Shown in pieces: positions 1 through 64,000 of a stretch of 64,000 bases of DNA (positions are counted from its first letter, which is position 1; every line of letters starts with the position of its first letter). Source of the stretch: Ignavibacteria bacterium. GTDB lineage: Bacteria > Bacteroidota > Ignavibacteria > UBA10030. The position numbers and the translations under genes are program-made. The notes beneath the pieces are model-generated. The model worked only from the letters and a program-made list of their open reading frames with translations. It was not told the DNA's origin and did not search any database. The DNA is taken from assembly GCA_016873805.1 (NCBI GenBank), contig VGVZ01000008.1, positions 2,592 through 66,591 of the forward strand, in the 5' to 3' direction.

Positions 1-150
1 ACGACTTTACCCTGGAGCTTTGAGAGGGTGACAGCACTCCCCTTGCCTGTCTCGAGAGTGAAATCAGGCGCCTTCTTGGAATTGCCGGAGGCAAGCAAGC
101 TGCCGACGGTGAGTGTGAGCACGAGCATTACTGTCAGAAATCTTCGCATG
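1..150 (-). CDS. Partial CDS, N-terminus only, of a TlpA/ResA-like thiol:disulfide oxidoreductase (thioredoxin fold). The gene continues beyond the window start.
   Basis: Reverse-strand translation from the ATG at 150 gives MRRFLTVMLVLTLTVGSLLASGNSKKAPDFTLETGKGSAVTLSKLQGKVV. This is a signal peptide followed by the APDF(T/S)L...L..L.GKVV motif typical of TlpA/AhpC-TSA family periplasmic redoxins. An AT-rich putative promoter region lies at 151-240. The + strand ORF 28..303 on the opposite strand has no recognisable features. Confidence 0.45.
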
Positions 151-180
151 GAAATCCTTTCGACTGAAAATGTCCTGGAA

Positions 181-194
181 AATATAACAACAAA
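181..194 (-). promoter_or_regulatory. Promoter-like AT-rich motif TTTGTTGTTATATT (read on the - strand), about 30 nt upstream of the TlpA-like start codon. The same 14-mer occurs at 12165..12178.
   Basis: Seen directly. The + strand sequence aatataacaacaaa at 181-194 is the reverse complement of TTTGTTGTTATATT. It resembles the Bacteroidetes-type -33 TTTG / -7 TAnnTTT promoter architecture. Confidence 0.3.
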
Positions 195-367
195 GTTCCA
201 CAATTCTATCCTGAATCGGGGAAAATTCGCGTCCATCATCATTTCCGAGCGCTCAGACACGAAGGATGAAGCCGCGGATCGCGTTTCGATGAGACTCTCC
301 TAGGGATGGGATGCATGTATCTCCGTCGGAGATTCATCGTTGCAGGGATTGTCGCGAGTGATTCGGT

Positions 368-874
368 TCAATATTCGAAGGATGCGGGGTCGAGGGGACT
401 AGGGGTAATCCGCCATTCTTCGCGATGAGCGTCGAATTCCCCGATTTTGCTCAGCGGCAGTTTGATATATTTCCCGGTCGCCGTGGCGGCGACGGTTCCG
501 TCTGGCAACAGGATTTCCCCTGTTCCTTCAAACGAGCGGCTATCTCCGGAGACGATTCTTCCCACGACGCGCAGTTGCTGATTGAGAGGGATCGGTTTCC
601 GGAACTTGGTTGCGATTTCCAGCGTCACGCCCCAGAAGTCGGCGTCGTACCGCATCATGATTGCTCGTCCGATTGTCTCGTCAAGCACACCTGCGGCCGC
701 GCCGCCGTGCAGACGTCCGGGATAACTCTGGTGGTGGTCGCGAGGCGTGAACGTGGAGACGATCTCTTCGTTTTCGAGTTCATAGAAGAACGTCTTGAGC
801 CCAAACTCGTTTTTCAATCCGCACACGAAACACATGCGGGAGTTGGGCTGTTTCCGATGGACACGGGCAATCAC
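368..874 (-). CDS. Hotdog-fold acyl-CoA thioesterase (PaaI/YbgC-like thioesterase superfamily)
   Basis: 168-aa ORF. The central HGG..A...D.. region (HGGAAAGVLDETIGRA) and the overall length fit the PaaI-like hotdog thioesterase family. It lies in a - strand operon with the GtrA and CDP-alcohol phosphatidyltransferase genes. Confidence 0.65.
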   Translation of the reverse strand: MIARVHRKQPNSRMCFVCGLKNEFGLKTFFYELENEEIVSTFTPRDHHQSYPGRLHGGAAAGVLDETIGRAIMMRYDADFWGVTLEIATKFRKPIPLNQQLRVVGRIVSGDSRSFEGTGEILLPDGTVAATATGKYIKLPLSKIGEFDAHREEWRITPSPLDPASFEY

Positions 875-875
875 G

Positions 876-1322
876 CTACGATCCTTTGGAAGATGAGTGT
901 GTCTCGTGGGTTTTGAAGATAACGTTGTGTTGGAGCGAGAAGTTCACGAGTCCCGTCACGGAGAGCGCGAGGAGGTTACAGATCACGACGTGGAATCCGG
1001 TGAGATATTCTACGGCGAGGAGGAGAATGAGCTTGAGTCCGAAGACGAGCAAGCTGTTCAGGTTGTAGGCAAGGAAGCGAAGAACGAAATCTCGGCGTGT
1101 CCGCTGGACCCGTTCCTTCCAGATCCAGAAATACGAGAGGGTGTAGTTGTTCAGTACCGCCGCCTCGAACGAAATCGACGGAGCGATGATGTACTGGCCC
1201 ACGTAGGTTTCGAAGACGGCGCTCGCCAGGAACCAGAGAACGATGGTGTCGACCACTGTCCCGGTAAAGCTCGACCAGAAGAATTTTCCGAAGCGGCTGA
1301 GGATCGAAGGCGCGGAGGACAT
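876..1322 (-). CDS. GtrA family membrane protein (polysaccharide/glycolipid synthesis accessory)
   Basis: 148 aa with four predicted TM helices. Motifs FGKFFWSSFTGTVVDTIVLWFL and LRFLAYNLNSLLVFGLK fit the GtrA-like family. Confidence 0.6.
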   Translation of the reverse strand: MSSAPSILSRFGKFFWSSFTGTVVDTIVLWFLASAVFETYVGQYIIAPSISFEAAVLNNYTLSYFWIWKERVQRTRRDFVLRFLAYNLNSLLVFGLKLILLLAVEYLTGFHVVICNLLALSVTGLVNFSLQHNVIFKTHETHSSSKGS

Positions 1323-1331
1323 GAGTGCCGC

Positions 1332-2003
1332 CTACCGGGATTCCGATTTCCTCAGTCGGGCCCCGACGACAAGGGTAACAACGACAAAGGTGGCGATCAA
1401 CGTGATGCCGAAGAAGAGCGCGATCACGTCGTAGACGGTCGTATCGCCGATGAACGTCGACACGCGAGGATTGCCGATGAAAAAGATGAGAGTGTTGACG
1501 AGAATGACGAAGATCCGAATTTCCGTTGTGCCGATCCTGCTGTACGTCATCTGGAAGATTCCGGTGACGTGCAGACGCACGTAGACCGAGACGGACATCA
1601 GGAGATATCCGGAGAGGGCTACCATGGCGAAATCAAATCGGACATAGGGAGAAAGTCCGATCCCGGCGCCGATGAGGAATCCGCCGAGGACATCGAGCGA
1701 ATGGTCGATGAAGAACCCGTACTTCGGGCGTTCTTCGCGCCGATGACGGGCGAGCGTTCCGTCCAGACTGTCCCCAAACCAATTGAGAACCCAGCCGAAG
1801 CTCGCAAGCCAGAGAAACCACGGTGAGAGGATCGTCAGCCCGTATGAAACCGCACTGAGGATTGCAGCGAAGAAACCAATGCCGGTGAGGAGGTCGGGGG
1901 TCACCCAGCGGGGGGTCCGGGGAGCGAGCCACCTCAAGGCCGCTTGTTCGGGGATTTCGAGAAGCATGTTGCTGACTCGCGTATGCTTGGGGTGGTGTTC
2001 CAT
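1332..2003 (-). CDS. CDP-alcohol phosphatidyltransferase family protein
   Basis: Contains the diagnostic D-G-x2-A-R-x8-G-x3-D-x3-D motif (NWFGDSLDGTLARHRREERPKYGFFIDHSLDVLGG). The ORF track gives 1332..2390. The likely true start is the ATG at 2003 (MEHHPKH...), because the upstream 128 codons lack family similarity. 1964 is an alternative start. Confidence 0.75.
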   Translation of the reverse strand: MEHHPKHTRVSNMLLEIPEQAALRWLAPRTPRWVTPDLLTGIGFFAAILSAVSYGLTILSPWFLWLASFGWVLNWFGDSLDGTLARHRREERPKYGFFIDHSLDVLGGFLIGAGIGLSPYVRFDFAMVALSGYLLMSVSVYVRLHVTGIFQMTYSRIGTTEIRIFVILVNTLIFFIGNPRVSTFIGDTTVYDVIALFFGITLIATFVVVTLVVGARLRKSESR

Positions 2004-2344
2004 GCCGGACGATCTTTCGGAGTATGTTGAACCGTCACGCAGAGGAAAGTGATCGGGGTGGAGAAACCCCGGAGCCCTGTCGATTCGGATACGCAAAAGT
2101 ACATTTCGTTCACGCCAATGTCCACAGCGATGCGCGTTGCCGAAGGAGTTCGATAGCGATGCAATGAGGATTCGTTCGAAGGGTGATGTCGATTTGCGAT
2201 TCTCAAGGAAGAGATTTCGAGGAGGTGATGCGATTTGGCGCGCGACGGAAGAGCGTTGGCCGAATCGGGAAGAGCGGTTTGGATCACAATAGAGGGTCGT
2301 TTTCTTGCTTTTCCCTTCAATTCTGGCTACTTTTTTTGGAATCC

Positions 2345-3310
2345 ATGAAAAAACATGATCTTTATGTCGGTATAGATGGCGGCGGTTCAAAAACTGCCGT
2401 TGTGCTGGCGGATCATCAGGGCATCACGCTTGCGCGCGTCAGCGGCGGACCATCCAACTTTCAAATCATCGGCACGGAAAAGGCTTCGAGTGTCGTCTTT
2501 TCGCTCATCGAGCATTGCTGTGCGACAACCCGTTACTCGATGAACAGTATTGTCTCGATCGTCGCGGGGTTGAGCGGGGCGGGGAGAGAGTCAGATCGGA
2601 GCCGGATGCGCGACGCGCTCATTGCCCGAGCCCGCCGGTCTGGAATCACCTTCGGCCATCTCGTGATTGAGAGTGATGCCCGCGTCGCGCTGGAAGGAGC
2701 GTTTCGTGGAAAGCCGGGGACCATTTTGATCGCCGGTACCGGTTCCATTGCCCTCGGCAAAGCACTGAACGGCTCGATTCATCGCGTGGGGGGGTGGGGG
2801 AGAGTGATCGGCGACGAAGGGAGCGGATACGCGATCGGGCAGGAGAGTTTGAACGTCGTCAGTCGGCACCATGACGGAAGGATTTCCGCGCCCGTTCTGG
2901 CGAAGCTTATTGCAGAACGATTCGGCCTCGATGCACAGGAGCGGATCATCACCGCGGTGTACCGCGAACAGTTTGATTTGGCCTCGCTCGTTCCCGTTGT
3001 CTTGGAGGCGGCCGAGAAGGGGGATGTCGAATCGCGGAGAATCGTCACCCACGCGGCGGTACAATTGAGCGAAATGGTCCGTGCTCTCGTCCTCAAGCTC
3101 GAGGGTGCCAGCCGCGGAATGAGGCGACAGAAACTCCCGCTGGCCATGCTGGGAGGATTGCTGACGAACGAAACCGTGCTCACGAAAATCCTCGCTCAGA
3201 AAATCGTCTTCTCGCTCCCGCAGATCACGATTTCAAACGCAGAACTTCCTCCAGAGGAGGGAGCGCTGCTCCTTGCAATGCACACGGCAAAAACATCGAA
3301 CTGGGTATGA
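2345..3310 (+). CDS. BadF/BadG/BcrA/BcrD-type ATPase; N-acetylglucosamine / MurNAc kinase-like sugar kinase
   Basis: LYVGIDGGGSKT phosphate-1 motif, ILIAGTGS and GDEGSGYAIG motifs of the ASKHA/BadF family. The ORF track starts at 2183. A start at the ATG at 2345 (MKKHDLYVGIDGGGS) is favoured. The stop overlaps the start of the next gene (ATGA at 3307-3310). Confidence 0.7.
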   Translation: MKKHDLYVGIDGGGSKTAVVLADHQGITLARVSGGPSNFQIIGTEKASSVVFSLIEHCCATTRYSMNSIVSIVAGLSGAGRESDRSRMRDALIARARRSGITFGHLVIESDARVALEGAFRGKPGTILIAGTGSIALGKALNGSIHRVGGWGRVIGDEGSGYAIGQESLNVVSRHHDGRISAPVLAKLIAERFGLDAQERIITAVYREQFDLASLVPVVLEAAEKGDVESRRIVTHAAVQLSEMVRALVLKLEGASRGMRRQKLPLAMLGGLLTNETVLTKILAQKIVFSLPQITISNAELPPEEGALLLAMHTAKTSNWV

Positions 3311-6231
3311 CGGCAAATTCCCTTTCCCTCCGATCGATCTCCAACAAACTGTCGGCATCTATCGCCGGCCTTCTTCTCGGATTTGGTCTTTTCAGCTGTA
3401 CACCGGTTCAGCAAGTCTCGCGGCAATTGCCCGAGGAGCCGATTCCGGCCAATCCCATCAGTATTGAACAGATCGACCCGACGAGCAGCTGGGTCGTCGA
3501 CATCCTCGCCGGGATGTCGCTCGAGGAAAAGGCGGCTCAGGTTGTGTTCGCGCGGGCAGAAGGTTCATACCTCAGCTGGGACGATGAACGCTGGCAGGTG
3601 ATGGAGCGGCTGGCGAAGGAAGGAAAGATTGGGGGATTTGTTTTTTTTGCAGGGGATGTCTACGAGTATGCGGTGCACGCGAACAAATTGCAGGCACTCG
3701 CAAAGACTCCGCTCCTCATCGGCGCCGATTTCGAGTTCGGTGCCGCCATGCGTGTACGACGCGCCACACTCTTCCCGCGCGCAATGCTTGTCGGTGCCAC
3801 ACGCAATCCGGACTATGCCTATCGAATGGGGCGGGCCGTCGGCCGTGAAGCGCGTGCATTGGGAGTCCATCAGGTCTATGCGCCCGTCGTCGATATCAAT
3901 AACAATCCGCTCAATCCTGTTATCAACACCCGGGCATTCGGGGAGAATCCTCAGCTTGTTTCAGAAATGGGAATCGGGTTTGTCCGCGGGCTTCAAGAAG
4001 AAGGGGTTATCGCGACAGCGAAGCACTTCCCGGGACATGGGGACACAGGCATTGATTCTCACCTTGATCTACCGGTTCTGAATTTTAGCCGCGAGCGTCT
4101 TGATTCGATCGAGCTGGTCGTCTTCAAGAAGGCGATTCAGAACGGCGTGCTCTCGATCATGGTTGCCCATCTCGCCATTCCATCGCTCGAACCCTCGCGC
4201 GGCGTGCCGGCCACACTTTCCCACAACATCACGACGAAGATCCTGAGAGAAGAATTGGGATTCGAGGGGCTCGCCGTGACCGACGCAATGGAGATGAGAG
4301 GGCTTTCTCGGGGCTTTTCGAATGCTGAGGCGGCAGTCCGTGCGATCCAAGCGGGAGCGGACGCGGTTCTCCTGCCGCTGGATGTCGAGGGGGCAATCGC
4401 GGCGATTGTGGAGGCCGTTCGCCGAGGGACGATTTCGGAATCGCGTCTCGACAGTTCGGTGTGCCGAATCCTCGGTTTGAAAGAGAGTCTGGGGCTTGAC
4501 AAAGACCGATTCGTCTCGCTCGATAACGTCTTCAAAGTGGTGGGCACGGGCGATCACAGAAGATTGGCGCAGATCATCGCCCGCGACGGCGTGACCCTTC
4601 TGCAGAACAACCGAAGCCTCCTCCCGCTGCCGCGCAATCAGCGAAGAAGGATCTTGAGCATCTCGCTCTCTGACGCCGAGGATCCCTCCGCCGGGAATCT
4701 CTTTCGCTCGCTGGCCGCACGCCGGACCTACGGCATTCAGCATGTGAGGATTGACCCGCGCACGACCGCAGCCGAATTCGACGCAATCCTCCAGCGGGCG
4801 GGTGCGTCCGACATCATCCTGCTTCATCTATATGTGAAAACACGCTCGGGTGAAAACACCGGGACGCTCCAGAACCAGCATGCGCAGTTCATCGCGACCC
4901 TGCTGAAGCTGAAAAAGAAAACGGCGGTGATTTCGTTCGGAAATCCCTACATCGTCAGCGACATGCAGAGCGCGGATGCCGTTCTACTCGGGTACAGCGA
5001 AGCAGAGGTAGTAATCGAGGCGGCGGTTGAGATTCTCTTCGGCGAAGCGGATGCGCGGGGAAAACTCCCGATTTCGATTCCTCCCGCGTTTGCCTACGGA
5101 ACCGGAGTTGAACTGAAAAAATCAACGCTGCGCGAATCGGATCAATTCATCGTCGGATCGTCGCAGGACAGATTTTCCGATGTTGACGATGTGGTGGAGC
5201 AGGCGATCCGCGATTCTGCCTTCCCGGGAGCCGTCCTCGCGGTTGTGAAAGACGGCGTGCTGATCCATCACAAGGCGTATGGGAGGTATGAGTACGATCC
5301 GTTCGCGGACGCGATCACGACGGAAACGATGTTCGACCTCGCGTCTCTGACAAAAGTCGTTGCAACGACGAGCGCGGTCATGCGGTTGGTCGATGAGCAA
5401 TTGATCACGCTCGAGGATCCTGTCGCCAAACACCTCCCCGCGTTTGGACAAAATGGCAAAGAGAACACCACGATCTACAACCTCATGGTCCACAACAGCG
5501 GCTTGCCCGCGTGGAAAAGGTTCTACGAGTTCTGCAAAACGCCGCAGGAAGTAGTTGACTCGGTCTTTGCGAGCCCTCTCGTGTATCCGACAGGCGATTC
5601 CACCGCGTACAGCGACCTGGGATTCATTACACTGGGCAAGCTGGTCGAAAAAGTTGCCGGCGTTCCGATCGATCGTTACGCGGATTCTCTCTTTTTCAAA
5701 CCCCTCAACATGACGAACACGATGTTCAATCCGCCGGCAAGGTTCCTCGGCCGGATCGCGCCGACGGAGGTCGATTCGTTCTGGCAAAAAACCTACATGC
5801 CGGTGCGCGGCCGTGTCCACGATGAGAACGCAGCGGTTCTCGGAGGGATCTCAGGTCACGCGGGATTGTTTTCGACGGCGGGGGATCTCGCGATCATGAT
5901 GCAGATGCTGATGAACGACGGCGTCTATGGGGCCGATCGCTATCTTGCGGCAGAGACGATCCGTCGATTCACAAAGCGGCAGTCGTCCGCGAGTACGCGC
6001 GCCATCGGATGGGATACGCGCAGTCCGCTGCGGTCATGGTCGGGGAGTCTATTGTCCAATCGCACGTTTCTTCACACCGGTTTTACCGGAACGTCGATCG
6101 CGGCGGATCCTGAGCGCAATCTGGTCATCATCTTTCTCACGAACCGTGTCTATCCGACAAGAACCAGTACGAAGATTTCTGAAGTCCGTCCCCGCGTGCA
6201 CGATGCCGTCGTGCGCGCACTTTCAAACTAG
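3307..6231 (+). CDS. Fusion lipoprotein with an N-terminal glycoside hydrolase family 3 domain (NagZ-like beta-N-acetylhexosaminidase) and a C-terminal serine beta-lactamase/PBP-like hydrolase domain
   Basis: Lipoprotein signal (LLLGFGLFSC). GH3 N-terminal domain motifs include KHFPGHGDTGIDSHLDLPVL and the VAHL...P region. The C-terminal half has the class C beta-lactamase/esterase S-x-x-K motif (FDLASLTKVV) and HNSGLP. The gene is 974 aa. Confidence 0.85.
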   Translation: MTANSLSLRSISNKLSASIAGLLLGFGLFSCTPVQQVSRQLPEEPIPANPISIEQIDPTSSWVVDILAGMSLEEKAAQVVFARAEGSYLSWDDERWQVMERLAKEGKIGGFVFFAGDVYEYAVHANKLQALAKTPLLIGADFEFGAAMRVRRATLFPRAMLVGATRNPDYAYRMGRAVGREARALGVHQVYAPVVDINNNPLNPVINTRAFGENPQLVSEMGIGFVRGLQEEGVIATAKHFPGHGDTGIDSHLDLPVLNFSRERLDSIELVVFKKAIQNGVLSIMVAHLAIPSLEPSRGVPATLSHNITTKILREELGFEGLAVTDAMEMRGLSRGFSNAEAAVRAIQAGADAVLLPLDVEGAIAAIVEAVRRGTISESRLDSSVCRILGLKESLGLDKDRFVSLDNVFKVVGTGDHRRLAQIIARDGVTLLQNNRSLLPLPRNQRRRILSISLSDAEDPSAGNLFRSLAARRTYGIQHVRIDPRTTAAEFDAILQRAGASDIILLHLYVKTRSGENTGTLQNQHAQFIATLLKLKKKTAVISFGNPYIVSDMQSADAVLLGYSEAEVVIEAAVEILFGEADARGKLPISIPPAFAYGTGVELKKSTLRESDQFIVGSSQDRFSDVDDVVEQAIRDSAFPGAVLAVVKDGVLIHHKAYGRYEYDPFADAITTETMFDLASLTKVVATTSAVMRLVDEQLITLEDPVAKHLPAFGQNGKENTTIYNLMVHNSGLPAWKRFYEFCKTPQEVVDSVFASPLVYPTGDSTAYSDLGFITLGKLVEKVAGVPIDRYADSLFFKPLNMTNTMFNPPARFLGRIAPTEVDSFWQKTYMPVRGRVHDENAAVLGGISGHAGLFSTAGDLAIMMQMLMNDGVYGADRYLAAETIRRFTKRQSSASTRAIGWDTRSPLRSWSGSLLSNRTFLHTGFTGTSIAADPERNLVIIFLTNRVYPTRTSTKISEVRPRVHDAVVRALSN

Positions 6232-6284
6232 TGCCGCTCCCAAAAATAAATATTGTGTTGTGATCCGGGATCGGTTAGTGGGAG

Positions 6285-6300
6285 CGAGCACTAGTGCTCG
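6285..6300. promoter_or_regulatory. Perfect 16-bp palindrome CGAGCACTAGTGCTCG, 106 bp upstream of the rocA start. Candidate operator.
   Basis: Seen directly. CGAGCACT is the exact reverse complement of AGTGCTCG. A related half-site, GCACTAG, recurs at about 6352. Confidence 0.3.
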
Positions 6301-6405
6301 TTCCAACTTGATGCTCGATGATAGGACACAAGATTACTTTGTTGGAACGGCACTAGCGTCCACGAGAACACGAGAGGCGCATTGTTCTACAATCAAAGGT
6401 GATCT

Positions 6406-7962
6406 ATGCCACTGCGGAAGTTCAAAAACGAACCGTTTACCGAGTACACGAAATTGTCGAATCGCAAGGCGATGGAGAAGGCGCTTCGGAAGGTCCGGAG
6501 CGAGTTCAGTCTTGAGTACCCCCTTGTGATCGGCGGAGAAAAAATCTACGTCTCGTCGAAACTGAACTCGATCAATCCCTCAAATCCCCGTCAGATTGTG
6601 GGGGTGTTCCAGAAAGCGACGGCGACCGAAGCGGCGAAAGCCGTTGAAGTTGCCGCCCAGAAATTCGAGGAATGGCGATGGGTTTCTCCGAAAAAACGTG
6701 CGGAGTATCTGTTCAAGGCCGCCAAGCTGATGAGAAAACGGAAACATGAGTTCAGCGCCACGCTGGTCTTTGAGGTCGGAAAAACATGGCCCGAGGCGGA
6801 TGCCGATACGGCGGAAGCGATCGACTTCATGGAATTCTATGGCCGCGAGATGCTTCGTCTGGCAGCCCCTCAACCTCTCACGAAGATCGCGGGGGAGAAG
6901 AACGAACTTGAGTACATCCCGCTCGGCGTCGGCGTCATCATCCCTCCCTGGAATTTCGCGCTCGCAATCCTGGCCGGCATGGCATCGGCCGCTGTCGTGA
7001 CGGGGAATACCGTCGTGCTGAAGCCATCCAGCGATTCACCCCTCATCGGATACAAATTCTTCGATCTGATGTGCGAAGTTGGACTCCCCGACGGTGTCAT
7101 CAATTTCGTCACGGGTCCCGGAGGCGCAGTGGGCGACACGATGGTTGCCCATCCCAAAACGCGATTCGTTTCATTCACCGGTTCCAAAGAAGTGGGGATT
7201 CACATCTACGAGCTGGCGGCAAAAGTCCAGCCCGGTCAGAAATGGCTGAAACGCGTTGTCGCGGAAATGGGGGGGAAGGATTCAATCGTCATCGATGATG
7301 AAACAAATCTCGACGCGGCCGCGCAGGCAACCGTCGCTTCGGCGTTTGGATTCCAGGGACAGAAGTGCTCGGCGGCGTCGCGCGCGATTGTTGTCGAGAA
7401 GGTGTACGACAAATTCGTGCAACTGCTGAAGGAGAAAACCGAAAGGCTGAAGGTCGGCTCCGCGGACGATCCGGCGAACTACATGGGTCCGGTCGTCAAC
7501 AAGGGATCCGAAGAGAAGATTCTGGAGTACGTTTCTGCCGGAATTCGTGAAGGGGGACGGTTGATCAGCGGCGGCGTGAAAGCATCGGGTGACGGATACT
7601 TCATTCGTCCGACGATCATTGCCGACGTCGACCCGATGGGGACAATTGCGCAGGAGGAAATCTTCGGACCGGTGATCGCGATTGTCAAGGCGAAGAACTT
7701 CGATCACGCGCTCGAGATCGCGAACAACACCGAATTCGGTTTGACCGGTGGTGTCTGGACGAAGAACAGAAAGAAGATCGAAAAGGCAAAGAAGGTCTTC
7801 CACGTCGGGAATTTCTATGTCAATCGGAAGATCACCGGAGCCCTTGTCGGCGTTCACCCATTCGGCGGTTTCAATATGTCGGGAACCGATTCGAAAGCGG
7901 GGGGAAGAGACTACCTGCTTCTCTTCACGCAGGCGAAAGTAAAATCGGAAAAAGTGAAGTAG
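6406..7962 (+). CDS. rocA: L-glutamate gamma-semialdehyde (1-pyrroline-5-carboxylate) dehydrogenase, RocA/PruA type
   Basis: The N-terminus FKNEPFTEY...YPLVIGGEKI...SINPSNP...EFSATLVFEVGKTWPEADADTAEAIDFMEFY is near-identical in pattern to Bacillus RocA. ALDH catalytic Cys and Glu motifs are present (MGGKDS, GQKCSA). Confidence 0.85.
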   Translation: MPLRKFKNEPFTEYTKLSNRKAMEKALRKVRSEFSLEYPLVIGGEKIYVSSKLNSINPSNPRQIVGVFQKATATEAAKAVEVAAQKFEEWRWVSPKKRAEYLFKAAKLMRKRKHEFSATLVFEVGKTWPEADADTAEAIDFMEFYGREMLRLAAPQPLTKIAGEKNELEYIPLGVGVIIPPWNFALAILAGMASAAVVTGNTVVLKPSSDSPLIGYKFFDLMCEVGLPDGVINFVTGPGGAVGDTMVAHPKTRFVSFTGSKEVGIHIYELAAKVQPGQKWLKRVVAEMGGKDSIVIDDETNLDAAAQATVASAFGFQGQKCSAASRAIVVEKVYDKFVQLLKEKTERLKVGSADDPANYMGPVVNKGSEEKILEYVSAGIREGGRLISGGVKASGDGYFIRPTIIADVDPMGTIAQEEIFGPVIAIVKAKNFDHALEIANNTEFGLTGGVWTKNRKKIEKAKKVFHVGNFYVNRKITGALVGVHPFGGFNMSGTDSKAGGRDYLLLFTQAKVKSEKVK

Positions 7963-7993
7963 GAGATATCTTGGCAACGCGGGGGAAAGAGCA

Positions 7994-8509
7994 ATGGCAG
8001 AACTCGGTGCGTGTTCCCAGTGCAGCGGCGACGTAACCGCGGACAGCGATTTTTGTCCCCATTGCGGTCTGTTGCTCGAAGCGGCAGGCGTCCAGCAATG
8101 TGAGATGCACCCCGACAAGGAAGCGCGCGGTGTCTGCATCATCTGTCATTCGCTGGTCTGCCGAAGATGTTCGAAACGGGTGATGGGGAGAATGTTCTGT
8201 AGCGACCACAAGGAGGTCGAGGTGGTCCAGGATTGGGCGAACGCGTTCGAGTCGACTGAAACCCATGAGGCCGATCTCGCGCGGTCAATCCTTGAATCGT
8301 GCGGTGTGAGCGTCCAGCTTCAGAATGCCCAGTCGATCGGATTCATCTGGGGAGCGGGAAGCGAGAGCGCAATTTCAAGAAGTCAAATCAACAAGCCGGT
8401 AAAGGTGTTCGTGCCGATTCCCGATTACCTTCGCGCCCTTCAGCAACTGGCGGAATGGAAATCGGGCGACGACGGATCGGACCGATCATCCGGAACGGCG
8501 AGCGAGTGA
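7994..8509 (+). CDS. Zinc-ribbon / B-box-like zinc-finger protein with a C-terminal DUF2007-like domain. It has a paralogue at 52045..52488.
   Basis: CSQC-x11-CPHCG zinc ribbon, then CEMHP...GVCIICHSLVCRRCS...FCSDH (Cys/His-rich, B-box-like), then a small alpha/beta C-terminal domain. It shares domain order and key residues with the 52045..52488 protein. Confidence 0.5.
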   Translation: MAELGACSQCSGDVTADSDFCPHCGLLLEAAGVQQCEMHPDKEARGVCIICHSLVCRRCSKRVMGRMFCSDHKEVEVVQDWANAFESTETHEADLARSILESCGVSVQLQNAQSIGFIWGAGSESAISRSQINKPVKVFVPIPDYLRALQQLAEWKSGDDGSDRSSGTASE

Positions 8510-8542
8510 TCCAACTCTGAACTATCCGCTGGAGAGCAATCA

Positions 8543-19165: not shown

Positions 19166-19747
19166 GTGGCCAGGTTTCGCGAACGGCTCTTCCAATATCG
19201 AAGCTATACGCCCATCCCGTTTCTCATCGCAACGGTGATTTTTGCGGACCCGACCCTGGTTTCCGTGCTGGTCGGCGGCACGGTCGCGGCTCTGGGAGAA
19301 TTGTTGCGATTCTGGGGGGTCGCGTACGCCGGTCCTCTCACACGCGTCACCGGCGGAGTTGGAGCGCCGGAACTGATCGTCTCCGGTCCGTTTGCATACG
19401 TGAGAAACCCGCTCTACGTGGGGAACATTATTCTCTATGTGGGGATCGGCATCGTCTCCAATGCGCTGATGCCATGGCTTGTAATTGCGGCGCTGTTCTA
19501 TTTTTCTCTTCAGTATGTGCTGATCGTTATGCTCGAAGAAGAGTTCCTCGTCGCACATTTTGCCGGCGCATACTCCGCTTATGCCAAAGCAGTCCCGCGG
19601 TTCATTCCGCGCGTCACGGCGTATGTTCCTTTGGAGCCGAAGTCGCAGACACCCGACTGGCGCAGAGCACTCCGTTCTGAGCGCCGGACGCTCCAAGCGA
19701 TCATCGCGACGGCGGTATTGATCTTCGTCCGGGGAGCGTGGAGCTGA
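19166..19747 (+). CDS. Isoprenylcysteine carboxyl methyltransferase (ICMT)/phospholipid methyltransferase family membrane protein
   Basis: 193-aa polytopic membrane protein. The C-terminal SGPFAYVRNPLYVGNII...EE.FL...FG..Y..Y motif is characteristic of the ICMT/PEMT family. GTG start. Confidence 0.6.
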   Translation: MARFRERLFQYRSYTPIPFLIATVIFADPTLVSVLVGGTVAALGELLRFWGVAYAGPLTRVTGGVGAPELIVSGPFAYVRNPLYVGNIILYVGIGIVSNALMPWLVIAALFYFSLQYVLIVMLEEEFLVAHFAGAYSAYAKAVPRFIPRVTAYVPLEPKSQTPDWRRALRSERRTLQAIIATAVLIFVRGAWS

Positions 19748-19749
19748 CG

Positions 19750-20877
19750 ATGGGACGACGGATCATGATCATTGCCGGTGAAGCGTCGGGTGATCTCCAC
19801 GGCGCCGGTGTGGTGAGAGAATTGAAGAGTCGCGACGCGTCCCTCGATATCTTCGGCGTCGGGGGGGACAAGATGCAGAAGGAGGGGGCAGATCTGATCT
19901 ACCATGTCCGCGAGATCGCGGTGATGGGATTCTGGGAAGTGCTGAGACATCTGCCGATCATTCGATCGATGAAGCACACACTGACTCAGCTCTTGACGTT
20001 GCGAAGACCCGATCTCGTCGTGTTGATCGACTATCCCGGATTCAATCTGCGATTTGCTCCGATCGCCAAGCGGCTGGGAATCAAAGTCGTCTACTACATC
20101 AGTCCGCAGGTGTGGGCATGGCATCGGAGCCGCGTGCGAACAATGCGCGGCGTGGTCGACAAGATGTTGGTGGTCTTTCCGTTTGAGCAGGAGCTGTACC
20201 GACGGGAAGGCATCGACGCGACGTTCGTCGGGCACCCCCTGGCGGATGTGCTCGCTTCGACGATGAGTCGTCAGGATTTCTGCAAGAGGTATGATCTTGA
20301 TGCCGGGAAGGAGATTCTTGCGATCTTTCCGGGAAGCCGGGAACAGGAGATCGCGAAGATGTTCGAAGAATTGCTCGGTGCCGCGCGGCTCATTGCGCGT
20401 GAACGCAACATGGAGATCGCCATCGGCATTGCTCCAACGATCCCGGAATCGTATTTCACCGACTACTTCGCGCTCGAAGACGTTCGCCTGATCAAGGGGG
20501 CCACGTATGACCTCATGAATCATGCGTCGTTCGCTCTGGTGAAATCGGGGACCGGCACGCTGGAAACGGCCTGGTTCGGAACCCCGATGTTTGTGCTCTA
20601 TAAGACCTCCTGGCTGACCTATCTCATGGGACGGTTCCTTGTGAGGACAAAGCACATCGGACTTGTCAACATCGTGGCAGGATCTCCCGTCGTACCGGAA
20701 TTTGTCCAGCGCCGGGTGCGAAGAAACATCATTGCGCGAAAGGCGCTGGCTCTGCTCCGAGATCCAACCGCGCTGGCGAGCATGCGGTCCGCACTGTCGA
20801 TGGTACGCAACAAGCTGGGGAATCCGGGTGCGGCCGCCAGAGTTGCGCATCATGTGCATGAGATGATCAAGACGTGA
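19750..20877 (+). CDS. lpxB: Lipid-A-disaccharide synthase
   Basis: MGRRIMIIAGEASGDLHGAGVV N-terminus typical of LpxB (GT19). The ORF track starts at GTG 19738. The ATG at 19750 is favoured because it lies just after the upstream stop at 19747. Confidence 0.85.
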   Translation: MGRRIMIIAGEASGDLHGAGVVRELKSRDASLDIFGVGGDKMQKEGADLIYHVREIAVMGFWEVLRHLPIIRSMKHTLTQLLTLRRPDLVVLIDYPGFNLRFAPIAKRLGIKVVYYISPQVWAWHRSRVRTMRGVVDKMLVVFPFEQELYRREGIDATFVGHPLADVLASTMSRQDFCKRYDLDAGKEILAIFPGSREQEIAKMFEELLGAARLIARERNMEIAIGIAPTIPESYFTDYFALEDVRLIKGATYDLMNHASFALVKSGTGTLETAWFGTPMFVLYKTSWLTYLMGRFLVRTKHIGLVNIVAGSPVVPEFVQRRVRRNIIARKALALLRDPTALASMRSALSMVRNKLGNPGAAARVAHHVHEMIKT

Positions 20878-21932
20878 AACCGTTGCCAATACTCCTCCCA
20901 TTTTCGTACCTCTACGGCGCGTTCGTCGCGTTCCGCAATCTGTTGTTTGATTTGGGGATTCTCCCCGTTACGCATCTGCCGGTGCCGGTGATCTCCGTCG
21001 GCAACATCTCGGCGGGCGGAACCGGAAAGACGCCGATCGTGGAGCTCATCGCCCGGCATCTCATGGCGCATAGCTTGCGGGTCGCCATCGTGAGTCGCGG
21101 GTACCGTCGGACCTCAACCGGGCTTGTCGTGGTCAGCGAGGGCAGGGGGGCGCAGGTCGATGCCGAGTCGGGAGGGGATGAGCCCGTGATGCTGTCGGAA
21201 AAACTCCCGCAGGCAATTGTCGTTGTCGATGAAAAACGTGTGCGTGGAGCGACGTTCGCCGTCGATCAGCTGAAGGCTGATGTGGTCGTGCTCGATGACG
21301 GATTTCAACACCGTTACCTCGGGCGCGATCTGGATATCGTTGTCATGCCCGTGCGCGAAATTCTCGCGAACGATCATATGCTCCCGGCGGGGTACCGAAG
21401 GGAATCGTACAACTCGCTTCAACGGGCCGATCTCGTCATTGTCACGAAATCGGATGGCGGCACCTCAACAAGACGAGCGCTCGATATGCTCACGGGAATG
21501 AACGTCCGTCAGTCGGCCTGTGCCGTCCTCAGACCCGTTGCCTGGAGAATCGCAGGAGTGGATTTGCGTATCCCTCTCGAGGAGTCATCGGGAAGGAATG
21601 TGGTTGCCTTCACGGGGATTGGCGATCCCGCCGGATTCCGCCAAACGCTCCAGAGCTTGAATGTCACGATCCAGCGAATGGTGACTTATCCTGATCACCA
21701 CTGGTTCGGTCCGGAGGATCTGGACTCCCTGGCGTCGATCCTATGGCAGACCAAAGCGGACTACCTTGTGACCACCGAGAAAGATCTCAAGCGCCTGGAA
21801 AGCCGGCTGGACCGTTTCAAATCGTTTGTTGAAGAAAATCCTGTCCACGTCCTTGAAGTGCAGGCGTCGATGCAGGAAGGAGCGTCGGTTCTCGACGAGT
21901 TGCTCCACACATTGTTCCATGAGCCTATCTAG
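20874..21932 (+). CDS. lpxK: Tetraacyldisaccharide 4'-kinase
   Basis: VISVGNISAGGTGKTP P-loop typical of LpxK. Its GTG start overlaps the lpxB stop (GTGA). Confidence 0.85.
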   Translation: MKPLPILLPFSYLYGAFVAFRNLLFDLGILPVTHLPVPVISVGNISAGGTGKTPIVELIARHLMAHSLRVAIVSRGYRRTSTGLVVVSEGRGAQVDAESGGDEPVMLSEKLPQAIVVVDEKRVRGATFAVDQLKADVVVLDDGFQHRYLGRDLDIVVMPVREILANDHMLPAGYRRESYNSLQRADLVIVTKSDGGTSTRRALDMLTGMNVRQSACAVLRPVAWRIAGVDLRIPLEESSGRNVVAFTGIGDPAGFRQTLQSLNVTIQRMVTYPDHHWFGPEDLDSLASILWQTKADYLVTTEKDLKRLESRLDRFKSFVEENPVHVLEVQASMQEGASVLDELLHTLFHEPI

Positions 21933-22149
21933 GATAGCGAATGCCGCTACCGTTGAGGAGTTCGCCCGCCATGACGATGGGGGTGGAACTCGCGCTCCAG
22001 AGTATCAATTCACAATCAGTGGAAGGCCGCCCGGTGCGGGCTCGACGCAGAGATCATTCTCGATGGCTCGGGTCGGACATCGCTGAATTGTCGATCGAAG
22101 AATTCGAACGACAACGACCGATCTCCCGACGATGTGAGGCCGGGACGAT

Positions 22150-22860
22150 ATGACAATCGGCATCACCGACAACTTCAGACCAAAACAGTATTTCGACAAC
22201 TATCTGGAATGGCTTCATCGAATCGATCCCACTGTCGAGTTTACAAAGCTTTCCTATCACCTCAATAATGGAGAGATCATCAAGGAGATGGATGCACTGC
22301 TTCTGACCGGTGGGGGAGATGTGCATCCCTCGTTCTATGGAAAGCCGGAGTACGTGACCGAGACGGTCGAGGTGAATGAACGAAGAGATGAATTTGAGTT
22401 CGGGGTCATCGAGAAGGCGTTGGAGGCCGACATCCCTATTCTCGGTATCTGCCGCGGGATGCAGGTGATGAACGTCTGTCTGGGCGGATCACTCATCGTT
22501 GATCTCCCCGCCGCAGGGTACAAGGACCATTCGGAGAAGAACGGCAACGTGAATCTCCATTCCATCGAGATCGTGGAACACTCCATGATCGGCGCGATGC
22601 ATCTTGAAGGCGGGGCAAAAATTGTGAATTCCGCACACCACCAAGCCGTCGATGAGTTGGGACGCGGCTTGATGGCATCCGCAGAATCGACCGATGGTGT
22701 CATCGAGGCGGCAGAGTGGATCCTGAAAGGCAACATGCCCTTTCTGCTTCTCGTGCAGTGGCATCCGGAACGTATGAAAGACTTTGACAATCCATGCTGT
22801 AAGAATATCGCGGAGCGTTTTCTGCGAGAAGTAACTATATCGATCACGAACAGACAATAG
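22150..22860 (+). CDS. Class I glutamine amidotransferase-like / gamma-glutamyl-GABA hydrolase (PuuD, peptidase C26) family protein
   Basis: [13 protein letters not shown] catalytic Cys motif plus LLLVQWHPE histidine motif of the C26/GATase1 family. Confidence 0.75.
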
Positions 22861-22888
22861 CACTTTCAACGAAAGGATAAATGAAGTC

Positions 22889-25675
22889 ATGTCGAAAACT
22901 CCGAAATACGTCTATTTCTTTGGGAGCGGGAAGGCAGAAGGGAAAGCTGAGATGAAACAACTTCTTGGCGGCAAGGGAGCGAACCTTGCAGAGATGACCA
23001 ACATCGGTCTCCCCGTTCCGGCGGGTTTCACAATTACGACCGAAGTCTGCACTTACTTTTACAAGCACGGGAAGTCATATCCGAAATCCCTCAAGGTCGA
23101 AATTGTCACGGCATTGAAGAAGATGGAGAAATCCCTCGGGATGAAATTCGGGGATCGAAAGAATCCCCTGCTCGTCTCCGTCCGCTCCGGCGCTCGCGCT
23201 TCGATGCCGGGAATGATGGATACCATTCTCAATCTCGGTCTCAACGATGAGACGGTCAAAGGATTGATCGAGAAGACCAAGAACGAGCGGTTTGCCTACG
23301 ATTGCTACCGCCGTTTCGTACAGATGTACGGCGACGTTGTGCTCGGCTTGAAGCCTGTGCACAAAGATGACATCGATCCGTTCGAGGAAATCATCGAACA
23401 CAAAAAGAAGGAGCGTGGGATTTCGCTCGACACCGAACTGACCACCGAGGACCTGAAGGATCTCGTCATGAAGTTCCGCAAAGCCGTGCGGGATCGAACC
23501 GGCAAGGATTTCCCGAGCAATCCGATGGAACAGCTCTGGGGAGCGGTGGGTGCCGTGTTCCATTCGTGGATGAACGAACGCGCGATTGCCTATCGCAAGA
23601 TGTACGATATTCCGGCCGACTGGGGAACCGCGGTCAACGTTCAGGCGATGGTCTTCGGGAACATGGGGCTCGATTCCGGTACCGGCGTTGCCTTCACACG
23701 CGACCCGGCGACGGGAGAGAATGTCTTCTACGGGGAATATCTCATGAACGCGCAGGGAGAAGATGTGGTCTCCGGAGCCCGCACGCCGCTGCATATTTCA
23801 CAGCTCGAAAAAGACGATCCGAAGATGTACAACCAGCTGGACCGCATCCGGAAAATCCTCGAGCAGCACTATCGCGATGTGATGGATATTGAGTTCACGA
23901 TGCAGCAAGACACTCTCTACATGCTTCAGTGCCGCGTCGGAAAACGGACCGCCTTCGCGGCGATCAAAATCGCCGTCGATATGGTGGAAGAAGGATTGAT
24001 CTCCGACAGAGACGCATTGATGAGGATTGAGCCGGACGCGCTGAACCAGCTTCTCCGGCCGGTGTTTGATGCGAAGGAGAAAGAAGCGGCCATTCAATCG
24101 GGGAAGCTCCTTGCCAGAGGTCTCAACGCGGGGCCGGGTGCAGCAACCGGACGCATCGTGTTCAATGCACCCGACGCCGAAGAATGGGTGAAACGAGGCG
24201 AGAAGGTTATTCTCACCCGAATCGAAACGTCGCCGGAAGACATCAAGGGAATGGATGCTTCGGAAGGAATCCTGACGGCACGCGGCGGAATGACGTCCCA
24301 TGCGGCCCTCGTTGCCCGTCAAATGGGAAAGGTGTGCGTGGCAGGATGCAGCGATCTCGAGATCGACTACAAGAACCGCACGATGAAGGTGAAGAACTTC
24401 GTCGTCAAAGAGGGAGATTGGATCTCGCTTGATGGGACCTCTGGGGATGTCATCCTCGGAATGGTTCACACCAAACCGTCGGAGGTGCTCCAGGTCCTGG
24501 TTGACAAGACGCTGAATCCGAAGGAAGCACCGGTGTATCAGACTTTTGCGAAGATCATGCAATGGGCGGATACGTATCGCCGGCTCAAGATTCGCACAAA
24601 CGCCGATCAGCCCGATCAGTCGGCAAATGCGATCGCGTTCGGTGCGCAGGGCATCGGCCTCTGTCGGACAGAGCACATGTTCTTCGGTGAAGGAAAGATC
24701 GGTCCGATGAGAGAGATGATTCTTTCCGAATCCGTGGAATCGCGCCGTTCGGCTCTCGAAAAGCTCCTGCCTCTCCAGAGGAAGGACTTTGAAGGAATAT
24801 TCGAGGTGATGAAGGGGCGACCAGTGACGATCAGAACCATCGACCCGCCCCTGCACGAATTCCTTCCACACGACGAACAATCTCAGCGCGAGCTGGCCGG
24901 CCAGATGGGAATCCCGTACGAGAAGGTGAAGCAACGCGTCGATTCGCTGCACGAATTCAATCCGATGCTCGGGTTCCGTGGATGCCGGCTCGGGATTATC
25001 TATCCGGAAATCACTGAGATGCAGGCGCGCGCGATCTTCGAAGCCGCAGCAAACGTCAAACGCCGTGGAATCGACGTCGAGCCCGAGGTGATGATCCCGC
25101 TCGTCGGACACGTGAAGGAGCTTTCTGATCAGACGGCCATCGTGCGACGCGTTGCGGAGCAGGTGACCAAGGATTCGAAGGTGAAGTTCAAGTACCTCGT
25201 GGGAACGATGATTGAGATTCCGCGCGGCGCGTTGACGGCGGATGAAATCGCTTCCGAAGCGGAATTCTTCAGCTTTGGCACGAATGATCTGACCCAGACC
25301 ACGTTGGGCGTCAGCCGCGACGATGCGGGACGCTTCCTGCTCCCGTATGTCGAACGCGAAATCTATGGCAAAGATCCGTTCGAGTCGATCGATCGGATCG
25401 GCGTGGGTATGCTCATGAAGATGGCCGTCGAAAAAGGTCGGAGCGTCCTGCCGAATCTCAAGCTCGGTATCTGCGGCGAGCACGGCGGGGATCCTTCCAG
25501 CATCGAATTCTGCCATGAAATCGGACTCGACTACGTCAGTTGTTCGCCGTTCCGCGTCCCCATTGCCTGCCTCGCAGCCGCGCGCGCGGCGCTGAAAGAC
25601 GGTAAACCGGAGTCGGCCAAGAAGTCAACCCGCACGAAGGCCAAGACGGTCCGGAAGAAGAAGGGAAGAGGCTGA
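22889..25675 (+). CDS. ppdK: Pyruvate, phosphate dikinase, with an unusual lysine/arginine-rich C-terminal tail
   Basis: N-terminus FGSGKAEG...[30 protein letters not shown], phospho-His region [21 protein letters not shown] and PEP-utilising C-terminal domain ([10 protein letters not shown]). An extra roughly 30-aa basic tail follows ([26 protein letters not shown]). Confidence 0.95.
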
Positions 25676-25691
25676 ATGAGAACATCCATTT

Positions 25692-26747
25692 TTGAAGGGG
25701 AAGGACACAATGAAGCTGTCTGATTTCAAATATCCGCTTCCACGGAATCTCATTGCGAAGTATCCGGCGCAGCCGCGCGATCGCTCGCGGCTGCTGGTGC
25801 TGAACAGGCGCGACGAATCCTTCGAGGACAAGAAGTTCTCCGATATCGCGAGCTATTTTTCGAAAGGGGACTGCCTCGTGGTCAATGAAACCCGTGTGTT
25901 TCAGGCGCGGCTCTTCGGGAAGAAGGAAAAGACGAATGCCAAAATCGAGGTGTTCCTCCTGCGCGAACTGAACGCAGAAGAAAACATCTGGGACGTCATC
26001 GTTGATCCGGCCCGAAAGGTCCGCATCGGAAACAAGATCTTCTTTGATGACGGCAAGTTATGGTGTGAGGTGATCGACAACACGACGTCGCGGGGGAGGA
26101 CTGTTCGGTTCAACCATCGGGGTGATTTCTTCAAGATCATCGAGCGGATCGGGATGACCCCGTTGCCGTACTACATCAAGCGAGAGCCGACGGCAAAGGA
26201 CAAAGCGGCGTACCAGACTGTCTATGCGCGTGTGCTCGGAGCCGTTGCGGCACCGACGGCGGGTCTCCATTTCACCAAACCACTCCTCAGGAAAATCCAG
26301 GCGAAAGGAGTCAAAGTTGTGCCGGTTCTCCTGCACGTCGGATTGGGCTCGTTCAGGGCCGTGGAGGTCGAAGATCTCACCAAGCATAAGATGGATTCGG
26401 AGTACTACGAGATCTCCCCTGGAGCAGCGGACATCGTGAACAAGACGATCGACACGAGGCACAATGTGTTCGTGGTTGGAACAAGTACGTGCCGGGCGCT
26501 GGAGTCGAGTGTCACGTCGGATGGACATTTGAAACCGTCGCGCGGTTGGACCGACAAGTTCATTTTCCCACCGTACGATTTCAAAATCACCGATCGACTC
26601 ATCACGAATTTTCATCTTCCGGAATCGACGTTGCTGATGCTCGTGAGTGCGTTCGCCGGTTATGACTTCACGATGCAGGCGTACAAGCGGGCCATTAAAT
26701 CATCTTATCGATTCTACAGCTATGGTGATGCTATGCTGGTTCTGTGA
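25692..26747 (+). CDS. queA: S-adenosylmethionine:tRNA ribosyltransferase-isomerase
   Basis: MKLSDFKYPLPRNLIAKYPAQPRDRSRLLVL and PTAGLHFT motifs. Alternative start at the second ATG, 25710. Confidence 0.9.
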   Translation: MKGKDTMKLSDFKYPLPRNLIAKYPAQPRDRSRLLVLNRRDESFEDKKFSDIASYFSKGDCLVVNETRVFQARLFGKKEKTNAKIEVFLLRELNAEENIWDVIVDPARKVRIGNKIFFDDGKLWCEVIDNTTSRGRTVRFNHRGDFFKIIERIGMTPLPYYIKREPTAKDKAAYQTVYARVLGAVAAPTAGLHFTKPLLRKIQAKGVKVVPVLLHVGLGSFRAVEVEDLTKHKMDSEYYEISPGAADIVNKTIDTRHNVFVVGTSTCRALESSVTSDGHLKPSRGWTDKFIFPPYDFKITDRLITNFHLPESTLLMLVSAFAGYDFTMQAYKRAIKSSYRFYSYGDAMLVL

Positions 26748-27475
26748 GGATGGCGATCATGGCGAAATCGAGGCCAAAGGTCTACGCGATCATCCCAGCC
26801 GCGGGTTCAGGCACGCGGCTGGGATCTCCCGTAAAGAAGCAGTTCGTACATCTTGGGGACCGTCCCCTGCTCGTTCATACGGTTCAGCGGTTCGAAGAGT
26901 GTGCAGAGGTTGACGAGATCGTGATTGCCGTTCCGGAAGAAACTCTCGCGGAAACCAAATCGCTGATCTCCCGATACCGTCTGCACAAAGTAAGCAAGAT
27001 CGTCACAGGGGCAGAGCGACGCCAGGGATCTGTGGAAAACGCCTTTCGCAGGATCCGGACAAAGGCGAGCGATATCGTTCTCGTGCACGATGGGGTTCGG
27101 CCTTTTATCGAACCGGCGAAAATCCGTGAAGTTGTCAACGTCTGTCGGGAATTTGACGCCGCTGCACTGGCCGTCCAACCGAAGGAGACGGTCCGCCGCT
27201 CCAACGGTGGAAGCCATTTCGAACAGACGATCGATCGGGCGGCGCTCTGGTTGATGCAAACGCCCCAGGGCTTTCGTGCCTCGATCCTGAAGCGGGCGTT
27301 CATGGCCGCCCATGCGAGTCGATACCATGCCACCGATGAGGTGGCGCTGGTCGAGCGGCTGGGCATCAAACCGCGTATCATCATCGGTTCATACGACAAT
27401 ATCAAGATTACAACGCCCGAAGATCTCGAATTGGGGTCATTGATACTGGAACGATGGAAATCACAGAGGACGTGA
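26744..27475 (+). CDS. ispD: 2-C-methyl-D-erythritol 4-phosphate cytidylyltransferase
   Basis: AIIPAAGSGTRLGSPVKKQF and VLVHDGVRPF motifs. Overlaps the queA stop. Confidence 0.87.
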   Translation: MRMAIMAKSRPKVYAIIPAAGSGTRLGSPVKKQFVHLGDRPLLVHTVQRFEECAEVDEIVIAVPEETLAETKSLISRYRLHKVSKIVTGAERRQGSVENAFRRIRTKASDIVLVHDGVRPFIEPAKIREVVNVCREFDAAALAVQPKETVRRSNGGSHFEQTIDRAALWLMQTPQGFRASILKRAFMAAHASRYHATDEVALVERLGIKPRIIIGSYDNIKITTPEDLELGSLILERWKSQRT

Positions 27476-27551
27476 CACACCTTGCATCTCGCGGGTGTTT
27501 TGGCTATTTTGGTATGAAATTGTCTGACAGGTATTGCGGCGAAGGGATTGC

Positions 27552-28232
27552 ATGGAAAATCTTCTTGTTGTTCTTATTCTCAGCTATGTCGTCGGATCGA
27601 TCCCGACAAGCATCATGCTCTCGAAGTGGTTTCACGGATTCGATATCCGTACCAAGGGGAGCGGAAATGCCGGCGGGACGAACGTCTTTCGAATCCTCGG
27701 GTGGAAAGCCGGCCTGTTCGTCGGCGTGATCGACCTCAGCAAAGGATTGATTGCCGCTACGCTGATCGCACGGCTCTTCTGGGACCCATCGCTCCCGTTC
27801 TACAACCGAACGCCGTTCGACGATTTCACCATCGTTCAAATGCTTTGCGGAGCGGCGGCGATCATCGGTCACATCTGGACCGTCTTTGCCGGGTTCCGCG
27901 GAGGAAAGGGAATCGCGACCGCCGCGGGTATGCTCGTCGGTCTCGCCCCTACAGAATTTCTGGTATCGATCCTGATCTTCGGACTCGTCATCGTTGCCTG
28001 GGGGTACGTCTCGCTGGGATCCGTCAGCGCCGCCGTGGCATTTCCGACAACTCTCTTCGTTCGACACACCGTGTTCGGCGTCCAAATCGACAGCTACAAT
28101 ACGCTCATCGTATTCAGTCTTGCAGTTGCTCTGCTTCTGATTTATTCCCATCGACAGAATATCAAGCGATTGCTTACAGGAACCGAGAATAGGATCTCGC
28201 GGTTCAACAAGAGACGATCTGTCAATCCATAA
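27552..28232 (+). CDS. plsY: Glycerol-3-phosphate acyltransferase PlsY (acyl-phosphate dependent)
   Basis: LILSYVVGSIPTS, GSGNAGGTNVFR and GHIWTVFAGFRGGKGIATAAG motifs. The ORF track starts at TTG 27534; the ATG at 27552 is favoured. The overlapping 27548..28192 frame is an Arg-rich artefact. Confidence 0.85.
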   Translation: MENLLVVLILSYVVGSIPTSIMLSKWFHGFDIRTKGSGNAGGTNVFRILGWKAGLFVGVIDLSKGLIAATLIARLFWDPSLPFYNRTPFDDFTIVQMLCGAAAIIGHIWTVFAGFRGGKGIATAAGMLVGLAPTEFLVSILIFGLVIVAWGYVSLGSVSAAVAFPTTLFVRHTVFGVQIDSYNTLIVFSLAVALLLIYSHRQNIKRLLTGTENRISRFNKRRSVNP

Positions 28233-28342
28233 GGCTTAGCATCACTCCCGTGAACCCGTACACACCGTACGGGTTCATTGCGTTCTTCCCCACGCGCCCG
28301 AATCTGTATCGGATGCGCGCCTTTCGCTGGAGAACACAATCT

Positions 28343-29338
28343 ATGAACATTGCCGTCCTTGGTGCGGGAAGCTGGGGAACAACCCTGGCGCTGTTGCTCA
28401 TCGAGAAGGGATATGATGTCCGTCTCTGGGAGTACCACACGGACAATGTCAACGTCATGCGCGAGACACGGGAGAACGTTGCATTCCTCCCCGGTATTCT
28501 CTTGCCTGAGCGACTCCTCGTCACCAACGACATCGATGAGGCATGCCGATCCGCCGGCATGCTGGTGACGGCGGTCCCGTCTCAACACCTACGCTCTGTT
28601 CTCAGCCATCTCTCCACGAAGAAGCTGAGTGAGACAATCATCTGCAATGTCGCAAAGGGAATCGAGACTGAGTCACTCATGACGATGACGGAGGTCATCG
28701 AGGATTCTCTTCCGCAATGCCGCAAGGATAACCTTGCCGTTCTCTCGGGACCAAGCCATGCCGAGGAAGTCTCCAAGCGCATCCCCACCGCAATCGTTGC
28801 AGCAAGCGTCAAGAGCAGGACTGCCAAGATCGTTCAAGACGTCTTCTTGACTCCGTACTTTCGTGTGTACGTGAACGAAGATCTCAGAGGAGTGGAACTG
28901 GGCGGATCGATCAAGAACGTCATCGCTGTCGCGGCTGGAATCAGTGACGGTGCGGGTTTTGGCGATAACACCAAAGCCGCGATCATGACGCGGGGCATCT
29001 ATGAGATCACCCGACTGGGGGTCAAGATGGGGGCACAGCCACGAACGTTTGCCGGATTATCAGGAATCGGAGATCTCATCGTGACGTGCATGAGCAAACA
29101 CAGTCGCAACCGATACGTTGGCGAACAGGTGGGGGCGGGTAAGCCCCTGCAAGAGGTCCTCAAGAGCATGGTGATGATCGCTGAAGGAGTCCCGACGACA
29201 AAATCGGTACATGCCCTTTCACAGAAACTCGGTGTTGAAATGCCGATCGCGGGGGCCGTCTATCAGGTTCTCTTCGAGGGAAGAAATCCGCATGACGCAA
29301 CCGAAGATCTCATGACGAGAGACGCGAAAGGGGAATAG
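28343..29338 (+). CDS. gpsA: NAD(P)H-dependent glycerol-3-phosphate dehydrogenase
   Basis: MNIAVLGAGSWGTALA Rossmann N-terminus and the GpsA C-terminal domain. The start is set at the ATG at 28343 rather than the ORF-track start 28250. Confidence 0.9.
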   Translation: MNIAVLGAGSWGTTLALLLIEKGYDVRLWEYHTDNVNVMRETRENVAFLPGILLPERLLVTNDIDEACRSAGMLVTAVPSQHLRSVLSHLSTKKLSETIICNVAKGIETESLMTMTEVIEDSLPQCRKDNLAVLSGPSHAEEVSKRIPTAIVAASVKSRTAKIVQDVFLTPYFRVYVNEDLRGVELGGSIKNVIAVAAGISDGAGFGDNTKAAIMTRGIYEITRLGVKMGAQPRTFAGLSGIGDLIVTCMSKHSRNRYVGEQVGAGKPLQEVLKSMVMIAEGVPTTKSVHALSQKLGVEMPIAGAVYQVLFEGRNPHDATEDLMTRDAKGE

Positions 29339-29453
29339 CCGTCTGCGTGCCAAACCACGCCGTTGATGTTTGAGTCTCTTTCCACTTCTTGCGTCCCGTT
29401 TTCCGCGTCGCCACCTTCCTACCTTGCTTATCCCTGAGCTTTTGAGTATTTTT

Positions 29454-30137
29454 GTGACACATCTAGCAGAAATCCACAATATCTGTCCAATTCTCGTGAT
29501 TTCGTATCTCTTATTCTTCTTGGGCGGGTATCTCCCCGGCTCATTTCCGACAGCCTATCTTCTCGTCCGAAAGTGGGCGAATCTTGACATTCGCTCCGAG
29601 GGGAGTGGAAATGTCGGTGGTTACAACACGTACAGGGTCACCGGTTCTTCCCGCATGGGGACCGTTGTGGGGCTTATCGACGGTGCGAAGGGCTTGATCG
29701 CGGTCGTGGGGGCCCTGTTGGTCGGGGGAGATTTCTGGCATGTCGCGTTGGCGCTGATTGGGGCGATCGTCGGTCACAATTATTCGGTGTGGCTAAAGTT
29801 CCGAGGCGGACGCGGTCTCGCGACGGCCGCTGGGGGTGTCCTGCCGATCGGAGTGATGTACGGCGTCCATTGGTGCATCGTCTGGATTGTCGCGAAATCT
29901 CTGGGTCGGGGAATTCTCACGGCAAACGTATTCGCCGTACTGCTTGCTCCTCTCCTCGTCTACCTCACGCCCGACAGCGTCCTCAGGTTCTTCATGACAA
30001 GCAACGTGCCGCTGGCTGATTACCGACTGCTGAGCGTTTTGCTTAGTGTCGTGCTTCTGATGGGCCATGTGAACGGCATAAAAGAGGTCGTTGCCGACCT
30101 CAAAGGAGTTCAGCCGGAAATCGAGAATCCGGAATGA
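29454..30137 (+). CDS. Second, divergent PlsY-family glycerol-3-phosphate acyltransferase paralogue
   Basis: ISYLLFFLGGYLPGSFPTAYLL, GSGNVGGYNTYR and GHNYSVWLKFRGGRGLATAAG motifs parallel the PlsY motifs but with substitutions (GGYN for GGTN, GGRG for GGKG). No ATG start. Candidate starts are GTG 29454 and GTG 29496; the ORF track uses TTG 29370. Confidence 0.65.
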   Translation: MTHLAEIHNICPILVISYLLFFLGGYLPGSFPTAYLLVRKWANLDIRSEGSGNVGGYNTYRVTGSSRMGTVVGLIDGAKGLIAVVGALLVGGDFWHVALALIGAIVGHNYSVWLKFRGGRGLATAAGGVLPIGVMYGVHWCIVWIVAKSLGRGILTANVFAVLLAPLLVYLTPDSVLRFFMTSNVPLADYRLLSVLLSVVLLMGHVNGIKEVVADLKGVQPEIENPE

Positions 30138-30143
30138 GATGCT

Positions 30144-31364
30144 ATGAATGGAGGAAGAAAAGTGAAGCTCAAAGGTTTTCTTGCTGTTCTCTCGGTGATG
30201 ATAGTTGTCGGGTTTGTCCTTGGCTATGCGGTGAAATCCGCGACATCTGCTAACCCGCCCGTTCATGACGCTGCGGATGTGGGTGTTCTGGAATCTGGCG
30301 CGGGCATGCAACAGGTGAGTCAGCAGTCGCCCGATGATCTTCCGCGCTCCCGCGAGAACGCGATCACGCGAGCGGTTGCGCGCGTCAGTCCCGCCGTCGT
30401 GGGGATCAATGTGACGGAGGTGCGTCAATTCCGTGATCCGTTCCACAGTTTCTTTGGCGATGATCCCTTCTTCCGGCAGTTCTTTGGAGACCGGACATAC
30501 AAGCAGGAGGTCAAGGGTATCGGTTCGGGATTCATCATCTCGCCCGACGGCTACATCGTGACGAATGACCATGTCGCCGGCAATGCCGCCGAGATTACCG
30601 TGACACTGACAAGTGGAGAGCGCCTGAAGGCACAGATCGTCGGATCCGATCCGGTGACGGACATTTGTTTGCTCAAGGTGGAGGGCCGAAATCTTCCGTC
30701 TCTCACCTTCGGCAACTCGGATGAAATCATCATCGGTGAGTGGTCGATTGCCCTCGGAAATCCGTTCGGACTCTTCGAAATCAATGACAAGCCGACGGTG
30801 ACGGTTGGTGTGATCAGTTCGACGGGAATGAACCTGGGTCGTGTTGGCAATCGTTTCTATCGCGACATGATTGAGACGGATGCAGCAATCAATGGCGGGA
30901 ACAGCGGTGGACCGCTGGTGAATGGACTTGGCGAAGTCATCGGCGTGAATACACTGATTTTCACCGGAGGCCAGAGCTCCACGTATGTCGGATACGGATT
31001 CGCCATCCCGATCAACAAGGTGAAATCGATCGTCAATGAGCTCAGGAAAAGCGGCAAGGTGGGTCGTCAGGGATATACAGGATTTGAAGCGCAGGTTGTT
31101 GATGTGAATATCGCGCGGTACTTCGGCTTGGCGCGCGCCGAGGGAATCATCATCAGTGAGATCCATCGGGGAGGACCTTCGGAACGGGCCGGGTTACGGG
31201 TCGGCGATATCATTCTCGAGATCAACGGGAAGAACGTAAAATCCGATACGGATTTCCTCGGAATTCTCTATGATTCAAAGCCCGGGGAGACGTGGGAGAT
31301 GAAGATTTTCCGCGACAAGCGAACGATTTCGATCAGTCTCAGAATCGACAAGGATCCTCAATAA
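30144..31364 (+). CDS. htrA: HtrA/DegP-family periplasmic serine endoprotease with a C-terminal PDZ domain
   Basis: Signal/TM segment, the catalytic triad context (TNDHV, D, GNSGGPLVN) and a PDZ domain (GDIILEINGKNV). Confidence 0.85.
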   Translation: MNGGRKVKLKGFLAVLSVMIVVGFVLGYAVKSATSANPPVHDAADVGVLESGAGMQQVSQQSPDDLPRSRENAITRAVARVSPAVVGINVTEVRQFRDPFHSFFGDDPFFRQFFGDRTYKQEVKGIGSGFIISPDGYIVTNDHVAGNAAEITVTLTSGERLKAQIVGSDPVTDICLLKVEGRNLPSLTFGNSDEIIIGEWSIALGNPFGLFEINDKPTVTVGVISSTGMNLGRVGNRFYRDMIETDAAINGGNSGGPLVNGLGEVIGVNTLIFTGGQSSTYVGYGFAIPINKVKSIVNELRKSGKVGRQGYTGFEAQVVDVNIARYFGLARAEGIIISEIHRGGPSERAGLRVGDIILEINGKNVKSDTDFLGILYDSKPGETWEMKIFRDKRTISISLRIDKDPQ

Positions 31365-31377
31365 AGGAGAGCGCCGC

Positions 31378-32673
31378 GTGATCGGCCGTTACACCCGTCC
31401 GGAGATGGGGGGCATCTGGGAAGACGAAAACAGGTTTCGCATCTGGCTGGAGATCGAGGTGCTGGCGTGCGAGGCACAGGCGCAACGCGGGATCGTCCCC
31501 GAGGAAGCCGTCATGACCATCAGGTCGAAGGCGGCGTTCTCGGTCGAACGGATTCTGGAAATCGAACGTGAAGTCAAACACGATGTCATCGCGTTCCTGA
31601 CGAATGTCGGGGAATCGGTCGGCCCCGACGCGCGCTTCATTCATCTGGGGATGACTTCGTCGGATGTGCTCGATACTGCGCTCGCCGTCCAGATGGATCA
31701 GTCTGCCGCGTTGCTTCTGAGCGGTCTCACGGGACTCCGGGACGTGCTGGCGCGGCGGGCAAAGGAATTCAAGTACACGGTGATGGTGGGGCGAACTCAC
31801 GGTGTGCATGCCGAGCCGGTGACGTTTGGACTCAAACTTGCGCTCTGGTATGCCGAAGTGTCGAGGAATATCTACCGTCTGACCGCGGCTCGCAAACGCA
31901 TTGCCGTTGGTCAGATTTCCGGGGCCGTGGGGACGTACGCATATGTAGACCCATTTGTGGAGGCATACGTGTGCAGAAAGCTTGGACTCGAACCGGCCCC
32001 GATTTCCACGCAGGTTATCCAACGGGACCGCCACGCCGAGTTTCTCAACGTGCTTGCCGTCTGCGGATGTACGCTGGAAAAGATAGCCACAGAAATCCGG
32101 CACCTCCAGAAGACGGAAGTGCTCGAGGCCGAAGAGTTCTTCTCGAAGGGGCAAAAAGGCTCCAGTGCGATGCCGCATAAACGTAATCCGATCACCTGCG
32201 AACGGATTGCCGGACTCTCCCGCGTTCTTCGGGGGAATGCCTTGGCCGGGATGGAAAATGTCGCACTCTGGCACGAGCGGGACATCACGCATTCATCAGT
32301 AGAGAGGATCGTGATCCCGGATAGCTGTATCCTTCTTGATTTTATGCTTCATGAGACAACGCGAGTGATCGATAAGCTCGTGGTGTATCCGGACAACATG
32401 ACCCGAAACCTCGAACGCACGCGCGGCCTCATCTTTTCGCAGTCGCTCCTCCTTGCGCTCATGCAGAAGGGGATGAGCAGGGAAGACGCTTACGCGATCG
32501 TACAGCGCCTGGCAATGACGGTTTGGGAAACAAAAGTCGAATTCAGCGCTCTTGCGCGCGGCAACGAGGCAGTCAAACAATTCCTCTCAGACGCGGATCT
32601 CGAAGCCCTTTTTGATCCGAAGAAGAGTACCCAGCACGTCGACTACATCTTCGAACAAGTCGGCTTGAAATAA
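31378..32673 (+). CDS. purB: Adenylosuccinate lyase
   Basis: MIGRYTRPEMGGIW N-terminus and the fumarate lyase signature GSSAMPHKRNP. GTG start with an AAGGAGA Shine-Dalgarno sequence. Confidence 0.9.
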   Translation: MIGRYTRPEMGGIWEDENRFRIWLEIEVLACEAQAQRGIVPEEAVMTIRSKAAFSVERILEIEREVKHDVIAFLTNVGESVGPDARFIHLGMTSSDVLDTALAVQMDQSAALLLSGLTGLRDVLARRAKEFKYTVMVGRTHGVHAEPVTFGLKLALWYAEVSRNIYRLTAARKRIAVGQISGAVGTYAYVDPFVEAYVCRKLGLEPAPISTQVIQRDRHAEFLNVLAVCGCTLEKIATEIRHLQKTEVLEAEEFFSKGQKGSSAMPHKRNPITCERIAGLSRVLRGNALAGMENVALWHERDITHSSVERIVIPDSCILLDFMLHETTRVIDKLVVYPDNMTRNLERTRGLIFSQSLLLALMQKGMSREDAYAIVQRLAMTVWETKVEFSALARGNEAVKQFLSDADLEALFDPKKSTQHVDYIFEQVGLK

Positions 32674-32686
32674 TCGAAAGAAAATC

Positions 32687-34180
32687 ATGGCAAAGACATT
32701 TCAGAATTTCATCAACGGAACGTGGGTCAATGCAAAAAGCGGGAAGACTTTCGAAAATCGCAATCCGGCGAATTGGGCCGAGGTGCTCGGCACATTTCCC
32801 TCATCATCGAAGGACGATGTCGACGAGGCCGTGAAAGCCGCGCGCGCGGCGTTTGAGCGGTGGCGGTTGGTCCCCGCCCCGCATCGCGGAGATATCTTGC
32901 GGAAGGTCGGCGATCTCATGACGGCTCGAAAAGATGAAATCGCCCGACGCATGACAAGAGAGATGGGAAAGGTGCTCCTCGAGACGCGAGGTGACGTTCA
33001 GGAAGGAATCGACACCGCGTACTATGCAGCCACTGAGGGAAGGCGTCTCTTCGGCCACACCGTCCCATCGGAACTCCCCAACAAGTTCAACATGGCGATG
33101 CGAATGCCGATCGGCGTCGCGGGAATCATCACCCCATGGAATTTTCCGATGGCGATACCGACCTGGAAGATTTTTCCCGCTCTCGTGTGCGGCAATACGG
33201 TTGTGTTCAAACCCGCGTCCGATACGCCGGAGACTGCCACCATTCTGGTTGAGATTCTCGCGGAAGCAGGGATTCCGGAGGGCGTCATCAATCTTGTACA
33301 CGGCGGAGGAGGCGCGGTGGGGATGGCGATCGTTGAACATCCTGACATTGATCTTGTGAGCTTCACGGGGTCGACCTCCGTGGGGAAGAAGATAGCGGAA
33401 CTGGCGGGCAAGTCGCTGAAACGCGTTTCCCTTGAACTCGGCGGGAAAAACGCCCAGATCGTGATGGAGGATGCGAACCTCGATCTCGCCCTCGACGGCG
33501 TGCTGTGGGGTGCGTTTGGAACAACCGGCCAGCGATGCACCGCCACCAGCCGCCTGATTCTTCATGAGAACATCTACGACAAGTTTCTCTCGATGTTAGT
33601 TGCAGGGGTGAAGAAGCTCCGCGTCGGCGATGGATTGAAGGAGGGGACACATGTCGGACCTCTCGTCAACGAAGGACAGCGGGAAGTTGTGGAAGAGTAT
33701 GTGAAGATCGGCACCGACGAGGGAGCAACAGTGCTCCATGGAGGAAAGCGACTTTCCGGCGGCGAACATGAAAAAGGATGGTTCCACGAGCCCACCATTC
33801 TCGTCAACGTGACTCCCGATATGCGGGTCGCGCGCGAGGAGATCTTTGGTCCGGTTCTCTCGGTTCTTAAGGTCTCGTCGGTGGAACAGGCTATTGAAGT
33901 ATCGAACAACACGAAGTACGGTCTTTCCTCTTCCATGTACACGCAAAACATCGGGTACGCGTACACTGCGATCCGGGACATCAAAGCCGGGATCACGTAC
34001 ATCAACAGTCCGACGATTGGGGCCGAAGCGCACATGCCGTTTGGCGGCGTGAAGGAGACAGGAAACGGTCACCGGGAAGGGGGATGGACAGTCTTCGAAT
34101 TCTACTCTGAATGGAAAACCGTCTATATCGATTACAGCGGCAAGCTGCAGCGTGCCCAGATTGATACGGAGGGGACGTAA
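32687..34180 (+). CDS. ALDH7 (antiquitin)-family aldehyde dehydrogenase; probable piperideine-6-carboxylate / alpha-aminoadipic semialdehyde dehydrogenase
   Basis: ALDH core (ELGGKNA, GQRCTATSRL). The ALDH7-typical C-terminal motif INSPTIGAEAHMPFGGVKETGNGHREGG is present; compare the antiquitin motif [26 protein letters not shown]. Gene context: it lies immediately upstream of the L-lysine 6-aminotransferase gene. Confidence 0.7.
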   Translation: MAKTFQNFINGTWVNAKSGKTFENRNPANWAEVLGTFPSSSKDDVDEAVKAARAAFERWRLVPAPHRGDILRKVGDLMTARKDEIARRMTREMGKVLLETRGDVQEGIDTAYYAATEGRRLFGHTVPSELPNKFNMAMRMPIGVAGIITPWNFPMAIPTWKIFPALVCGNTVVFKPASDTPETATILVEILAEAGIPEGVINLVHGGGGAVGMAIVEHPDIDLVSFTGSTSVGKKIAELAGKSLKRVSLELGGKNAQIVMEDANLDLALDGVLWGAFGTTGQRCTATSRLILHENIYDKFLSMLVAGVKKLRVGDGLKEGTHVGPLVNEGQREVVEEYVKIGTDEGATVLHGGKRLSGGEHEKGWFHEPTILVNVTPDMRVAREEIFGPVLSVLKVSSVEQAIEVSNNTKYGLSSSMYTQNIGYAYTAIRDIKAGITYINSPTIGAEAHMPFGGVKETGNGHREGGWTVFEFYSEWKTVYIDYSGKLQRAQIDTEGT

Positions 34181-34347
34181 CAACATGACCGGACGCCCCT
34201 TTCTTATCTGTTTCTACGAACATCAGGAGTTCTTCTGAGAGTCGGCATATTCTTTTTGACTAATCCGATGAGGGTCCGCTCCATGCCCGGCGAATCCTCG
34301 AGAAAAGAACATGTCCATCATTCACTCGACTCTATCGGAGAATATCC

Positions 34348-35772
34348 ATGACCACACGGACAACAGAACAGGGGCGTGAGCAGAAGAATCATCTTCCCCG
34401 CCACCTCTCGACATCAGAACCTTCAAATCCTCCATTCATTCCCCGACAGCCGATATCGCCGTCTGACGTCCATGCGACGCTGAAGAAGCACATGCTCGTC
34501 GATGGGTTTGAGTTTGTCGTCGATTTCAAGCGCAGCCACGGTTCGTACTTGTTCGACTTCGTTTCGAATCGTCGGCTTCTCGATTTCTTCACATTCTTCG
34601 CGTCGGGTTCGGTCGGGTTCAATCATCCCAAGCTCACTGATCCGGCGTTCAAGGAGCATCTGGCGACACTTGCCGTGAACAAGCCCTCGAACTCCGATGT
34701 CTATTCGGTCGAGCTCGCGGAATTCGTCTCGACCTTCAGCCGAATAGCCCTCCCGTCGTACATGAAGTACATGTTCTTCATCGAAGGGGGAGCCGTGGCC
34801 GTTGAGAACGCCCTGAAGACCGCCTTCGACTGGAAGATTCGCAAGAACTTCGAGAGAGGATACAAGGAAGAACGCGGAAACCAGATTGTCCACTTCCGAC
34901 GGGCGTTTCACGGCAGATCGGGATACGCCCTCTCGCTGACGAACACCGATCCGACCAAGACGAATTACTTCCCGAAGTTCTCGTGGCCGCGTATTCATAA
35001 TCCTGCTATCCGCTTCCCGTTGAACGAAGAAAACCTGCGGCGTGTGGAGGAAGAGGAACGCCAGGCCCTCGCACAGATCAAGGATGCGATTAAGTCAAAT
35101 CCTGACGATATCGCGGGTCTCATCATCGAGCCGATTCAGGCGGAGGGTGGTGATAATCATTTCCGCAAAGAGTTCTTCATCGAACTGAGACAGATCTGCA
35201 ACGAAAACGAGATCCTTCTTATCTTCGATGAGGTGCAGACAGGGGTCGGACTCACCGGAAGAATGTGGGCGCATGAATACTTCGTCGAACCTGATCTCAT
35301 GGCTTTCGGAAAAAAGACCCAGGTATGCGGAGTGCTCTCAGGCACAAGGATCGATGATATCCAGGACAATGTCTTTCATAAACCGAGCCGTATCAATTCG
35401 ACCTTCGGGGGGAACTTGATAGACATGGTTCGGTTTATGCGTATTCTGGAGATCATCGAGGAGGATCACCTGATCGGAAATGCCGAACGGGTTGGCACAC
35501 ACCTGCTCGCACAATTATCAGCGCTTCAGAGTGAATTCCCCAAGCTCATCGACAATGTCCGTGGACGCGGACTGTTCTGCGCGATGGATCTGCCCACGCC
35601 GGAACTGCGGCTTGCTCTGCGAAAGAAGGCACTGAGTAAGGGATTGATCCTCATCGGATGCGGCGAGAGCGCCATTCGCTTCAGACCGCCGCTGAATCTT
35701 TCCGCCGACGAAGCCGATGAAGGTCTCGCTATTATCCGGCAATCACTGAAGGAACTCTCAACGTCAAACTGA
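34348..35772 (+). CDS. lat: L-lysine 6-aminotransferase (lysine epsilon-aminotransferase; class III PLP aminotransferase)
   Basis: N-terminal HATLKKHMLVDGFEFVVDFKRSHGSYLFD...FFTFFASGSVGFNHPKL matches LAT-family proteins. Class-III aminotransferase features are present (DEVQTGVGLTGRMWA, lysine in AFGKK). The true start may lie downstream of 34348. Confidence 0.75.
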   Translation: MTTRTTEQGREQKNHLPRHLSTSEPSNPPFIPRQPISPSDVHATLKKHMLVDGFEFVVDFKRSHGSYLFDFVSNRRLLDFFTFFASGSVGFNHPKLTDPAFKEHLATLAVNKPSNSDVYSVELAEFVSTFSRIALPSYMKYMFFIEGGAVAVENALKTAFDWKIRKNFERGYKEERGNQIVHFRRAFHGRSGYALSLTNTDPTKTNYFPKFSWPRIHNPAIRFPLNEENLRRVEEEERQALAQIKDAIKSNPDDIAGLIIEPIQAEGGDNHFRKEFFIELRQICNENEILLIFDEVQTGVGLTGRMWAHEYFVEPDLMAFGKKTQVCGVLSGTRIDDIQDNVFHKPSRINSTFGGNLIDMVRFMRILEIIEEDHLIGNAERVGTHLLAQLSALQSEFPKLIDNVRGRGLFCAMDLPTPELRLALRKKALSKGLILIGCGESAIRFRPPLNLSADEADEGLAIIRQSLKELSTSN

Positions 35773-35782
35773 GGAATAGAGG

Positions 35783-36628
35783 ATGGAAACCGCCGGAAGA
35801 ACCATCGGGGACGATCTCCGACTGAACATCGCGCTGGTCAAAGATCTGCTGATCCGATTCGTGAGAGATCAGATTCGCAACGTCGGATTTGAGCGGGCAA
35901 TCATTGGTCTCTCCGGCGGGGTGGACTCCGCGGTTTCCACTTCCCTCGCGCTCCAGGCGCTGGGGCAAGACAATACGCTGGCCGTGATCCTTCCGCATCG
36001 GGACAGCAGCAGGGAGAGTGTGGAAGACGCCGAGCTGGTTGCCCGCGAACTGGGCGTCCATGCCGAGACGATCGATATCTCCGGAATGGTCGATTCGTAT
36101 GCTCAGGCTCAGAACGTGACGGACAAGGTGCGGCGCGGAAACTTGATGGCCCGGGCGAGAATGATTGTTCTGTACGATCTCTCGCTGAGAGAAAAGGCAC
36201 TCGTCATCGGTACGAGCAACAAAACGGAACTGCTTCTTGGCTATGGGACGATTCACGGTGATCTCGCGTGTGCGATCAACCCGATCGGCGATCTGTACAA
36301 AACCCAGGTTTGGCAGCTCGCGGATGCTCTCGGGATTCCCAAGAAGGTGATTGAGAAGAAACCGACCGCTGATCTCTGGCCGGACCAGACCGACGAGGGT
36401 GAGCTCGGCTTCACGTACGCAAGTGTCGATAGACTGTTGCACAAGATGGTCGATGAACGCCGGCGGGACGACGAACTCGCGGCAGCCGGATTCGAGCCGG
36501 AGTTCATTAGCCGTGTCCGGGAGATGATCCGTAAGAACCAGTTTAAGAGGCGTCCCCCGATTATTGCCAAAGTCTCCCATCGCACTGTGAACGTCGATTT
36601 TCGCTATAGCCGTGACTGGGGAGCATGA
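35783..36628 (+). CDS. nadE: Ammonia-dependent NAD+ synthetase
   Basis: PP-loop SGGVDSAV and the NadE family C-terminal region. Confidence 0.87.
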   Translation: METAGRTIGDDLRLNIALVKDLLIRFVRDQIRNVGFERAIIGLSGGVDSAVSTSLALQALGQDNTLAVILPHRDSSRESVEDAELVARELGVHAETIDISGMVDSYAQAQNVTDKVRRGNLMARARMIVLYDLSLREKALVIGTSNKTELLLGYGTIHGDLACAINPIGDLYKTQVWQLADALGIPKKVIEKKPTADLWPDQTDEGELGFTYASVDRLLHKMVDERRRDDELAAAGFEPEFISRVREMIRKNQFKRRPPIIAKVSHRTVNVDFRYSRDWGA

Positions 36629-36667
36629 GAGAGTGCGGCGTGCGGATTGTTGAAGTGAATCTGGCGA

Positions 36668-37417
36668 ATGGGGTGTGACAAATGCAGAATGGGGATTGTT
36701 GAAGTGAAAACGGACAAGAGGTCTCTGAACGGTACGCTCTATCTCGTCGCCACGCCGATCGGCAATCTTGAGGATATCACCTATCGCGCGGTGAGGATCC
36801 TTGCGGAGGTCGACCTGATCGCCGCCGAAGATACGCGCAAGACCAAGATCTTGCTCGACCGATACAATATCAGCAAGCCGATGGTGAGCTACTTCAGTCA
36901 GAATGAAGTGAGGCGCATTCCGGAGCTCATGTCACGACTTCAGCAAGGTGAATCGATAGCCCTGGTCTCGGATGCCGGTACTCCGGGGATTTCGGATCCC
37001 GCATACCGAATCGTGAACGAGGCAATTGCGCGTGATATCACGGTCGTTCCGATTCCGGGGGCTGCTGCGCTCATCCCCGCCCTTGTGATCAGCGGTCTTC
37101 CCACCCACGCTTTTGTCTTTGAGGGATTTCTCCCCCAGAAGAAAGGGAGAAAAACACGAATCCTCCAGCTGAAACACGAACGCCGAACCATTGTTCTCTA
37201 TGAAAGTCCGCACCGTATCGTCAAGACCCTGCGCGAACTCCACGCCGCACTGGGCAACCGCTACATCGTCCTCGTCAGGGAATTGACGAAGATGTATGAA
37301 GAAGTCCTGAGGGGGCCGATCGAAGATATCCTTAACCAGATCGCCCACAAACCCGCGCGCGGAGAGTATGTTATTGTGATCTCCGGAGTGGAAGAAGAGA
37401 CCGACCACGAGCTATAG
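36668..37417 (+). CDS. rsmI: 16S rRNA (cytidine1402-2'-O)-methyltransferase
   Basis: LYLVATPIGNLEDITYRAVRILAEVDLIAAEDTRKTKILL tetrapyrrole-methylase-fold RsmI signature. An alternative in-frame ATG lies at 36689. Confidence 0.87.
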   Translation: MGCDKCRMGIVEVKTDKRSLNGTLYLVATPIGNLEDITYRAVRILAEVDLIAAEDTRKTKILLDRYNISKPMVSYFSQNEVRRIPELMSRLQQGESIALVSDAGTPGISDPAYRIVNEAIARDITVVPIPGAAALIPALVISGLPTHAFVFEGFLPQKKGRKTRILQLKHERRTIVLYESPHRIVKTLRELHAALGNRYIVLVRELTKMYEEVLRGPIEDILNQIAHKPARGEYVIVISGVEEETDHEL

Positions 37418-37511
37418 GATGTCGCGCGGTCGAGTTGTGATTGCTCAGTGCTTGCGGTATATTGCACCACATCTCGAAGACCGAATTTCCTTCACACACG
37501 CTGACCACGGA

Positions 37512-37958
37512 ATGAACTGCATCGTTCGATCACGTGCGATGTTCGTTGTCCTCCTTTCTCTGATCGGTTGTCTTGCCATACGCGAGGGACAACGCGCGCC
37601 TGAGTTTGAGCCATTTCCCTACCCGATCCACTCAGCCGCCGAACTTCAGTGGTTCTACAATGCAGATAGCTCATACGTGGTTCGATACGTCGTGCTGAAT
37701 AAGTCAAAGACTGCGACGCGTCGCCACATCCGGTTCGCCATCCACGATACAAAAAGCGGAGCGATCCTCTTTTCGGATGAGCTGGACGACGCATCGCTCT
37801 CCTGGCGAAACGCCAATGAACTCGAAGTCGAACACCGTCCGGGAATTATTCCTGCAGAAGATGAGTTCAACGAATATCTTCACGGATACATTTATCACGT
37901 CCAATCAAGAACGAAAATCCCTCGGCGGGCCTCCATCCCGCATCCCGATTCGAAGTAG
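37512..37958 (+). CDS. Hypothetical small lipoprotein
   Basis: Signal peptide with a lipobox-like LIGC motif (MFVVLLSLIGCLA). No recognisable family. The ORF track begins at 37419; internal ATGs at 37512 and 37539 are more plausible starts. Confidence 0.4.
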   Translation: MNCIVRSRAMFVVLLSLIGCLAIREGQRAPEFEPFPYPIHSAAELQWFYNADSSYVVRYVVLNKSKTATRRHIRFAIHDTKSGAILFSDELDDASLSWRNANELEVEHRPGIIPAEDEFNEYLHGYIYHVQSRTKIPRRASIPHPDSK

Positions 37959-37984
37959 CGTGTCATAGCCGAAAGGAGCGATGT

Positions 37985-40900
37985 ATGAGAAAACTGGTTC
38001 TTCCATTCCTGTTTGTCGTCGCCTTTGGGGCAGGCTTCACTCGCCTCGAGTTCAGGGCCGAACGCGAACGTGCGGCAAAGATCCATCCTGAATCGCCGAT
38101 GGGTCTCTGGCAAGATGAGCTGGAGGCGAAGATCAGGCGCAAGGCAGAAGGGATGAAAAGGCCCGACGAGCCCGATCAGTTCCTGAGATTCCACCACGAG
38201 ATCAGGACGCCGGAGGGTCAATCGGAGCCCGGCTATCCGGCAAACTACCGAATGATCGAACTGGAAAAAGCTATCCAGAGTCAGGCCGGACTTGGGAAAC
38301 GTCAGGCCGCCGTGCTTCCGTGGGTGGAACGAGGACCCGGAAATGTCGGCGGACGTACACGCGGACTCATTCTCGATCCCATCGATCCGACGTACAACAC
38401 GTGGTTTGCGGGCTCCGTCGGCGGCGGGATCTGGAAGACAACCAACGCCGGTTCGAACTGGATCAATCTGACGCCGAATCTACCCAATCTCTCAACCTCT
38501 GCGCTTGCGATGGCGGAGTCAAATCGAAACATCATCTATGCCGGCACCGGCGAAGGATTCGGGAATATCGATGCGATCCGCGGTGATGGAATCTGGAAAT
38601 CTACCGACCGGGGAAACTCCTGGACACAGCTCGGTTCAACCGCCTCAAACACCGATTTTTCATACATCAACCGGATCATCGTTTCACCATCAGATCCGAA
38701 TGTCGTTGTTGTGGGGACGAACACGGGAATTTTCCGCTCCACGGACGGCGGCTCCAACTGGACCAAAGTCTATGATGGGGGACGCATCCAGCATGTTCTG
38801 CATCCCTCCGGAAATTTTTCGATTCAGTACGCTGCGCACAACACGATCGGTGTCCTCAAATCCACGAACGCCGGAGAGAGTTGGAGCGTACTTCCCTCCT
38901 CATTTCAAGGAGCGCGGCGTATCGAACTGGCGATTGCACCAAGCGACGCCAATCGGATTCTTGCATCCGTCGAGACTGCGACGAATGCCGAGCTGTACAT
39001 GTCGGATAACGGTGGCTCCACATGGAATCTGACGCGACAATCGAGCGGCACAACCGTCAATTGGCTCGGCTCTCAGGGGTGGTATGATAACACAGTCGCG
39101 GTCCATCCGTTCAACAAGGATATTGTCTACGTCGGTGGGATTGATGTTCACATGATTCAGGTTCAGGGGGGCGGTTCGTCGCAGACCGGAATCTTGGGTG
39201 TTGATCTTGTCAATACCTCGTCGTTCCTCGGTTTTGTGAACTGGGGAGGACCGTACGCCGGAGGCGGAATCGGTGTGGGCAAACAGTTTCTCGGCGCCAC
39301 GAACATCGATACGACGGATTACACGTCGGTCGAAATCCGGTTCGGACCGGGTCGTTCACAAATGGCTCATCGATTCATACGAATCGGGGGAGGAACATAC
39401 GTCTACCAGAACTACGTGCAGGTCCCCTTCGAGGTGTGGGATGTCACGAATAACCGACAGTTGATGGCGAGCTTTCGAGATTGGTTTGAAGATGGCGCAT
39501 TTGATCTAATCCACTATGACGGGACAAATCCTCAACGCGAGTACATCTTTGTCCATGCCGTGCCGTACTCTTCAACCACGCCGAGTTCGTTGATCAGTAT
39601 TTCGGACGGGCACAGACACAAGAATACGTATGCGGCTTGGCCGATCCTTGCGTCAGGCGCAACGTGGAATCCGACGGCACTTCCCGTTTCCTCTATTCTC
39701 ATCAGATTTGGGAGCCAGACCCTTGTCACGCGGTCCATCAGCAAGATGACTAATTGGTATCCAGGGCTCTCGCGTCCCGGCGGGGGAACGTATCCATATG
39801 TCCATGCCGATCATCACAATCTCCTTCTTGTCCCCACAAACTCCGCGACCCAATCGTTTCGCATGATCAACGCGAACGATGGGGGGGTGGAATACTCCGA
39901 CGATGGGGGTACGGTCTGGCGCAAAACACTGAACGGATTCAATACGACCCAATTCTACGGGGCCGACCGGAAGCCCGGATCTCAGGAATACATCGGCGGG
40001 ATGCAGGATAACGGGACGTACCGCTCTCCGGCAAGCCCGAATTCGCTGTCACAATGGACCGACCAGATTGGAGGCGACGGCTTCGATGTCATCTGGCACG
40101 CAAAGAATCCGAATCTGCTCATCGCGGGCTCTCAATACAATAACTTCCGACGCTCAACGAATGCCGGGACAACGTGGCAGAATGCGACATCGGGCCTTCT
40201 CGATGTCGGATCGGGAAGAGGCGTCTTCATCAACCGGCTCGCAAAATCGACGCTCGATCCTGATCTCGTGTTTGCCGTCGGCAGTATGGGTATCTGGCGC
40301 TCCGACGATTTTGCCGAGAGCTGGACAAGCATCCCGGTCAGTACGGGGTGGGGATTCTCAAGCTCTCGCGGTCAGGCGGCGATATCGGCCGCAGACCCGC
40401 AGGTCGTGTGGGCCGGCGTTCGCATAAGCTCCACCGGTTCGCTTCACGTCTCGACAAACTCCGGGCACTCGTTTGCACCGGTCACAAACTACACGGGCGC
40501 AACGCTGGGCGTTCTGAGCGGACTTGCCACACATCCTGCCGACCGGCAGACCGCGTATGCGCTGTTCTCGATTGCAAGAGCGCCGAAGATTCTTCGTACG
40601 ACAAACCTCGGTCAGAGCTGGACAGATATCTCTGGCTTCGGTTCAGGCGCTGTCAGTACAAACGGATTTCCCGATGTTGGGACGTACTGCCTCCTCGTGA
40701 TGCCGCACAAACCGTCTGAAATTTGGGTCGGAACGGAAATCGGCCTGTTCATCTCAACCGATAATGGCGCAACCTGGTCGTACGCGAATAATGGGATTCC
40801 AGCAGTCTCGATCTGGTCGCTCGGCATCGTGGATGATGAGGTCATTGCGGCGACACATGGTCGCGGAATATGGAGCGTCCGGATTCCGGAGCTCCTGACA

Positions 40901-42013
40901 GCACCGAAGCCCGTTGTCACGCTCTCACCGCGTCTTCTGGCGATGGCGCAAGGGGGTCTGGGAGCGCTGAACATCTATGTCGGATTGAAATCGGCGTACG
41001 ACTCGACGCGCGTCATCCTCAACGGAAGCGTCTTCACGACGTTGAAAGCCAACCCCGTGGCTGTCGATACGATTGTGGTATATCCTGTGACGGGTGCCGC
41101 AACGCACACGGTACAAATCGTCGCGTACAAGGGGGGAAGTGAATTCCGCTCCGGAGTGAAGACGGCATCCGTCGTTCAGATCAAGGCACCGGTAACCGCC
41201 TATGTCGATTCGATGAATGTTCCTACCACAAACTATACGGCAACGGGATTCGCGAGACAACTGGTCCCGGGTTTCTCGACGGAGGCCTATCATACGCCGC
41301 ATCCCTATGCGAACAACCAGAATTACATCCTCCAGCTCAATGTTCCGATCATCGTGCATGCGACGAACAGCAATGTTGTCTTTGACGAGGTCGCTCTCGT
41401 TGAGCCGGGCGATCCCGGATCGCGATTTGGAGAGGAAGAGTTTTGGGACTACTGTGTCGTCGAAGGAACGAAAGACGGGATCACGTGGAAACCTCTGGCC
41501 GATGGCTATGATGCGGATGCACACCCGGCGTGGCGATCAGCTTATGATCAATTGCTTACCGGGGCGGCTTCTTTGTTTCGTCCCCGCGTGATCAATCTGA
41601 GGAACACATTTTCCGCAGGGGATCATGTGTTGATACGCTTCCGGATGTTCACGGATGCCGCCGTGACAGGGTGGGGATGGGTGATTGATAACCTGAGAAT
41701 ACAGGAGGGAAATCCGCCCCTTTCCGTTCATGATCGGAATGAAATCCCGCGAGAATTCACTGTCGCGCAGAACTACCCGAATCCCTTCAACGCATCGACC
41801 ATCCTCATCGTCGGATTACCTGCGCGCGAGCGATTGACGATTAGAGTCTATGACCGCATCGGTCGATTGGTGGCGACGCTTGCCGATCGAGAATTCGAAC
41901 CCGGCTATCATACCCTTGCCTGGAATGCTGGTTTCATCAGCTCCGGCGTATACTTCTATGAAGTTCGCGCCGGCCAGAACCGGGCAATCCGCAAAATGAC
42001 GCTCCTCCGGTAG
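37985..42013 (+). CDS. Large secreted BNR/Asp-box repeat protein (sortilin/VPS10-like beta-propeller) with a C-terminal T9SS sorting domain
   Basis: Signal peptide. At least ten S-x-D-x-G-x-T/S-W Asp-box repeats (e.g. GGIWKTTNAGSNW, IWKSTDRGNSW, FRSTDGGSNW, YMSDNGGSTW, YSDDGGTVW, RRSTNAGTTW, IWRSDDFAESW, LRTTNLGQSW, ISTDNGATW). The last roughly 80 aa (FTVAQNYPNPFNASTI...VYFYEV...KMTLLR) is a typical type IX secretion (Por_Secre_tail) C-terminal domain. Confidence 0.82.
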   Translation: MRKLVLPFLFVVAFGAGFTRLEFRAERERAAKIHPESPMGLWQDELEAKIRRKAEGMKRPDEPDQFLRFHHEIRTPEGQSEPGYPANYRMIELEKAIQSQAGLGKRQAAVLPWVERGPGNVGGRTRGLILDPIDPTYNTWFAGSVGGGIWKTTNAGSNWINLTPNLPNLSTSALAMAESNRNIIYAGTGEGFGNIDAIRGDGIWKSTDRGNSWTQLGSTASNTDFSYINRIIVSPSDPNVVVVGTNTGIFRSTDGGSNWTKVYDGGRIQHVLHPSGNFSIQYAAHNTIGVLKSTNAGESWSVLPSSFQGARRIELAIAPSDANRILASVETATNAELYMSDNGGSTWNLTRQSSGTTVNWLGSQGWYDNTVAVHPFNKDIVYVGGIDVHMIQVQGGGSSQTGILGVDLVNTSSFLGFVNWGGPYAGGGIGVGKQFLGATNIDTTDYTSVEIRFGPGRSQMAHRFIRIGGGTYVYQNYVQVPFEVWDVTNNRQLMASFRDWFEDGAFDLIHYDGTNPQREYIFVHAVPYSSTTPSSLISISDGHRHKNTYAAWPILASGATWNPTALPVSSILIRFGSQTLVTRSISKMTNWYPGLSRPGGGTYPYVHADHHNLLLVPTNSATQSFRMINANDGGVEYSDDGGTVWRKTLNGFNTTQFYGADRKPGSQEYIGGMQDNGTYRSPASPNSLSQWTDQIGGDGFDVIWHAKNPNLLIAGSQYNNFRRSTNAGTTWQNATSGLLDVGSGRGVFINRLAKSTLDPDLVFAVGSMGIWRSDDFAESWTSIPVSTGWGFSSSRGQAAISAADPQVVWAGVRISSTGSLHVSTNSGHSFAPVTNYTGATLGVLSGLATHPADRQTAYALFSIARAPKILRTTNLGQSWTDISGFGSGAVSTNGFPDVGTYCLLVMPHKPSEIWVGTEIGLFISTDNGATWSYANNGIPAVSIWSLGIVDDEVIAATHGRGIWSVRIPELLTAPKPVVTLSPRLLAMAQGGLGALNIYVGLKSAYDSTRVILNGSVFTTLKANPVAVDTIVVYPVTGAATHTVQIVAYKGGSEFRSGVKTASVVQIKAPVTAYVDSMNVPTTNYTATGFARQLVPGFSTEAYHTPHPYANNQNYILQLNVPIIVHATNSNVVFDEVALVEPGDPGSRFGEEEFWDYCVVEGTKDGITWKPLADGYDADAHPAWRSAYDQLLTGAASLFRPRVINLRNTFSAGDHVLIRFRMFTDAAVTGWGWVIDNLRIQEGNPPLSVHDRNEIPREFTVAQNYPNPFNASTILIVGLPARERLTIRVYDRIGRLVATLADREFEPGYHTLAWNAGFISSGVYFYEVRAGQNRAIRKMTLLR

Positions 42014-42029
42014 CATCGTCCATTCTTGC

Positions 42030-42061
42030 AGCTGACCGCCGCCGAACGGTGACGGTCAGCT
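42030..42061 (+). terminator. Hairpin (AGCTGACCG ... CGGTCAGCT) just downstream of the T9SS cargo gene. Possible intrinsic terminator without a U-tract.
   Basis: Seen directly. The 9-bp stem arms are exact reverse complements. No downstream T-run. Confidence 0.35.
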
Positions 42062-42095
42062 CTCCCCCTCAGATGCGCCCCTTCCGGTTCAGGAC

Positions 42096-42124
42096 TTGAC
42101 ACGTGGCCTAAGATTCATTATCTT
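42096..42124 (+). promoter_or_regulatory. Sigma-70-type promoter of the groES-groEL operon (TTGACA-N17-TATCTT)
   Basis: Seen directly. TTGACA at 42096-42101, a 17-nt spacer, and TATCTT at 42119-42124. It immediately precedes the CIRCE operator. Confidence 0.6.
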
Positions 42125-42125
42125 G

Positions 42126-42152
42126 TTAGCACTCTTATCCATGGAGTGCTAA
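42126..42152 (+). promoter_or_regulatory. CIRCE element (HrcA operator) TTAGCACTC-N9-GAGTGCTAA
   Basis: Seen directly. It is a perfect match to the CIRCE consensus inverted repeat with a 9-nt spacer (ttatccatg), located about 50 nt upstream of groES. Confidence 0.9.
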
Positions 42153-42200
42153 TCCTTTCCAACTCATTGAAACAACAAAACTTACAGATGGAGGATATGT

Positions 42201-42497
42201 ATGGCATCGCTGAAACCACTGGCTGACAGAGTAGTTATCAAACCATCTGTCGCTGAAGAGAAGACGAAAGGGGGCATCATCGTCCCTGATACCGCAAAAG
42301 AAAAGCCGGTCTGGGGTGAAGTGATTTCAGTCGGCCCCGGTCGCGTGAGCGACGACGGGAAGACCATCCCGATGCAGGTCAAAGCCGGTGACAAAGTGCT
42401 GTATGGCAAGTACTCGGGCACGGAGATCACCATCGAAGGCGAAGAGTACCTCATCATGCGTGAAAGCGACATCTTCGCGTTGATGTCATCCAAGTAA
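42201..42497 (+). CDS. groES: Co-chaperonin GroES
   Basis: [12 protein letters not shown]...[25 protein letters not shown]. 98 aa. Confidence 0.95.
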
Positions 42498-42505
42498 GAA
42501 CTTGA

Positions 42506-44179
<1,674 letters not shown>

Positions 44180-44203
44180 CAGGTGTCCGAAACCGATTCT
44201 GAT

Positions 44204-44233
44204 GTGACGTCGGGGGTTCCCTCCCGACGTCAC
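44204..44233 (+). terminator. Strong stem-loop after groEL (GTGACGTCGGG...CCCGACGTCAC). Probable terminator.
   Basis: Seen directly. 10-11 bp GC-rich stem, 25 nt after the groEL stop. Confidence 0.5.
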
Positions 44234-44314
44234 TCAGCGGATTCCCGCTGGAGCTCTTTAGCAGCAGCCTGCGTGGCCTTGAACTCAAAGCACCCCCGAA
44301 TCTGCTAGCGCAAT

Positions 44315-44355
44315 AGCCCCTTCGGCAAATAGTCGGAGGGGCTTTGCTTTTTCTT
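44315..44355 (+). terminator. Stem (AGCCCCT...AGGGGCT) followed by a T-rich tract (TTGCTTTTTCTT). Rho-independent terminator-like.
   Basis: Seen directly. 7-bp stem with a 15-nt loop and a downstream U-run. It lies between groEL and the DUF3276 gene. Confidence 0.4.
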
Positions 44356-44490
44356 GACACTTCTTGGGAAATTCTGTAGCTTGACGCACCGACATGCAAG
44401 AGGGGAATCTCCGCCGGTATCCCCAGCCGGATGGATGCTTGCGTCGGATCACTTCCTAATCTTCCACTTCAATGAAAGGGGGGCCGCACG

Positions 44491-44709
44491 ATGCCCGACC
44501 AATTCACCAAGATGGTGAAAGCAGGTAAAATCACCTATTTCTTCGACGTGAAGGAGGCGAAGAACAAATCGAAGTATCTTTCGATTACGGCAAGCCAGCC
44601 TTCCACGTCGGGCGACAAGAAGTTCACGAAGCGAAGTATCTTCGTGTTCAACGAAGCGGCTGAGGATTTTCACAGCGCCGTCGGTGAAGCCGTGGCGAAA
44701 CTCAAATAG
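44491..44709 (+). CDS. DUF3276 (bacterial PUR-alpha-like) family small protein
   Basis: KAGKITYFFDVKEAKNKSKYLSITASQPS...KRSIFVFNEAAEDFHSAVGEAV matches the DUF3276 pattern (K.G.RTYFFDVK......YL.ITES...) common in Bacteroidota. Confidence 0.6.
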   Translation: MPDQFTKMVKAGKITYFFDVKEAKNKSKYLSITASQPSTSGDKKFTKRSIFVFNEAAEDFHSAVGEAVAKLK

Positions 44710-44843
44710 CATCGACGGATGTCCGCCAGCGACGAAGCCCTCGGGACAATCCCGGGGGCTTTGGCTGTACGCCCCTTCCGACAAGACCGCGTATCTCTGC
44801 TTCCTTGCTTGTCCTTTCTTTATTGGCTAAATTTGTCGCAATT

Positions 44844-46745
44844 ATGCGCATCCCGGACGAGACCATCGAACAAATCCGCTCCTCTGCCGACATCGTTGAC
44901 GTCGTCTCGGCTCACGTCCGACTTAAGAAACGGGGCAAGAACTTCGTCGGCCTGTGCCCCTTCCACACCGAAAAGACCCCCTCGTTCACCGTCAGCCCCG
45001 ACAAACAGATGTACCACTGCTTCGGCTGTGCCAAAGGAGGTAACGTCTTCACGTTCATCATGGAGACGGAGAAGGTTTCCTTTGTGGAAGCGGTGCGGGC
45101 GCTTGGGGATCGCGTCGGCATTCCGATTGTCCTCGAGGAAAGCGGCGTTCCGGGCGAGGTCGACCGCCTCTATGAGGTCTGTCGGTTTGCGGGGAAGTGT
45201 TTCCATGAAAACTTGCTTCAAACGGAAGAAGGGCGATTCGCGCTCGAGTACTTTCGCGGCAGAGGATTCGACGACGAGACGATCCGCTCGTTTGGGTTGG
45301 GATATTCGATGAACAGCTGGGAGTCGCTCCTCACTCGTGCCCGGCAGGAGGGATTTTCGGAGGAAGAGCTTCTGAAGGCAGGCTTGGTTCGCCAGCGTGA
45401 GGATGGGAGTCACTATGACTATTTTCGCGGACGGGCGATGTTTCCAATCTTTTCGGTGGCGGGGCGAGTGATTGGATTTGGAGCACGAAAACTCCGGGAG
45501 GACGACGTAGCGGGGAAATATCTGAATTCACCCGAAACGCTCATTTACAACAAAAGCAGAATCCTTTACGGCCTCTTCAATGCGAAAGAGGCGATCCGTT
45601 CGGAACAGAAAGCCATCGTCGTTGAGGGGTACGCGGATCTTCTCTCCCTCCACCAGGCAGGATTCATTAACGTCGTTGCAAGCAGCGGCACGGCATTGAC
45701 CCGGGAGCAGGTCCAACTTGTGAAACGATATGCGAGAACGATTACTCTTGTTTTCGATCCCGATTCTGCCGGTGCAAGCGCGACGCTTCGGGGCGTCGAC
45801 GTCGCACTGGAAGAAGATCTCGACGTGGAAACCGTTCTGCTGCCCGACGGGAAGGACCCTGACCTGTTTGTCCAAACGGAGGGTGCGCAGGCATTTCAAT
45901 ATCTTCTGGATCATGCCGTCTCGTTTATCGACTACAAAGCCGATCAGCATCTCAAGAGCGGGAGTTTCACGACGCCCGAGGGAACGACGGAGGCGATTCG
46001 ATCCATCGTCCAATCGATCGCAAGAATTAAGGATGAATTGAAACGAAATATCTATCTCAAGCACGTCGCCGAGAAGTATGATCTCTATGAATCGGTACTG
46101 CACCGGGAGATGGAGAAATGGATTTCACCGCGCAAGACCCCGGCTCGTGCGGTTCCTCCCGCATCATCATCCGAAGAACAGCGAATGGAGATGCAGCCCG
46201 CAAAACCCTCCGCTCCGATCGGAACAGCCGAACGGGATCTCCTGGCGGTCCTTCTGACGGGAGATCCGGCGACCCTCGAGTATGTCTTCGCCAATATCAC
46301 GATGACGGATCTTGAGGACTCGAGGGTGAAAGAGCTGGTGCAGCGAGTGTTGGAAAGGGTTGAAAGCACGGGGCGATTCGATTTCCATCTCTTTCTCACG
46401 GAACTAGAGGACGAGTCTCTCCGCAACCTCGCCTCCGAAGTCATGCTCGCGAAGTACGAACTGAGCAAGGGTTGGCAGGAACTAGACGCCAGAATCCAAA
46501 AAGCGGAACCCTTGACTCTTGCGCGGGATGCCGTTTTCCGACTGAAGAAGAACATTATCGATCGGGAAATTGCCGCAAACCGAAAAGGCCTGCGGGAAGC
46601 GGAACAACAAGGAAAAGAAACTCGCTCGTTTACCCTCCGCCATGTCGAGCTTCTCGAGATCCTCAAAGAGCTTGAACGAATTTATCGTGGTGAGCCGATT
46701 CCCAAACCCGGCCAAACCGTTGAGAAGCATGACGAGCAGCAATGA
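44844..46745 (+). CDS. dnaG: DNA primase
   Basis: Zinc-binding CHC2 domain (GLCPFHTEKTPSFTV...YHCFGCAKGGNVFTF) and TOPRIM domain (IVVEGYADLLSL). The start is set at the ATG at 44844 (MRIPDETIEQI) rather than the ORF-track start 44805. Confidence 0.9.
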   Translation: MRIPDETIEQIRSSADIVDVVSAHVRLKKRGKNFVGLCPFHTEKTPSFTVSPDKQMYHCFGCAKGGNVFTFIMETEKVSFVEAVRALGDRVGIPIVLEESGVPGEVDRLYEVCRFAGKCFHENLLQTEEGRFALEYFRGRGFDDETIRSFGLGYSMNSWESLLTRARQEGFSEEELLKAGLVRQREDGSHYDYFRGRAMFPIFSVAGRVIGFGARKLREDDVAGKYLNSPETLIYNKSRILYGLFNAKEAIRSEQKAIVVEGYADLLSLHQAGFINVVASSGTALTREQVQLVKRYARTITLVFDPDSAGASATLRGVDVALEEDLDVETVLLPDGKDPDLFVQTEGAQAFQYLLDHAVSFIDYKADQHLKSGSFTTPEGTTEAIRSIVQSIARIKDELKRNIYLKHVAEKYDLYESVLHREMEKWISPRKTPARAVPPASSSEEQRMEMQPAKPSAPIGTAERDLLAVLLTGDPATLEYVFANITMTDLEDSRVKELVQRVLERVESTGRFDFHLFLTELEDESLRNLASEVMLAKYELSKGWQELDARIQKAEPLTLARDAVFRLKKNIIDREIAANRKGLREAEQQGKETRSFTLRHVELLEILKELERIYRGEPIPKPGQTVEKHDEQQ

Positions 46746-46772
46746 TTCTGTCGATCACGAATTGAGGAAGCG

Positions 46773-47021
46773 GTGCCAACTCCGAATCAGCTGATGATTT
46801 ATATTGTCCCGGGGAAGTGCGATTTCTGCGGCTGCTGTGTCGGCGTCTGCCCCGAAGATGCCATCGAATTGATGGAGTCGAAGATTTCCATCATCGAAGA
46901 ACGCTGCACCAACTGCAAAAAGTGTGTTTGGGCGTGTCCATGGGAGGTCATCGAATTTCATCGCGATGGAGTCGCCCATCTCCCCAAAGAACTAAGCTCT
47001 CTACCGAATGTGCGCGCATGA
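46773..47021 (+). CDS. 2x[4Fe-4S] ferredoxin
   Basis: Two C-x2-C-x2-C-x3-CP motifs (CDFCGCCVGVCP and CTNCKKCVWACP) in 82 aa. The stop overlaps the start of the downstream geranylgeranyl reductase gene (ATGA at 47018-47021). Confidence 0.7.
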   Translation: MPTPNQLMIYIVPGKCDFCGCCVGVCPEDAIELMESKISIIEERCTNCKKCVWACPWEVIEFHRDGVAHLPKELSSLPNVRA

Positions 47022-48184
47022 AACCCAAATATGATGTGATCGTTGTCGGAGCCGGACCCGCGGGATCAACGGCGGCTCGCTCTGTTGCCTCGGGGGGAGC
47101 ATCTGTTCTGGTGCTGGAAAAAGACCGCGATGTCGGGTACCCCGTTCGATGTGGAGAAGCTGTCAGTCACGAAGGAGTCGTCCAATTCATCGATCCCGAT
47201 CCGCGTTGGATTGCCTCGACCGTCACACGATTCAAACTGGTTGCCCCGAACGGGAAGGAGGTCGTTCCGCGACTCGATGGAACGGGCTACGTTCTCGAGC
47301 GACGGATGTTCGACTACGAGCTCGCCAAGTTGGCTGCTCGCGCCGGGGCCGACATCATTACAAAAGCCTACGTCTACGATCTGCTGAGGAATGGAAATGA
47401 GGTCGTCGGCGTCAGGACGCTCATCGATGATAGGAAGATTGACATCTCCGGAGCGATCATCGTGGCTGCCGATGGCGTCGAGAGTCGCGTGGGAAAATGG
47501 ATCGGCATCGACACGACGTGTCACATCCGGGACATGGAAAGTTGTGCGCAGATGACGATCTCGGGCATCGAAATTGACGAAGATATTCTGGAGTTCTATT
47601 TCGGAGACGATGTGGCACCGGGGGGATATCTCTGGGTCTTCCCCAAGGGGAGAGAAAGTGCGAATGTCGGCATCGGAATCAATGTGCAGAGTGCGAAGAA
47701 CCGATCGGCGATTCGATTCCTCACCGACTTTGTCGAGAAGAAGTATCCGAAGGCCGCGGTTCTGACACGGATTGCCGGAGGTGTGCCGTGTGCCAGAACG
47801 TGCGACACGATCGTCAAAGAGAATGTGATGCTTGTGGGTGATGCCGCACGCCAGGTGAATCCGCTCTCGGGGGGAGGTATTATCAGCGGCATGATCGGCG
47901 GGATGATCGCCGGCGAAGTTGCCGTCGAGGCGCTACAGAAGAAGGATCTTTCGCATCTGAATGAATATGAGCGTCGCTGGCATCGACGACTTGGCTGGCG
48001 TCATGAAGTGTTCTATCGCATCAAGGAAGCAATCGGGGAGTTTTCGGACGAAACGTTGAACAAGATTGCCGACAGCGCGTTGAAACTCCCGCAAAACAAA
48101 CAGACTCTGGGAGGGATTTTTCGCACGGCGCTCTGGAATCAGCCCTCACTTCTCATCGATGTCGCCAAAGTGTTCATTTCTTGA
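47018..48184 (+). CDS. Geranylgeranyl reductase family FAD-dependent oxidoreductase
   Basis: YDVIVVGAGPAGSTAARS dinucleotide-binding motif, the RCGEAVS and GDAAR...P.SG.GI motifs typical of the GGR/ChlP family, and about 390 aa length. The start is the ATG at 47018 within the longer ORF-track frame. Confidence 0.78.
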   Translation: MKPKYDVIVVGAGPAGSTAARSVASGGASVLVLEKDRDVGYPVRCGEAVSHEGVVQFIDPDPRWIASTVTRFKLVAPNGKEVVPRLDGTGYVLERRMFDYELAKLAARAGADIITKAYVYDLLRNGNEVVGVRTLIDDRKIDISGAIIVAADGVESRVGKWIGIDTTCHIRDMESCAQMTISGIEIDEDILEFYFGDDVAPGGYLWVFPKGRESANVGIGINVQSAKNRSAIRFLTDFVEKKYPKAAVLTRIAGGVPCARTCDTIVKENVMLVGDAARQVNPLSGGGIISGMIGGMIAGEVAVEALQKKDLSHLNEYERRWHRRLGWRHEVFYRIKEAIGEFSDETLNKIADSALKLPQNKQTLGGIFRTALWNQPSLLIDVAKVFIS

Positions 48185-48236
48185 TCTTCACACCCCGTGA
48201 GACTATATTGGCTGGAACAACCGACGGTCGCCGTTT

Positions 48237-49295
48237 GTGAATTCCATCGCCCCGAAGAAGATTCTGATCGTCCGCACGGATCGCATCGGCGATGTCGTTC
48301 TTTCCCTCCCGATGATTGATCTCCTCCGGCGCACGTTCCCCGACGCCAGGATCTCTTTTCTCGCACAGGACTATACGGCTAAACTCCTGGTTGGATATCC
48401 GGGGCTCGATCAACTCCTGTTGTATCGAGAAGGGGTTTCCCAGAAGCGGTTCTGGAGGATTCTGGGAGAGCTTCGCCTTGCGTCATTCGATACTGTCGTC
48501 GTTGCCCATCCGACGTTTCGGATTGCTCTGCTGGTGTTTCTCGCGGGAATTCCCATTCGTATCGGAACGGGCTATCGATGGTACTCGTTTCTATTCAACC
48601 GGAGAGTCTTCGAACACCGGAAGACGGCCGAGCGGCATGAAGCGGAGTATAATCTTTCCCTTCTTCGGGTACTCGGTTGCGATGTCGCGCTGTCCCCGCG
48701 GCCAATCCTTCCTCTGCAAAACGCGGTCGCGGCCCGGGTGGACGAGATTCGAGCGCGCCACGGTCTCTCCGGCAACGAAGCGATCATCGTTCTCCATCCC
48801 GGGAGCGGCGGATCAGCTCGTGACTGGCCTCCGGAACGGTTTGGCGAACTCGCGGCAAGACTCTCGGAGGCCGGTTTTCAGGTCGTGATGACCGGCAGTC
48901 GCGGTGAGGAGCATTTAGTCCAGAATGTCGTGGCTGCTTCCGGGAACCGCGCGATATCGCTCGCGGGGGAGTTTTCACTGGATGAACTGGCGTGGTTTCT
49001 CCGAGGTGCACGATTGGTCGTCTCGAATTCGACCGGGCCTCTCCACATCACCGCAGCCCTCGGGGTACCGGTGGTCGCGTTTTATCCTCCGATCCTGGCT
49101 TGCAGTTCGAGGCGGTGGGGGCCGCTTGCGAGCGATAAGGTGATCTTTGAACCTCGAGCGGAAGATTGTCCAAGGTGCAAAGGGGGTAGCTGTCGCGGAG
49201 ACGATTGCATGCGATTGATTGCCGTCGATGACGTCTTCCGGGCGAGTATCCAGCTGTTGAGCCGCGTGACCAACAAGACCGGACAGGTGCCATGA
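48237..49295 (+). CDS. Glycosyltransferase family 9 (ADP-heptose:LPS heptosyltransferase, RfaF/RfaC-like)
   Basis: KKILIVRTDRIGDVVLSLPMIDLLRRTFPDARISFL N-terminus, and the GSGGSARDWP and SNSTGPLHI motifs of GT9. GTG start. Confidence 0.75.
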   Translation: MNSIAPKKILIVRTDRIGDVVLSLPMIDLLRRTFPDARISFLAQDYTAKLLVGYPGLDQLLLYREGVSQKRFWRILGELRLASFDTVVVAHPTFRIALLVFLAGIPIRIGTGYRWYSFLFNRRVFEHRKTAERHEAEYNLSLLRVLGCDVALSPRPILPLQNAVAARVDEIRARHGLSGNEAIIVLHPGSGGSARDWPPERFGELAARLSEAGFQVVMTGSRGEEHLVQNVVAASGNRAISLAGEFSLDELAWFLRGARLVVSNSTGPLHITAALGVPVVAFYPPILACSSRRWGPLASDKVIFEPRAEDCPRCKGGSCRGDDCMRLIAVDDVFRASIQLLSRVTNKTGQVP

Positions 49296-50119
49296 GTCGC
49301 GAATTCTCTTTCGTGAGCTTCATTCTGATGTTCTGCACGCTGATCGGAGTCGCTCAGGTCCCGGGTCCCATGCTCATCCTTCGAGATACGACAGGAACCC
49401 GTCCCGATCTGCGGACGATACCCCAAAACGCCTTTGGTCTCGGTGAACGTCTCGTGTATGACGTTGGCTACAGCTTCATCAAGGCGGGAGAGGCGGTGAT
49501 GACGATTCCGTCCGTTGAGAGAATTCACGGGAGAGATGCCTACCGCGTCGTCTTCACCGTAAATTCCACTCCCACCTTTTCCTTCTTCTTTAAGGTGGAA
49601 GACAAGTATGAGACGATGATGGATGTGGAGGGATTGTTCCCATGGCGATTTTCGCAGAAGATCCGGGAGGGAAATTACAAGAGAGATTTTGAAGCAGAAT
49701 TCGACCAGGTGAACAACATCGCTCGTGCCAACGACAAGGAGTACGCTGTCCCTCCGTATGTTCACGATGTGGTCTCAGCATTCTACTTCACGCGGACACT
49801 CGATTTTTCCAGTATGAGAATCGGATCGAAGATCTCCCTCAACAATTTTTTCAAAGACACGACCCATCCATTGCCCGTCAAGTTTCTCGGCCATCAACAA
49901 ATCTCTGTGCCCGCGGGAGTATTCAACTGTGTGCTGATTGAGCCGTTGATCAAGGAGGGAGGATTGTTCAAGAGCGAAGGACGCGTCATCATCTGGTTGA
50001 CCAATGATGAACGACGCATCCCGGTACGCGTGAGCACAAAAGTGATCATCGGTTCGATCGAGGCGGAGTTGCGGGAATTTTCCGGGATACGGGGCGAAGT
50101 CAAAGCAAAGGTCAGATAG
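49292..50119 (+). CDS. DUF3108 domain-containing secreted protein
   Basis: Signal peptide. The GERLVYDVGYSFIKAGEAVMTI...YRVVF pattern matches DUF3108 as found in Bacteroidota. ATGA overlap with the GT9 gene stop. Confidence 0.5.
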   Translation: MSREFSFVSFILMFCTLIGVAQVPGPMLILRDTTGTRPDLRTIPQNAFGLGERLVYDVGYSFIKAGEAVMTIPSVERIHGRDAYRVVFTVNSTPTFSFFFKVEDKYETMMDVEGLFPWRFSQKIREGNYKRDFEAEFDQVNNIARANDKEYAVPPYVHDVVSAFYFTRTLDFSSMRIGSKISLNNFFKDTTHPLPVKFLGHQQISVPAGVFNCVLIEPLIKEGGLFKSEGRVIIWLTNDERRIPVRVSTKVIIGSIEAELREFSGIRGEVKAKVR

Positions 50120-50127
50120 GTGAACCC

Positions 50128-51096
50128 ATGTCGAAATATACTCAGATCGACCTCTCAAAGATCAAGACGATCTCGATCGCGAAACGAAAAAGCAAAGTGA
50201 ACCCGAAGGACTTCGCTACGGTGGTGTCGGCAGAGACCGCGACGCTGGGCGAGTTCCTTGACTCGATTCCGCGAATCCTTGCGGGACAGGAGCTCAGAGA
50301 CCTCGCGGATGATGTCGTTCGCTCGCGCCGGACAGGGAAGCCGGTGATCCTTCTGATGGGAGCCCACGTGGTCAAGGTGGGGCTTTCTCCGATCGTCAAC
50401 GATCTGATCGCTTTGGGAGTCATTACGCACGTCGCCATGAACAGCGCCGCCGCCATTCACGATGTCGAAAGCGCAATGTGGGGCCATACCTCTGAGGATG
50501 TGGCCGCGAACATTCTGGACGGACGGTTTGGGATGTCGAAAGAAACAGGATCGTTTATCAACGATGCGCTGGCCAAGGGATTTCGTGAATCGTCGGAAGG
50601 ATACGGCGAAACGCTGGCTCGAAAGCTGATCCGGCTGAATGCCCGTCATCGAGAGCTCAGTATTCTCGCGACGTGCTATGATCATTCAATTCCGATTACC
50701 GTCCATGCGGCCATCGGTACCGATATTGTGCACCAACAAGCGACGATGGATGGCGCGGCAACCGGCGAGTTGAGCTTCCGCGATTTCAAGATCCTCGCCT
50801 CCTCGGTAAAAGACCTGATAGGCGGCGGCGTGGTCCTGAATGTCGGTTCGGCGGTGATTCTTCCCGAGGTTTTCCTGAAGGCCCTGACTGTGGCTCGCAA
50901 TCTCGGACACAAGGCGATGGGATTCTCCACGGCCAACTTCGACATGATCCGCCACTATCGTCCCACTGTCAATGTCGTCGAACGCCCAACAAAGCCCTCC
51001 GGCAAAGGGTATACATTGACCGGGCATCATGAAATCATGATTCCGCTGTTCGCCGCGATGATCAAGCAGCGGATGGGAAAAGCCCGCACCCGATGA
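50128..51096 (+). CDS. Deoxyhypusine synthase-like family protein (low-confidence call)
   Basis: A Rossmann-like segment (PVILLMGAHVVKVGLSPIVNDLIALGVITHVAMNSAAAIHDVESAM) and GGGVV...N motif resemble the DHS-like superfamily pattern (…TGASIVDMD… / …GGGVPKN…). Assignment is by recall only. Confidence 0.35.
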   Translation: MSKYTQIDLSKIKTISIAKRKSKVNPKDFATVVSAETATLGEFLDSIPRILAGQELRDLADDVVRSRRTGKPVILLMGAHVVKVGLSPIVNDLIALGVITHVAMNSAAAIHDVESAMWGHTSEDVAANILDGRFGMSKETGSFINDALAKGFRESSEGYGETLARKLIRLNARHRELSILATCYDHSIPITVHAAIGTDIVHQQATMDGAATGELSFRDFKILASSVKDLIGGGVVLNVGSAVILPEVFLKALTVARNLGHKAMGFSTANFDMIRHYRPTVNVVERPTKPSGKGYTLTGHHEIMIPLFAAMIKQRMGKARTR

Positions 51097-52043
51097 TTGA
51101 CACCGACAGACATACTCCAGGGGATTCGTTCGTCGAACGCAATGAGATCAATCCGTTTGTCTTTGCGTTTCTGACACTCTTCATCACGTTCGTTCTCTAC
51201 CAACTCGTCGCAGGGGGACTAACCTATTTGATTGTTGGTGACACCAACATCACGCGCGAGAATGTGGGACGCATCCGGCTTCTGACGATGCTCGGTCAGG
51301 TGTTCTTCATCCTGATTCCCACGCTCTGGTTTGCCCGTCTCCTGAGTTCCGACTGGAAAAACGTCTTCCCGTGGAAACTCCCCAGACTTCCCGAGATGTT
51401 CTTTGCCGTGTTGGGACTCGTCTTCCTTCAGCAGATCTTTCACATCTATCTCTTCTTGCAAGACAGGATACCCCTTCCTGAGTCGTTGAAAAGACTCATC
51501 GATCCGATCAGACAGATGCTGGAGGAGTTGTATCGCACCATCGTGAGCGCTGAATCGGTTCCTGAGTTGCTCTTTGTCTTACTTATCGTCGCGATCGTCC
51601 CGGCAATCGTCGAAGAACTCTTTTTTCGGGGTCTCATCCAGAGCACGTTCGATCGCGTGCTGTCTCCGCTCTGGTCTGCCATTATCGTCGGTTTCATATT
51701 CGGTTTCTATCATCTCAATCCGTTTGCCGTCATTCCGCTGATCGGAATCGGCTGTTACTTCGGACTTCTTCGGTATCGGACCGGCAGTGTCGCGCTTGCC
51801 ATCATCGCACACTTTCTGAATAACGCCCTTGCCGTCACGCTTGTCTATTTCCATCTCGATGATGGAGCGATGTTCCCACCCAGATCGGGTGGCGAGCAGC
51901 CGGAATCTGGCGCCCTCATTGTTCAACTGGTTCTGTTTGTGATGCTCTTCGCCGTAAGCGTGTACGCGTTTTACCGGGTGACTTCGCGAGACGTAGCGAA
52001 CGCGTCTCCGCCGGTGGACACAGGTGTCGTCGAAGGGAGATAG
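51093..52043 (+). CDS. CPBP-family (CAAX/Abi) intramembrane metalloprotease
   Basis: EELFFRGLIQ, FGFYHL and HFLNN motifs in a polytopic membrane protein. ATGA overlap with the upstream gene. Confidence 0.75.
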   Translation: MIDTDRHTPGDSFVERNEINPFVFAFLTLFITFVLYQLVAGGLTYLIVGDTNITRENVGRIRLLTMLGQVFFILIPTLWFARLLSSDWKNVFPWKLPRLPEMFFAVLGLVFLQQIFHIYLFLQDRIPLPESLKRLIDPIRQMLEELYRTIVSAESVPELLFVLLIVAIVPAIVEELFFRGLIQSTFDRVLSPLWSAIIVGFIFGFYHLNPFAVIPLIGIGCYFGLLRYRTGSVALAIIAHFLNNALAVTLVYFHLDDGAMFPPRSGGEQPESGALIVQLVLFVMLFAVSVYAFYRVTSRDVANASPPVDTGVVEGR

Positions 52044-52044
52044 C

Positions 52045-52488
52045 GTGACCTGCGAGTACTGCAACGGGAATGTGAATACGTCCGCCCTCTGCTGCGAGCA
52101 TTGCGGCAGGATCGTTGAGCCTCACGCCACCGGAACGCTTGAGTGTGAACATCATCCGATTCCGGCGATCGGGCTTTGTGTGGTGTGTGCCCGACCGGTT
52201 TGCTCGGATTGCGCAGTCGTACACGACCATCGGATCTTCTGCGGTAGTCCGGAACATCCGAAGCTGTTTGAAGAGTACGAACTTCTCTACATCGCAGAGT
52301 CTGAATTTGAAGTTGATCTCATCCGACGGAACAACCCCGATGCGACACTTCAATTCCGGACGTTTCCGTATTCAGATCACTGGACGCTGGTGTTCGACGG
52401 CAGGATGAACGGAGTGCGATTGTTCGTGCATCGGGAAGCGGCGACCCAGGCGCGTGACTATTTGAAAGCTCGTGACCTCATCGAGTAG
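52045..52488 (+). CDS. Zinc-ribbon / B-box-like zinc-finger / DUF2007-like protein. Paralogue of 7994..8509.
   Basis: CEYC-x9-CCEHCG zinc ribbon, then CEHHP...GLCVVCARPVCSDC...FCGSPEH, then a C-terminal small domain (EFEVDLI...TLVF...VRLFVHREAATQARDYL). The domain order is the same as in the 7994..8509 protein. The start is probably GTG 52045, 2 nt after the CPBP stop; the ORF track uses GTG 52024. Confidence 0.5.
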   Translation: MTCEYCNGNVNTSALCCEHCGRIVEPHATGTLECEHHPIPAIGLCVVCARPVCSDCAVVHDHRIFCGSPEHPKLFEEYELLYIAESEFEVDLIRRNNPDATLQFRTFPYSDHWTLVFDGRMNGVRLFVHREAATQARDYLKARDLIE

Positions 52489-52518
52489 ATCGTCGTCCTC
52501 GTCAATAGGGAGGTTCCT

Positions 52519-53472
52519 GTGACCGAACATCCATTCAAATCTCTCCCGACCCGCATCGCCGTGGCCGCCGTGGGGATCCCTCTCATTCTCTGGCTGACGT
52601 ACGAAGGTGGCTACCACTTTTTTTCCCTGGTCACATTGATCTCAACACTATCGCTCTACGAGTTCTATGTGTTGCAGGAACGACGAGGGAGCTATCCTCT
52701 CAAGACTTTGGGATTGGTGGCTGGCGTTCTTGTGGTGGGGGCGTTTGTTTATCCGAGATTCCATCTCCAGCTCTTCAGGTTTCTGGATGAACGCGGGGTG
52801 CGCCTCGCGATGTTCTCTCCCCTACAATTTCTCCTTGTCGTCCTCGTCCTCTTTCTTCTTGTTATCCTCTTGGTCGAACTGTTTCGGTCGAAGGGTTCTC
52901 CTTCCCATAATCTCGGCGCAACGATTCTTGGCGTCATGATCATCCCCCTCTTTTTTGGCTGCCTGATTGGATTACGGGAAGTGTTTCTGTACGGATTCCC
53001 TGTCCACAAATTCCTCGACGCGTTTCCCATCGGGGTCGAACAACGAATCGTGATGGATCGCTGGGGAGCCTTCACTGTGATTTCTCTCTTTGCCACCATT
53101 TGGATTTGCGATACAGCCGCGTACTTCGTTGGATCGAAATTTGGAAAACATAAGTTGTTCGAGCGGGTGAGTCCGAAAAAGAGCTGGGAGGGAGCAATTG
53201 CAGGATTCATTGTCGCCGTCGCAGCGATGGTCGTCGCGCAGCAGCTGTTCCTACAATACCTCGCCGTCGTCCATGCGGTCGTGATCGGCATGATCATCGG
53301 GAGTTTTGGTCAGGTGGGGGATCTGGTGCAATCGCGATTCAAACGCGATGTGGGGGTGAAAGACTCCTCAGCAATCCTTCCGGGTCACGGGGGAGTATAC
53401 GATCGCTTCGATAGCGTGGTTTTTGTATCCCCCATTGTGTATCTTTATGTGGATTTCATCGTTCTATCGTAG
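52519..53472 (+). CDS. cdsA: Phosphatidate cytidylyltransferase (CDP-diglyceride synthase)
   Basis: C-terminal CTP_transf_1 signature (SPKKSWEGAIAGF...GDLVQSRFKRDVGVKDSSAILPGHGGVYDRFDS). GTG start with a GGGAGG Shine-Dalgarno sequence. Confidence 0.87.
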   Translation: MTEHPFKSLPTRIAVAAVGIPLILWLTYEGGYHFFSLVTLISTLSLYEFYVLQERRGSYPLKTLGLVAGVLVVGAFVYPRFHLQLFRFLDERGVRLAMFSPLQFLLVVLVLFLLVILLVELFRSKGSPSHNLGATILGVMIIPLFFGCLIGLREVFLYGFPVHKFLDAFPIGVEQRIVMDRWGAFTVISLFATIWICDTAAYFVGSKFGKHKLFERVSPKKSWEGAIAGFIVAVAAMVVAQQLFLQYLAVVHAVVIGMIIGSFGQVGDLVQSRFKRDVGVKDSSAILPGHGGVYDRFDSVVFVSPIVYLYVDFIVLS

Positions 53473-53491
53473 GAGGAGAGGTGGAAGCGGG

Positions 53492-54802
53492 ATGAGTGGA
53501 CCAAGAGTCCAGGTCGTGACATTAGGATGTCCGAAGAATCAGGTGGATAGTGAGGTTCTGCTCGCTCAGCTGAAGCTGGGGGATGCAAGCATTGTGCCGG
53601 AAGGGGAGGCCGCGGACGTTACGGTCGTGAACACCTGCGGCTTTATCGAAGCGGCAAAGCGAGAATCGGTTGACGCGATTCTTTTTGCAGTGCGGGATAA
53701 AGAAGCCGGCAGGGTGAAGCAGGTTTTTGTCATGGGGTGCCTCTCTGAGCGATATGCCACTGATCTCTCACGGGAAATTCCGGAAGTCGATGCATTCTTC
53801 GGTTCCCATGAGATCGAATCGGTTGTGAAGCGTACCGGCGTGGATGTTCGGAGGGAGCTTCTTGGCGAGAGGTATCTGACAACACCGCTGCACTTTGCGT
53901 ACATCAAGATCTCCGAGGGGTGCGACCGTCCCTGCTCGTTCTGCGCGATCCCGCTGATGCGCGAAAGCCACGTCTCGAAGCCGCTGGAGATGATCGTCTC
54001 GGAAGCCCGTCGGCTCGCGGAGAAGGGCGTTCGGGAGCTTATGGTGATCGGTCAAGACACGACATACTACGGACTTGATACGTACGGGAGCCGCCGTCTC
54101 CGGGAAGTGCTCGAACTTCTCAGTTCGGATGAGAGACTTCGCTGGATCCGATTGATGTACGCCTACCCCGCGGGATTCCCATTGGAAATTCTCCCGGTGA
54201 TGCGGGAGAGGAAGAATCTCTGCAAATACCTCGACATCCCGCTTCAGCATATCTCGGATCCGGTCTTGAGATCGATGCGCCGCGGGACAACAGGCTCCGA
54301 TATCCGCCGCCTCGTTCAGCAGATCCAGGACGAAGTCCCCGGAATCGCTTTGAGAACGACGCTGATTGTGGGATATCCCAATGAAACTGAAAAGGACTTT
54401 CAGCAGTTATATGATTTTGTGGAGGAGACGAGATTCCACAGACTTGGCGTCTTCACCTATTCCCGCGAAGACGGAACCGCAGCCGACGAGCTCGGGGATC
54501 CGATCCCGGAGGAAGTGAAACTCGAACGCCAGGCTGCGATCATGCAGCTGCAAACAGATATTTCCGAAGAACGGAATCGACAATTGCTCGGAACGGAAAT
54601 CACGGTGCTGATTGACCGTCGCGATGGCGAAACCTTCGTCGGTCGCACGGAATGGGACGCGCCGGAAATCGACCAGGAAGTTTATGTCGAGTCAGATGTT
54701 CCACTGAAGAGCGGATCGTTCTATACTGTCCAGATCACCCGCTCGGAGGACCATGATCTGTTTGGTGTGCCTGTCACGACATCTGTCGCGGTGACACTAT
54801 GA
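53492..54802 (+). CDS. rimO: Ribosomal protein S12 methylthiotransferase
   Basis: MTTase N-domain (VQVVTLGCPKNQVDSE), radical-SAM CxxxCxxC (CDRPCSFC) and a TRAM domain. The start is set at the ATG at 53492. Confidence 0.9.
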   Translation: MSGPRVQVVTLGCPKNQVDSEVLLAQLKLGDASIVPEGEAADVTVVNTCGFIEAAKRESVDAILFAVRDKEAGRVKQVFVMGCLSERYATDLSREIPEVDAFFGSHEIESVVKRTGVDVRRELLGERYLTTPLHFAYIKISEGCDRPCSFCAIPLMRESHVSKPLEMIVSEARRLAEKGVRELMVIGQDTTYYGLDTYGSRRLREVLELLSSDERLRWIRLMYAYPAGFPLEILPVMRERKNLCKYLDIPLQHISDPVLRSMRRGTTGSDIRRLVQQIQDEVPGIALRTTLIVGYPNETEKDFQQLYDFVEETRFHRLGVFTYSREDGTAADELGDPIPEEVKLERQAAIMQLQTDISEERNRQLLGTEITVLIDRRDGETFVGRTEWDAPEIDQEVYVESDVPLKSGSFYTVQITRSEDHDLFGVPVTTSVAVTL

Positions 54803-56100
54803 CGATGAACACTCACAGGTTCCTCTTGTTTGCGACACTGGCACTGCTCTATTCCGGCGCCGAAGCACAAATGCGCAGAACGGTTGCGCCGTTTGAATCC
54901 GTACGGTCCCAGTCGTTCTTCTTCGATGCGATCACGTACGCCGCAGACGATTCTCAGCAATCTCATATAGATTTCTACATTCAGGTCCCGCATCAACAGT
55001 TTCGATTCGTCAAGGAGGGAGATCAGTTCGTTGCGCGCTCCGAAATCGCGATCACGTATCGACGGGAACCTGATGGGGAGTCAAAGGAAGTCGTGTGGAG
55101 CGAGGTCTTTGCCGTCCTGGAGTTCGACCAGACGACGTCACCGAAATACTATCGCCTGATGCGTCGGGGCGTCGATGTATTGCCGGGCAACTATCGGATA
55201 GAGGTCAAGTTTCAGGACCTCGAATCGCGGAAGACATCGACGATCACGCGAACGCTGCACGTCGTCGATTTTTCGCGCGATAGCGTCGGCGTGAGCGACA
55301 TCATGATTGTGAGCCGACTCTCGAATGACGGCGTTCGTTGGAACATCGTGCCGAACATATCCGCGAATATCGCCGAACATTCAGAAGGATTCTTTCTGTA
55401 CTTCGAAATCTACAACCGTACGACTCTCGATTCGGTCACTCTCATCACCACGATCCTCAATGCAAAACAGGAGGTTGTCTACACTGCCAAACAGGAGGAG
55501 CTCCTCAAGGGGAGTAGGACTCAGAGTTTTGTCCGCGTGGTTGATTTTCTCCCCGATCCGGGTGAGTACCGCGTAATCATCGAGGCCCAGCCGCGCGACT
55601 CCGCCATCGGAGCAACGGTATCGACAACCTCGCGTTCGTTTGTGATGCGCCCGAGCGATCTGCCGATCACGATTCAGGATATCGACAAAGCCGTTGAGCA
55701 GTTGATGTACATCGCGCGCGAATCTGAAATGCAGCACATGCGGAACGCCAGGGAGCCGGAGGAAAAACGATCACGCCTCCTCGAGTTCTGGAACAAGCGT
55801 GATCCCGATCCGCAGACACCCCGGAATGAATTGATGGAAGAGTACTATTCGCGCGTTGAGTATGCCAACAAGAACTTCAGTCACTACGTCGAGGGGTGGC
55901 GGACCGACATGGGAATGGTCTATATCCGATTCGGCCCTCCCGAAAATGTCGACAGACATCCCTTCACCACGAACACGCGCCCGTACGAAATCTGGTACTA
56001 TTATCAACTGAATCGGGAGTTCATTTTTGTTGATGAGACCGGGTTCGGCGACTATCGCCTTCGATATCCCACAACGGATTTGTGGGGGAGAATACGCTGA
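54799..56100 (+). CDS. GWxTD domain-containing secreted protein
   Basis: Signal peptide (LLFATLALLYSGAEAQ). The C-terminal GWRTDMGMVYIRFGPPENV...YEIWYY matches the GWxTD domain (TIGR04514-like). ATGA overlap with the rimO stop. Confidence 0.7.
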   Translation: MTMNTHRFLLFATLALLYSGAEAQMRRTVAPFESVRSQSFFFDAITYAADDSQQSHIDFYIQVPHQQFRFVKEGDQFVARSEIAITYRREPDGESKEVVWSEVFAVLEFDQTTSPKYYRLMRRGVDVLPGNYRIEVKFQDLESRKTSTITRTLHVVDFSRDSVGVSDIMIVSRLSNDGVRWNIVPNISANIAEHSEGFFLYFEIYNRTTLDSVTLITTILNAKQEVVYTAKQEELLKGSRTQSFVRVVDFLPDPGEYRVIIEAQPRDSAIGATVSTTSRSFVMRPSDLPITIQDIDKAVEQLMYIARESEMQHMRNAREPEEKRSRLLEFWNKRDPDPQTPRNELMEEYYSRVEYANKNFSHYVEGWRTDMGMVYIRFGPPENVDRHPFTTNTRPYEIWYYYQLNREFIFVDETGFGDYRLRYPTTDLWGRIR

Positions 56101-57902
56101 GGTACAAGTTCGATCTTGCGCATAGAAGAGCCAGAGCCGAATTTCCCTCGCCTGGCTTTTTCCGTTTTTCACTTCTTGTCGCACTCGTTGTGTCATCAAT
56201 CTCGATCACGCGAGCCCAGCACGGGCTTGAAGTGAGGAGCGTTCACATCCATGGACTGCGTGCCATCACAGATTCGGACGCGCTCTTCGCATGGAAGACC
56301 CAAACCGGCACACCCTTTCGAACACCCGACTTCGATTCCGATCTTCAACTCCTGATTTCCAAACTGCGCTACGAAGGATACACCCGAGCCCGGATCGACT
56401 CCGTCACGGTCGATACGGTCGACAAATCGACTCAGATCGCACTTCATCTTTGGCTTCACGAGGGGGAGCGCGCACTGATCGAGTCAATCGAGCTCATCGG
56501 GGATTCCGTGAGCGGCGAAGGATACCGGCGGTGGTTCGCGGAGTCGGCAGCGGGAACAGAATTCAGCGCGCGTCGGCTCGAATCGGAAATCGAGCAATTG
56601 CTTCGCTTCCTGGAGAAGGAGGGATACGCACTCGCCGGCGTCCGCATTGCCGACATCAGGTACGATCACACGGGCGAGCGAAGTACCGTTCGGATCGCCC
56701 TCCGGATCGATCGAGGAAATCGGATTCGGATACGCGGCCTGCGTATCACCGGCAACGCGCGCACGGCGGACAATGTCATAGTGCGTGAGGCGAGAATCGG
56801 CGAGAATCAACTCTTCGAACCTGATCTCCCTCTCCAGGTCAAGAGACGACTTGAGCGGCTGCAGCTGTTTTCCTCTGTTTCGATGCCTGAGGTCCATCTG
56901 CGCCCCGATAGCACGGTGGACCTCCGCGTGGAAGTTCAAGAGGGGAACACAAATCATTTCGACGGCATACTGGGCTATGTTCCCGATCCGCGCCCCGGAC
57001 GCAAGGGATTCTTCACCGGACTGATCGAGGTGAAGTTCCGGAATCTGCTAGGGACCGGAAGAAGACTCGCCGCGCGGTGGCATCGGCTGGACAATCATTC
57101 ACAAGAAATCGATCTCCGGTATCTTGAACCATGGATTGCCTCTCTCCCGCTGGACGGCGAGATTCATCTTGGTCAGCGTATCCAGGACTCAACCTACGTC
57201 CGCCGTCAGTATGGAATGAACCTTTCCGTGATGTTTTCGCAAGATCTCTCGGTGAGTACCTCGATGGAACGGACAGAGGTTGTTCCGGCGGAACGTCTCC
57301 GTCACCTCCAGGGAGAAGGGACGGAGTTGTTCCTTGGTCTCTCCATCCACTACGATTCGAAGGACGATCCGGTCACGCCGCGTGCCGGAGCCCTTTATCA
57401 AACGTCGTACGAAGCAGGCCGAAAGTCGGTTCGACAGCCGGACGGATCGACGGCGCGTGCGTGGACCGACCGGATCACTCTCGATCTCGAGTATTATTTC
57501 TCTCCGGTCGATCGCCAGGTCATCATGGCGGCGCTTCACGGACGAGACTACCGGGCACCGGACATGGCCGCCGGCGATCTGTTTCGGCTAGGGGGAACCA
57601 ACACCTTACGTGGATATCGAGAATCGCAGTTCCTCGGTTCGCGGCTCGCCTGGATCAATCTTGAATATCGCTTGCTCATCGGAGGGCGATCATATGTCGC
57701 CGGATTCGTTGACGGGGGGTATATCTATTCACCTCCGGCTCCACGTTCGGGCCTGAGCCGGCAGGAATTGACCCGACTCGGGTATGGGGTTGGGGTGAGG
57801 CTGGATTCGGCCATCGGACTTCTGCGCATCGGATTGGCATTCGGCAAGGGCGATTCCTTCAACACCGCAAAACTGCATTTTGGACTCATCAATGAATTCT
57901 GA
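56082..57902 (+). CDS. Omp85/BamA/TamA-family outer-membrane protein (POTRA domains plus 16-strand beta-barrel), shorter than canonical BamA
   Basis: Signal peptide (FFRFSLLVALVVSSISITRAQ), POTRA-like repeats, and an Omp85 barrel with the C-terminal aromatic signature (LHFGLINEF). No ATG start. The ORF-track GTG 56082 overlaps the upstream gene; TTG 56115 is an alternative. Confidence 0.72.
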   Translation: MGENTLRYKFDLAHRRARAEFPSPGFFRFSLLVALVVSSISITRAQHGLEVRSVHIHGLRAITDSDALFAWKTQTGTPFRTPDFDSDLQLLISKLRYEGYTRARIDSVTVDTVDKSTQIALHLWLHEGERALIESIELIGDSVSGEGYRRWFAESAAGTEFSARRLESEIEQLLRFLEKEGYALAGVRIADIRYDHTGERSTVRIALRIDRGNRIRIRGLRITGNARTADNVIVREARIGENQLFEPDLPLQVKRRLERLQLFSSVSMPEVHLRPDSTVDLRVEVQEGNTNHFDGILGYVPDPRPGRKGFFTGLIEVKFRNLLGTGRRLAARWHRLDNHSQEIDLRYLEPWIASLPLDGEIHLGQRIQDSTYVRRQYGMNLSVMFSQDLSVSTSMERTEVVPAERLRHLQGEGTELFLGLSIHYDSKDDPVTPRAGALYQTSYEAGRKSVRQPDGSTARAWTDRITLDLEYYFSPVDRQVIMAALHGRDYRAPDMAAGDLFRLGGTNTLRGYRESQFLGSRLAWINLEYRLLIGGRSYVAGFVDGGYIYSPPAPRSGLSRQELTRLGYGVGVRLDSAIGLLRIGLAFGKGDSFNTAKLHFGLINEF

Positions 57903-58734
57903 CAAGCTGCAGGCGTACCTTCAACTGCTCCGCCCCCTGAACGTTCTCATCGCCGTTCTCTCCATTGCTGCCGCGTCAATTCTGGCCTCGCACCAATCAT
58001 TCGACTGGATCGCCATCGTTCTCGCATCGCTCGCGGGCGGACTGATCGCCGGCGGAGCGAATGCGATCAACGACTACTTCGATATCGAGATCGATCGCGT
58101 GAACAAACCGAATCGTCCGCTGCCTCGAGGAGCACTGCGTCCGGCCGACGCTTACGCGCTCTGGCTCGCGGTTTCGATCACCGGCGTCTTCGTCAACGTT
58201 CTTCTCAACGGGGCGGCGTTGATCATCGCGTTTTCGTCAGTCGTAATCCTGTATCTCTACAGCGCCGTCTACAAGCGATCGATCCTGGTGGGGAACGTTA
58301 TCGTGGCGTTCATGACGGGATTGGCGTTCATCTACGGCGGCATCGTGGTCGGTCATGTCGAACGTGCGATTATTCCAGCACTGTTCGCTTTCCAGATCAA
58401 CTTCGCCAGGGAGCTTGTCAAGGATGTCGAGGATATCGAGGGGGATGCAAAGGAACACGCCGGGACTTTTGCGGTGAAGCATGGTCCGCGCCCTGCACTC
58501 CTTCTCGCCACAATAATCCTTCTTGCATTGATCGCAACGACAGCGTATCCTTATCTGGCGAGTATCTATTCGCTCGACTATCTGGTGATTGTTGCGATCG
58601 TTGATGTGGTGCTCCTCTTTGTCGTGATTTCGATGTGGAGAGATCAAACTCCAAAAAATCTCGGTCGTCTCAGCGCGCTCTTGAAATGGAATATGCTTCT
58701 GGGACTCGTCGCCATCTATCTCGGAGCGGGATGA
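57892..58734 (+). CDS. UbiA-family prenyltransferase whose signature matches the DGGGP synthase / ChlG / homogentisate-prenyltransferase clade
   Basis: NAINDYFDIEIDRVNKPNRPLPRGAL matches N-DYFD-EIDRiN-P-RPiP-G of archaeal digeranylgeranylglyceryl-phosphate synthase and ChlG/HPT. It is not the MenA/UbiA/CyoE pattern. 8-9 TM helices. The start is the ATG at 57892, overlapping the Omp85 gene end by 11 nt. Confidence 0.75.
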   Translation: MNSDKLQAYLQLLRPLNVLIAVLSIAAASILASHQSFDWIAIVLASLAGGLIAGGANAINDYFDIEIDRVNKPNRPLPRGALRPADAYALWLAVSITGVFVNVLLNGAALIIAFSSVVILYLYSAVYKRSILVGNVIVAFMTGLAFIYGGIVVGHVERAIIPALFAFQINFARELVKDVEDIEGDAKEHAGTFAVKHGPRPALLLATIILLALIATTAYPYLASIYSLDYLVIVAIVDVVLLFVVISMWRDQTPKNLGRLSALLKWNMLLGLVAIYLGAG

Positions 58735-59393
58735 ATCGTATGCCGTTGAGAACGATGAAATCCAACACGGTGTTGCCGGACAATTTCGATTGGTTTGCCG
58801 TAGAGTATCGATATCGAAAACAGGAAATTGATATGATCGCAGGAGTCGATGAGGCCGGACGAGGACCGTTGGCGGGTCCGGTTGTTGCCGCCGCCGTCGT
58901 CTTTGGTTCCGGCGTGCGGATCGAAGGAATCAACGATTCAAAAAAGCTCGCTGAACGGCGCCGGATACACCTGTATGAGGAGATTCTTTCAACGGCCCTC
59001 GATGTGGGGCTAGGAATCGTGGACAACGATGAGATTGATCGGATCAATATTCTGCAGGCGTCGATTCTCGCAATGCGAAAAGCCGTTGATGGTCTTTCCG
59101 CGATTCCCGACGTAATTCTCGCCGACGGTAATTCATTCAGACATGACAGCATCAGGTTTGAGAACATCATCGGGGGGGACGGAAAAAGCTTTTCGATCGC
59201 CGCGGCATCGATTGTGGCAAAAGTGACACGTGACCGGATGATGTGCGAATTCCACGCGAAGTACCCGGACTACGGCTTCGCACGACATAAGGGGTACGGG
59301 ACGCCTGAGCACCTTGCCGCGATCAAACAACACGGATTGTGCAGCATTCACCGTCGCAGCTTTCGATGCGGCGATACGGCGAATTATCTTTGA
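58731..59393 (+). CDS. rnhB: Ribonuclease HII
   Basis: IAGVDEAGRGPLAGPVVAAAVV active-site motif. The start is set at the ATG at 58731, overlapping the UbiA stop (ATGA). An N-terminal extension of about 35 aa precedes the conserved core. Confidence 0.85.
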   Translation: MNRMPLRTMKSNTVLPDNFDWFAVEYRYRKQEIDMIAGVDEAGRGPLAGPVVAAAVVFGSGVRIEGINDSKKLAERRRIHLYEEILSTALDVGLGIVDNDEIDRINILQASILAMRKAVDGLSAIPDVILADGNSFRHDSIRFENIIGGDGKSFSIAAASIVAKVTRDRMMCEFHAKYPDYGFARHKGYGTPEHLAAIKQHGLCSIHRRSFRCGDTANYL

Positions 59394-59410
59394 GCAATGG
59401 GGGGGAGTTC

Positions 59411-59785
59411 ATGGCTCTCCATATCGGTGGAGGCTGGAGAAAGCAGCGCGGGAACCGGGGAGAAGATCTCGCGCTTGATTATCTGAGAAGCCGTGGATAT
59501 CATGTGCTCGCACGGAACTACCGGTTCGAACGCGGTGAAATCGACTTGATTGCCGAGGATGGGGAGGTGATCGTCTTCGTGGAGGTCAAGACGAGACGGT
59601 CAATGAAGTACGGTCAACCGGAGCACTCGGTGACGCTTCGGAAGCAAAACCAGATACGCAAGGTTGCCGAAGGATATCTCCACGAGCACGAAATGCGAAA
59701 TCGACCATGCCGTTTTGATGTCCTCGCCATCACCATGACGTACCACGATCCGACAATCATCCACTACAGAAATGCCTTCTACTAA
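59411..59785 (+). CDS. yraN: YraN-family (UPF0102) endonuclease-like protein
   Basis: GEDLALDYLRSRGYHVLARNYRFERGEIDLIAEDGEVIVFVEVKTR matches UPF0102. The rnhB-yraN adjacency is widely conserved. The start is set at the ATG at 59411. Confidence 0.8.
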   Translation: MALHIGGGWRKQRGNRGEDLALDYLRSRGYHVLARNYRFERGEIDLIAEDGEVIVFVEVKTRRSMKYGQPEHSVTLRKQNQIRKVAEGYLHEHEMRNRPCRFDVLAITMTYHDPTIIHYRNAFY

Positions 59786-59791
59786 CCTCGC

Positions 59792-61219
59792 ATGAAAGAA
59801 CAACTTCATCACCTTGGCCTGTACACGGATTTCTATGAATTCACGATGGCGCAGGCGTATTTCCTCACGGGAAAGCACCAGACCCATGCGTCGTTCGACT
59901 ATTTCTACCGCCAGAATCCGTTTGATGGAGGGTTTGTCATCTTTGCCGGTCTGAGCGATCTCGTTGCACTTCTCGGGCAGTTCCGTTTCCATGTAGATGA
60001 CATTGAGTATTTGCGGAGTCAGGGTCTCCATCCCGAGTTCCTGAAGTATCTCAGGAATTACCGCTTTGAAGGAACGATTCATTCGGTCCGTGAAGGGGAG
60101 GTGGTATTTCCGTACGAGCCGATTGTTCGGGTCGAGGGAAACGTCGTCGAGACCCAGCTCATCGAGACCATCCTTCTCAATGTGCTGAACTTCGAATCGC
60201 TCATTGCTACGAAAGCGGCAAGGCTTCGACTGGCGGCGGGGAACCGGCGGCTTGTCGATTTTGGGCTCAGGCGCGCCCAGGGATTTGCGGGAATGCAGGC
60301 GAGCAAGGCGGCCTTTGTCGGCGGCGTTGATGCCACATCCAATGTCTTTGCCGGATTTCACCATGGTTTGGAGCTTTCAGGTACACAAGCGCATTCGTGG
60401 ATTCAATGCTTCGATCACGAACTGGAGGCTTTCCGACGATTCGCCGAGATCTTCCCCGAACGTTGCTTTCTCCTCGTTGATACGTACAACACCCTCGAAA
60501 GCGGGTTGCCGAACGCCATCACCGTCGCCCGGGAACTTGATGCGAAGGGATACCGGCTGGCCGGTGTTCGCCTCGATAGCGGCGATCTGGCATACTTGAG
60601 CAAACGCGCGCGGGCAATGCTCAACGACGCCGGCTTTCCCTATGTCAAGATCGTGGCATCGAACCAGCTCGATGAGTACCTGATTCGAAGCTTGATTGAG
60701 CAGGATGCCCCGATCGACGCGTTCGGTGTGGGAACCCGGCTGGTGACCGCCGAAGGAACTCCTTCGCTGGACGGAGTCTATAAGCTTGCCTCGTTCGACG
60801 GGAGACCCCGACTGAAGTTCTCCGAGAACTTTGCAAAGATCACGCTGCCGGGTGTGAAAGATATTGTTCGGTTTGTGGATGGGCAGGGTGGTTTCTATGC
60901 TGATGGAATTGTGCTGGACGGTGAGAAGAAGTTTGAGATGATTCACCACCCTTTGTTCACACAGAAGAAGAGCAGCGTTCAGGAGAGGGAGAGCCAGTCA
61001 ATCATGGTCCGATCAATCGAGCACGGCAATCCTCTTCCTCACCCTTCCATTCGCGAATGCGCGGCGTATGCACAACAGAGACTCTCGCGGCTCTCACCCG
61101 AACATAAGCGATTTGAAAACCCGCACGTCTACAAGGTTGGGCTCAGCCCGGCCCTTCTCCAGCTGCGAGCGTCCTTGACAAATGGGGTCGTCAACAACGC
61201 CCAACCTGAGAGGGATTGA
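59792..61219 (+). CDS. pncB: Nicotinate phosphoribosyltransferase
   Basis: LYTDFYEFTMAQAYFLTGKHQ N-terminus, the GTQAHSW and FGVGTRL motifs. Confidence 0.87.
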   Translation: MKEQLHHLGLYTDFYEFTMAQAYFLTGKHQTHASFDYFYRQNPFDGGFVIFAGLSDLVALLGQFRFHVDDIEYLRSQGLHPEFLKYLRNYRFEGTIHSVREGEVVFPYEPIVRVEGNVVETQLIETILLNVLNFESLIATKAARLRLAAGNRRLVDFGLRRAQGFAGMQASKAAFVGGVDATSNVFAGFHHGLELSGTQAHSWIQCFDHELEAFRRFAEIFPERCFLLVDTYNTLESGLPNAITVARELDAKGYRLAGVRLDSGDLAYLSKRARAMLNDAGFPYVKIVASNQLDEYLIRSLIEQDAPIDAFGVGTRLVTAEGTPSLDGVYKLASFDGRPRLKFSENFAKITLPGVKDIVRFVDGQGGFYADGIVLDGEKKFEMIHHPLFTQKKSSVQERESQSIMVRSIEHGNPLPHPSIRECAAYAQQRLSRLSPEHKRFENPHVYKVGLSPALLQLRASLTNGVVNNAQPERD

Positions 61220-61220
61220 G

Positions 61221-61835
61221 ATGAGGGCACTGCTGATCGTCGATGTACAGAATGACTTCTGCCCGGGGGGAGCGTTGGCTGTGCCGGAAGGGGACAAGGT
61301 CGTTCACGTCATCAACAGAATTCTCGATTGGTTTGATCTTGTCGTCGCATCGAAGGACTGGCACCCAAGAGACTCCGTTCACTTCTCGAAGTGGCCGCCC
61401 CATTGCGTTCAGGAAACACATGGCGCGGAATTTCATCCGGAACTCGATACGTCGAAGGTTGTTCAGGTGGTTGTCAAGGGAACAGGGAATCGGGACGACG
61501 GATACTCGGCGTACGAGGCGACGAATGTCGATCTCGAAGAATATCTGAAGAGCAAAGGAATCGATGAACTGTTTGTCGTCGGCCTGGCAACGGACTATTG
61601 TGTGCGCGCGTCGGCCCTCGACGCAGTCCGGCGTGGTTTTCGAACATCGGTCGTGATCGATGCCGTCGCGGCGGTTGATATTCTTCCCGGGGATGGAGAT
61701 GCTGCTCTCAAGGAAATGGAACAGGCCGGCGTGCGACTCGTGACATCAGATGGGATCTTGTGTCGTGTTCCGGAAAAAGGTTTACAGAGTCAAGCACGAA
61801 ATCTCAAGGACGAAGACCGAAACAAAAGCCAATGA
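61221..61835 (+). CDS. pncA: Nicotinamidase (isochorismatase family)
   Basis: MRALLIVDVQNDFCPGGALAV, a catalytic Cys in GLATDYCVRASALDA and the KDWHP motif. Its ATG at 61221 starts 2 nt after the pncB stop, forming a salvage operon. Confidence 0.87.
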   Translation: MRALLIVDVQNDFCPGGALAVPEGDKVVHVINRILDWFDLVVASKDWHPRDSVHFSKWPPHCVQETHGAEFHPELDTSKVVQVVVKGTGNRDDGYSAYEATNVDLEEYLKSKGIDELFVVGLATDYCVRASALDAVRRGFRTSVVIDAVAAVDILPGDGDAALKEMEQAGVRLVTSDGILCRVPEKGLQSQARNLKDEDRNKSQ

Positions 61836-62050
61836 CAGTAATTCATAATGAATAAACCTGATCTTTGAACGTTTTCGATTTGAGCATTTGAATTTGTTTG
61901 TGATTTCGTGCTTCGAATTTCGGATTTGCCCGTCCGGACTTGGTCAAGATTCTTCTGGAACTAGGAGCGCTCACCCTTTTGGACGGTCGGAACGAGTGGT
62001 CCATGTGACCGGGTGTCAATATCTTCTCAACGTCGTAAGGAGAATTCAGC

Positions 62051-63721
62051 TTGAATGCCGCCTTGATCGGTCTTGCTGGTGCTCTTTGGTTTATCATCAT
62101 GTATCGATGGTACGGCGGGTTCATCGAGCGTAAGCTCGTTCAGCCAGACAACGCTCGCCCGACCCCTTCGCAATCGATGGGGGACAACATGGACTACGTG
62201 TCGTCGCATCCTGCGCTTCTCTTCGGCCACCATTTTTCGTCGATTGCCGGCGCCGGCCCGATTGTCGGCCCCATTCTCGCCTACTCATTCTTTGGATGGC
62301 TACCGGCTCTTCTCTGGATTCTCCTTGGCTCCGTGTTCATCGGCGCCGTGCATGACTACATGTCTCTCATGGCATCGGTTCGGAATCGGGGTGCGTCAGT
62401 GGCTGACCTCTCTCAGCAACACGTCTCCAATACCGCTCGCTGGATCTTTTCGATCTTCCTCTGGCTGGCACTGGTTCTGGTGATCTCGGTCTTTGCATTC
62501 CTGACGGCGCAGACGATGGCGGAAAAGCCGGAAATCGTGATTCCTACGATCGGGCTTATGCTGCTTGCGATTGCCTTTGGTATTCTCGTCTACCGCAAAG
62601 GAGTCAACATCTGGGTGGGAACAACGATCGCACTGGCCATTATGTTTGGGCTCATCTTGCTCGGCGACATGGTTCCGATCTATGCGAGCTTCGATTTCTG
62701 GCTCATCTCGGCCCTTCTCTATTCGCTCGTTGCGTCAACGATACCCGTATGGGTTCTTCTCCAGCCGCGCGACTATCTCTCCATGTATATCCTCATCGCG
62801 GGGATAGGACTCGCGTTCGTTTCATTGCTTGTGATGCAACCGGAAATCAATGGGCCGGCATTCACGGGATTCGCGAGCGCACAGGGCATGCCGCTGTGGC
62901 CGATTCTCTTTATCACCGTTGCGTGCGGTGCGATATCGGGATTTCACTCAATCGTTGCCAGCGGGACATCGGCGAAGCAGCTTCGACGTGAAATGGACGG
63001 CCGGCTGATCGCATACGGAGGTATGCTCACCGAAGGAGCCCTGGCAATGATCGTCGTATTGCTCATGTCGAGCGTTCTCTTCTGGAACGACGTGCCTGTT
63101 GATGAACTCAGCGGATACGTGTTCGGTACGTTACTTGCGAATAAGGGAGCGAACATCACCTTTGGGACCGCGATGGGGCGAGCCATGGAAAGTATCGGCA
63201 TCCCGCTCGCCTACGGAATTGCTTTTGGCATCCTGATGCTCAATACGTTCATCCTCACAACGCTGGATACCTGCGCGCGCCTGACACGATATGTGATGAC
63301 GGAGAGCCTCGGCCAAAAGATCCCGGCAATGAGGAACAAGTATCTCGCAACACTCGCGGGCCTCGTGGTCGCCTACATCCTTACCTTGGGCAATGGCTGG
63401 CGAGTGCTTTGGCCTGCATTCGGTGCCGCAAACCAGCTCATCGGCGCACTCTCGCTGATGGTTGTGTCATCTTATCTCTTTGGTTTCAAGAAGGCGACAA
63501 CATATACGTTGATCCCCGCAATCTTCATGCTTGCAACCACAGAGGCGGCGCTCTTCTACCAGCTCGTCTGGCAATATATCCCGACAGCGAACTATGCGCT
63601 GGCGATCATCGCCGTCTTGCTCATGGTTCTCGGGTTTGTGATGTCCGTCGAGGTATACAAACGGTTCCAACGGAAACCGGAAGTTCACATCCCTGAACAA
63701 CCTCTTATTGCGAAAGAATGA
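62051..63721 (+). CDS. cstA: Carbon starvation protein A (peptide/pyruvate transporter family)
   Basis: The N-terminal region (WFIIMYRWYGGFIERKL...MDYVSSHPALLFGHHFSSIAGAGPIVGPILA) and an approximately 16-TM topology are diagnostic of CstA. TTG start preceded by a strong AAGGAGA Shine-Dalgarno sequence. Confidence 0.9.
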   Translation: MNAALIGLAGALWFIIMYRWYGGFIERKLVQPDNARPTPSQSMGDNMDYVSSHPALLFGHHFSSIAGAGPIVGPILAYSFFGWLPALLWILLGSVFIGAVHDYMSLMASVRNRGASVADLSQQHVSNTARWIFSIFLWLALVLVISVFAFLTAQTMAEKPEIVIPTIGLMLLAIAFGILVYRKGVNIWVGTTIALAIMFGLILLGDMVPIYASFDFWLISALLYSLVASTIPVWVLLQPRDYLSMYILIAGIGLAFVSLLVMQPEINGPAFTGFASAQGMPLWPILFITVACGAISGFHSIVASGTSAKQLRREMDGRLIAYGGMLTEGALAMIVVLLMSSVLFWNDVPVDELSGYVFGTLLANKGANITFGTAMGRAMESIGIPLAYGIAFGILMLNTFILTTLDTCARLTRYVMTESLGQKIPAMRNKYLATLAGLVVAYILTLGNGWRVLWPAFGAANQLIGALSLMVVSSYLFGFKKATTYTLIPAIFMLATTEAALFYQLVWQYIPTANYALAIIAVLLMVLGFVMSVEVYKRFQRKPEVHIPEQPLIAKE

Positions 63722-64000
63722 TTCCGGATTCGGCCTTGTTAGATCCAGCCAGTGAGGTGTTCTACGATCTCGAGACACAGCTCTCGGCTGACGATGTCGG
63801 AGGCTGGCAGAACTCGCATTTGATGCGTGTCGCCCTCGCTGTTACCTGGTGTGCGCGCCATGGCGTTCGCCGTTGGGATGAATCTTCGGTGAAAGAGCTG
63901 ATTGAGTACCTGACCTCATTTGCCAGGATCGTCAGTTTCAATGGAGACAACTTCGATTCACGTGTTCTCTCCTTCTACGGTGATGTCAGAATCCTGCGAA
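63718..64000 (+). CDS. Partial CDS of unknown function. The start codon overlaps the cstA stop and the gene runs off the window end.
   Basis: An open frame starts at ATG 63718 (MIPDSALLDPASEVFYDLETQLSADDVGGWQNSHLMRVALAVTWCARHGVRRWDESSVKELIEYL...) and continues to the end of the window without a stop. ATGA overlap with cstA. No family recognised. It is absent from the ORF track, presumably because it lacks an in-window stop. Confidence 0.35.
   Translation, partial: MIPDSALLDPASEVFYDLETQLSADDVGGWQNSHLMRVALAVTWCARHGVRRWDESSVKELIEYLTSFARIVSFNGDNFDSRVLSFYGDVRILR

What the first reader, a model, noticed from the sequence alone, without database searches (positions are those of the whole stretch)
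46773..48184. Translationally coupled ferredoxin and geranylgeranyl reductase pair (archaeal-style GGR partner arrangement)
An 82-aa 2x[4Fe-4S] ferredoxin ends in ATGA, overlapping the start of a GGR/ChlP-family flavoprotein (YDVIVVGAGPAGS...RCGEAV...GDAAR). A dedicated ferredoxin directly upstream of GGR is the arrangement described for archaeal digeranylgeranylglycerophospholipid reductases, which use a specific ferredoxin as electron donor. The lineage here appears to be a non-phototrophic FCB bacterium, and the window also carries the DGGGPS-like UbiA at 57892. Together these suggest a pathway that saturates isoprenoid chains on a prenyl-glycerol or other prenylated acceptor.
Basis: partly seen in the sequence, partly recalled or inferred. 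Interest (0 to 1): 0.55.

Follow-up and report, generated by a model that had tools for sequence, protein, structure and literature searches.

The report
Ferredoxin-partnered geranylgeranyl reductase in Ignavibacteria
A small iron-sulfur ferredoxin gene overlaps the start of a geranylgeranyl (prenyl-chain) reductase gene in an Ignavibacteria genome; this is the bacterial version of a two-gene unit that archaea use to saturate their ether lipids, so it is a real but largely anticipated piece of the "archaeal-type lipid genes in FCB bacteria" story.

Summary
A 75-aa (82 from GTG) 2x[4Fe-4S] ferredoxin (46794-47021) ends in ATGA, which overlaps the start of a 388-aa GGR-family flavoprotein (47018-48184).

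The pairing is not chance:
- The same short-linker ferredoxin sits directly upstream of GGR homologs in Ignavibacteria with unrelated flanks, and in Cloacimonetes, Delongbacteria, Fibrobacteria, Poribacteria and many Euryarchaeota.
- It is fused to GGR in at least 7 lineages.
- Ferredoxin and GGR divergence are correlated (Mantel r=0.84, p=2e-4).

The GGR is closest to Thermoplasma DGGR (3OZ2, 232 bits). It is far below the cut-offs for BchP/ChlP and MenJ.

The UbiA at 57892 is DGGGPS-like; its best solved relative is M. jannaschii DGGGPS. In Poribacteria its ortholog is clustered with Fd-GGR and a GGGPS gene. Published surveys report GGGPS and DGGGPS in Ignavibacteriae and a Euryarchaeota-like GGR in Cloacimonetes.

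Best reading: a ferredoxin-dependent prenyl reductase, most likely saturating geranylgeranyl-glycerol ether lipids. The substrate is unproven and no GGGPS lies in the window. This is a new member of a known kind, of moderate interest.

Side finding: the Poribacteria GGRs carry an in-frame TGA at the catalytic Cys codon, so they are candidate selenoproteins.

The parts
46794..47021 (+). Ferredoxin gene, 75 aa from ATG 46794 (82 aa if GTG 46773 is used). It is a 2x[4Fe-4S] type with a short 17-residue inter-cluster linker and a ~25-aa C-terminal tail.
   Evidence: Pfam Fer4 49.4 bits and Fer4_10 45.1 bits. The sequence is 66-93% identical in other Ignavibacteria. It scores 42-47 bits against GGR-linked ferredoxins of methanogens, versus 28.5 bits for the best free small ferredoxin in PDB.
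46818..46853 (+). First cluster motif, C9-D-F-C12-G-C-C15-V-G-V-C19-P20.
   Evidence: Read directly from the sequence. Conserved in all 22 GGR-linked ferredoxins aligned.
46905..46940 (+). Second cluster motif, C38-T-N-C41-K-K-C44-V-W-A-C48-P49.
   Evidence: Read directly from the sequence. Conserved in the alignment.
47018..47021 (+). ATGA overlap: the GGR start codon (47018-47020) and the ferredoxin stop codon (47019-47021).
   Evidence: The same 4-nt overlap occurs in L005, L009, L088 and L089, and a 1-nt TGATG overlap in L014. It is absent in L006, L007 and L008.
47018..48184 (+). Geranylgeranyl reductase family flavoprotein, 388 aa.
   Evidence: PF22578 95.1 bits and TIGR02032 235.6 bits. 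3OZ2 Ta0516 scores 231.8 bits over residues 4-354. P0001 is 100% identical and was read on 19 metagenome contigs.
47150..47152 (+). Codon of Cys45 (RCGEAV). It is equivalent to the catalytic Cys47 of S. acidocaldarius GGR.
   Evidence: Invariant column C45 in alignment A1 of 55 sequences. Its role is taken from PMC10821996.
47618..47644 (+). PGGYLWVFP, the PxxYxWxFP catalytic-cavity motif.
   Evidence: P201, Y204, W206 and F208 are invariant in A1. The motif definition is from PMC10821996.
57892..58734 (+). DGGGPS-like UbiA prenyltransferase. It is a candidate pathway partner, 9.7 kb downstream and not in the same operon. The ORF scan starts it at TTG 57880; gene callers start it at 57892.
   Evidence: PF01040 147 bits. 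NCBIfam PRK12884 236.5 (cut-off 269) and DGGGPS PRK12882 221.4 (cut-off 296). The best solved relative is 6M31 M. jannaschii DGGGPS at 153 bits, against 37 bits for chlorophyll synthase. The Poribacteria ortholog (175 bits) is clustered with Fd-GGR-GGGPS.

Best explanation
The two genes encode a two-component, ferredoxin-dependent prenyl-chain reductase of the euryarchaeal DGGR type.

The small 2x[4Fe-4S] protein acts as a dedicated electron-input subunit. It takes low-potential electrons from the cell's reduced ferredoxin or oxidoreductase pool and passes them one at a time through its two clusters to the FAD of the reductase. The reduced flavin, working with the invariant Cys45 and the PxxYxWxFP cavity, then saturates the C=C bonds of geranylgeranyl chains.

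What is shown:
- family membership;
- all catalytic motifs;
- conserved adjacency, co-divergence and natural fusion of the two proteins.

What is inferred:
- electron flow from ferredoxin to FAD, by analogy with M. acetivorans GGR plus its neighbouring ferredoxin, and at fold level with FixC/FixX;
- the substrate.

The most likely substrate (about 50%) is a geranylgeranyl-glycerol ether lipid (GGGP/DGGGP or a derivative), made by a GGGPS encoded elsewhere in the genome and by the DGGGPS-like UbiA at 57892. That would give phytanyl-type ether lipids alongside the normal G3P/fatty-acid lipids (PlsY, GpsA and CdsA are in the same window).
For: Family and motifs.

Closest characterised relative: Thermoplasma acidophilum DGGR (231.8 bits). 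The AF2 model of a fused homolog superposes on 3OZ2 at 1.9 A rmsd, and FixC (7KOE_C) ranks 8th.

Pair conservation with changing flanks: within Ignavibacteria, in Ca. Cloacimonetes, Delongbacteria, Fibrobacteria, Poribacteria, Methanobacteriota, Methanolliviera, Methanocellales, Methanothermococcus, Thermoplasmatota and Methanosarcinaceae.

Fusions: 6 of 150 cluster representatives, plus an Anaerolineae genome, are N-terminal Fd-GGR fusions.

Co-divergence: Fd and GGR identities are correlated, Mantel r=0.84 and p=2e-4, or r=0.58 and p=2e-4 after removing close duplicates.

No ferredoxin lies next to the distant homologs below 31% identity.

Substrate link: in two diverged Poribacteria genomes the order is UbiA, DGGGPS-like UbiA (175 bits to the window UbiA), SpoU, Fd, GGR, GGGPS (PF01884, 144 bits).

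Literature:
- M. acetivorans GGR needs the ferredoxin encoded beside it to reduce DGGGP, and an arCOG00958 4Fe-4S protein lies upstream of several euryarchaeal GGRs (PMC10821996; PMC11334171).
- All 12 FCB phyla surveyed have GGGPS and DGGGPS orthologs (PMC6431249).
- Ignavibacteriae genomes carry both (PMC7852524 supplement).
- Cloacimonetes GGGPS+DGGGPS make unsaturated archaeol-PG in E. coli, and their MAGs carry Euryarchaeota-like GGRs. The window GGR is 45% identical to a Cloacimonetes GGR with the same HMM score profile.
Against: - No GGGPS or G1P dehydrogenase is in the 64-kb window. I could not confirm a GGGPS in this genome; one search returned only Poribacteria-like proteins.
- The GGR fails every curated equivalog cut-off for archaeal DGGR (259 of 780, 177 of 580, 92 of 700).
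- The UbiA is just below the DGGGPS cut-offs.
- In Ignavibacteria the UbiA is not next to Fd-GGR. In Delongbacteria the adjacent UbiA is a different, divergent one (25% identity).
- To my knowledge, isoprenoid ether lipids have not been reported from cultured Ignavibacteria.
- GGRs are promiscuous (PMC10821996).
- T. acidophilum DGGR works with NAD(P)H in vitro, so a strict need for ferredoxin is not guaranteed.
- The NJ tree is star-like and does not resolve who is sister to whom.
Confidence: 0.6

Rival explanations
1. The same Fd-dependent reductase acts on a different prenylated compound. Candidates are the menaquinone-7 side chain, a polyprenol or dolichol-like glycan carrier, free GGPP (giving phytyl-PP), or a carotenoid end group (CruI-like 1,2-saturation).
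For: The GGR family is promiscuous, and archaeal paralogs are proposed for quinones, polyprenols and carotenoids (PMC10821996). A BchP paralog in green sulfur bacteria is a carotenoid 1,2-reductase (PMC6166724). In Ignavibacteria the pair sits in an envelope-biogenesis block (GT9 heptosyltransferase, DUF3108, CdsA, Omp85). In Cloacimonetes a GT2 gene follows it. In Delongbacteria a non-DGGGPS UbiA precedes it. No GGGPS is in the window.
Against: MenJ and BchP/ChlP models score far below the archaeal DGGR models. The flanking envelope genes are not conserved outside Ignavibacteria, whereas the only lipid-pathway neighbours seen elsewhere are GGGPS and the DGGGPS-like UbiA. The closest archaeal relatives with the same ferredoxin are the membrane-lipid DGGRs.
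Confidence: 0.3
2. The ferredoxin is an unrelated neighbour, serving other enzymes or co-transcribed with dnaG by accident. The reductase would then use NAD(P)H directly, as T. acidophilum DGGR does in vitro.
For: The whole DnaG-to-MiaB block is syntenic among close Ignavibacteria, so adjacency within that group alone is weak evidence. In L007 and L008 the two genes are separated by 1 to 2.5 kb. Ta0516 uses NAD(P)H in vitro (PMC10821996).
Against: The pair persists where both flanks differ and across two domains of life. It is fused in at least 7 lineages and co-diverges. The Thermoplasma locus also has an arCOG00958 4Fe-4S protein.
Confidence: 0.05
3. It is a BchP/ChlP-type geranylgeranyl-(bacterio)chlorophyll or GGPP reductase of a phototroph.
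For: It belongs to the same superfamily (TIGR02032). Ignavibacteria are relatives of Chlorobi.
Against: TIGR02023 scores 141 of 343 and TIGR02028 84 of 505. No pigment genes are among the ~50 window genes scanned. The lineage is non-phototrophic as far as I know. The closest homologs are in Cloacimonetes, Delongbacteria, Anaerolineae and methanogens.
Confidence: 0.01

Closest known systems
Methanosarcina acetivorans GGR plus its adjacent ferredoxin (MA1484/MA1485; Isobe et al. 2014, as cited in PMC7852524, PMC10821996 and PMC11334171), and the arCOG00958-GGR pairs of other Euryarchaeota
   Same: A small 2x[4Fe-4S] ferredoxin lies immediately upstream on the same strand as a GGR carrying the Cys, PxxYxWxFP and LxGD motifs. 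A Methanosarcinaceae locus (L024) and Methanocellales, Methanolliviera, Methanothermococcus and Methanobacteriota loci show the same ferredoxin architecture. GGR identity is 36-43% and ferredoxin core identity 38-47% across these archaeal loci (for L024; for the others).
   Different: The host is a bacterium with an ordinary G3P/fatty-acid lipid gene set. The ferredoxin has an extra ~25-aa C-terminal tail and an extra Cys (C14). Activity and ferredoxin dependence are untested here. The original paper could not be read.
Thermoplasma acidophilum digeranylgeranylglycerophospholipid reductase Ta0516 (PDB 3OZ2)
   Same: It is the best solved relative: 231.8 bits, E 1.2e-67, aligned over residues 4-354. 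The fold match of the clade model is 1.9 A rmsd.
   Different: The window protein scores only 259 bits against the Thermoplasmatales equivalog model (cut-off 780). The RxxD motif reads RQVN. Ta0516 is assayed with NAD(P)H.
Ca. Cloacimonetes GGR, part of the proposed bacterial 'archaeal-type' lipid pathway (Villanueva et al. 2021, PMC7852524)
   Same: It belongs to the same bacterial GGR family: 45% identity, 365.6 bits, and the same HMM score profile. It is also preceded by an overlapping 59-aa ferredoxin. Both lineages are reported to carry GGGPS and DGGGPS homologs.
   Different: In Cloacimonetes, GGGPS and DGGGPS are co-localised and were tested in E. coli. In Ignavibacteria they are dispersed and untested. 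The paper's main text does not discuss a ferredoxin partner.
FixC/FixX (EtfABCX, PDB 7KOE)
   Same: FixC is a structural relative of the GGR fold (rank 8, E 4.6e-25; 45.9 bits by sequence). It works with a small ferredoxin-like subunit encoded beside it, which is a precedent for a bound Fe-S electron-relay subunit.
   Different: It has a different substrate (quinone) and is part of an ETF bifurcating complex. No etf genes are nearby. Similarity of the window ferredoxin to FixX was not tested.
BchP/ChlP, CruI (CT1232) and MenJ
   Same: Same flavoprotein superfamily; all reduce isoprenoid double bonds.
   Different: Model scores are far below cut-off (141 of 343, 84 of 505, 74 of 700). As far as I know, no dedicated ferredoxin gene is part of those systems.

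Membership tests
Geranylgeranyl reductase superfamily (TIGR02032 / Pfam PF22578) | Score above the curated cut-offs of the family models | tested here: met
   TIGR02032 235.6 bits (cut-off 158.8); PF22578 95.1 bits (cut-off 27).
Geranylgeranyl reductase superfamily | GxGxxG FAD fold, catalytic Cys, PxxYxWxFP cavity motif and LxGD motif | tested here: met
   GAGPAG (11-16), C45, PGGYLWVFP (201-209) and LVGD (272-275). C45, Y204, W206, F208 and D275 are invariant in A1. The RxxD motif reads RQVN, which is the clade consensus.
Archaeal digeranylgeranylglycerophospholipid reductase (NCBIfam equivalogs NF041160, NF041080, NF041385) | Score above the equivalog cut-off | tested here: not met
   259.1 of 780, 177.3 of 580 and 92.3 of 700. 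NF041160 and NF041080 are nevertheless the best-scoring functional (equivalog-level) models.
Archaeal DGGR | Reduces DGGGP or archaetidyl lipids to phytanyl forms | not testable with these tools
   Needs an enzyme assay or heterologous reconstitution.
Ferredoxin-partnered GGR module (M. acetivorans type, arCOG00958 + GGR) | A small 2x[4Fe-4S] ferredoxin encoded immediately upstream on the same strand, conserved with the GGR | tested here: met
   The window has the ATGA overlap. The arrangement is conserved in about 20 loci from bacteria and archaea and is fused in 7. Mantel r=0.84.
Ferredoxin-partnered GGR module | Reductase activity depends on the cognate ferredoxin | not testable with these tools
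   Known only for M. acetivorans, from the literature.
BchP/ChlP geranylgeranyl diphosphate / chlorophyll reductase | Score above the TIGR02023 / TIGR02028 cut-offs, plus a pigment gene context | tested here: not met
   141.3 of 343.3 and 84.3 of 505.3. No bch/chl genes in the window.
MenJ menaquinone reductase | Score above the NF045655 cut-off | tested here: not met
   74 of 700.
2x[4Fe-4S] bacterial-type ferredoxin | Two CxxCxxCxxxCP motifs; Pfam Fer4 above cut-off | tested here: met
   Motifs at residues 9-20 and 38-49. Fer4 49.4 (cut-off 21.1) and Fer4_10 45.1 (cut-off 25.5).
DGGGP synthase (for the UbiA at 57892) | Score above the curated DGGGPS equivalog cut-off; closest to characterised DGGGPS | tested here: inconclusive
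   PRK12882 221.4 of 296 and PRK12884 236.5 of 269, both just below cut-off. The best PDB relative is M. jannaschii DGGGPS at 153.3 bits, full length, against 36.6 bits for chlorophyll synthase.
Complete archaeal-type ether-lipid pathway | GGGPS (PF01884) and a G1P source in the same genome | tested here: inconclusive
   None in the window. The search from a Poribacteria GGGPS listed only Poribacteria-like proteins. The literature reports GGGPS+DGGGPS in Ignavibacteriae, and no G1PDH in most FCB phyla.

The most novel reading that the evidence does not exclude
Ignavibacteria, together with other bacteria that carry the same Fd-GGR unit (Cloacimonetes, Delongbacteria, Fibrobacteria, Poribacteria, Anaerolineae), would really make saturated phytanyl glycerol ether lipids. 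The ferredoxin-coupled reductase would be the final step. Mixed archaeal/bacterial membranes would then be widespread in living bacteria, and could be studied in cultivable Ignavibacteria.
Probability: 0.3. Interest if true: 0.75.

Novelty: new member of a known kind. Interest (0 to 1): 0.4.

Why it matters
Whether any living bacterium builds a mixed archaeal/bacterial membrane is an open question tied to the 'lipid divide'. So far the evidence is genes for GGGPS and DGGGPS plus heterologous expression of the Cloacimonetes enzymes. Saturation is the step that makes archaeal lipids chemically robust.

This analysis shows that the bacterial GGRs come with the same dedicated ferredoxin as the methanogen enzymes. 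In one phylum they sit in a single cluster with GGGPS and DGGGPS. That strengthens the case that the pathway is functional, and it tells experimenters to co-express the ferredoxin.

It also flags an annotation gap. In two of the four near-identical contigs, the gene caller replaced the ferredoxin with a spurious opposite-strand ORF, so the pair is easy to miss.

Tried and rejected
- Sigma-70 promoter and terminator scan around the pair: nothing above shuffled expectation. Bacteroidota promoters are not covered by this scan anyway.
- GC profile: uniform at 0.53-0.57, with no sign of recent transfer.
- NJ tree of 175 GGR homologs: it separates the Fd-linked clade from distant homologs, but it is star-like inside that clade, so no sister-group claim is made.
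- B. subtilis PcrB as a probe for GGGPS in the window and all fetched loci: no hit. It even missed the Poribacteria group-II GGGPS, so this probe is uninformative. The Poribacteria GGGPS as a probe found nothing in the window or in the Ignavibacteria loci.
- Big-database search with the Poribacteria GGGPS: the top 120 were all Poribacteria-like, so it says nothing about Ignavibacteria.
The 80 loci are therefore a semi-random sample, not a census.
- Delongbacteria UbiA next to Fd-GGR: it is not an ortholog of the window UbiA (25% identity), so it was rejected as a DGGGPS link.
- AF2 model of a natural fusion: pTM 0.86, but the ferredoxin domain has pLDDT of only 65-77 and no coordinates are returned, so no cluster-to-FAD distance could be derived.
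- Isobe et al. 2014 is not held in the library; it is cited only through papers that describe it.
- Cluster-member look-ups did not reveal a cultured-strain ortholog.
Full report
**Observation**

The ORF scan and the raw sequence confirm a + strand ORF at 46773(GTG)/46794(ATG)-47021. Its TGA stop overlaps the ATG (47018) of a 388-aa ORF that ends at 48184 (gcgcgcATGAaaccc).

The small protein has two canonical CxxCxxCxxxCP motifs and passes Pfam Fer4 and several dicluster models. Alignment with homologs, which begin 'MIHIVPGKCDFCG...', and one of the public gene calls favour the ATG at 46794, giving 75 aa.

The large protein passes Pfam GGR_cat (95.1 bits) and NCBIfam TIGR02032 (235.6 bits, cut-off 158.8). 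It carries GAGPAG, the invariant Cys45 (RCGEAV), PGGYLWVFP and LVGDAA. These residues are invariant in a 55-sequence alignment that spans 31-100% identity.

**Lineage and context**

An identical protein (P0001) was read on 19 metagenome contigs. Thousands of homologs at 73-89% identity come from MAGs labelled Ignavibacterium, Ignavibacteriales or Bacteroidota, and many are auto-named 'digeranylgeranylglycerophospholipid reductase' by IMG.

The window is an ordinary chromosomal region. It carries GroES/EL, DnaG, LpxB/LpxK, IspD, two PlsY genes, GpsA, CdsA, MiaB-like, Omp85, RNase HII, a T9SS-tailed BNR protein and others. No pigment genes are present. GC content is uniform.

**Is the pairing meaningful?**

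Among close Ignavibacteria the whole DnaG-Fd-GGR-GT9-DUF3108-GSU2086-CPBP-CdsA-MiaB block is syntenic, so adjacency there proves little. Four further lines of evidence do carry weight.

- *Retention when the flanks change.* The pair survives where the upstream side differs (L005) or the downstream side differs (L008-L011, 47-58% identity).
- *Recurrence in unrelated contexts.* It appears in Ca. Cloacimonetes (59-aa Fd overlapping GGR by 4 nt), Delongbacteria, Fibrobacteria and Poribacteria. It also appears in Methanobacteriota, Methanolliviera, Methanocellales, Methanothermococcus, Thermoplasmatota and Methanosarcinaceae. Homologs below 31% identity, and one Thermoplasmata locus, have no such neighbour.
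- *Natural fusions.* Six of the 150 best 50%-cluster representatives, plus an Anaerolineae genome, are single polypeptides with the ferredoxin at the N-terminus.
- *Co-divergence.* Ferredoxin and GGR pairwise identities are correlated: Mantel r=0.84, p=2e-4, or r=0.58, p=2e-4 after removing near-duplicates.

All these ferredoxins share one compact architecture, with 15-17 residues between the CP that ends the first cluster motif and the first Cys of the second. The window ferredoxin core scores 42-47 bits against the methanogen GGR-linked ones. The best free small ferredoxin in PDB scores 28.5 bits.

The 4-nt overlap is common but not universal. L006 has a 108-nt gap, L007 has a 202-aa ORF inserted, and L008 has 2.5 kb between the genes. 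Translational coupling is therefore an inference.

**What kind of GGR is it?**

By sequence, the nearest solved protein is T. acidophilum DGGR Ta0516 (231.8 bits, E 1.2e-67). S. acidocaldarius GGR scores 93 bits and FixC 46 bits.

Among the NCBIfam models that name a specific function, the best is the Thermoplasmatales DGGR equivalog (259 bits). The others are the general DGGR model (177), BchP-ChlP (141), ChlP (84) and MenJ (74). All are below their equivalog cut-offs, so only superfamily membership is formally met.

The Cloacimonetes GGR gives the same score profile and is 45% identical.

A model of a fused homolog (pLDDT 88, pTM 0.86) superposes on 3OZ2 at 1.9 A. FixC appears as the first non-GGR fold relative. 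This offers a structural precedent for a flavoprotein served by a small Fe-S subunit.

An NJ tree places every Fd-linked or fused sequence, and Ta0516, in one clade separate from the distant homologs without a ferredoxin. It does not resolve deeper relationships.

**Substrate**

The UbiA at 57892-58734 is DGGGPS-like. It scores 153 bits, full length, against M. jannaschii DGGGPS (6M31), compared with 37 bits for chlorophyll synthase. It falls just below the curated DGGGPS cut-offs.

The strongest new evidence comes from two diverged Poribacteria genomes. Their gene order is UbiA, DGGGPS-like UbiA (175 bits to the window UbiA), SpoU methylase, Fd, GGR, GGGPS (PF01884, 144 bits). This ties the Fd-GGR unit physically to both ether-bond-forming enzymes in a bacterium.

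The literature adds three points:
- All 12 FCB phyla surveyed have GGGPS and DGGGPS orthologs, mostly without G1PDH (PMC6431249).
- Ignavibacteriae genomes carry both (PMC7852524 supplement).
- The Cloacimonetes enzymes make unsaturated archaeol-PG in E. coli, and their MAGs encode Euryarchaeota-like GGRs.

Against the ether-lipid reading:
- No GGGPS is in the window, and I could not confirm one for this genome.
- The UbiA is 9.7 kb away from the pair.
- GGRs are promiscuous.
- In Delongbacteria a different UbiA precedes the pair.

I therefore put about 0.85 on 'ferredoxin-dependent GGR-type prenyl reductase' and about 0.5 on 'substrate is a geranylgeranyl-glycerol ether lipid'.

**Mechanism (inferred)**

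- Low-potential electrons enter through the two [4Fe-4S] clusters of the small subunit and reduce the FAD of the reductase.
- The reduced flavin, with Cys45 and the aromatic PxxYxWxFP cavity, saturates the prenyl double bonds.
- The basis is the M. acetivorans precedent, as described in PMC10821996 and PMC11334171, together with the fusions.

**Novelty**

The archaeal Fd-GGR partnership, and the presence of archaeal-type lipid genes (including GGR) in FCB bacteria, are both published. In the papers I could search I did not find any of the following:
- that the bacterial GGRs carry the same dedicated ferredoxin;
- that the ferredoxin is fused to GGR in some lineages;
- that Poribacteria cluster it with GGGPS and DGGGPS.

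For the window itself this is a new member of a known kind, of moderate interest (0.4).

**Side observations**

- In both Poribacteria genomes the GGR has an in-frame TGA exactly at the catalytic Cys codon, with the rest of the ORF intact.
- A 17-nt stretch that forms a hairpin 13 nt downstream of that TGA is identical in both genomes, while the neighbouring third codon positions vary. The fold energy is not significant on its own.
- No paper in the library links selenocysteine to GGR.
- Gene callers replaced the ferredoxin with a spurious 74-aa minus-strand ORF in two of the four near-identical contigs.

Noticed in passing
L014 3986-5179 (TGA at 4121-4123); L090 4747-5943 (TGA at 4882-4884): The Poribacteria GGR genes have an in-frame TGA exactly at the invariant catalytic Cys codon (APVR-TGA-AEG). 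The rest of the ~398-aa ORF is intact in two diverged genomes. A 17-nt stretch, GGCACAGCGTCGCTGTG, is identical in both and forms a hairpin 13 nt downstream, while flanking third codon positions vary. This is a candidate selenocysteine-containing GGR. The fold z-score alone is not significant, and no literature was found.
   Followed up: partly
L014 884-6004; L090 781-6747: Poribacteria gene cluster: UbiA, DGGGPS-like UbiA, SpoU methylase, ferredoxin, GGR, GGGPS (PcrB family). It is an almost complete archaeal-type ether-lipid set in one bacterial locus. A third Poribacteria genome (L091) has UbiA...SpoU-GGGPS without Fd-GGR.
   Followed up: partly
P0151, P0168, P0191, P0202, P0234, P0266; L016 3788-5089: Natural single-polypeptide fusions of the 2x[4Fe-4S] ferredoxin (N-terminal) with GGR. 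One is from an Anaerolineae MAG. The others are unnamed cluster representatives.
   Followed up: partly
window 46755-46979 (- strand); L002/L003 9738-9962: In two of the four near-identical public contigs, the gene caller annotated a spurious 74-aa minus-strand ORF instead of the ferredoxin. The Fd-GGR pairing is therefore invisible in those annotations.
   Followed up: yes
L088 9209-9808: In a Ca. Cloacimonetes MAG, the gene directly after Fd-GGR encodes a 199-aa protein with a borderline CTP_transf_1 match (23.3 bits, cut-off 24), followed by a GT2. It might be a small cytidylyltransferase of the CarS/CdsA clan. CarS was reported missing in Cloacimonetes.
   Followed up: no
L089 6879-9194: Delongbacteria have a divergent UbiA prenyltransferase (25% identical to the window UbiA; best model only 51 bits) directly upstream of the overlapping Fd-GGR pair, preceded by a QueG-like Fe-S protein.
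   Followed up: partly
window 27534-30137: Two PlsY (G3P acyltransferase) paralogs flank GpsA (G3P dehydrogenase), and IspD lies just upstream (26744-27475). The canonical bacterial G3P lipid route and the MEP pathway are thus encoded in the same window as the archaeal-type genes.
   Followed up: no
window 3307-6231: A 974-aa protein that fuses glycoside hydrolase family 3 domains with a C-terminal beta-lactamase-family domain.
   Followed up: no
window 50128-51096: A GSU2086-family protein (400.7 bits). It is a conserved member of the Ignavibacteria block downstream of GGR (GT9, DUF3108, GSU2086, CPBP protease, zinc-ribbon protein, CdsA). Its function is unknown.
   Followed up: no
L007 5141-5749: In one Ignavibacteria MAG, a 202-aa ORF with no Pfam match is inserted between the ferredoxin and GGR, breaking the overlap.
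   Followed up: partly

What the first reader, a model, noticed from the sequence alone, without database searches (positions are those of the whole stretch)
57892..58734. UbiA prenyltransferase with an archaeal DGGGP-synthase-type signature, inside a bacterial lipid and housekeeping operon
The second aspartate-rich region reads NDYFDIEIDRVNKPNRPLPRG. This motif class (N-DYFD-EID-N-P-RP-P-G) is shared by archaeal digeranylgeranylglyceryl-phosphate synthase, chlorophyll/bacteriochlorophyll synthase and homogentisate prenyltransferases. It does not match MenA, UbiA or CyoE. The rest of the window has FCB-group hallmarks (T9SS tail, GWxTD, DUF3276) and no photosynthesis genes, so an ether-lipid-type, DGGGPS-like role is plausible. 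A ferredoxin-coupled geranylgeranyl reductase lies 10 kb upstream. Homologues of archaeal ether-lipid enzymes have been reported in FCB-group bacteria, but the products are largely uncharacterised. The gene is translationally coupled, with an 11-nt overlap upstream and an ATGA overlap downstream, between an Omp85 protein and rnhB-yraN. This implies constitutive expression. No G1P dehydrogenase (EgsA) or GGGPS (PcrB-like) is present in this window.
Basis: partly seen in the sequence, partly recalled or inferred. Interest (0 to 1): 0.65.

Follow-up and report, generated by a model that had tools for sequence, protein, structure and literature searches.

The report
Archaeal-type lipid prenyltransferase gene in Ignavibacteria
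The gene is real and is a bacterial copy of the archaeal enzyme that adds the second isoprenoid chain to ether lipids, but this family is already described and routinely annotated across this group of bacteria, so the finding is correct but ordinary.

Summary
The ORF at 57892-58734 (+), 280 aa, is real, and its overlaps with both neighbours are as described. It is a UbiA-superfamily membrane prenyltransferase. Its best match by a wide margin is archaeal digeranylgeranylglyceryl-phosphate synthase (DGGGPS): M. jannaschii DGGGPS structure E=1e-43 over the full length, NCBIfam DGGGPS-type models 222-237 bits against ChlG 88, CyoE 61, UbiA 41 and MenA 36. All eight mutationally defined catalytic or positioning residues are conserved. 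The AF2 model (pLDDT 92) hits 6M31 first.

The window comes from an Ignavibacteriales bacterium. The order CdsA-RimO-GWxTD-Omp85-DGGGPS-RnhB-YraN is conserved across Ignavibacteria, Kryptonia and Chlorobiota. An archaeal-type geranylgeranyl reductase heads the same gene string. No GGGPS or G1P dehydrogenase is in the window.

In Poribacteria relatives the homologue sits beside GGR and GGGPS, which supports an ether-lipid role for the bacterial clade.

The phenomenon is published (Coleman 2019; Villanueva 2020), and homologues are already named DGGGPS by NCBI and JGI.

Verdict: a new member of a known kind, of low interest. The in vivo product remains unproven.

The parts
57892..58734 (+). DGGGPS-like UbiA-superfamily prenyltransferase, 280 aa, predicted N-terminal amphipathic helix plus about 9 TM helices
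   Evidence: Pfam PF01040 E=7.5e-43. NCBIfam NF009523 236.6 bits and NF009521 221.5 bits. PDB 6m31 E=1.2e-43. AF2 pLDDT 91.9, with Foldseek top hit 6m31 at TM 0.76.
58069..58131 (+). First Asp-rich motif and following loop, N60-D61-x2-D64-x3-D68...R75-P76-x-P78-x-G80.
   Evidence: Maps to Mj N62/D66/D70. Invariant in 38 FCB homologues and conserved in both the bacterial and archaeal sets.
58258..58275 (+). Motif 2, Y123-x4-K128 (Mj Y125/K130). Positions the glycerol backbone of the acceptor in MjDGGGPS.
   Evidence: Y and K invariant in 67 bacterial and 12 archaeal sequences. Residue roles are from review PMC9385802.
58423..58446 (+). Second Asp-rich motif, D178-x2-D181-x3-D185 (Mj D180/D183/D187)
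47018..48184 (+). Geranylgeranyl reductase (FAD-dependent), archaeal lipid-reductase-like. First gene of the co-directional string.
   Evidence: Pfam GGR_cat E=2.9e-27. TIGR02032 scores 235.6, above its cutoff of 158.8. Best equivalog model is digeranylgeranylglycerophospholipid reductase at 259 bits (below cutoff), against BchP/ChlP 141 and MenJ 74. The gene call of 388 aa is.
52519..53472 (+). CdsA (bacterial CDP-diglyceride synthase), the candidate activator of the diether phosphatidate analogue
   Evidence: Pfam CTP_transf_1 E=7.7e-54. Within 10 kb upstream in 10 of 14 Ignavibacteria loci. Bacterial CdsA can replace archaeal CarS, as cited in PMC7852524.
54799..56100 (+). GWxTD-domain protein, a conserved neighbour
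   Evidence: Pfam PF20094 E=7e-25; synteny
56082..57902 (+). Omp85-family outer-membrane protein (short BamA/TamA-like, 606 aa). Its stop overlaps the DGGGPS-like start by 11 nt.
   Evidence: Pfam Omp85 and POTRA. TIGR03303 scores 172.9, below its cutoff of 297. Upstream in 15 of 20 Ignavibacteria loci.
58731..59393 (+). RNase HII (rnhB), with an ATGA overlap to the DGGGPS-like stop
   Evidence: Pfam RNase_HII E=1.8e-40. Directly downstream in 25 of 25 Ignavibacteria loci.
59411..59785 (+). YraN/UPF0102 endonuclease-like protein
   Evidence: Pfam UPF0102 E=3.4e-30; gene call
26744..30134 (+). Context showing a normal bacterial lipid and MEP pathway: IspD, PlsY, GpsA (G3P dehydrogenase), second PlsY-like paralogue

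Best explanation
Shown:
- The gene encodes a Mg2+-dependent integral-membrane prenyltransferase of the DGGGPS branch of the UbiA superfamily.
- It is carried by an Ignavibacteriales bacterium.
- It has been inherited with a fixed envelope and housekeeping gene neighbourhood.

Inferred mechanism:
1. The two Asp-rich motifs (D64/D68 and D178/D181/D185) bind Mg2+ and the diphosphate of a polyprenyl diphosphate, most likely C20 GGPP made from the MEP pathway, and ionise it.
2. N60 and Y123 position the free hydroxyl of a mono-prenyl-glyceryl phosphate (GGGP), so a second ether bond forms. GGGP would come from a PcrB-family GGGPS encoded elsewhere in the genome.
3. The product, a digeranylgeranylglyceryl phosphate, is then probably activated by the bacterial CdsA in the same gene string and saturated by the archaeal-type geranylgeranyl reductase at the head of the string. 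This would give a minor archaeol-like phospholipid alongside ordinary PlsY/GpsA-derived ester lipids.

The glycerol stereochemistry (G1P or G3P) is unknown, because no G1P dehydrogenase is seen.
For: Family placement:
- NCBIfam DGGGPS-type models score 237, 222 and 170 bits, against ChlG 88, CyoE 61, UbiA 41 and MenA 36.
- PDB by sequence: MjDGGGPS E=1.2e-43 over 276 of 280 residues, with the next hit ChlG at E=4e-8.
- A profile of 38 homologues scores DGGGPS 216 bits, against ChlG 74, AfUbiA 42, UBIAD1 36 and ApUbiA 32.
- The AF2 model (pLDDT 91.9) hits 6M31 first in Foldseek.

Active site:
- Mj N62, D66, D70, Y125, K130, D180, D183 and D187 are all conserved, and F148 of the GGPP tunnel is kept. 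Roles are from PMC9385802.
- 43 positions are conserved and identical in 67 bacterial and 12 archaeal sequences. Only 7 are clade-specific, all conservative changes.

Relatives grade without a break from Ignavibacteriales (62%) to methanogen DGGGPS (33-37%).

Functional linkage in the bacterial clade:
- Poribacteria carry DGGGPS-like, GGR and GGGPS in one cluster.
- Melioribacteraceae have GGR immediately adjacent.
- In this window GGR is the first gene and CdsA the seventh of a string with gaps of 52 nt or less (coordinates).

Literature:
- The Cloacimonetes GGGPS and DGGGPS pair yields PG-archaeol in E. coli (PMC7852524).
- Both genes occur together in Ignavibacteriae genomes.
- GGGPS is listed for Ignavibacteria bacterium CG1_02_37_35. 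My locus L050 from the same MAG carries the DGGGPS-like gene in the same synteny.

The GC content of the gene equals that of its surroundings, so there is no sign of recent transfer.
Against: - Scores fall below NCBIfam equivalog cutoffs (236.6 < 269; 221.5 < 296).
- No GGGPS, G1P dehydrogenase, GGPP synthase or CarS lies in the 64-kb window. The rest of this genome could not be searched.
- My profile search for GGGPS returned only Poribacteria-like proteins in the visible list, so it did not show an Ignavibacteriales GGGPS directly.
- At the GGPP-tunnel position Mj S171, archaea have A or S while the bacterial clade has I, F or Y (I169 here). Mj I29 is A27 here. Donor chain length or geometry may therefore differ.
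- No enzyme of the Ignavibacteria clade has been assayed, and I found no report of archaeol-type lipids in a cultured FCB bacterium.
- A crude NJ tree with three distant outgroups did not recover a stable root.
Confidence: 0.6

Rival explanations
1. Same fold and chemistry but a different acceptor. The enzyme would prenylate some other membrane hydroxyl compound, for example a 1-acyl- or 1-alkyl-glycerol phosphate to give a mixed acyl/prenyl lipid, or a non-glycerol envelope lipid linked to the adjacent Omp85/GWxTD genes. In that case 'DGGGPS' is only a family label.
For: - UbiA subfamilies diverge mainly by acceptor (PMC9385802).
- Scores are below the equivalog cutoffs.
- Bulky residues replace A/S at the tunnel position Mj S171 in the whole bacterial clade.
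- No GGGPS lies within 10 kb in any Ignavibacteria locus or in the 64-kb window.
- The tight, lineage-wide adjacency is to Omp85, not to isoprenoid genes.
- Most FCB lineages lack G1PDH (PMC6431249).
Against: - The residues that position the glycerol backbone of GGGP (N60, Y123, K128) and all motif residues are invariant in both bacteria and archaea.
- Poribacteria members of the same clade are clustered with GGGPS and GGR.
- A bacterial member from Cloacimonetes does perform the DGGGPS reaction.
- GGGPS co-occurs in Ignavibacteriae genomes.
Confidence: 0.27
2. A retained but physiologically marginal or catabolic enzyme. This could be one working in reverse or salvaging environmental archaeal lipids, as Coleman et al. 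speculated for FCB lineages without G1PDH.
For: - The suggestion is made in PMC6431249.
- No G1PDH is in the window.
- I found no reports of archaeal-type lipids from cultured FCB bacteria.
Against: - Catalytic residues are strictly conserved over 67 bacterial sequences.
- The position inside a housekeeping gene string is fixed across Ignavibacteria, Kryptonia and Chlorobiota. This argues for a constantly selected function.
- Prenyl-diphosphate ionisation chemistry is not readily reversible (established UbiA/prenyltransferase mechanism; this is my inference).
Confidence: 0.08
3. It is a chlorophyll or bacteriochlorophyll synthase, homogentisate prenyltransferase, MenA, UbiA/MqnP or heme O synthase.
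For: - The NDxxDxxxD...RPxPxG loop resembles that of ChlG (alignment).
- Ignavibacteria are relatives of the phototrophic Chlorobia.
Against: - ChlG 87.8 bits (cutoff 313); BchG/ChlG TIGR01476 68 (cutoff 212); HPT 48.9; CyoE 61.4; UbiA 41; MenA 35.8; MqnP 36.9. All are far below cutoff and far below the DGGGPS models.
- No photosynthesis or quinone-pathway genes were found in the window.
Confidence: 0.02

Closest known systems
Methanocaldococcus jannaschii DGGGPS (EC 2.5.1.42; PDB 6M31/6M34/7BPU, Ren et al. 2020)
   Same: - Full-length collinear alignment, 32% identity, E=1.2e-43.
- Same length (280 against 283 aa) and same predicted helix layout. Foldseek top hit at TM 0.76.
- N62, D66, D70, Y125, K130, D180, D183, D187 and F148 are all conserved.
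   Different: - The host is a diderm bacterium with LPS, PlsY, GpsA and CdsA genes.
- Tunnel-2 residues differ: I29 to A27 and S171 to I169 (bulky in the whole bacterial clade).
- There are 7 clade-specific conservative substitutions.
- No neighbouring archaeal lipid genes other than GGR.
- Activity is untested.
Ca. Cloacimonetes (NIOZ-UU3) DGGGP synthase and the FCB-wide DGGGPS homologues (Villanueva et al. 2020, PMC7852524; Coleman et al. 2019, PMC6431249)
   Same: - Bacterial (FCB) DGGGPS homologue in a genome that also encodes the bacterial ester-lipid pathway, the MEP pathway, an archaeal-like GGR and CdsA, but no CarS or G1PDH. This is the same gene inventory as described for Cloacimonetes.
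- Ignavibacteriae are explicitly listed among lineages with both genes.
   Different: - In Cloacimonetes the gene is co-localised with GGGPS. Here, and in all Ignavibacteria loci examined, it is not. It sits instead between an Omp85 gene and rnhB.
- I could not obtain the Cloacimonetes sequence, so identity to it is not measured.
NCBIfam NF009523 (PRK12884, 'prenyltransferase') and NF009521 (PRK12882, geranylgeranylglycerol-phosphate geranylgeranyltransferase)
   Same: These are the best-scoring curated models, aligned end to end (residues 4-279 to model positions 2-277 of 279).
   Different: Scores of 236.6 and 221.5 bits are below the equivalog cutoffs of 269 and 296. By NCBI's own rule the protein is therefore not an equivalog of the seed (archaeal) proteins.
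Chlorophyll a synthase ChlG (PDB 9SAU)
   Same: UbiA fold. The first Asp-rich loop is similar (NDFYDRDIDAINEPYRPIPSG against NDYFDIEIDRVNKPNRPLPRG).
   Different: Only 24% identity and E=4e-8. The ChlG models score 38-88 bits against cutoffs of 313-436. There is no photosynthetic context.

Membership tests
UbiA prenyltransferase superfamily (PF01040) | Pfam model above the gathering threshold | tested here: met
   147.1 bits against a cutoff of 34.2, E=7.5e-43, covering residues 22-266
UbiA prenyltransferase superfamily (PF01040) | Two Asp-rich Mg2+/diphosphate motifs (NDxxDxxxD and DxxDxxxD) on cytoplasmic loops | tested here: met
   N60-D61-x2-D64-x3-D68 and D178-x2-D181-x3-D185. Invariant in homologues.
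UbiA prenyltransferase superfamily (PF01040) | All-helical polytopic membrane fold of about 9 TM helices | tested here: met
   AF2 pLDDT 91.9, all-helical. Foldseek hits 6M31, 4OD5, 4TQ3 and 8DJK with TM 0.66-0.78. This is a predicted model, not an experimental structure.
DGGGPS (EC 2.5.1.42) family | Scores best against DGGGPS profiles and structures rather than other UbiA subfamilies | tested here: met
   NCBIfam 237, 222 and 170 bits against 88 or less for every other subfamily. PDB by sequence 153 bits against 37. Profile 216 bits against 74.
DGGGPS (EC 2.5.1.42) family | Reaches the curated NCBIfam equivalog cutoff | tested here: not met
   NF009523 236.6 < 269; NF009521 221.5 < 296; NF009522 170.2 < 353. 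So this is a DGGGPS-like clade member, not a certified equivalog.
DGGGPS (EC 2.5.1.42) family | Catalytic and acceptor-positioning residues defined by mutagenesis of MjDGGGPS (N62, D66, D70, Y125, K130, D180, D183, D187) | tested here: met
   All eight are conserved, as N60, D64, D68, Y123, K128, D178, D181 and D185. Residue list is from PMC9385802.
DGGGPS (EC 2.5.1.42) family | GGPP-tunnel (tunnel 2) lining residues I29, F148, S171 | tested here: inconclusive
   F146 is conserved. I29 is A27 and S171 is I169. Archaea have A or S at the last position while bacteria have I, F or Y.
DGGGPS (EC 2.5.1.42) family | Phylogenetic grouping with archaeal DGGGPS to the exclusion of other UbiA subfamilies | tested here: inconclusive
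   With ChlG as the only outgroup, 67 bacterial sequences form one clade (bootstrap 72) next to the archaeal DGGGPS. With ChlG, AfUbiA and UBIAD1 together, the crude NJ root is unstable, with 22% support. Mean distances do separate the groups: 1.44 between archaea and bacteria, against 1.97-2.7 to the outgroups. Published ML trees place FCB homologues with DGGGPS.
DGGGPS (EC 2.5.1.42) family | Catalyses GGGP + GGPP -> DGGGP | not testable with these tools
   Needs an enzyme assay or heterologous expression.
Archaeal-type ether-lipid pathway in bacteria (Villanueva 2020) | GGGPS (PcrB family) in the same genome | not testable with these tools
   None in the window or within 10 kb in any Ignavibacteria locus. 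The literature lists GGGPS in I. album and in Ignavibacteria bacterium CG1_02_37_35, the same MAG as my L050.
Archaeal-type ether-lipid pathway in bacteria (Villanueva 2020) | Geranylgeranyl reductase of archaeal lipid-reductase type | tested here: met
   47018-48184: TIGR02032 scores 235.6, above its cutoff of 158.8. The DGGGPL-reductase models score higher than BchP/ChlP or MenJ.
Archaeal-type ether-lipid pathway in bacteria (Villanueva 2020) | G1P dehydrogenase (EgsA/AraM) | tested here: not met
   No Fe-ADH/G1PDH-type ORF in the window. It is also absent from most FCB lineages per PMC6431249. Genome-wide status is unknown.
Chlorophyll/bacteriochlorophyll synthase (ChlG/BchG) | Reaches TIGR01476, TIGR02056 or NF005742 cutoffs | tested here: not met
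   68 < 212; 37.6 < 436; 87.8 < 313
MenA / UbiA / MqnP / heme O synthase | Reaches the respective NCBIfam cutoffs | tested here: not met
   MenA 35.8 < 346; UbiA 41 < 275; MqnP 36.9 < 375; CyoE 61.4 < 210

The most novel reading that the evidence does not exclude
Ignavibacteria, Kryptonia and Chlorobiota relatives have kept the DGGGPS-like gene welded between an Omp85-family outer-membrane protein gene and rnhB. CdsA sits a few genes upstream, and here an archaeal-type reductase sits at the head of the string.

The reading not excluded by my evidence is that these diderm bacteria make saturated diether isoprenoid glycerophospholipids constitutively. That would be a natural 'mixed membrane', possibly on a G3P backbone and possibly destined for the cell envelope or outer membrane. 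It would not be a rare or conditional product.
Probability: 0.2. Interest if true: 0.6.

Novelty: new member of a known kind. Interest (0 to 1): 0.22.

Why it matters
Bacterial homologues of the two archaeal ether-bond enzymes bear on the 'lipid divide' and on whether mixed archaeal/bacterial membranes exist in nature.

This window adds one more Ignavibacteriales example. It also shows that in this lineage the gene is embedded in a deeply conserved housekeeping and envelope gene string, not in an isoprenoid-lipid island. That argues for long vertical inheritance and a constantly selected role.

It does not change the state of the question. The family, its FCB-wide distribution and its likely function are already published and annotated. 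What is missing is in vivo lipid evidence from a cultured member, and sequence analysis cannot supply that.

Tried and rejected
1. **Looking for this organism's GGGPS.**
   - A PcrB-seeded HMM over all six-frame ORFs of the window and 83 fetched loci found GGGPS only in 5 Poribacteria and 2 archaeal loci.
   - A profile search of the 5.8-billion-protein set returned 8000 hits, but the visible top 120 were all Poribacteria-like. It therefore said nothing about Ignavibacteriales.
Genome-wide co-occurrence for this MAG could not be tested, and I fell back on the literature.
2. **Promoter and terminator scan of 44.5-63.9 kb.** Counts were at chance (11 against 8.7±2.7; 21 against 18.3±4.5). This gives no evidence for or against a single operon. 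FCB promoters are not covered by that consensus.
3. **NJ tree with three distant outgroups.** UBIAD1 attached to long bacterial branches, and the expected split had only 22% bootstrap support. I rejected it as a rooting test.
4. **'Ferredoxin-coupled' GGR.** No Fer4 domain and no room for a ferredoxin gene. The N-terminal 67 residues of the long ORF are an over-extension.
5. **Recent horizontal transfer.** GC content across the gene (0.54-0.57) equals the window mean of 0.554, and the gene tree follows taxonomy.
6. **Literature from 2021 onward.** I searched for lipid evidence in cultured FCB bacteria and found none in the held library.


Full report
**Observation.** The ORF is real. The longest frame runs 57880-58734 from a TTG. 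The ATG at 57892 gives a 280-aa protein whose M1 is invariant across 38 homologues, all of which align from residue 1.

Reading the DNA confirms both overlaps:
- The ATG at 57892-57894 lies inside the last codons of the upstream Omp85 gene (stop at 57900-57902), an 11-nt overlap.
- The TGA at 58732-58734 overlaps the ATG at 58731 of rnhB (ATGA).

The quoted peptide NDYFDIEIDRVNKPNRPLPRG is residues 60-80. It is the first Asp-rich motif of the UbiA fold, not the second. The second is D178-x2-D181-x3-D185 at nt 58423-58446.

**What the protein is.**
- Pfam gives UbiA at E=7.5e-43.
- Among NCBIfam models, the three best are DGGGPS-type (NF009523 236.6 bits, NF009521 221.5, NF009522 170.2). Lower scores go to ChlG 87.8, BchG/ChlG 68, EboC 64.5, heme O synthase 61.4, homogentisate phytyltransferase 48.9, UbiA 41, MqnP 36.9 and MenA 35.8.
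- None of the models reaches its equivalog cutoff. By NCBI's rule this is a DGGGPS-like protein, not a certified equivalog.
- Against all PDB sequences the only strong hit is M. jannaschii DGGGPS (6M31) at E=1.2e-43 over residues 4-279. ChlG follows at 4e-8.
- A profile of 38 homologues widens the gap: 216 bits against 74, 42, 36, 32 and 22 for ChlG, AfUbiA, UBIAD1, ApUbiA and DPPR synthase.
- An AlphaFold2 model (pLDDT 91.9, all-helical) finds 6M31 and 7BPU first in Foldseek, at E=2e-16 and TM 0.76.

**Active site.** The review PMC9385802 summarises the mutagenesis of MjDGGGPS:
- N62, D66 and D70 form motif 1.
- Y125 and K130 form motif 2.
- D180, D183 and D187 form motif 3.
- I29, F148 and S171 line the GGPP tunnel.

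In the window protein these map to N60, D64, D68, Y123, K128, D178, D181 and D185, all conserved. F146 is conserved, I29 becomes A27 and S171 becomes I169.

Across 67 bacterial and 12 archaeal sequences, 43 positions are conserved and identical in both groups. Only 7 are clade-specific, and all are conservative changes. At the S171 position archaea carry A or S and bacteria carry I, F or Y. That is the one hint that the donor tunnel may differ.

**Organism and relatives.** The best are Ignavibacteriales MAGs at 62-48% identity. KSB1, Kryptonia, Calditrichota, Poribacteria and Latescibacterota follow. Bona fide methanogen DGGGPS genes appear at 33-37% with no gap in the series.

The exact protein occurs on JGI contig Ga0194113_10000438 and in two SRA assemblies. 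A sibling sample name (Ga0194112, 'M_DeepCast_400m') belongs to an Ignavibacteria MAG in my list (L008), so the source is probably a deep freshwater-lake Ignavibacteriales bacterium. That is an inference from names only.

Window neighbours are 60-76% identical to L008. GC content across the gene matches the window. In an NJ tree rooted on ChlG, the bacterial sequences form one clade (bootstrap 72) that follows taxonomy, and the window protein is sister to Ignavibacteriales L004. This argues for vertical inheritance and against recent transfer. Adding two more distant outgroups made the crude NJ root unstable, so I treat the tree test as inconclusive and rely on profile scores and the published ML trees.

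**Context in the window.** From 47018 to 61835 there are 15 co-directional genes with gaps of 52 nt or less:
1. GGR
2. Heptosyltransferase
3. DUF3108 protein
4. GSU2086-family protein
5. CPBP protease
6. B-box protein
7. CdsA
8. RimO
9. GWxTD protein
10. Omp85
11. The DGGGPS-like gene
12. RnhB
13. YraN
14. NAPRT
15. PncA

Whether they form one transcript is untested, because the consensus promoter and terminator scans were at chance.

The reductase passes the GG-reductase subfamily cutoff. It scores higher on archaeal digeranylgeranylglycerophospholipid-reductase models (259 and 177 bits) than on BchP/ChlP (141) or MenJ (74). It has no ferredoxin domain or ferredoxin neighbour.

Elsewhere the window has IspD, PlsY, GpsA, a second PlsY-like gene, LpxB and LpxK. 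This is a diderm bacterium with the ordinary ester-lipid pathway.

Pfam scans of nearly all the larger ORFs, plus a GGGPS HMM over all six-frame ORFs, found no GGGPS, G1P dehydrogenase, polyprenyl synthase, CarS or photosynthesis gene. The obvious GroEL and the truncated last ORF were not scanned.

**Synteny elsewhere.**
- RnhB lies directly downstream in 25 of 25 Ignavibacteria loci.
- Omp85 lies upstream in 15 of 20.
- CdsA lies within 10 kb in 10 of 14.
- The same order is seen in Kryptonia (2 of 2) and a Chlorobiota MAG.
- It is not seen in Calditrichota, Latescibacterota or archaea.

The arrangement persists down to 38% protein identity.

More telling for function are two other lineages. 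In three Melioribacteraceae loci a GGR gene sits immediately next to the DGGGPS-like gene. In Poribacteria the homologue is clustered with GGR and a PcrB-family GGGPS (L043, L054, L060) or with GGGPS alone (L052, L070). This ties the bacterial clade to the ether-lipid pathway through gene neighbourhood, a line of evidence separate from the sequence-similarity results.

**Comparison with the literature.**
- Coleman et al. 2019 found GGGPS and DGGGPS orthologues in all 12 FCB phyla surveyed, and G1PDH only in Fibrobacteres and Cloacimonetes.
- Villanueva et al. 2020 showed that the Cloacimonetes pair produces PG-archaeol in E. coli, that GGGPS also accepts G3P, and that bacterial CdsA can stand in for CarS. 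They list Ignavibacteriae among lineages carrying both genes in single genomes.
- Coleman's supplement lists a GGGPS from Ignavibacteria bacterium CG1_02_37_35. My locus L050 from that same MAG carries the DGGGPS-like gene in the conserved synteny.
- Homologues 48-57% identical to the window protein are already named 'geranylgeranylglycerol-phosphate geranylgeranyltransferase' by NCBI and JGI.

**Mechanism and confidence.**
- Shown: family, fold, intact catalytic apparatus, lineage, conserved context.
- Inferred: the donor is GGPP, the acceptor is GGGP from a GGGPS encoded elsewhere, CdsA activates the product, and GGR saturates it.

I put family membership in the DGGGPS-like clade at about 0.95 and the DGGGPS reaction in vivo at about 0.6. 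The main rival, at about 0.27, is the same chemistry on another acceptor. It rests on the sub-cutoff scores, the bulky tunnel residue, the lack of nearby GGGPS or G1PDH, and the odd fidelity to an Omp85 neighbour. A catabolic or relic role (about 0.08) and other UbiA subfamilies (about 0.02) are poorly supported.

**Verdict.** The finding is a new member of a known, published and routinely annotated family. It does not make the open question, what these enzymes make in vivo, more testable than it already is. Interest is low (0.22).

The most novel reading left open is constitutive synthesis of archaeol-like lipids wired into envelope biogenesis in Ignavibacteria. I rate it at about 0.2 probability.

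Noticed in passing
L043 9992-13802; L054 9965-13223; L060 9956-13088; L052 and L070 9974-12907: In Candidatus Poribacteria genomes the DGGGPS-like gene is clustered on one strand with a geranylgeranyl reductase and a PcrB-family GGGPS. In L052 and L070 a SpoU/TrmH-like gene separates it from the GGGPS instead. In L043, L054 and L060 a second UbiA-like ORF lies directly upstream. Villanueva 2020 states that bacterial GGGPS/DGGGPS co-localisation is restricted to Cloacimonetes, and its text and supplement do not mention Poribacteria.
   Followed up: partly
window 27534-30134: PlsY (PF02660, E=2.7e-52), GpsA, then a second divergent PlsY-like ORF at 29367-30134 (PF02660, E=2.8e-30). The second copy is 37% identical to the first over the N-terminal half. 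Two glycerol-phosphate acyltransferase paralogues therefore flank the G3P dehydrogenase.
   Followed up: partly
window 56082-57902 and loci L005-L046: The Omp85-family gene fused by overlap to the DGGGPS-like gene is short (606 aa) and scores below the BamA cutoff (172.9 < 297). It is a BamA/TamA-like paralogue whose adjacency to the prenyltransferase is conserved in 15 of 20 Ignavibacteria loci and also in Kryptonia, Chlorobiota and some KSB1 loci.
   Followed up: partly
window 19136-21932: A PEMT/ICMT-family membrane methyltransferase (19136-19744) lies directly upstream of LpxB (19681-20874) and LpxK (20874-21932). The long antisense ORFs at 19579-20901, 29793-31166 and 35732-36580 have no Pfam hit and are shadows of these + strand genes.
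   Followed up: partly
window 50128-51096: A GSU2086-family protein (NF052581, 400.7 bits against a cutoff of 250). It has only a weak ArgZ-like Rossmann hit in Pfam, is of unknown function, and is conserved at 69-73% identity in the same string in related Ignavibacteriales.
   Followed up: no
window 52045-52488 and 7994-8509: Two small Cys-rich proteins with similar N-terminal zinc-ribbon-like sequences (CxHCG...C.C). The first has a B-box zinc-finger Pfam hit (E=8.7e-6). The second has no Pfam hit.
   Followed up: no
window 37985-42013: A 1342-aa Sortilin/BNR-repeat protein with a C-terminal T9SS sorting-domain hit just under threshold (PF18962, 25.2 bits against 27).
   Followed up: no
L055 (URVS01000200.1, 'uncultured Mollicutes bacterium UMGS1395'): Its DGGGPS-like gene groups with Methanobrevibacter sequences in the NJ tree. 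The 3.6-kb contig is probably a mis-binned archaeal fragment.
   Followed up: no
window residue 169 (nt 58396-58398) and alignment of 79 sequences: At the GGPP-tunnel position equal to Mj S171, all 12 archaeal sequences have a small or medium residue (A, S, T or M). The bacterial clade has mostly I, F or Y. This is a candidate specificity-determining position.
   Followed up: partly
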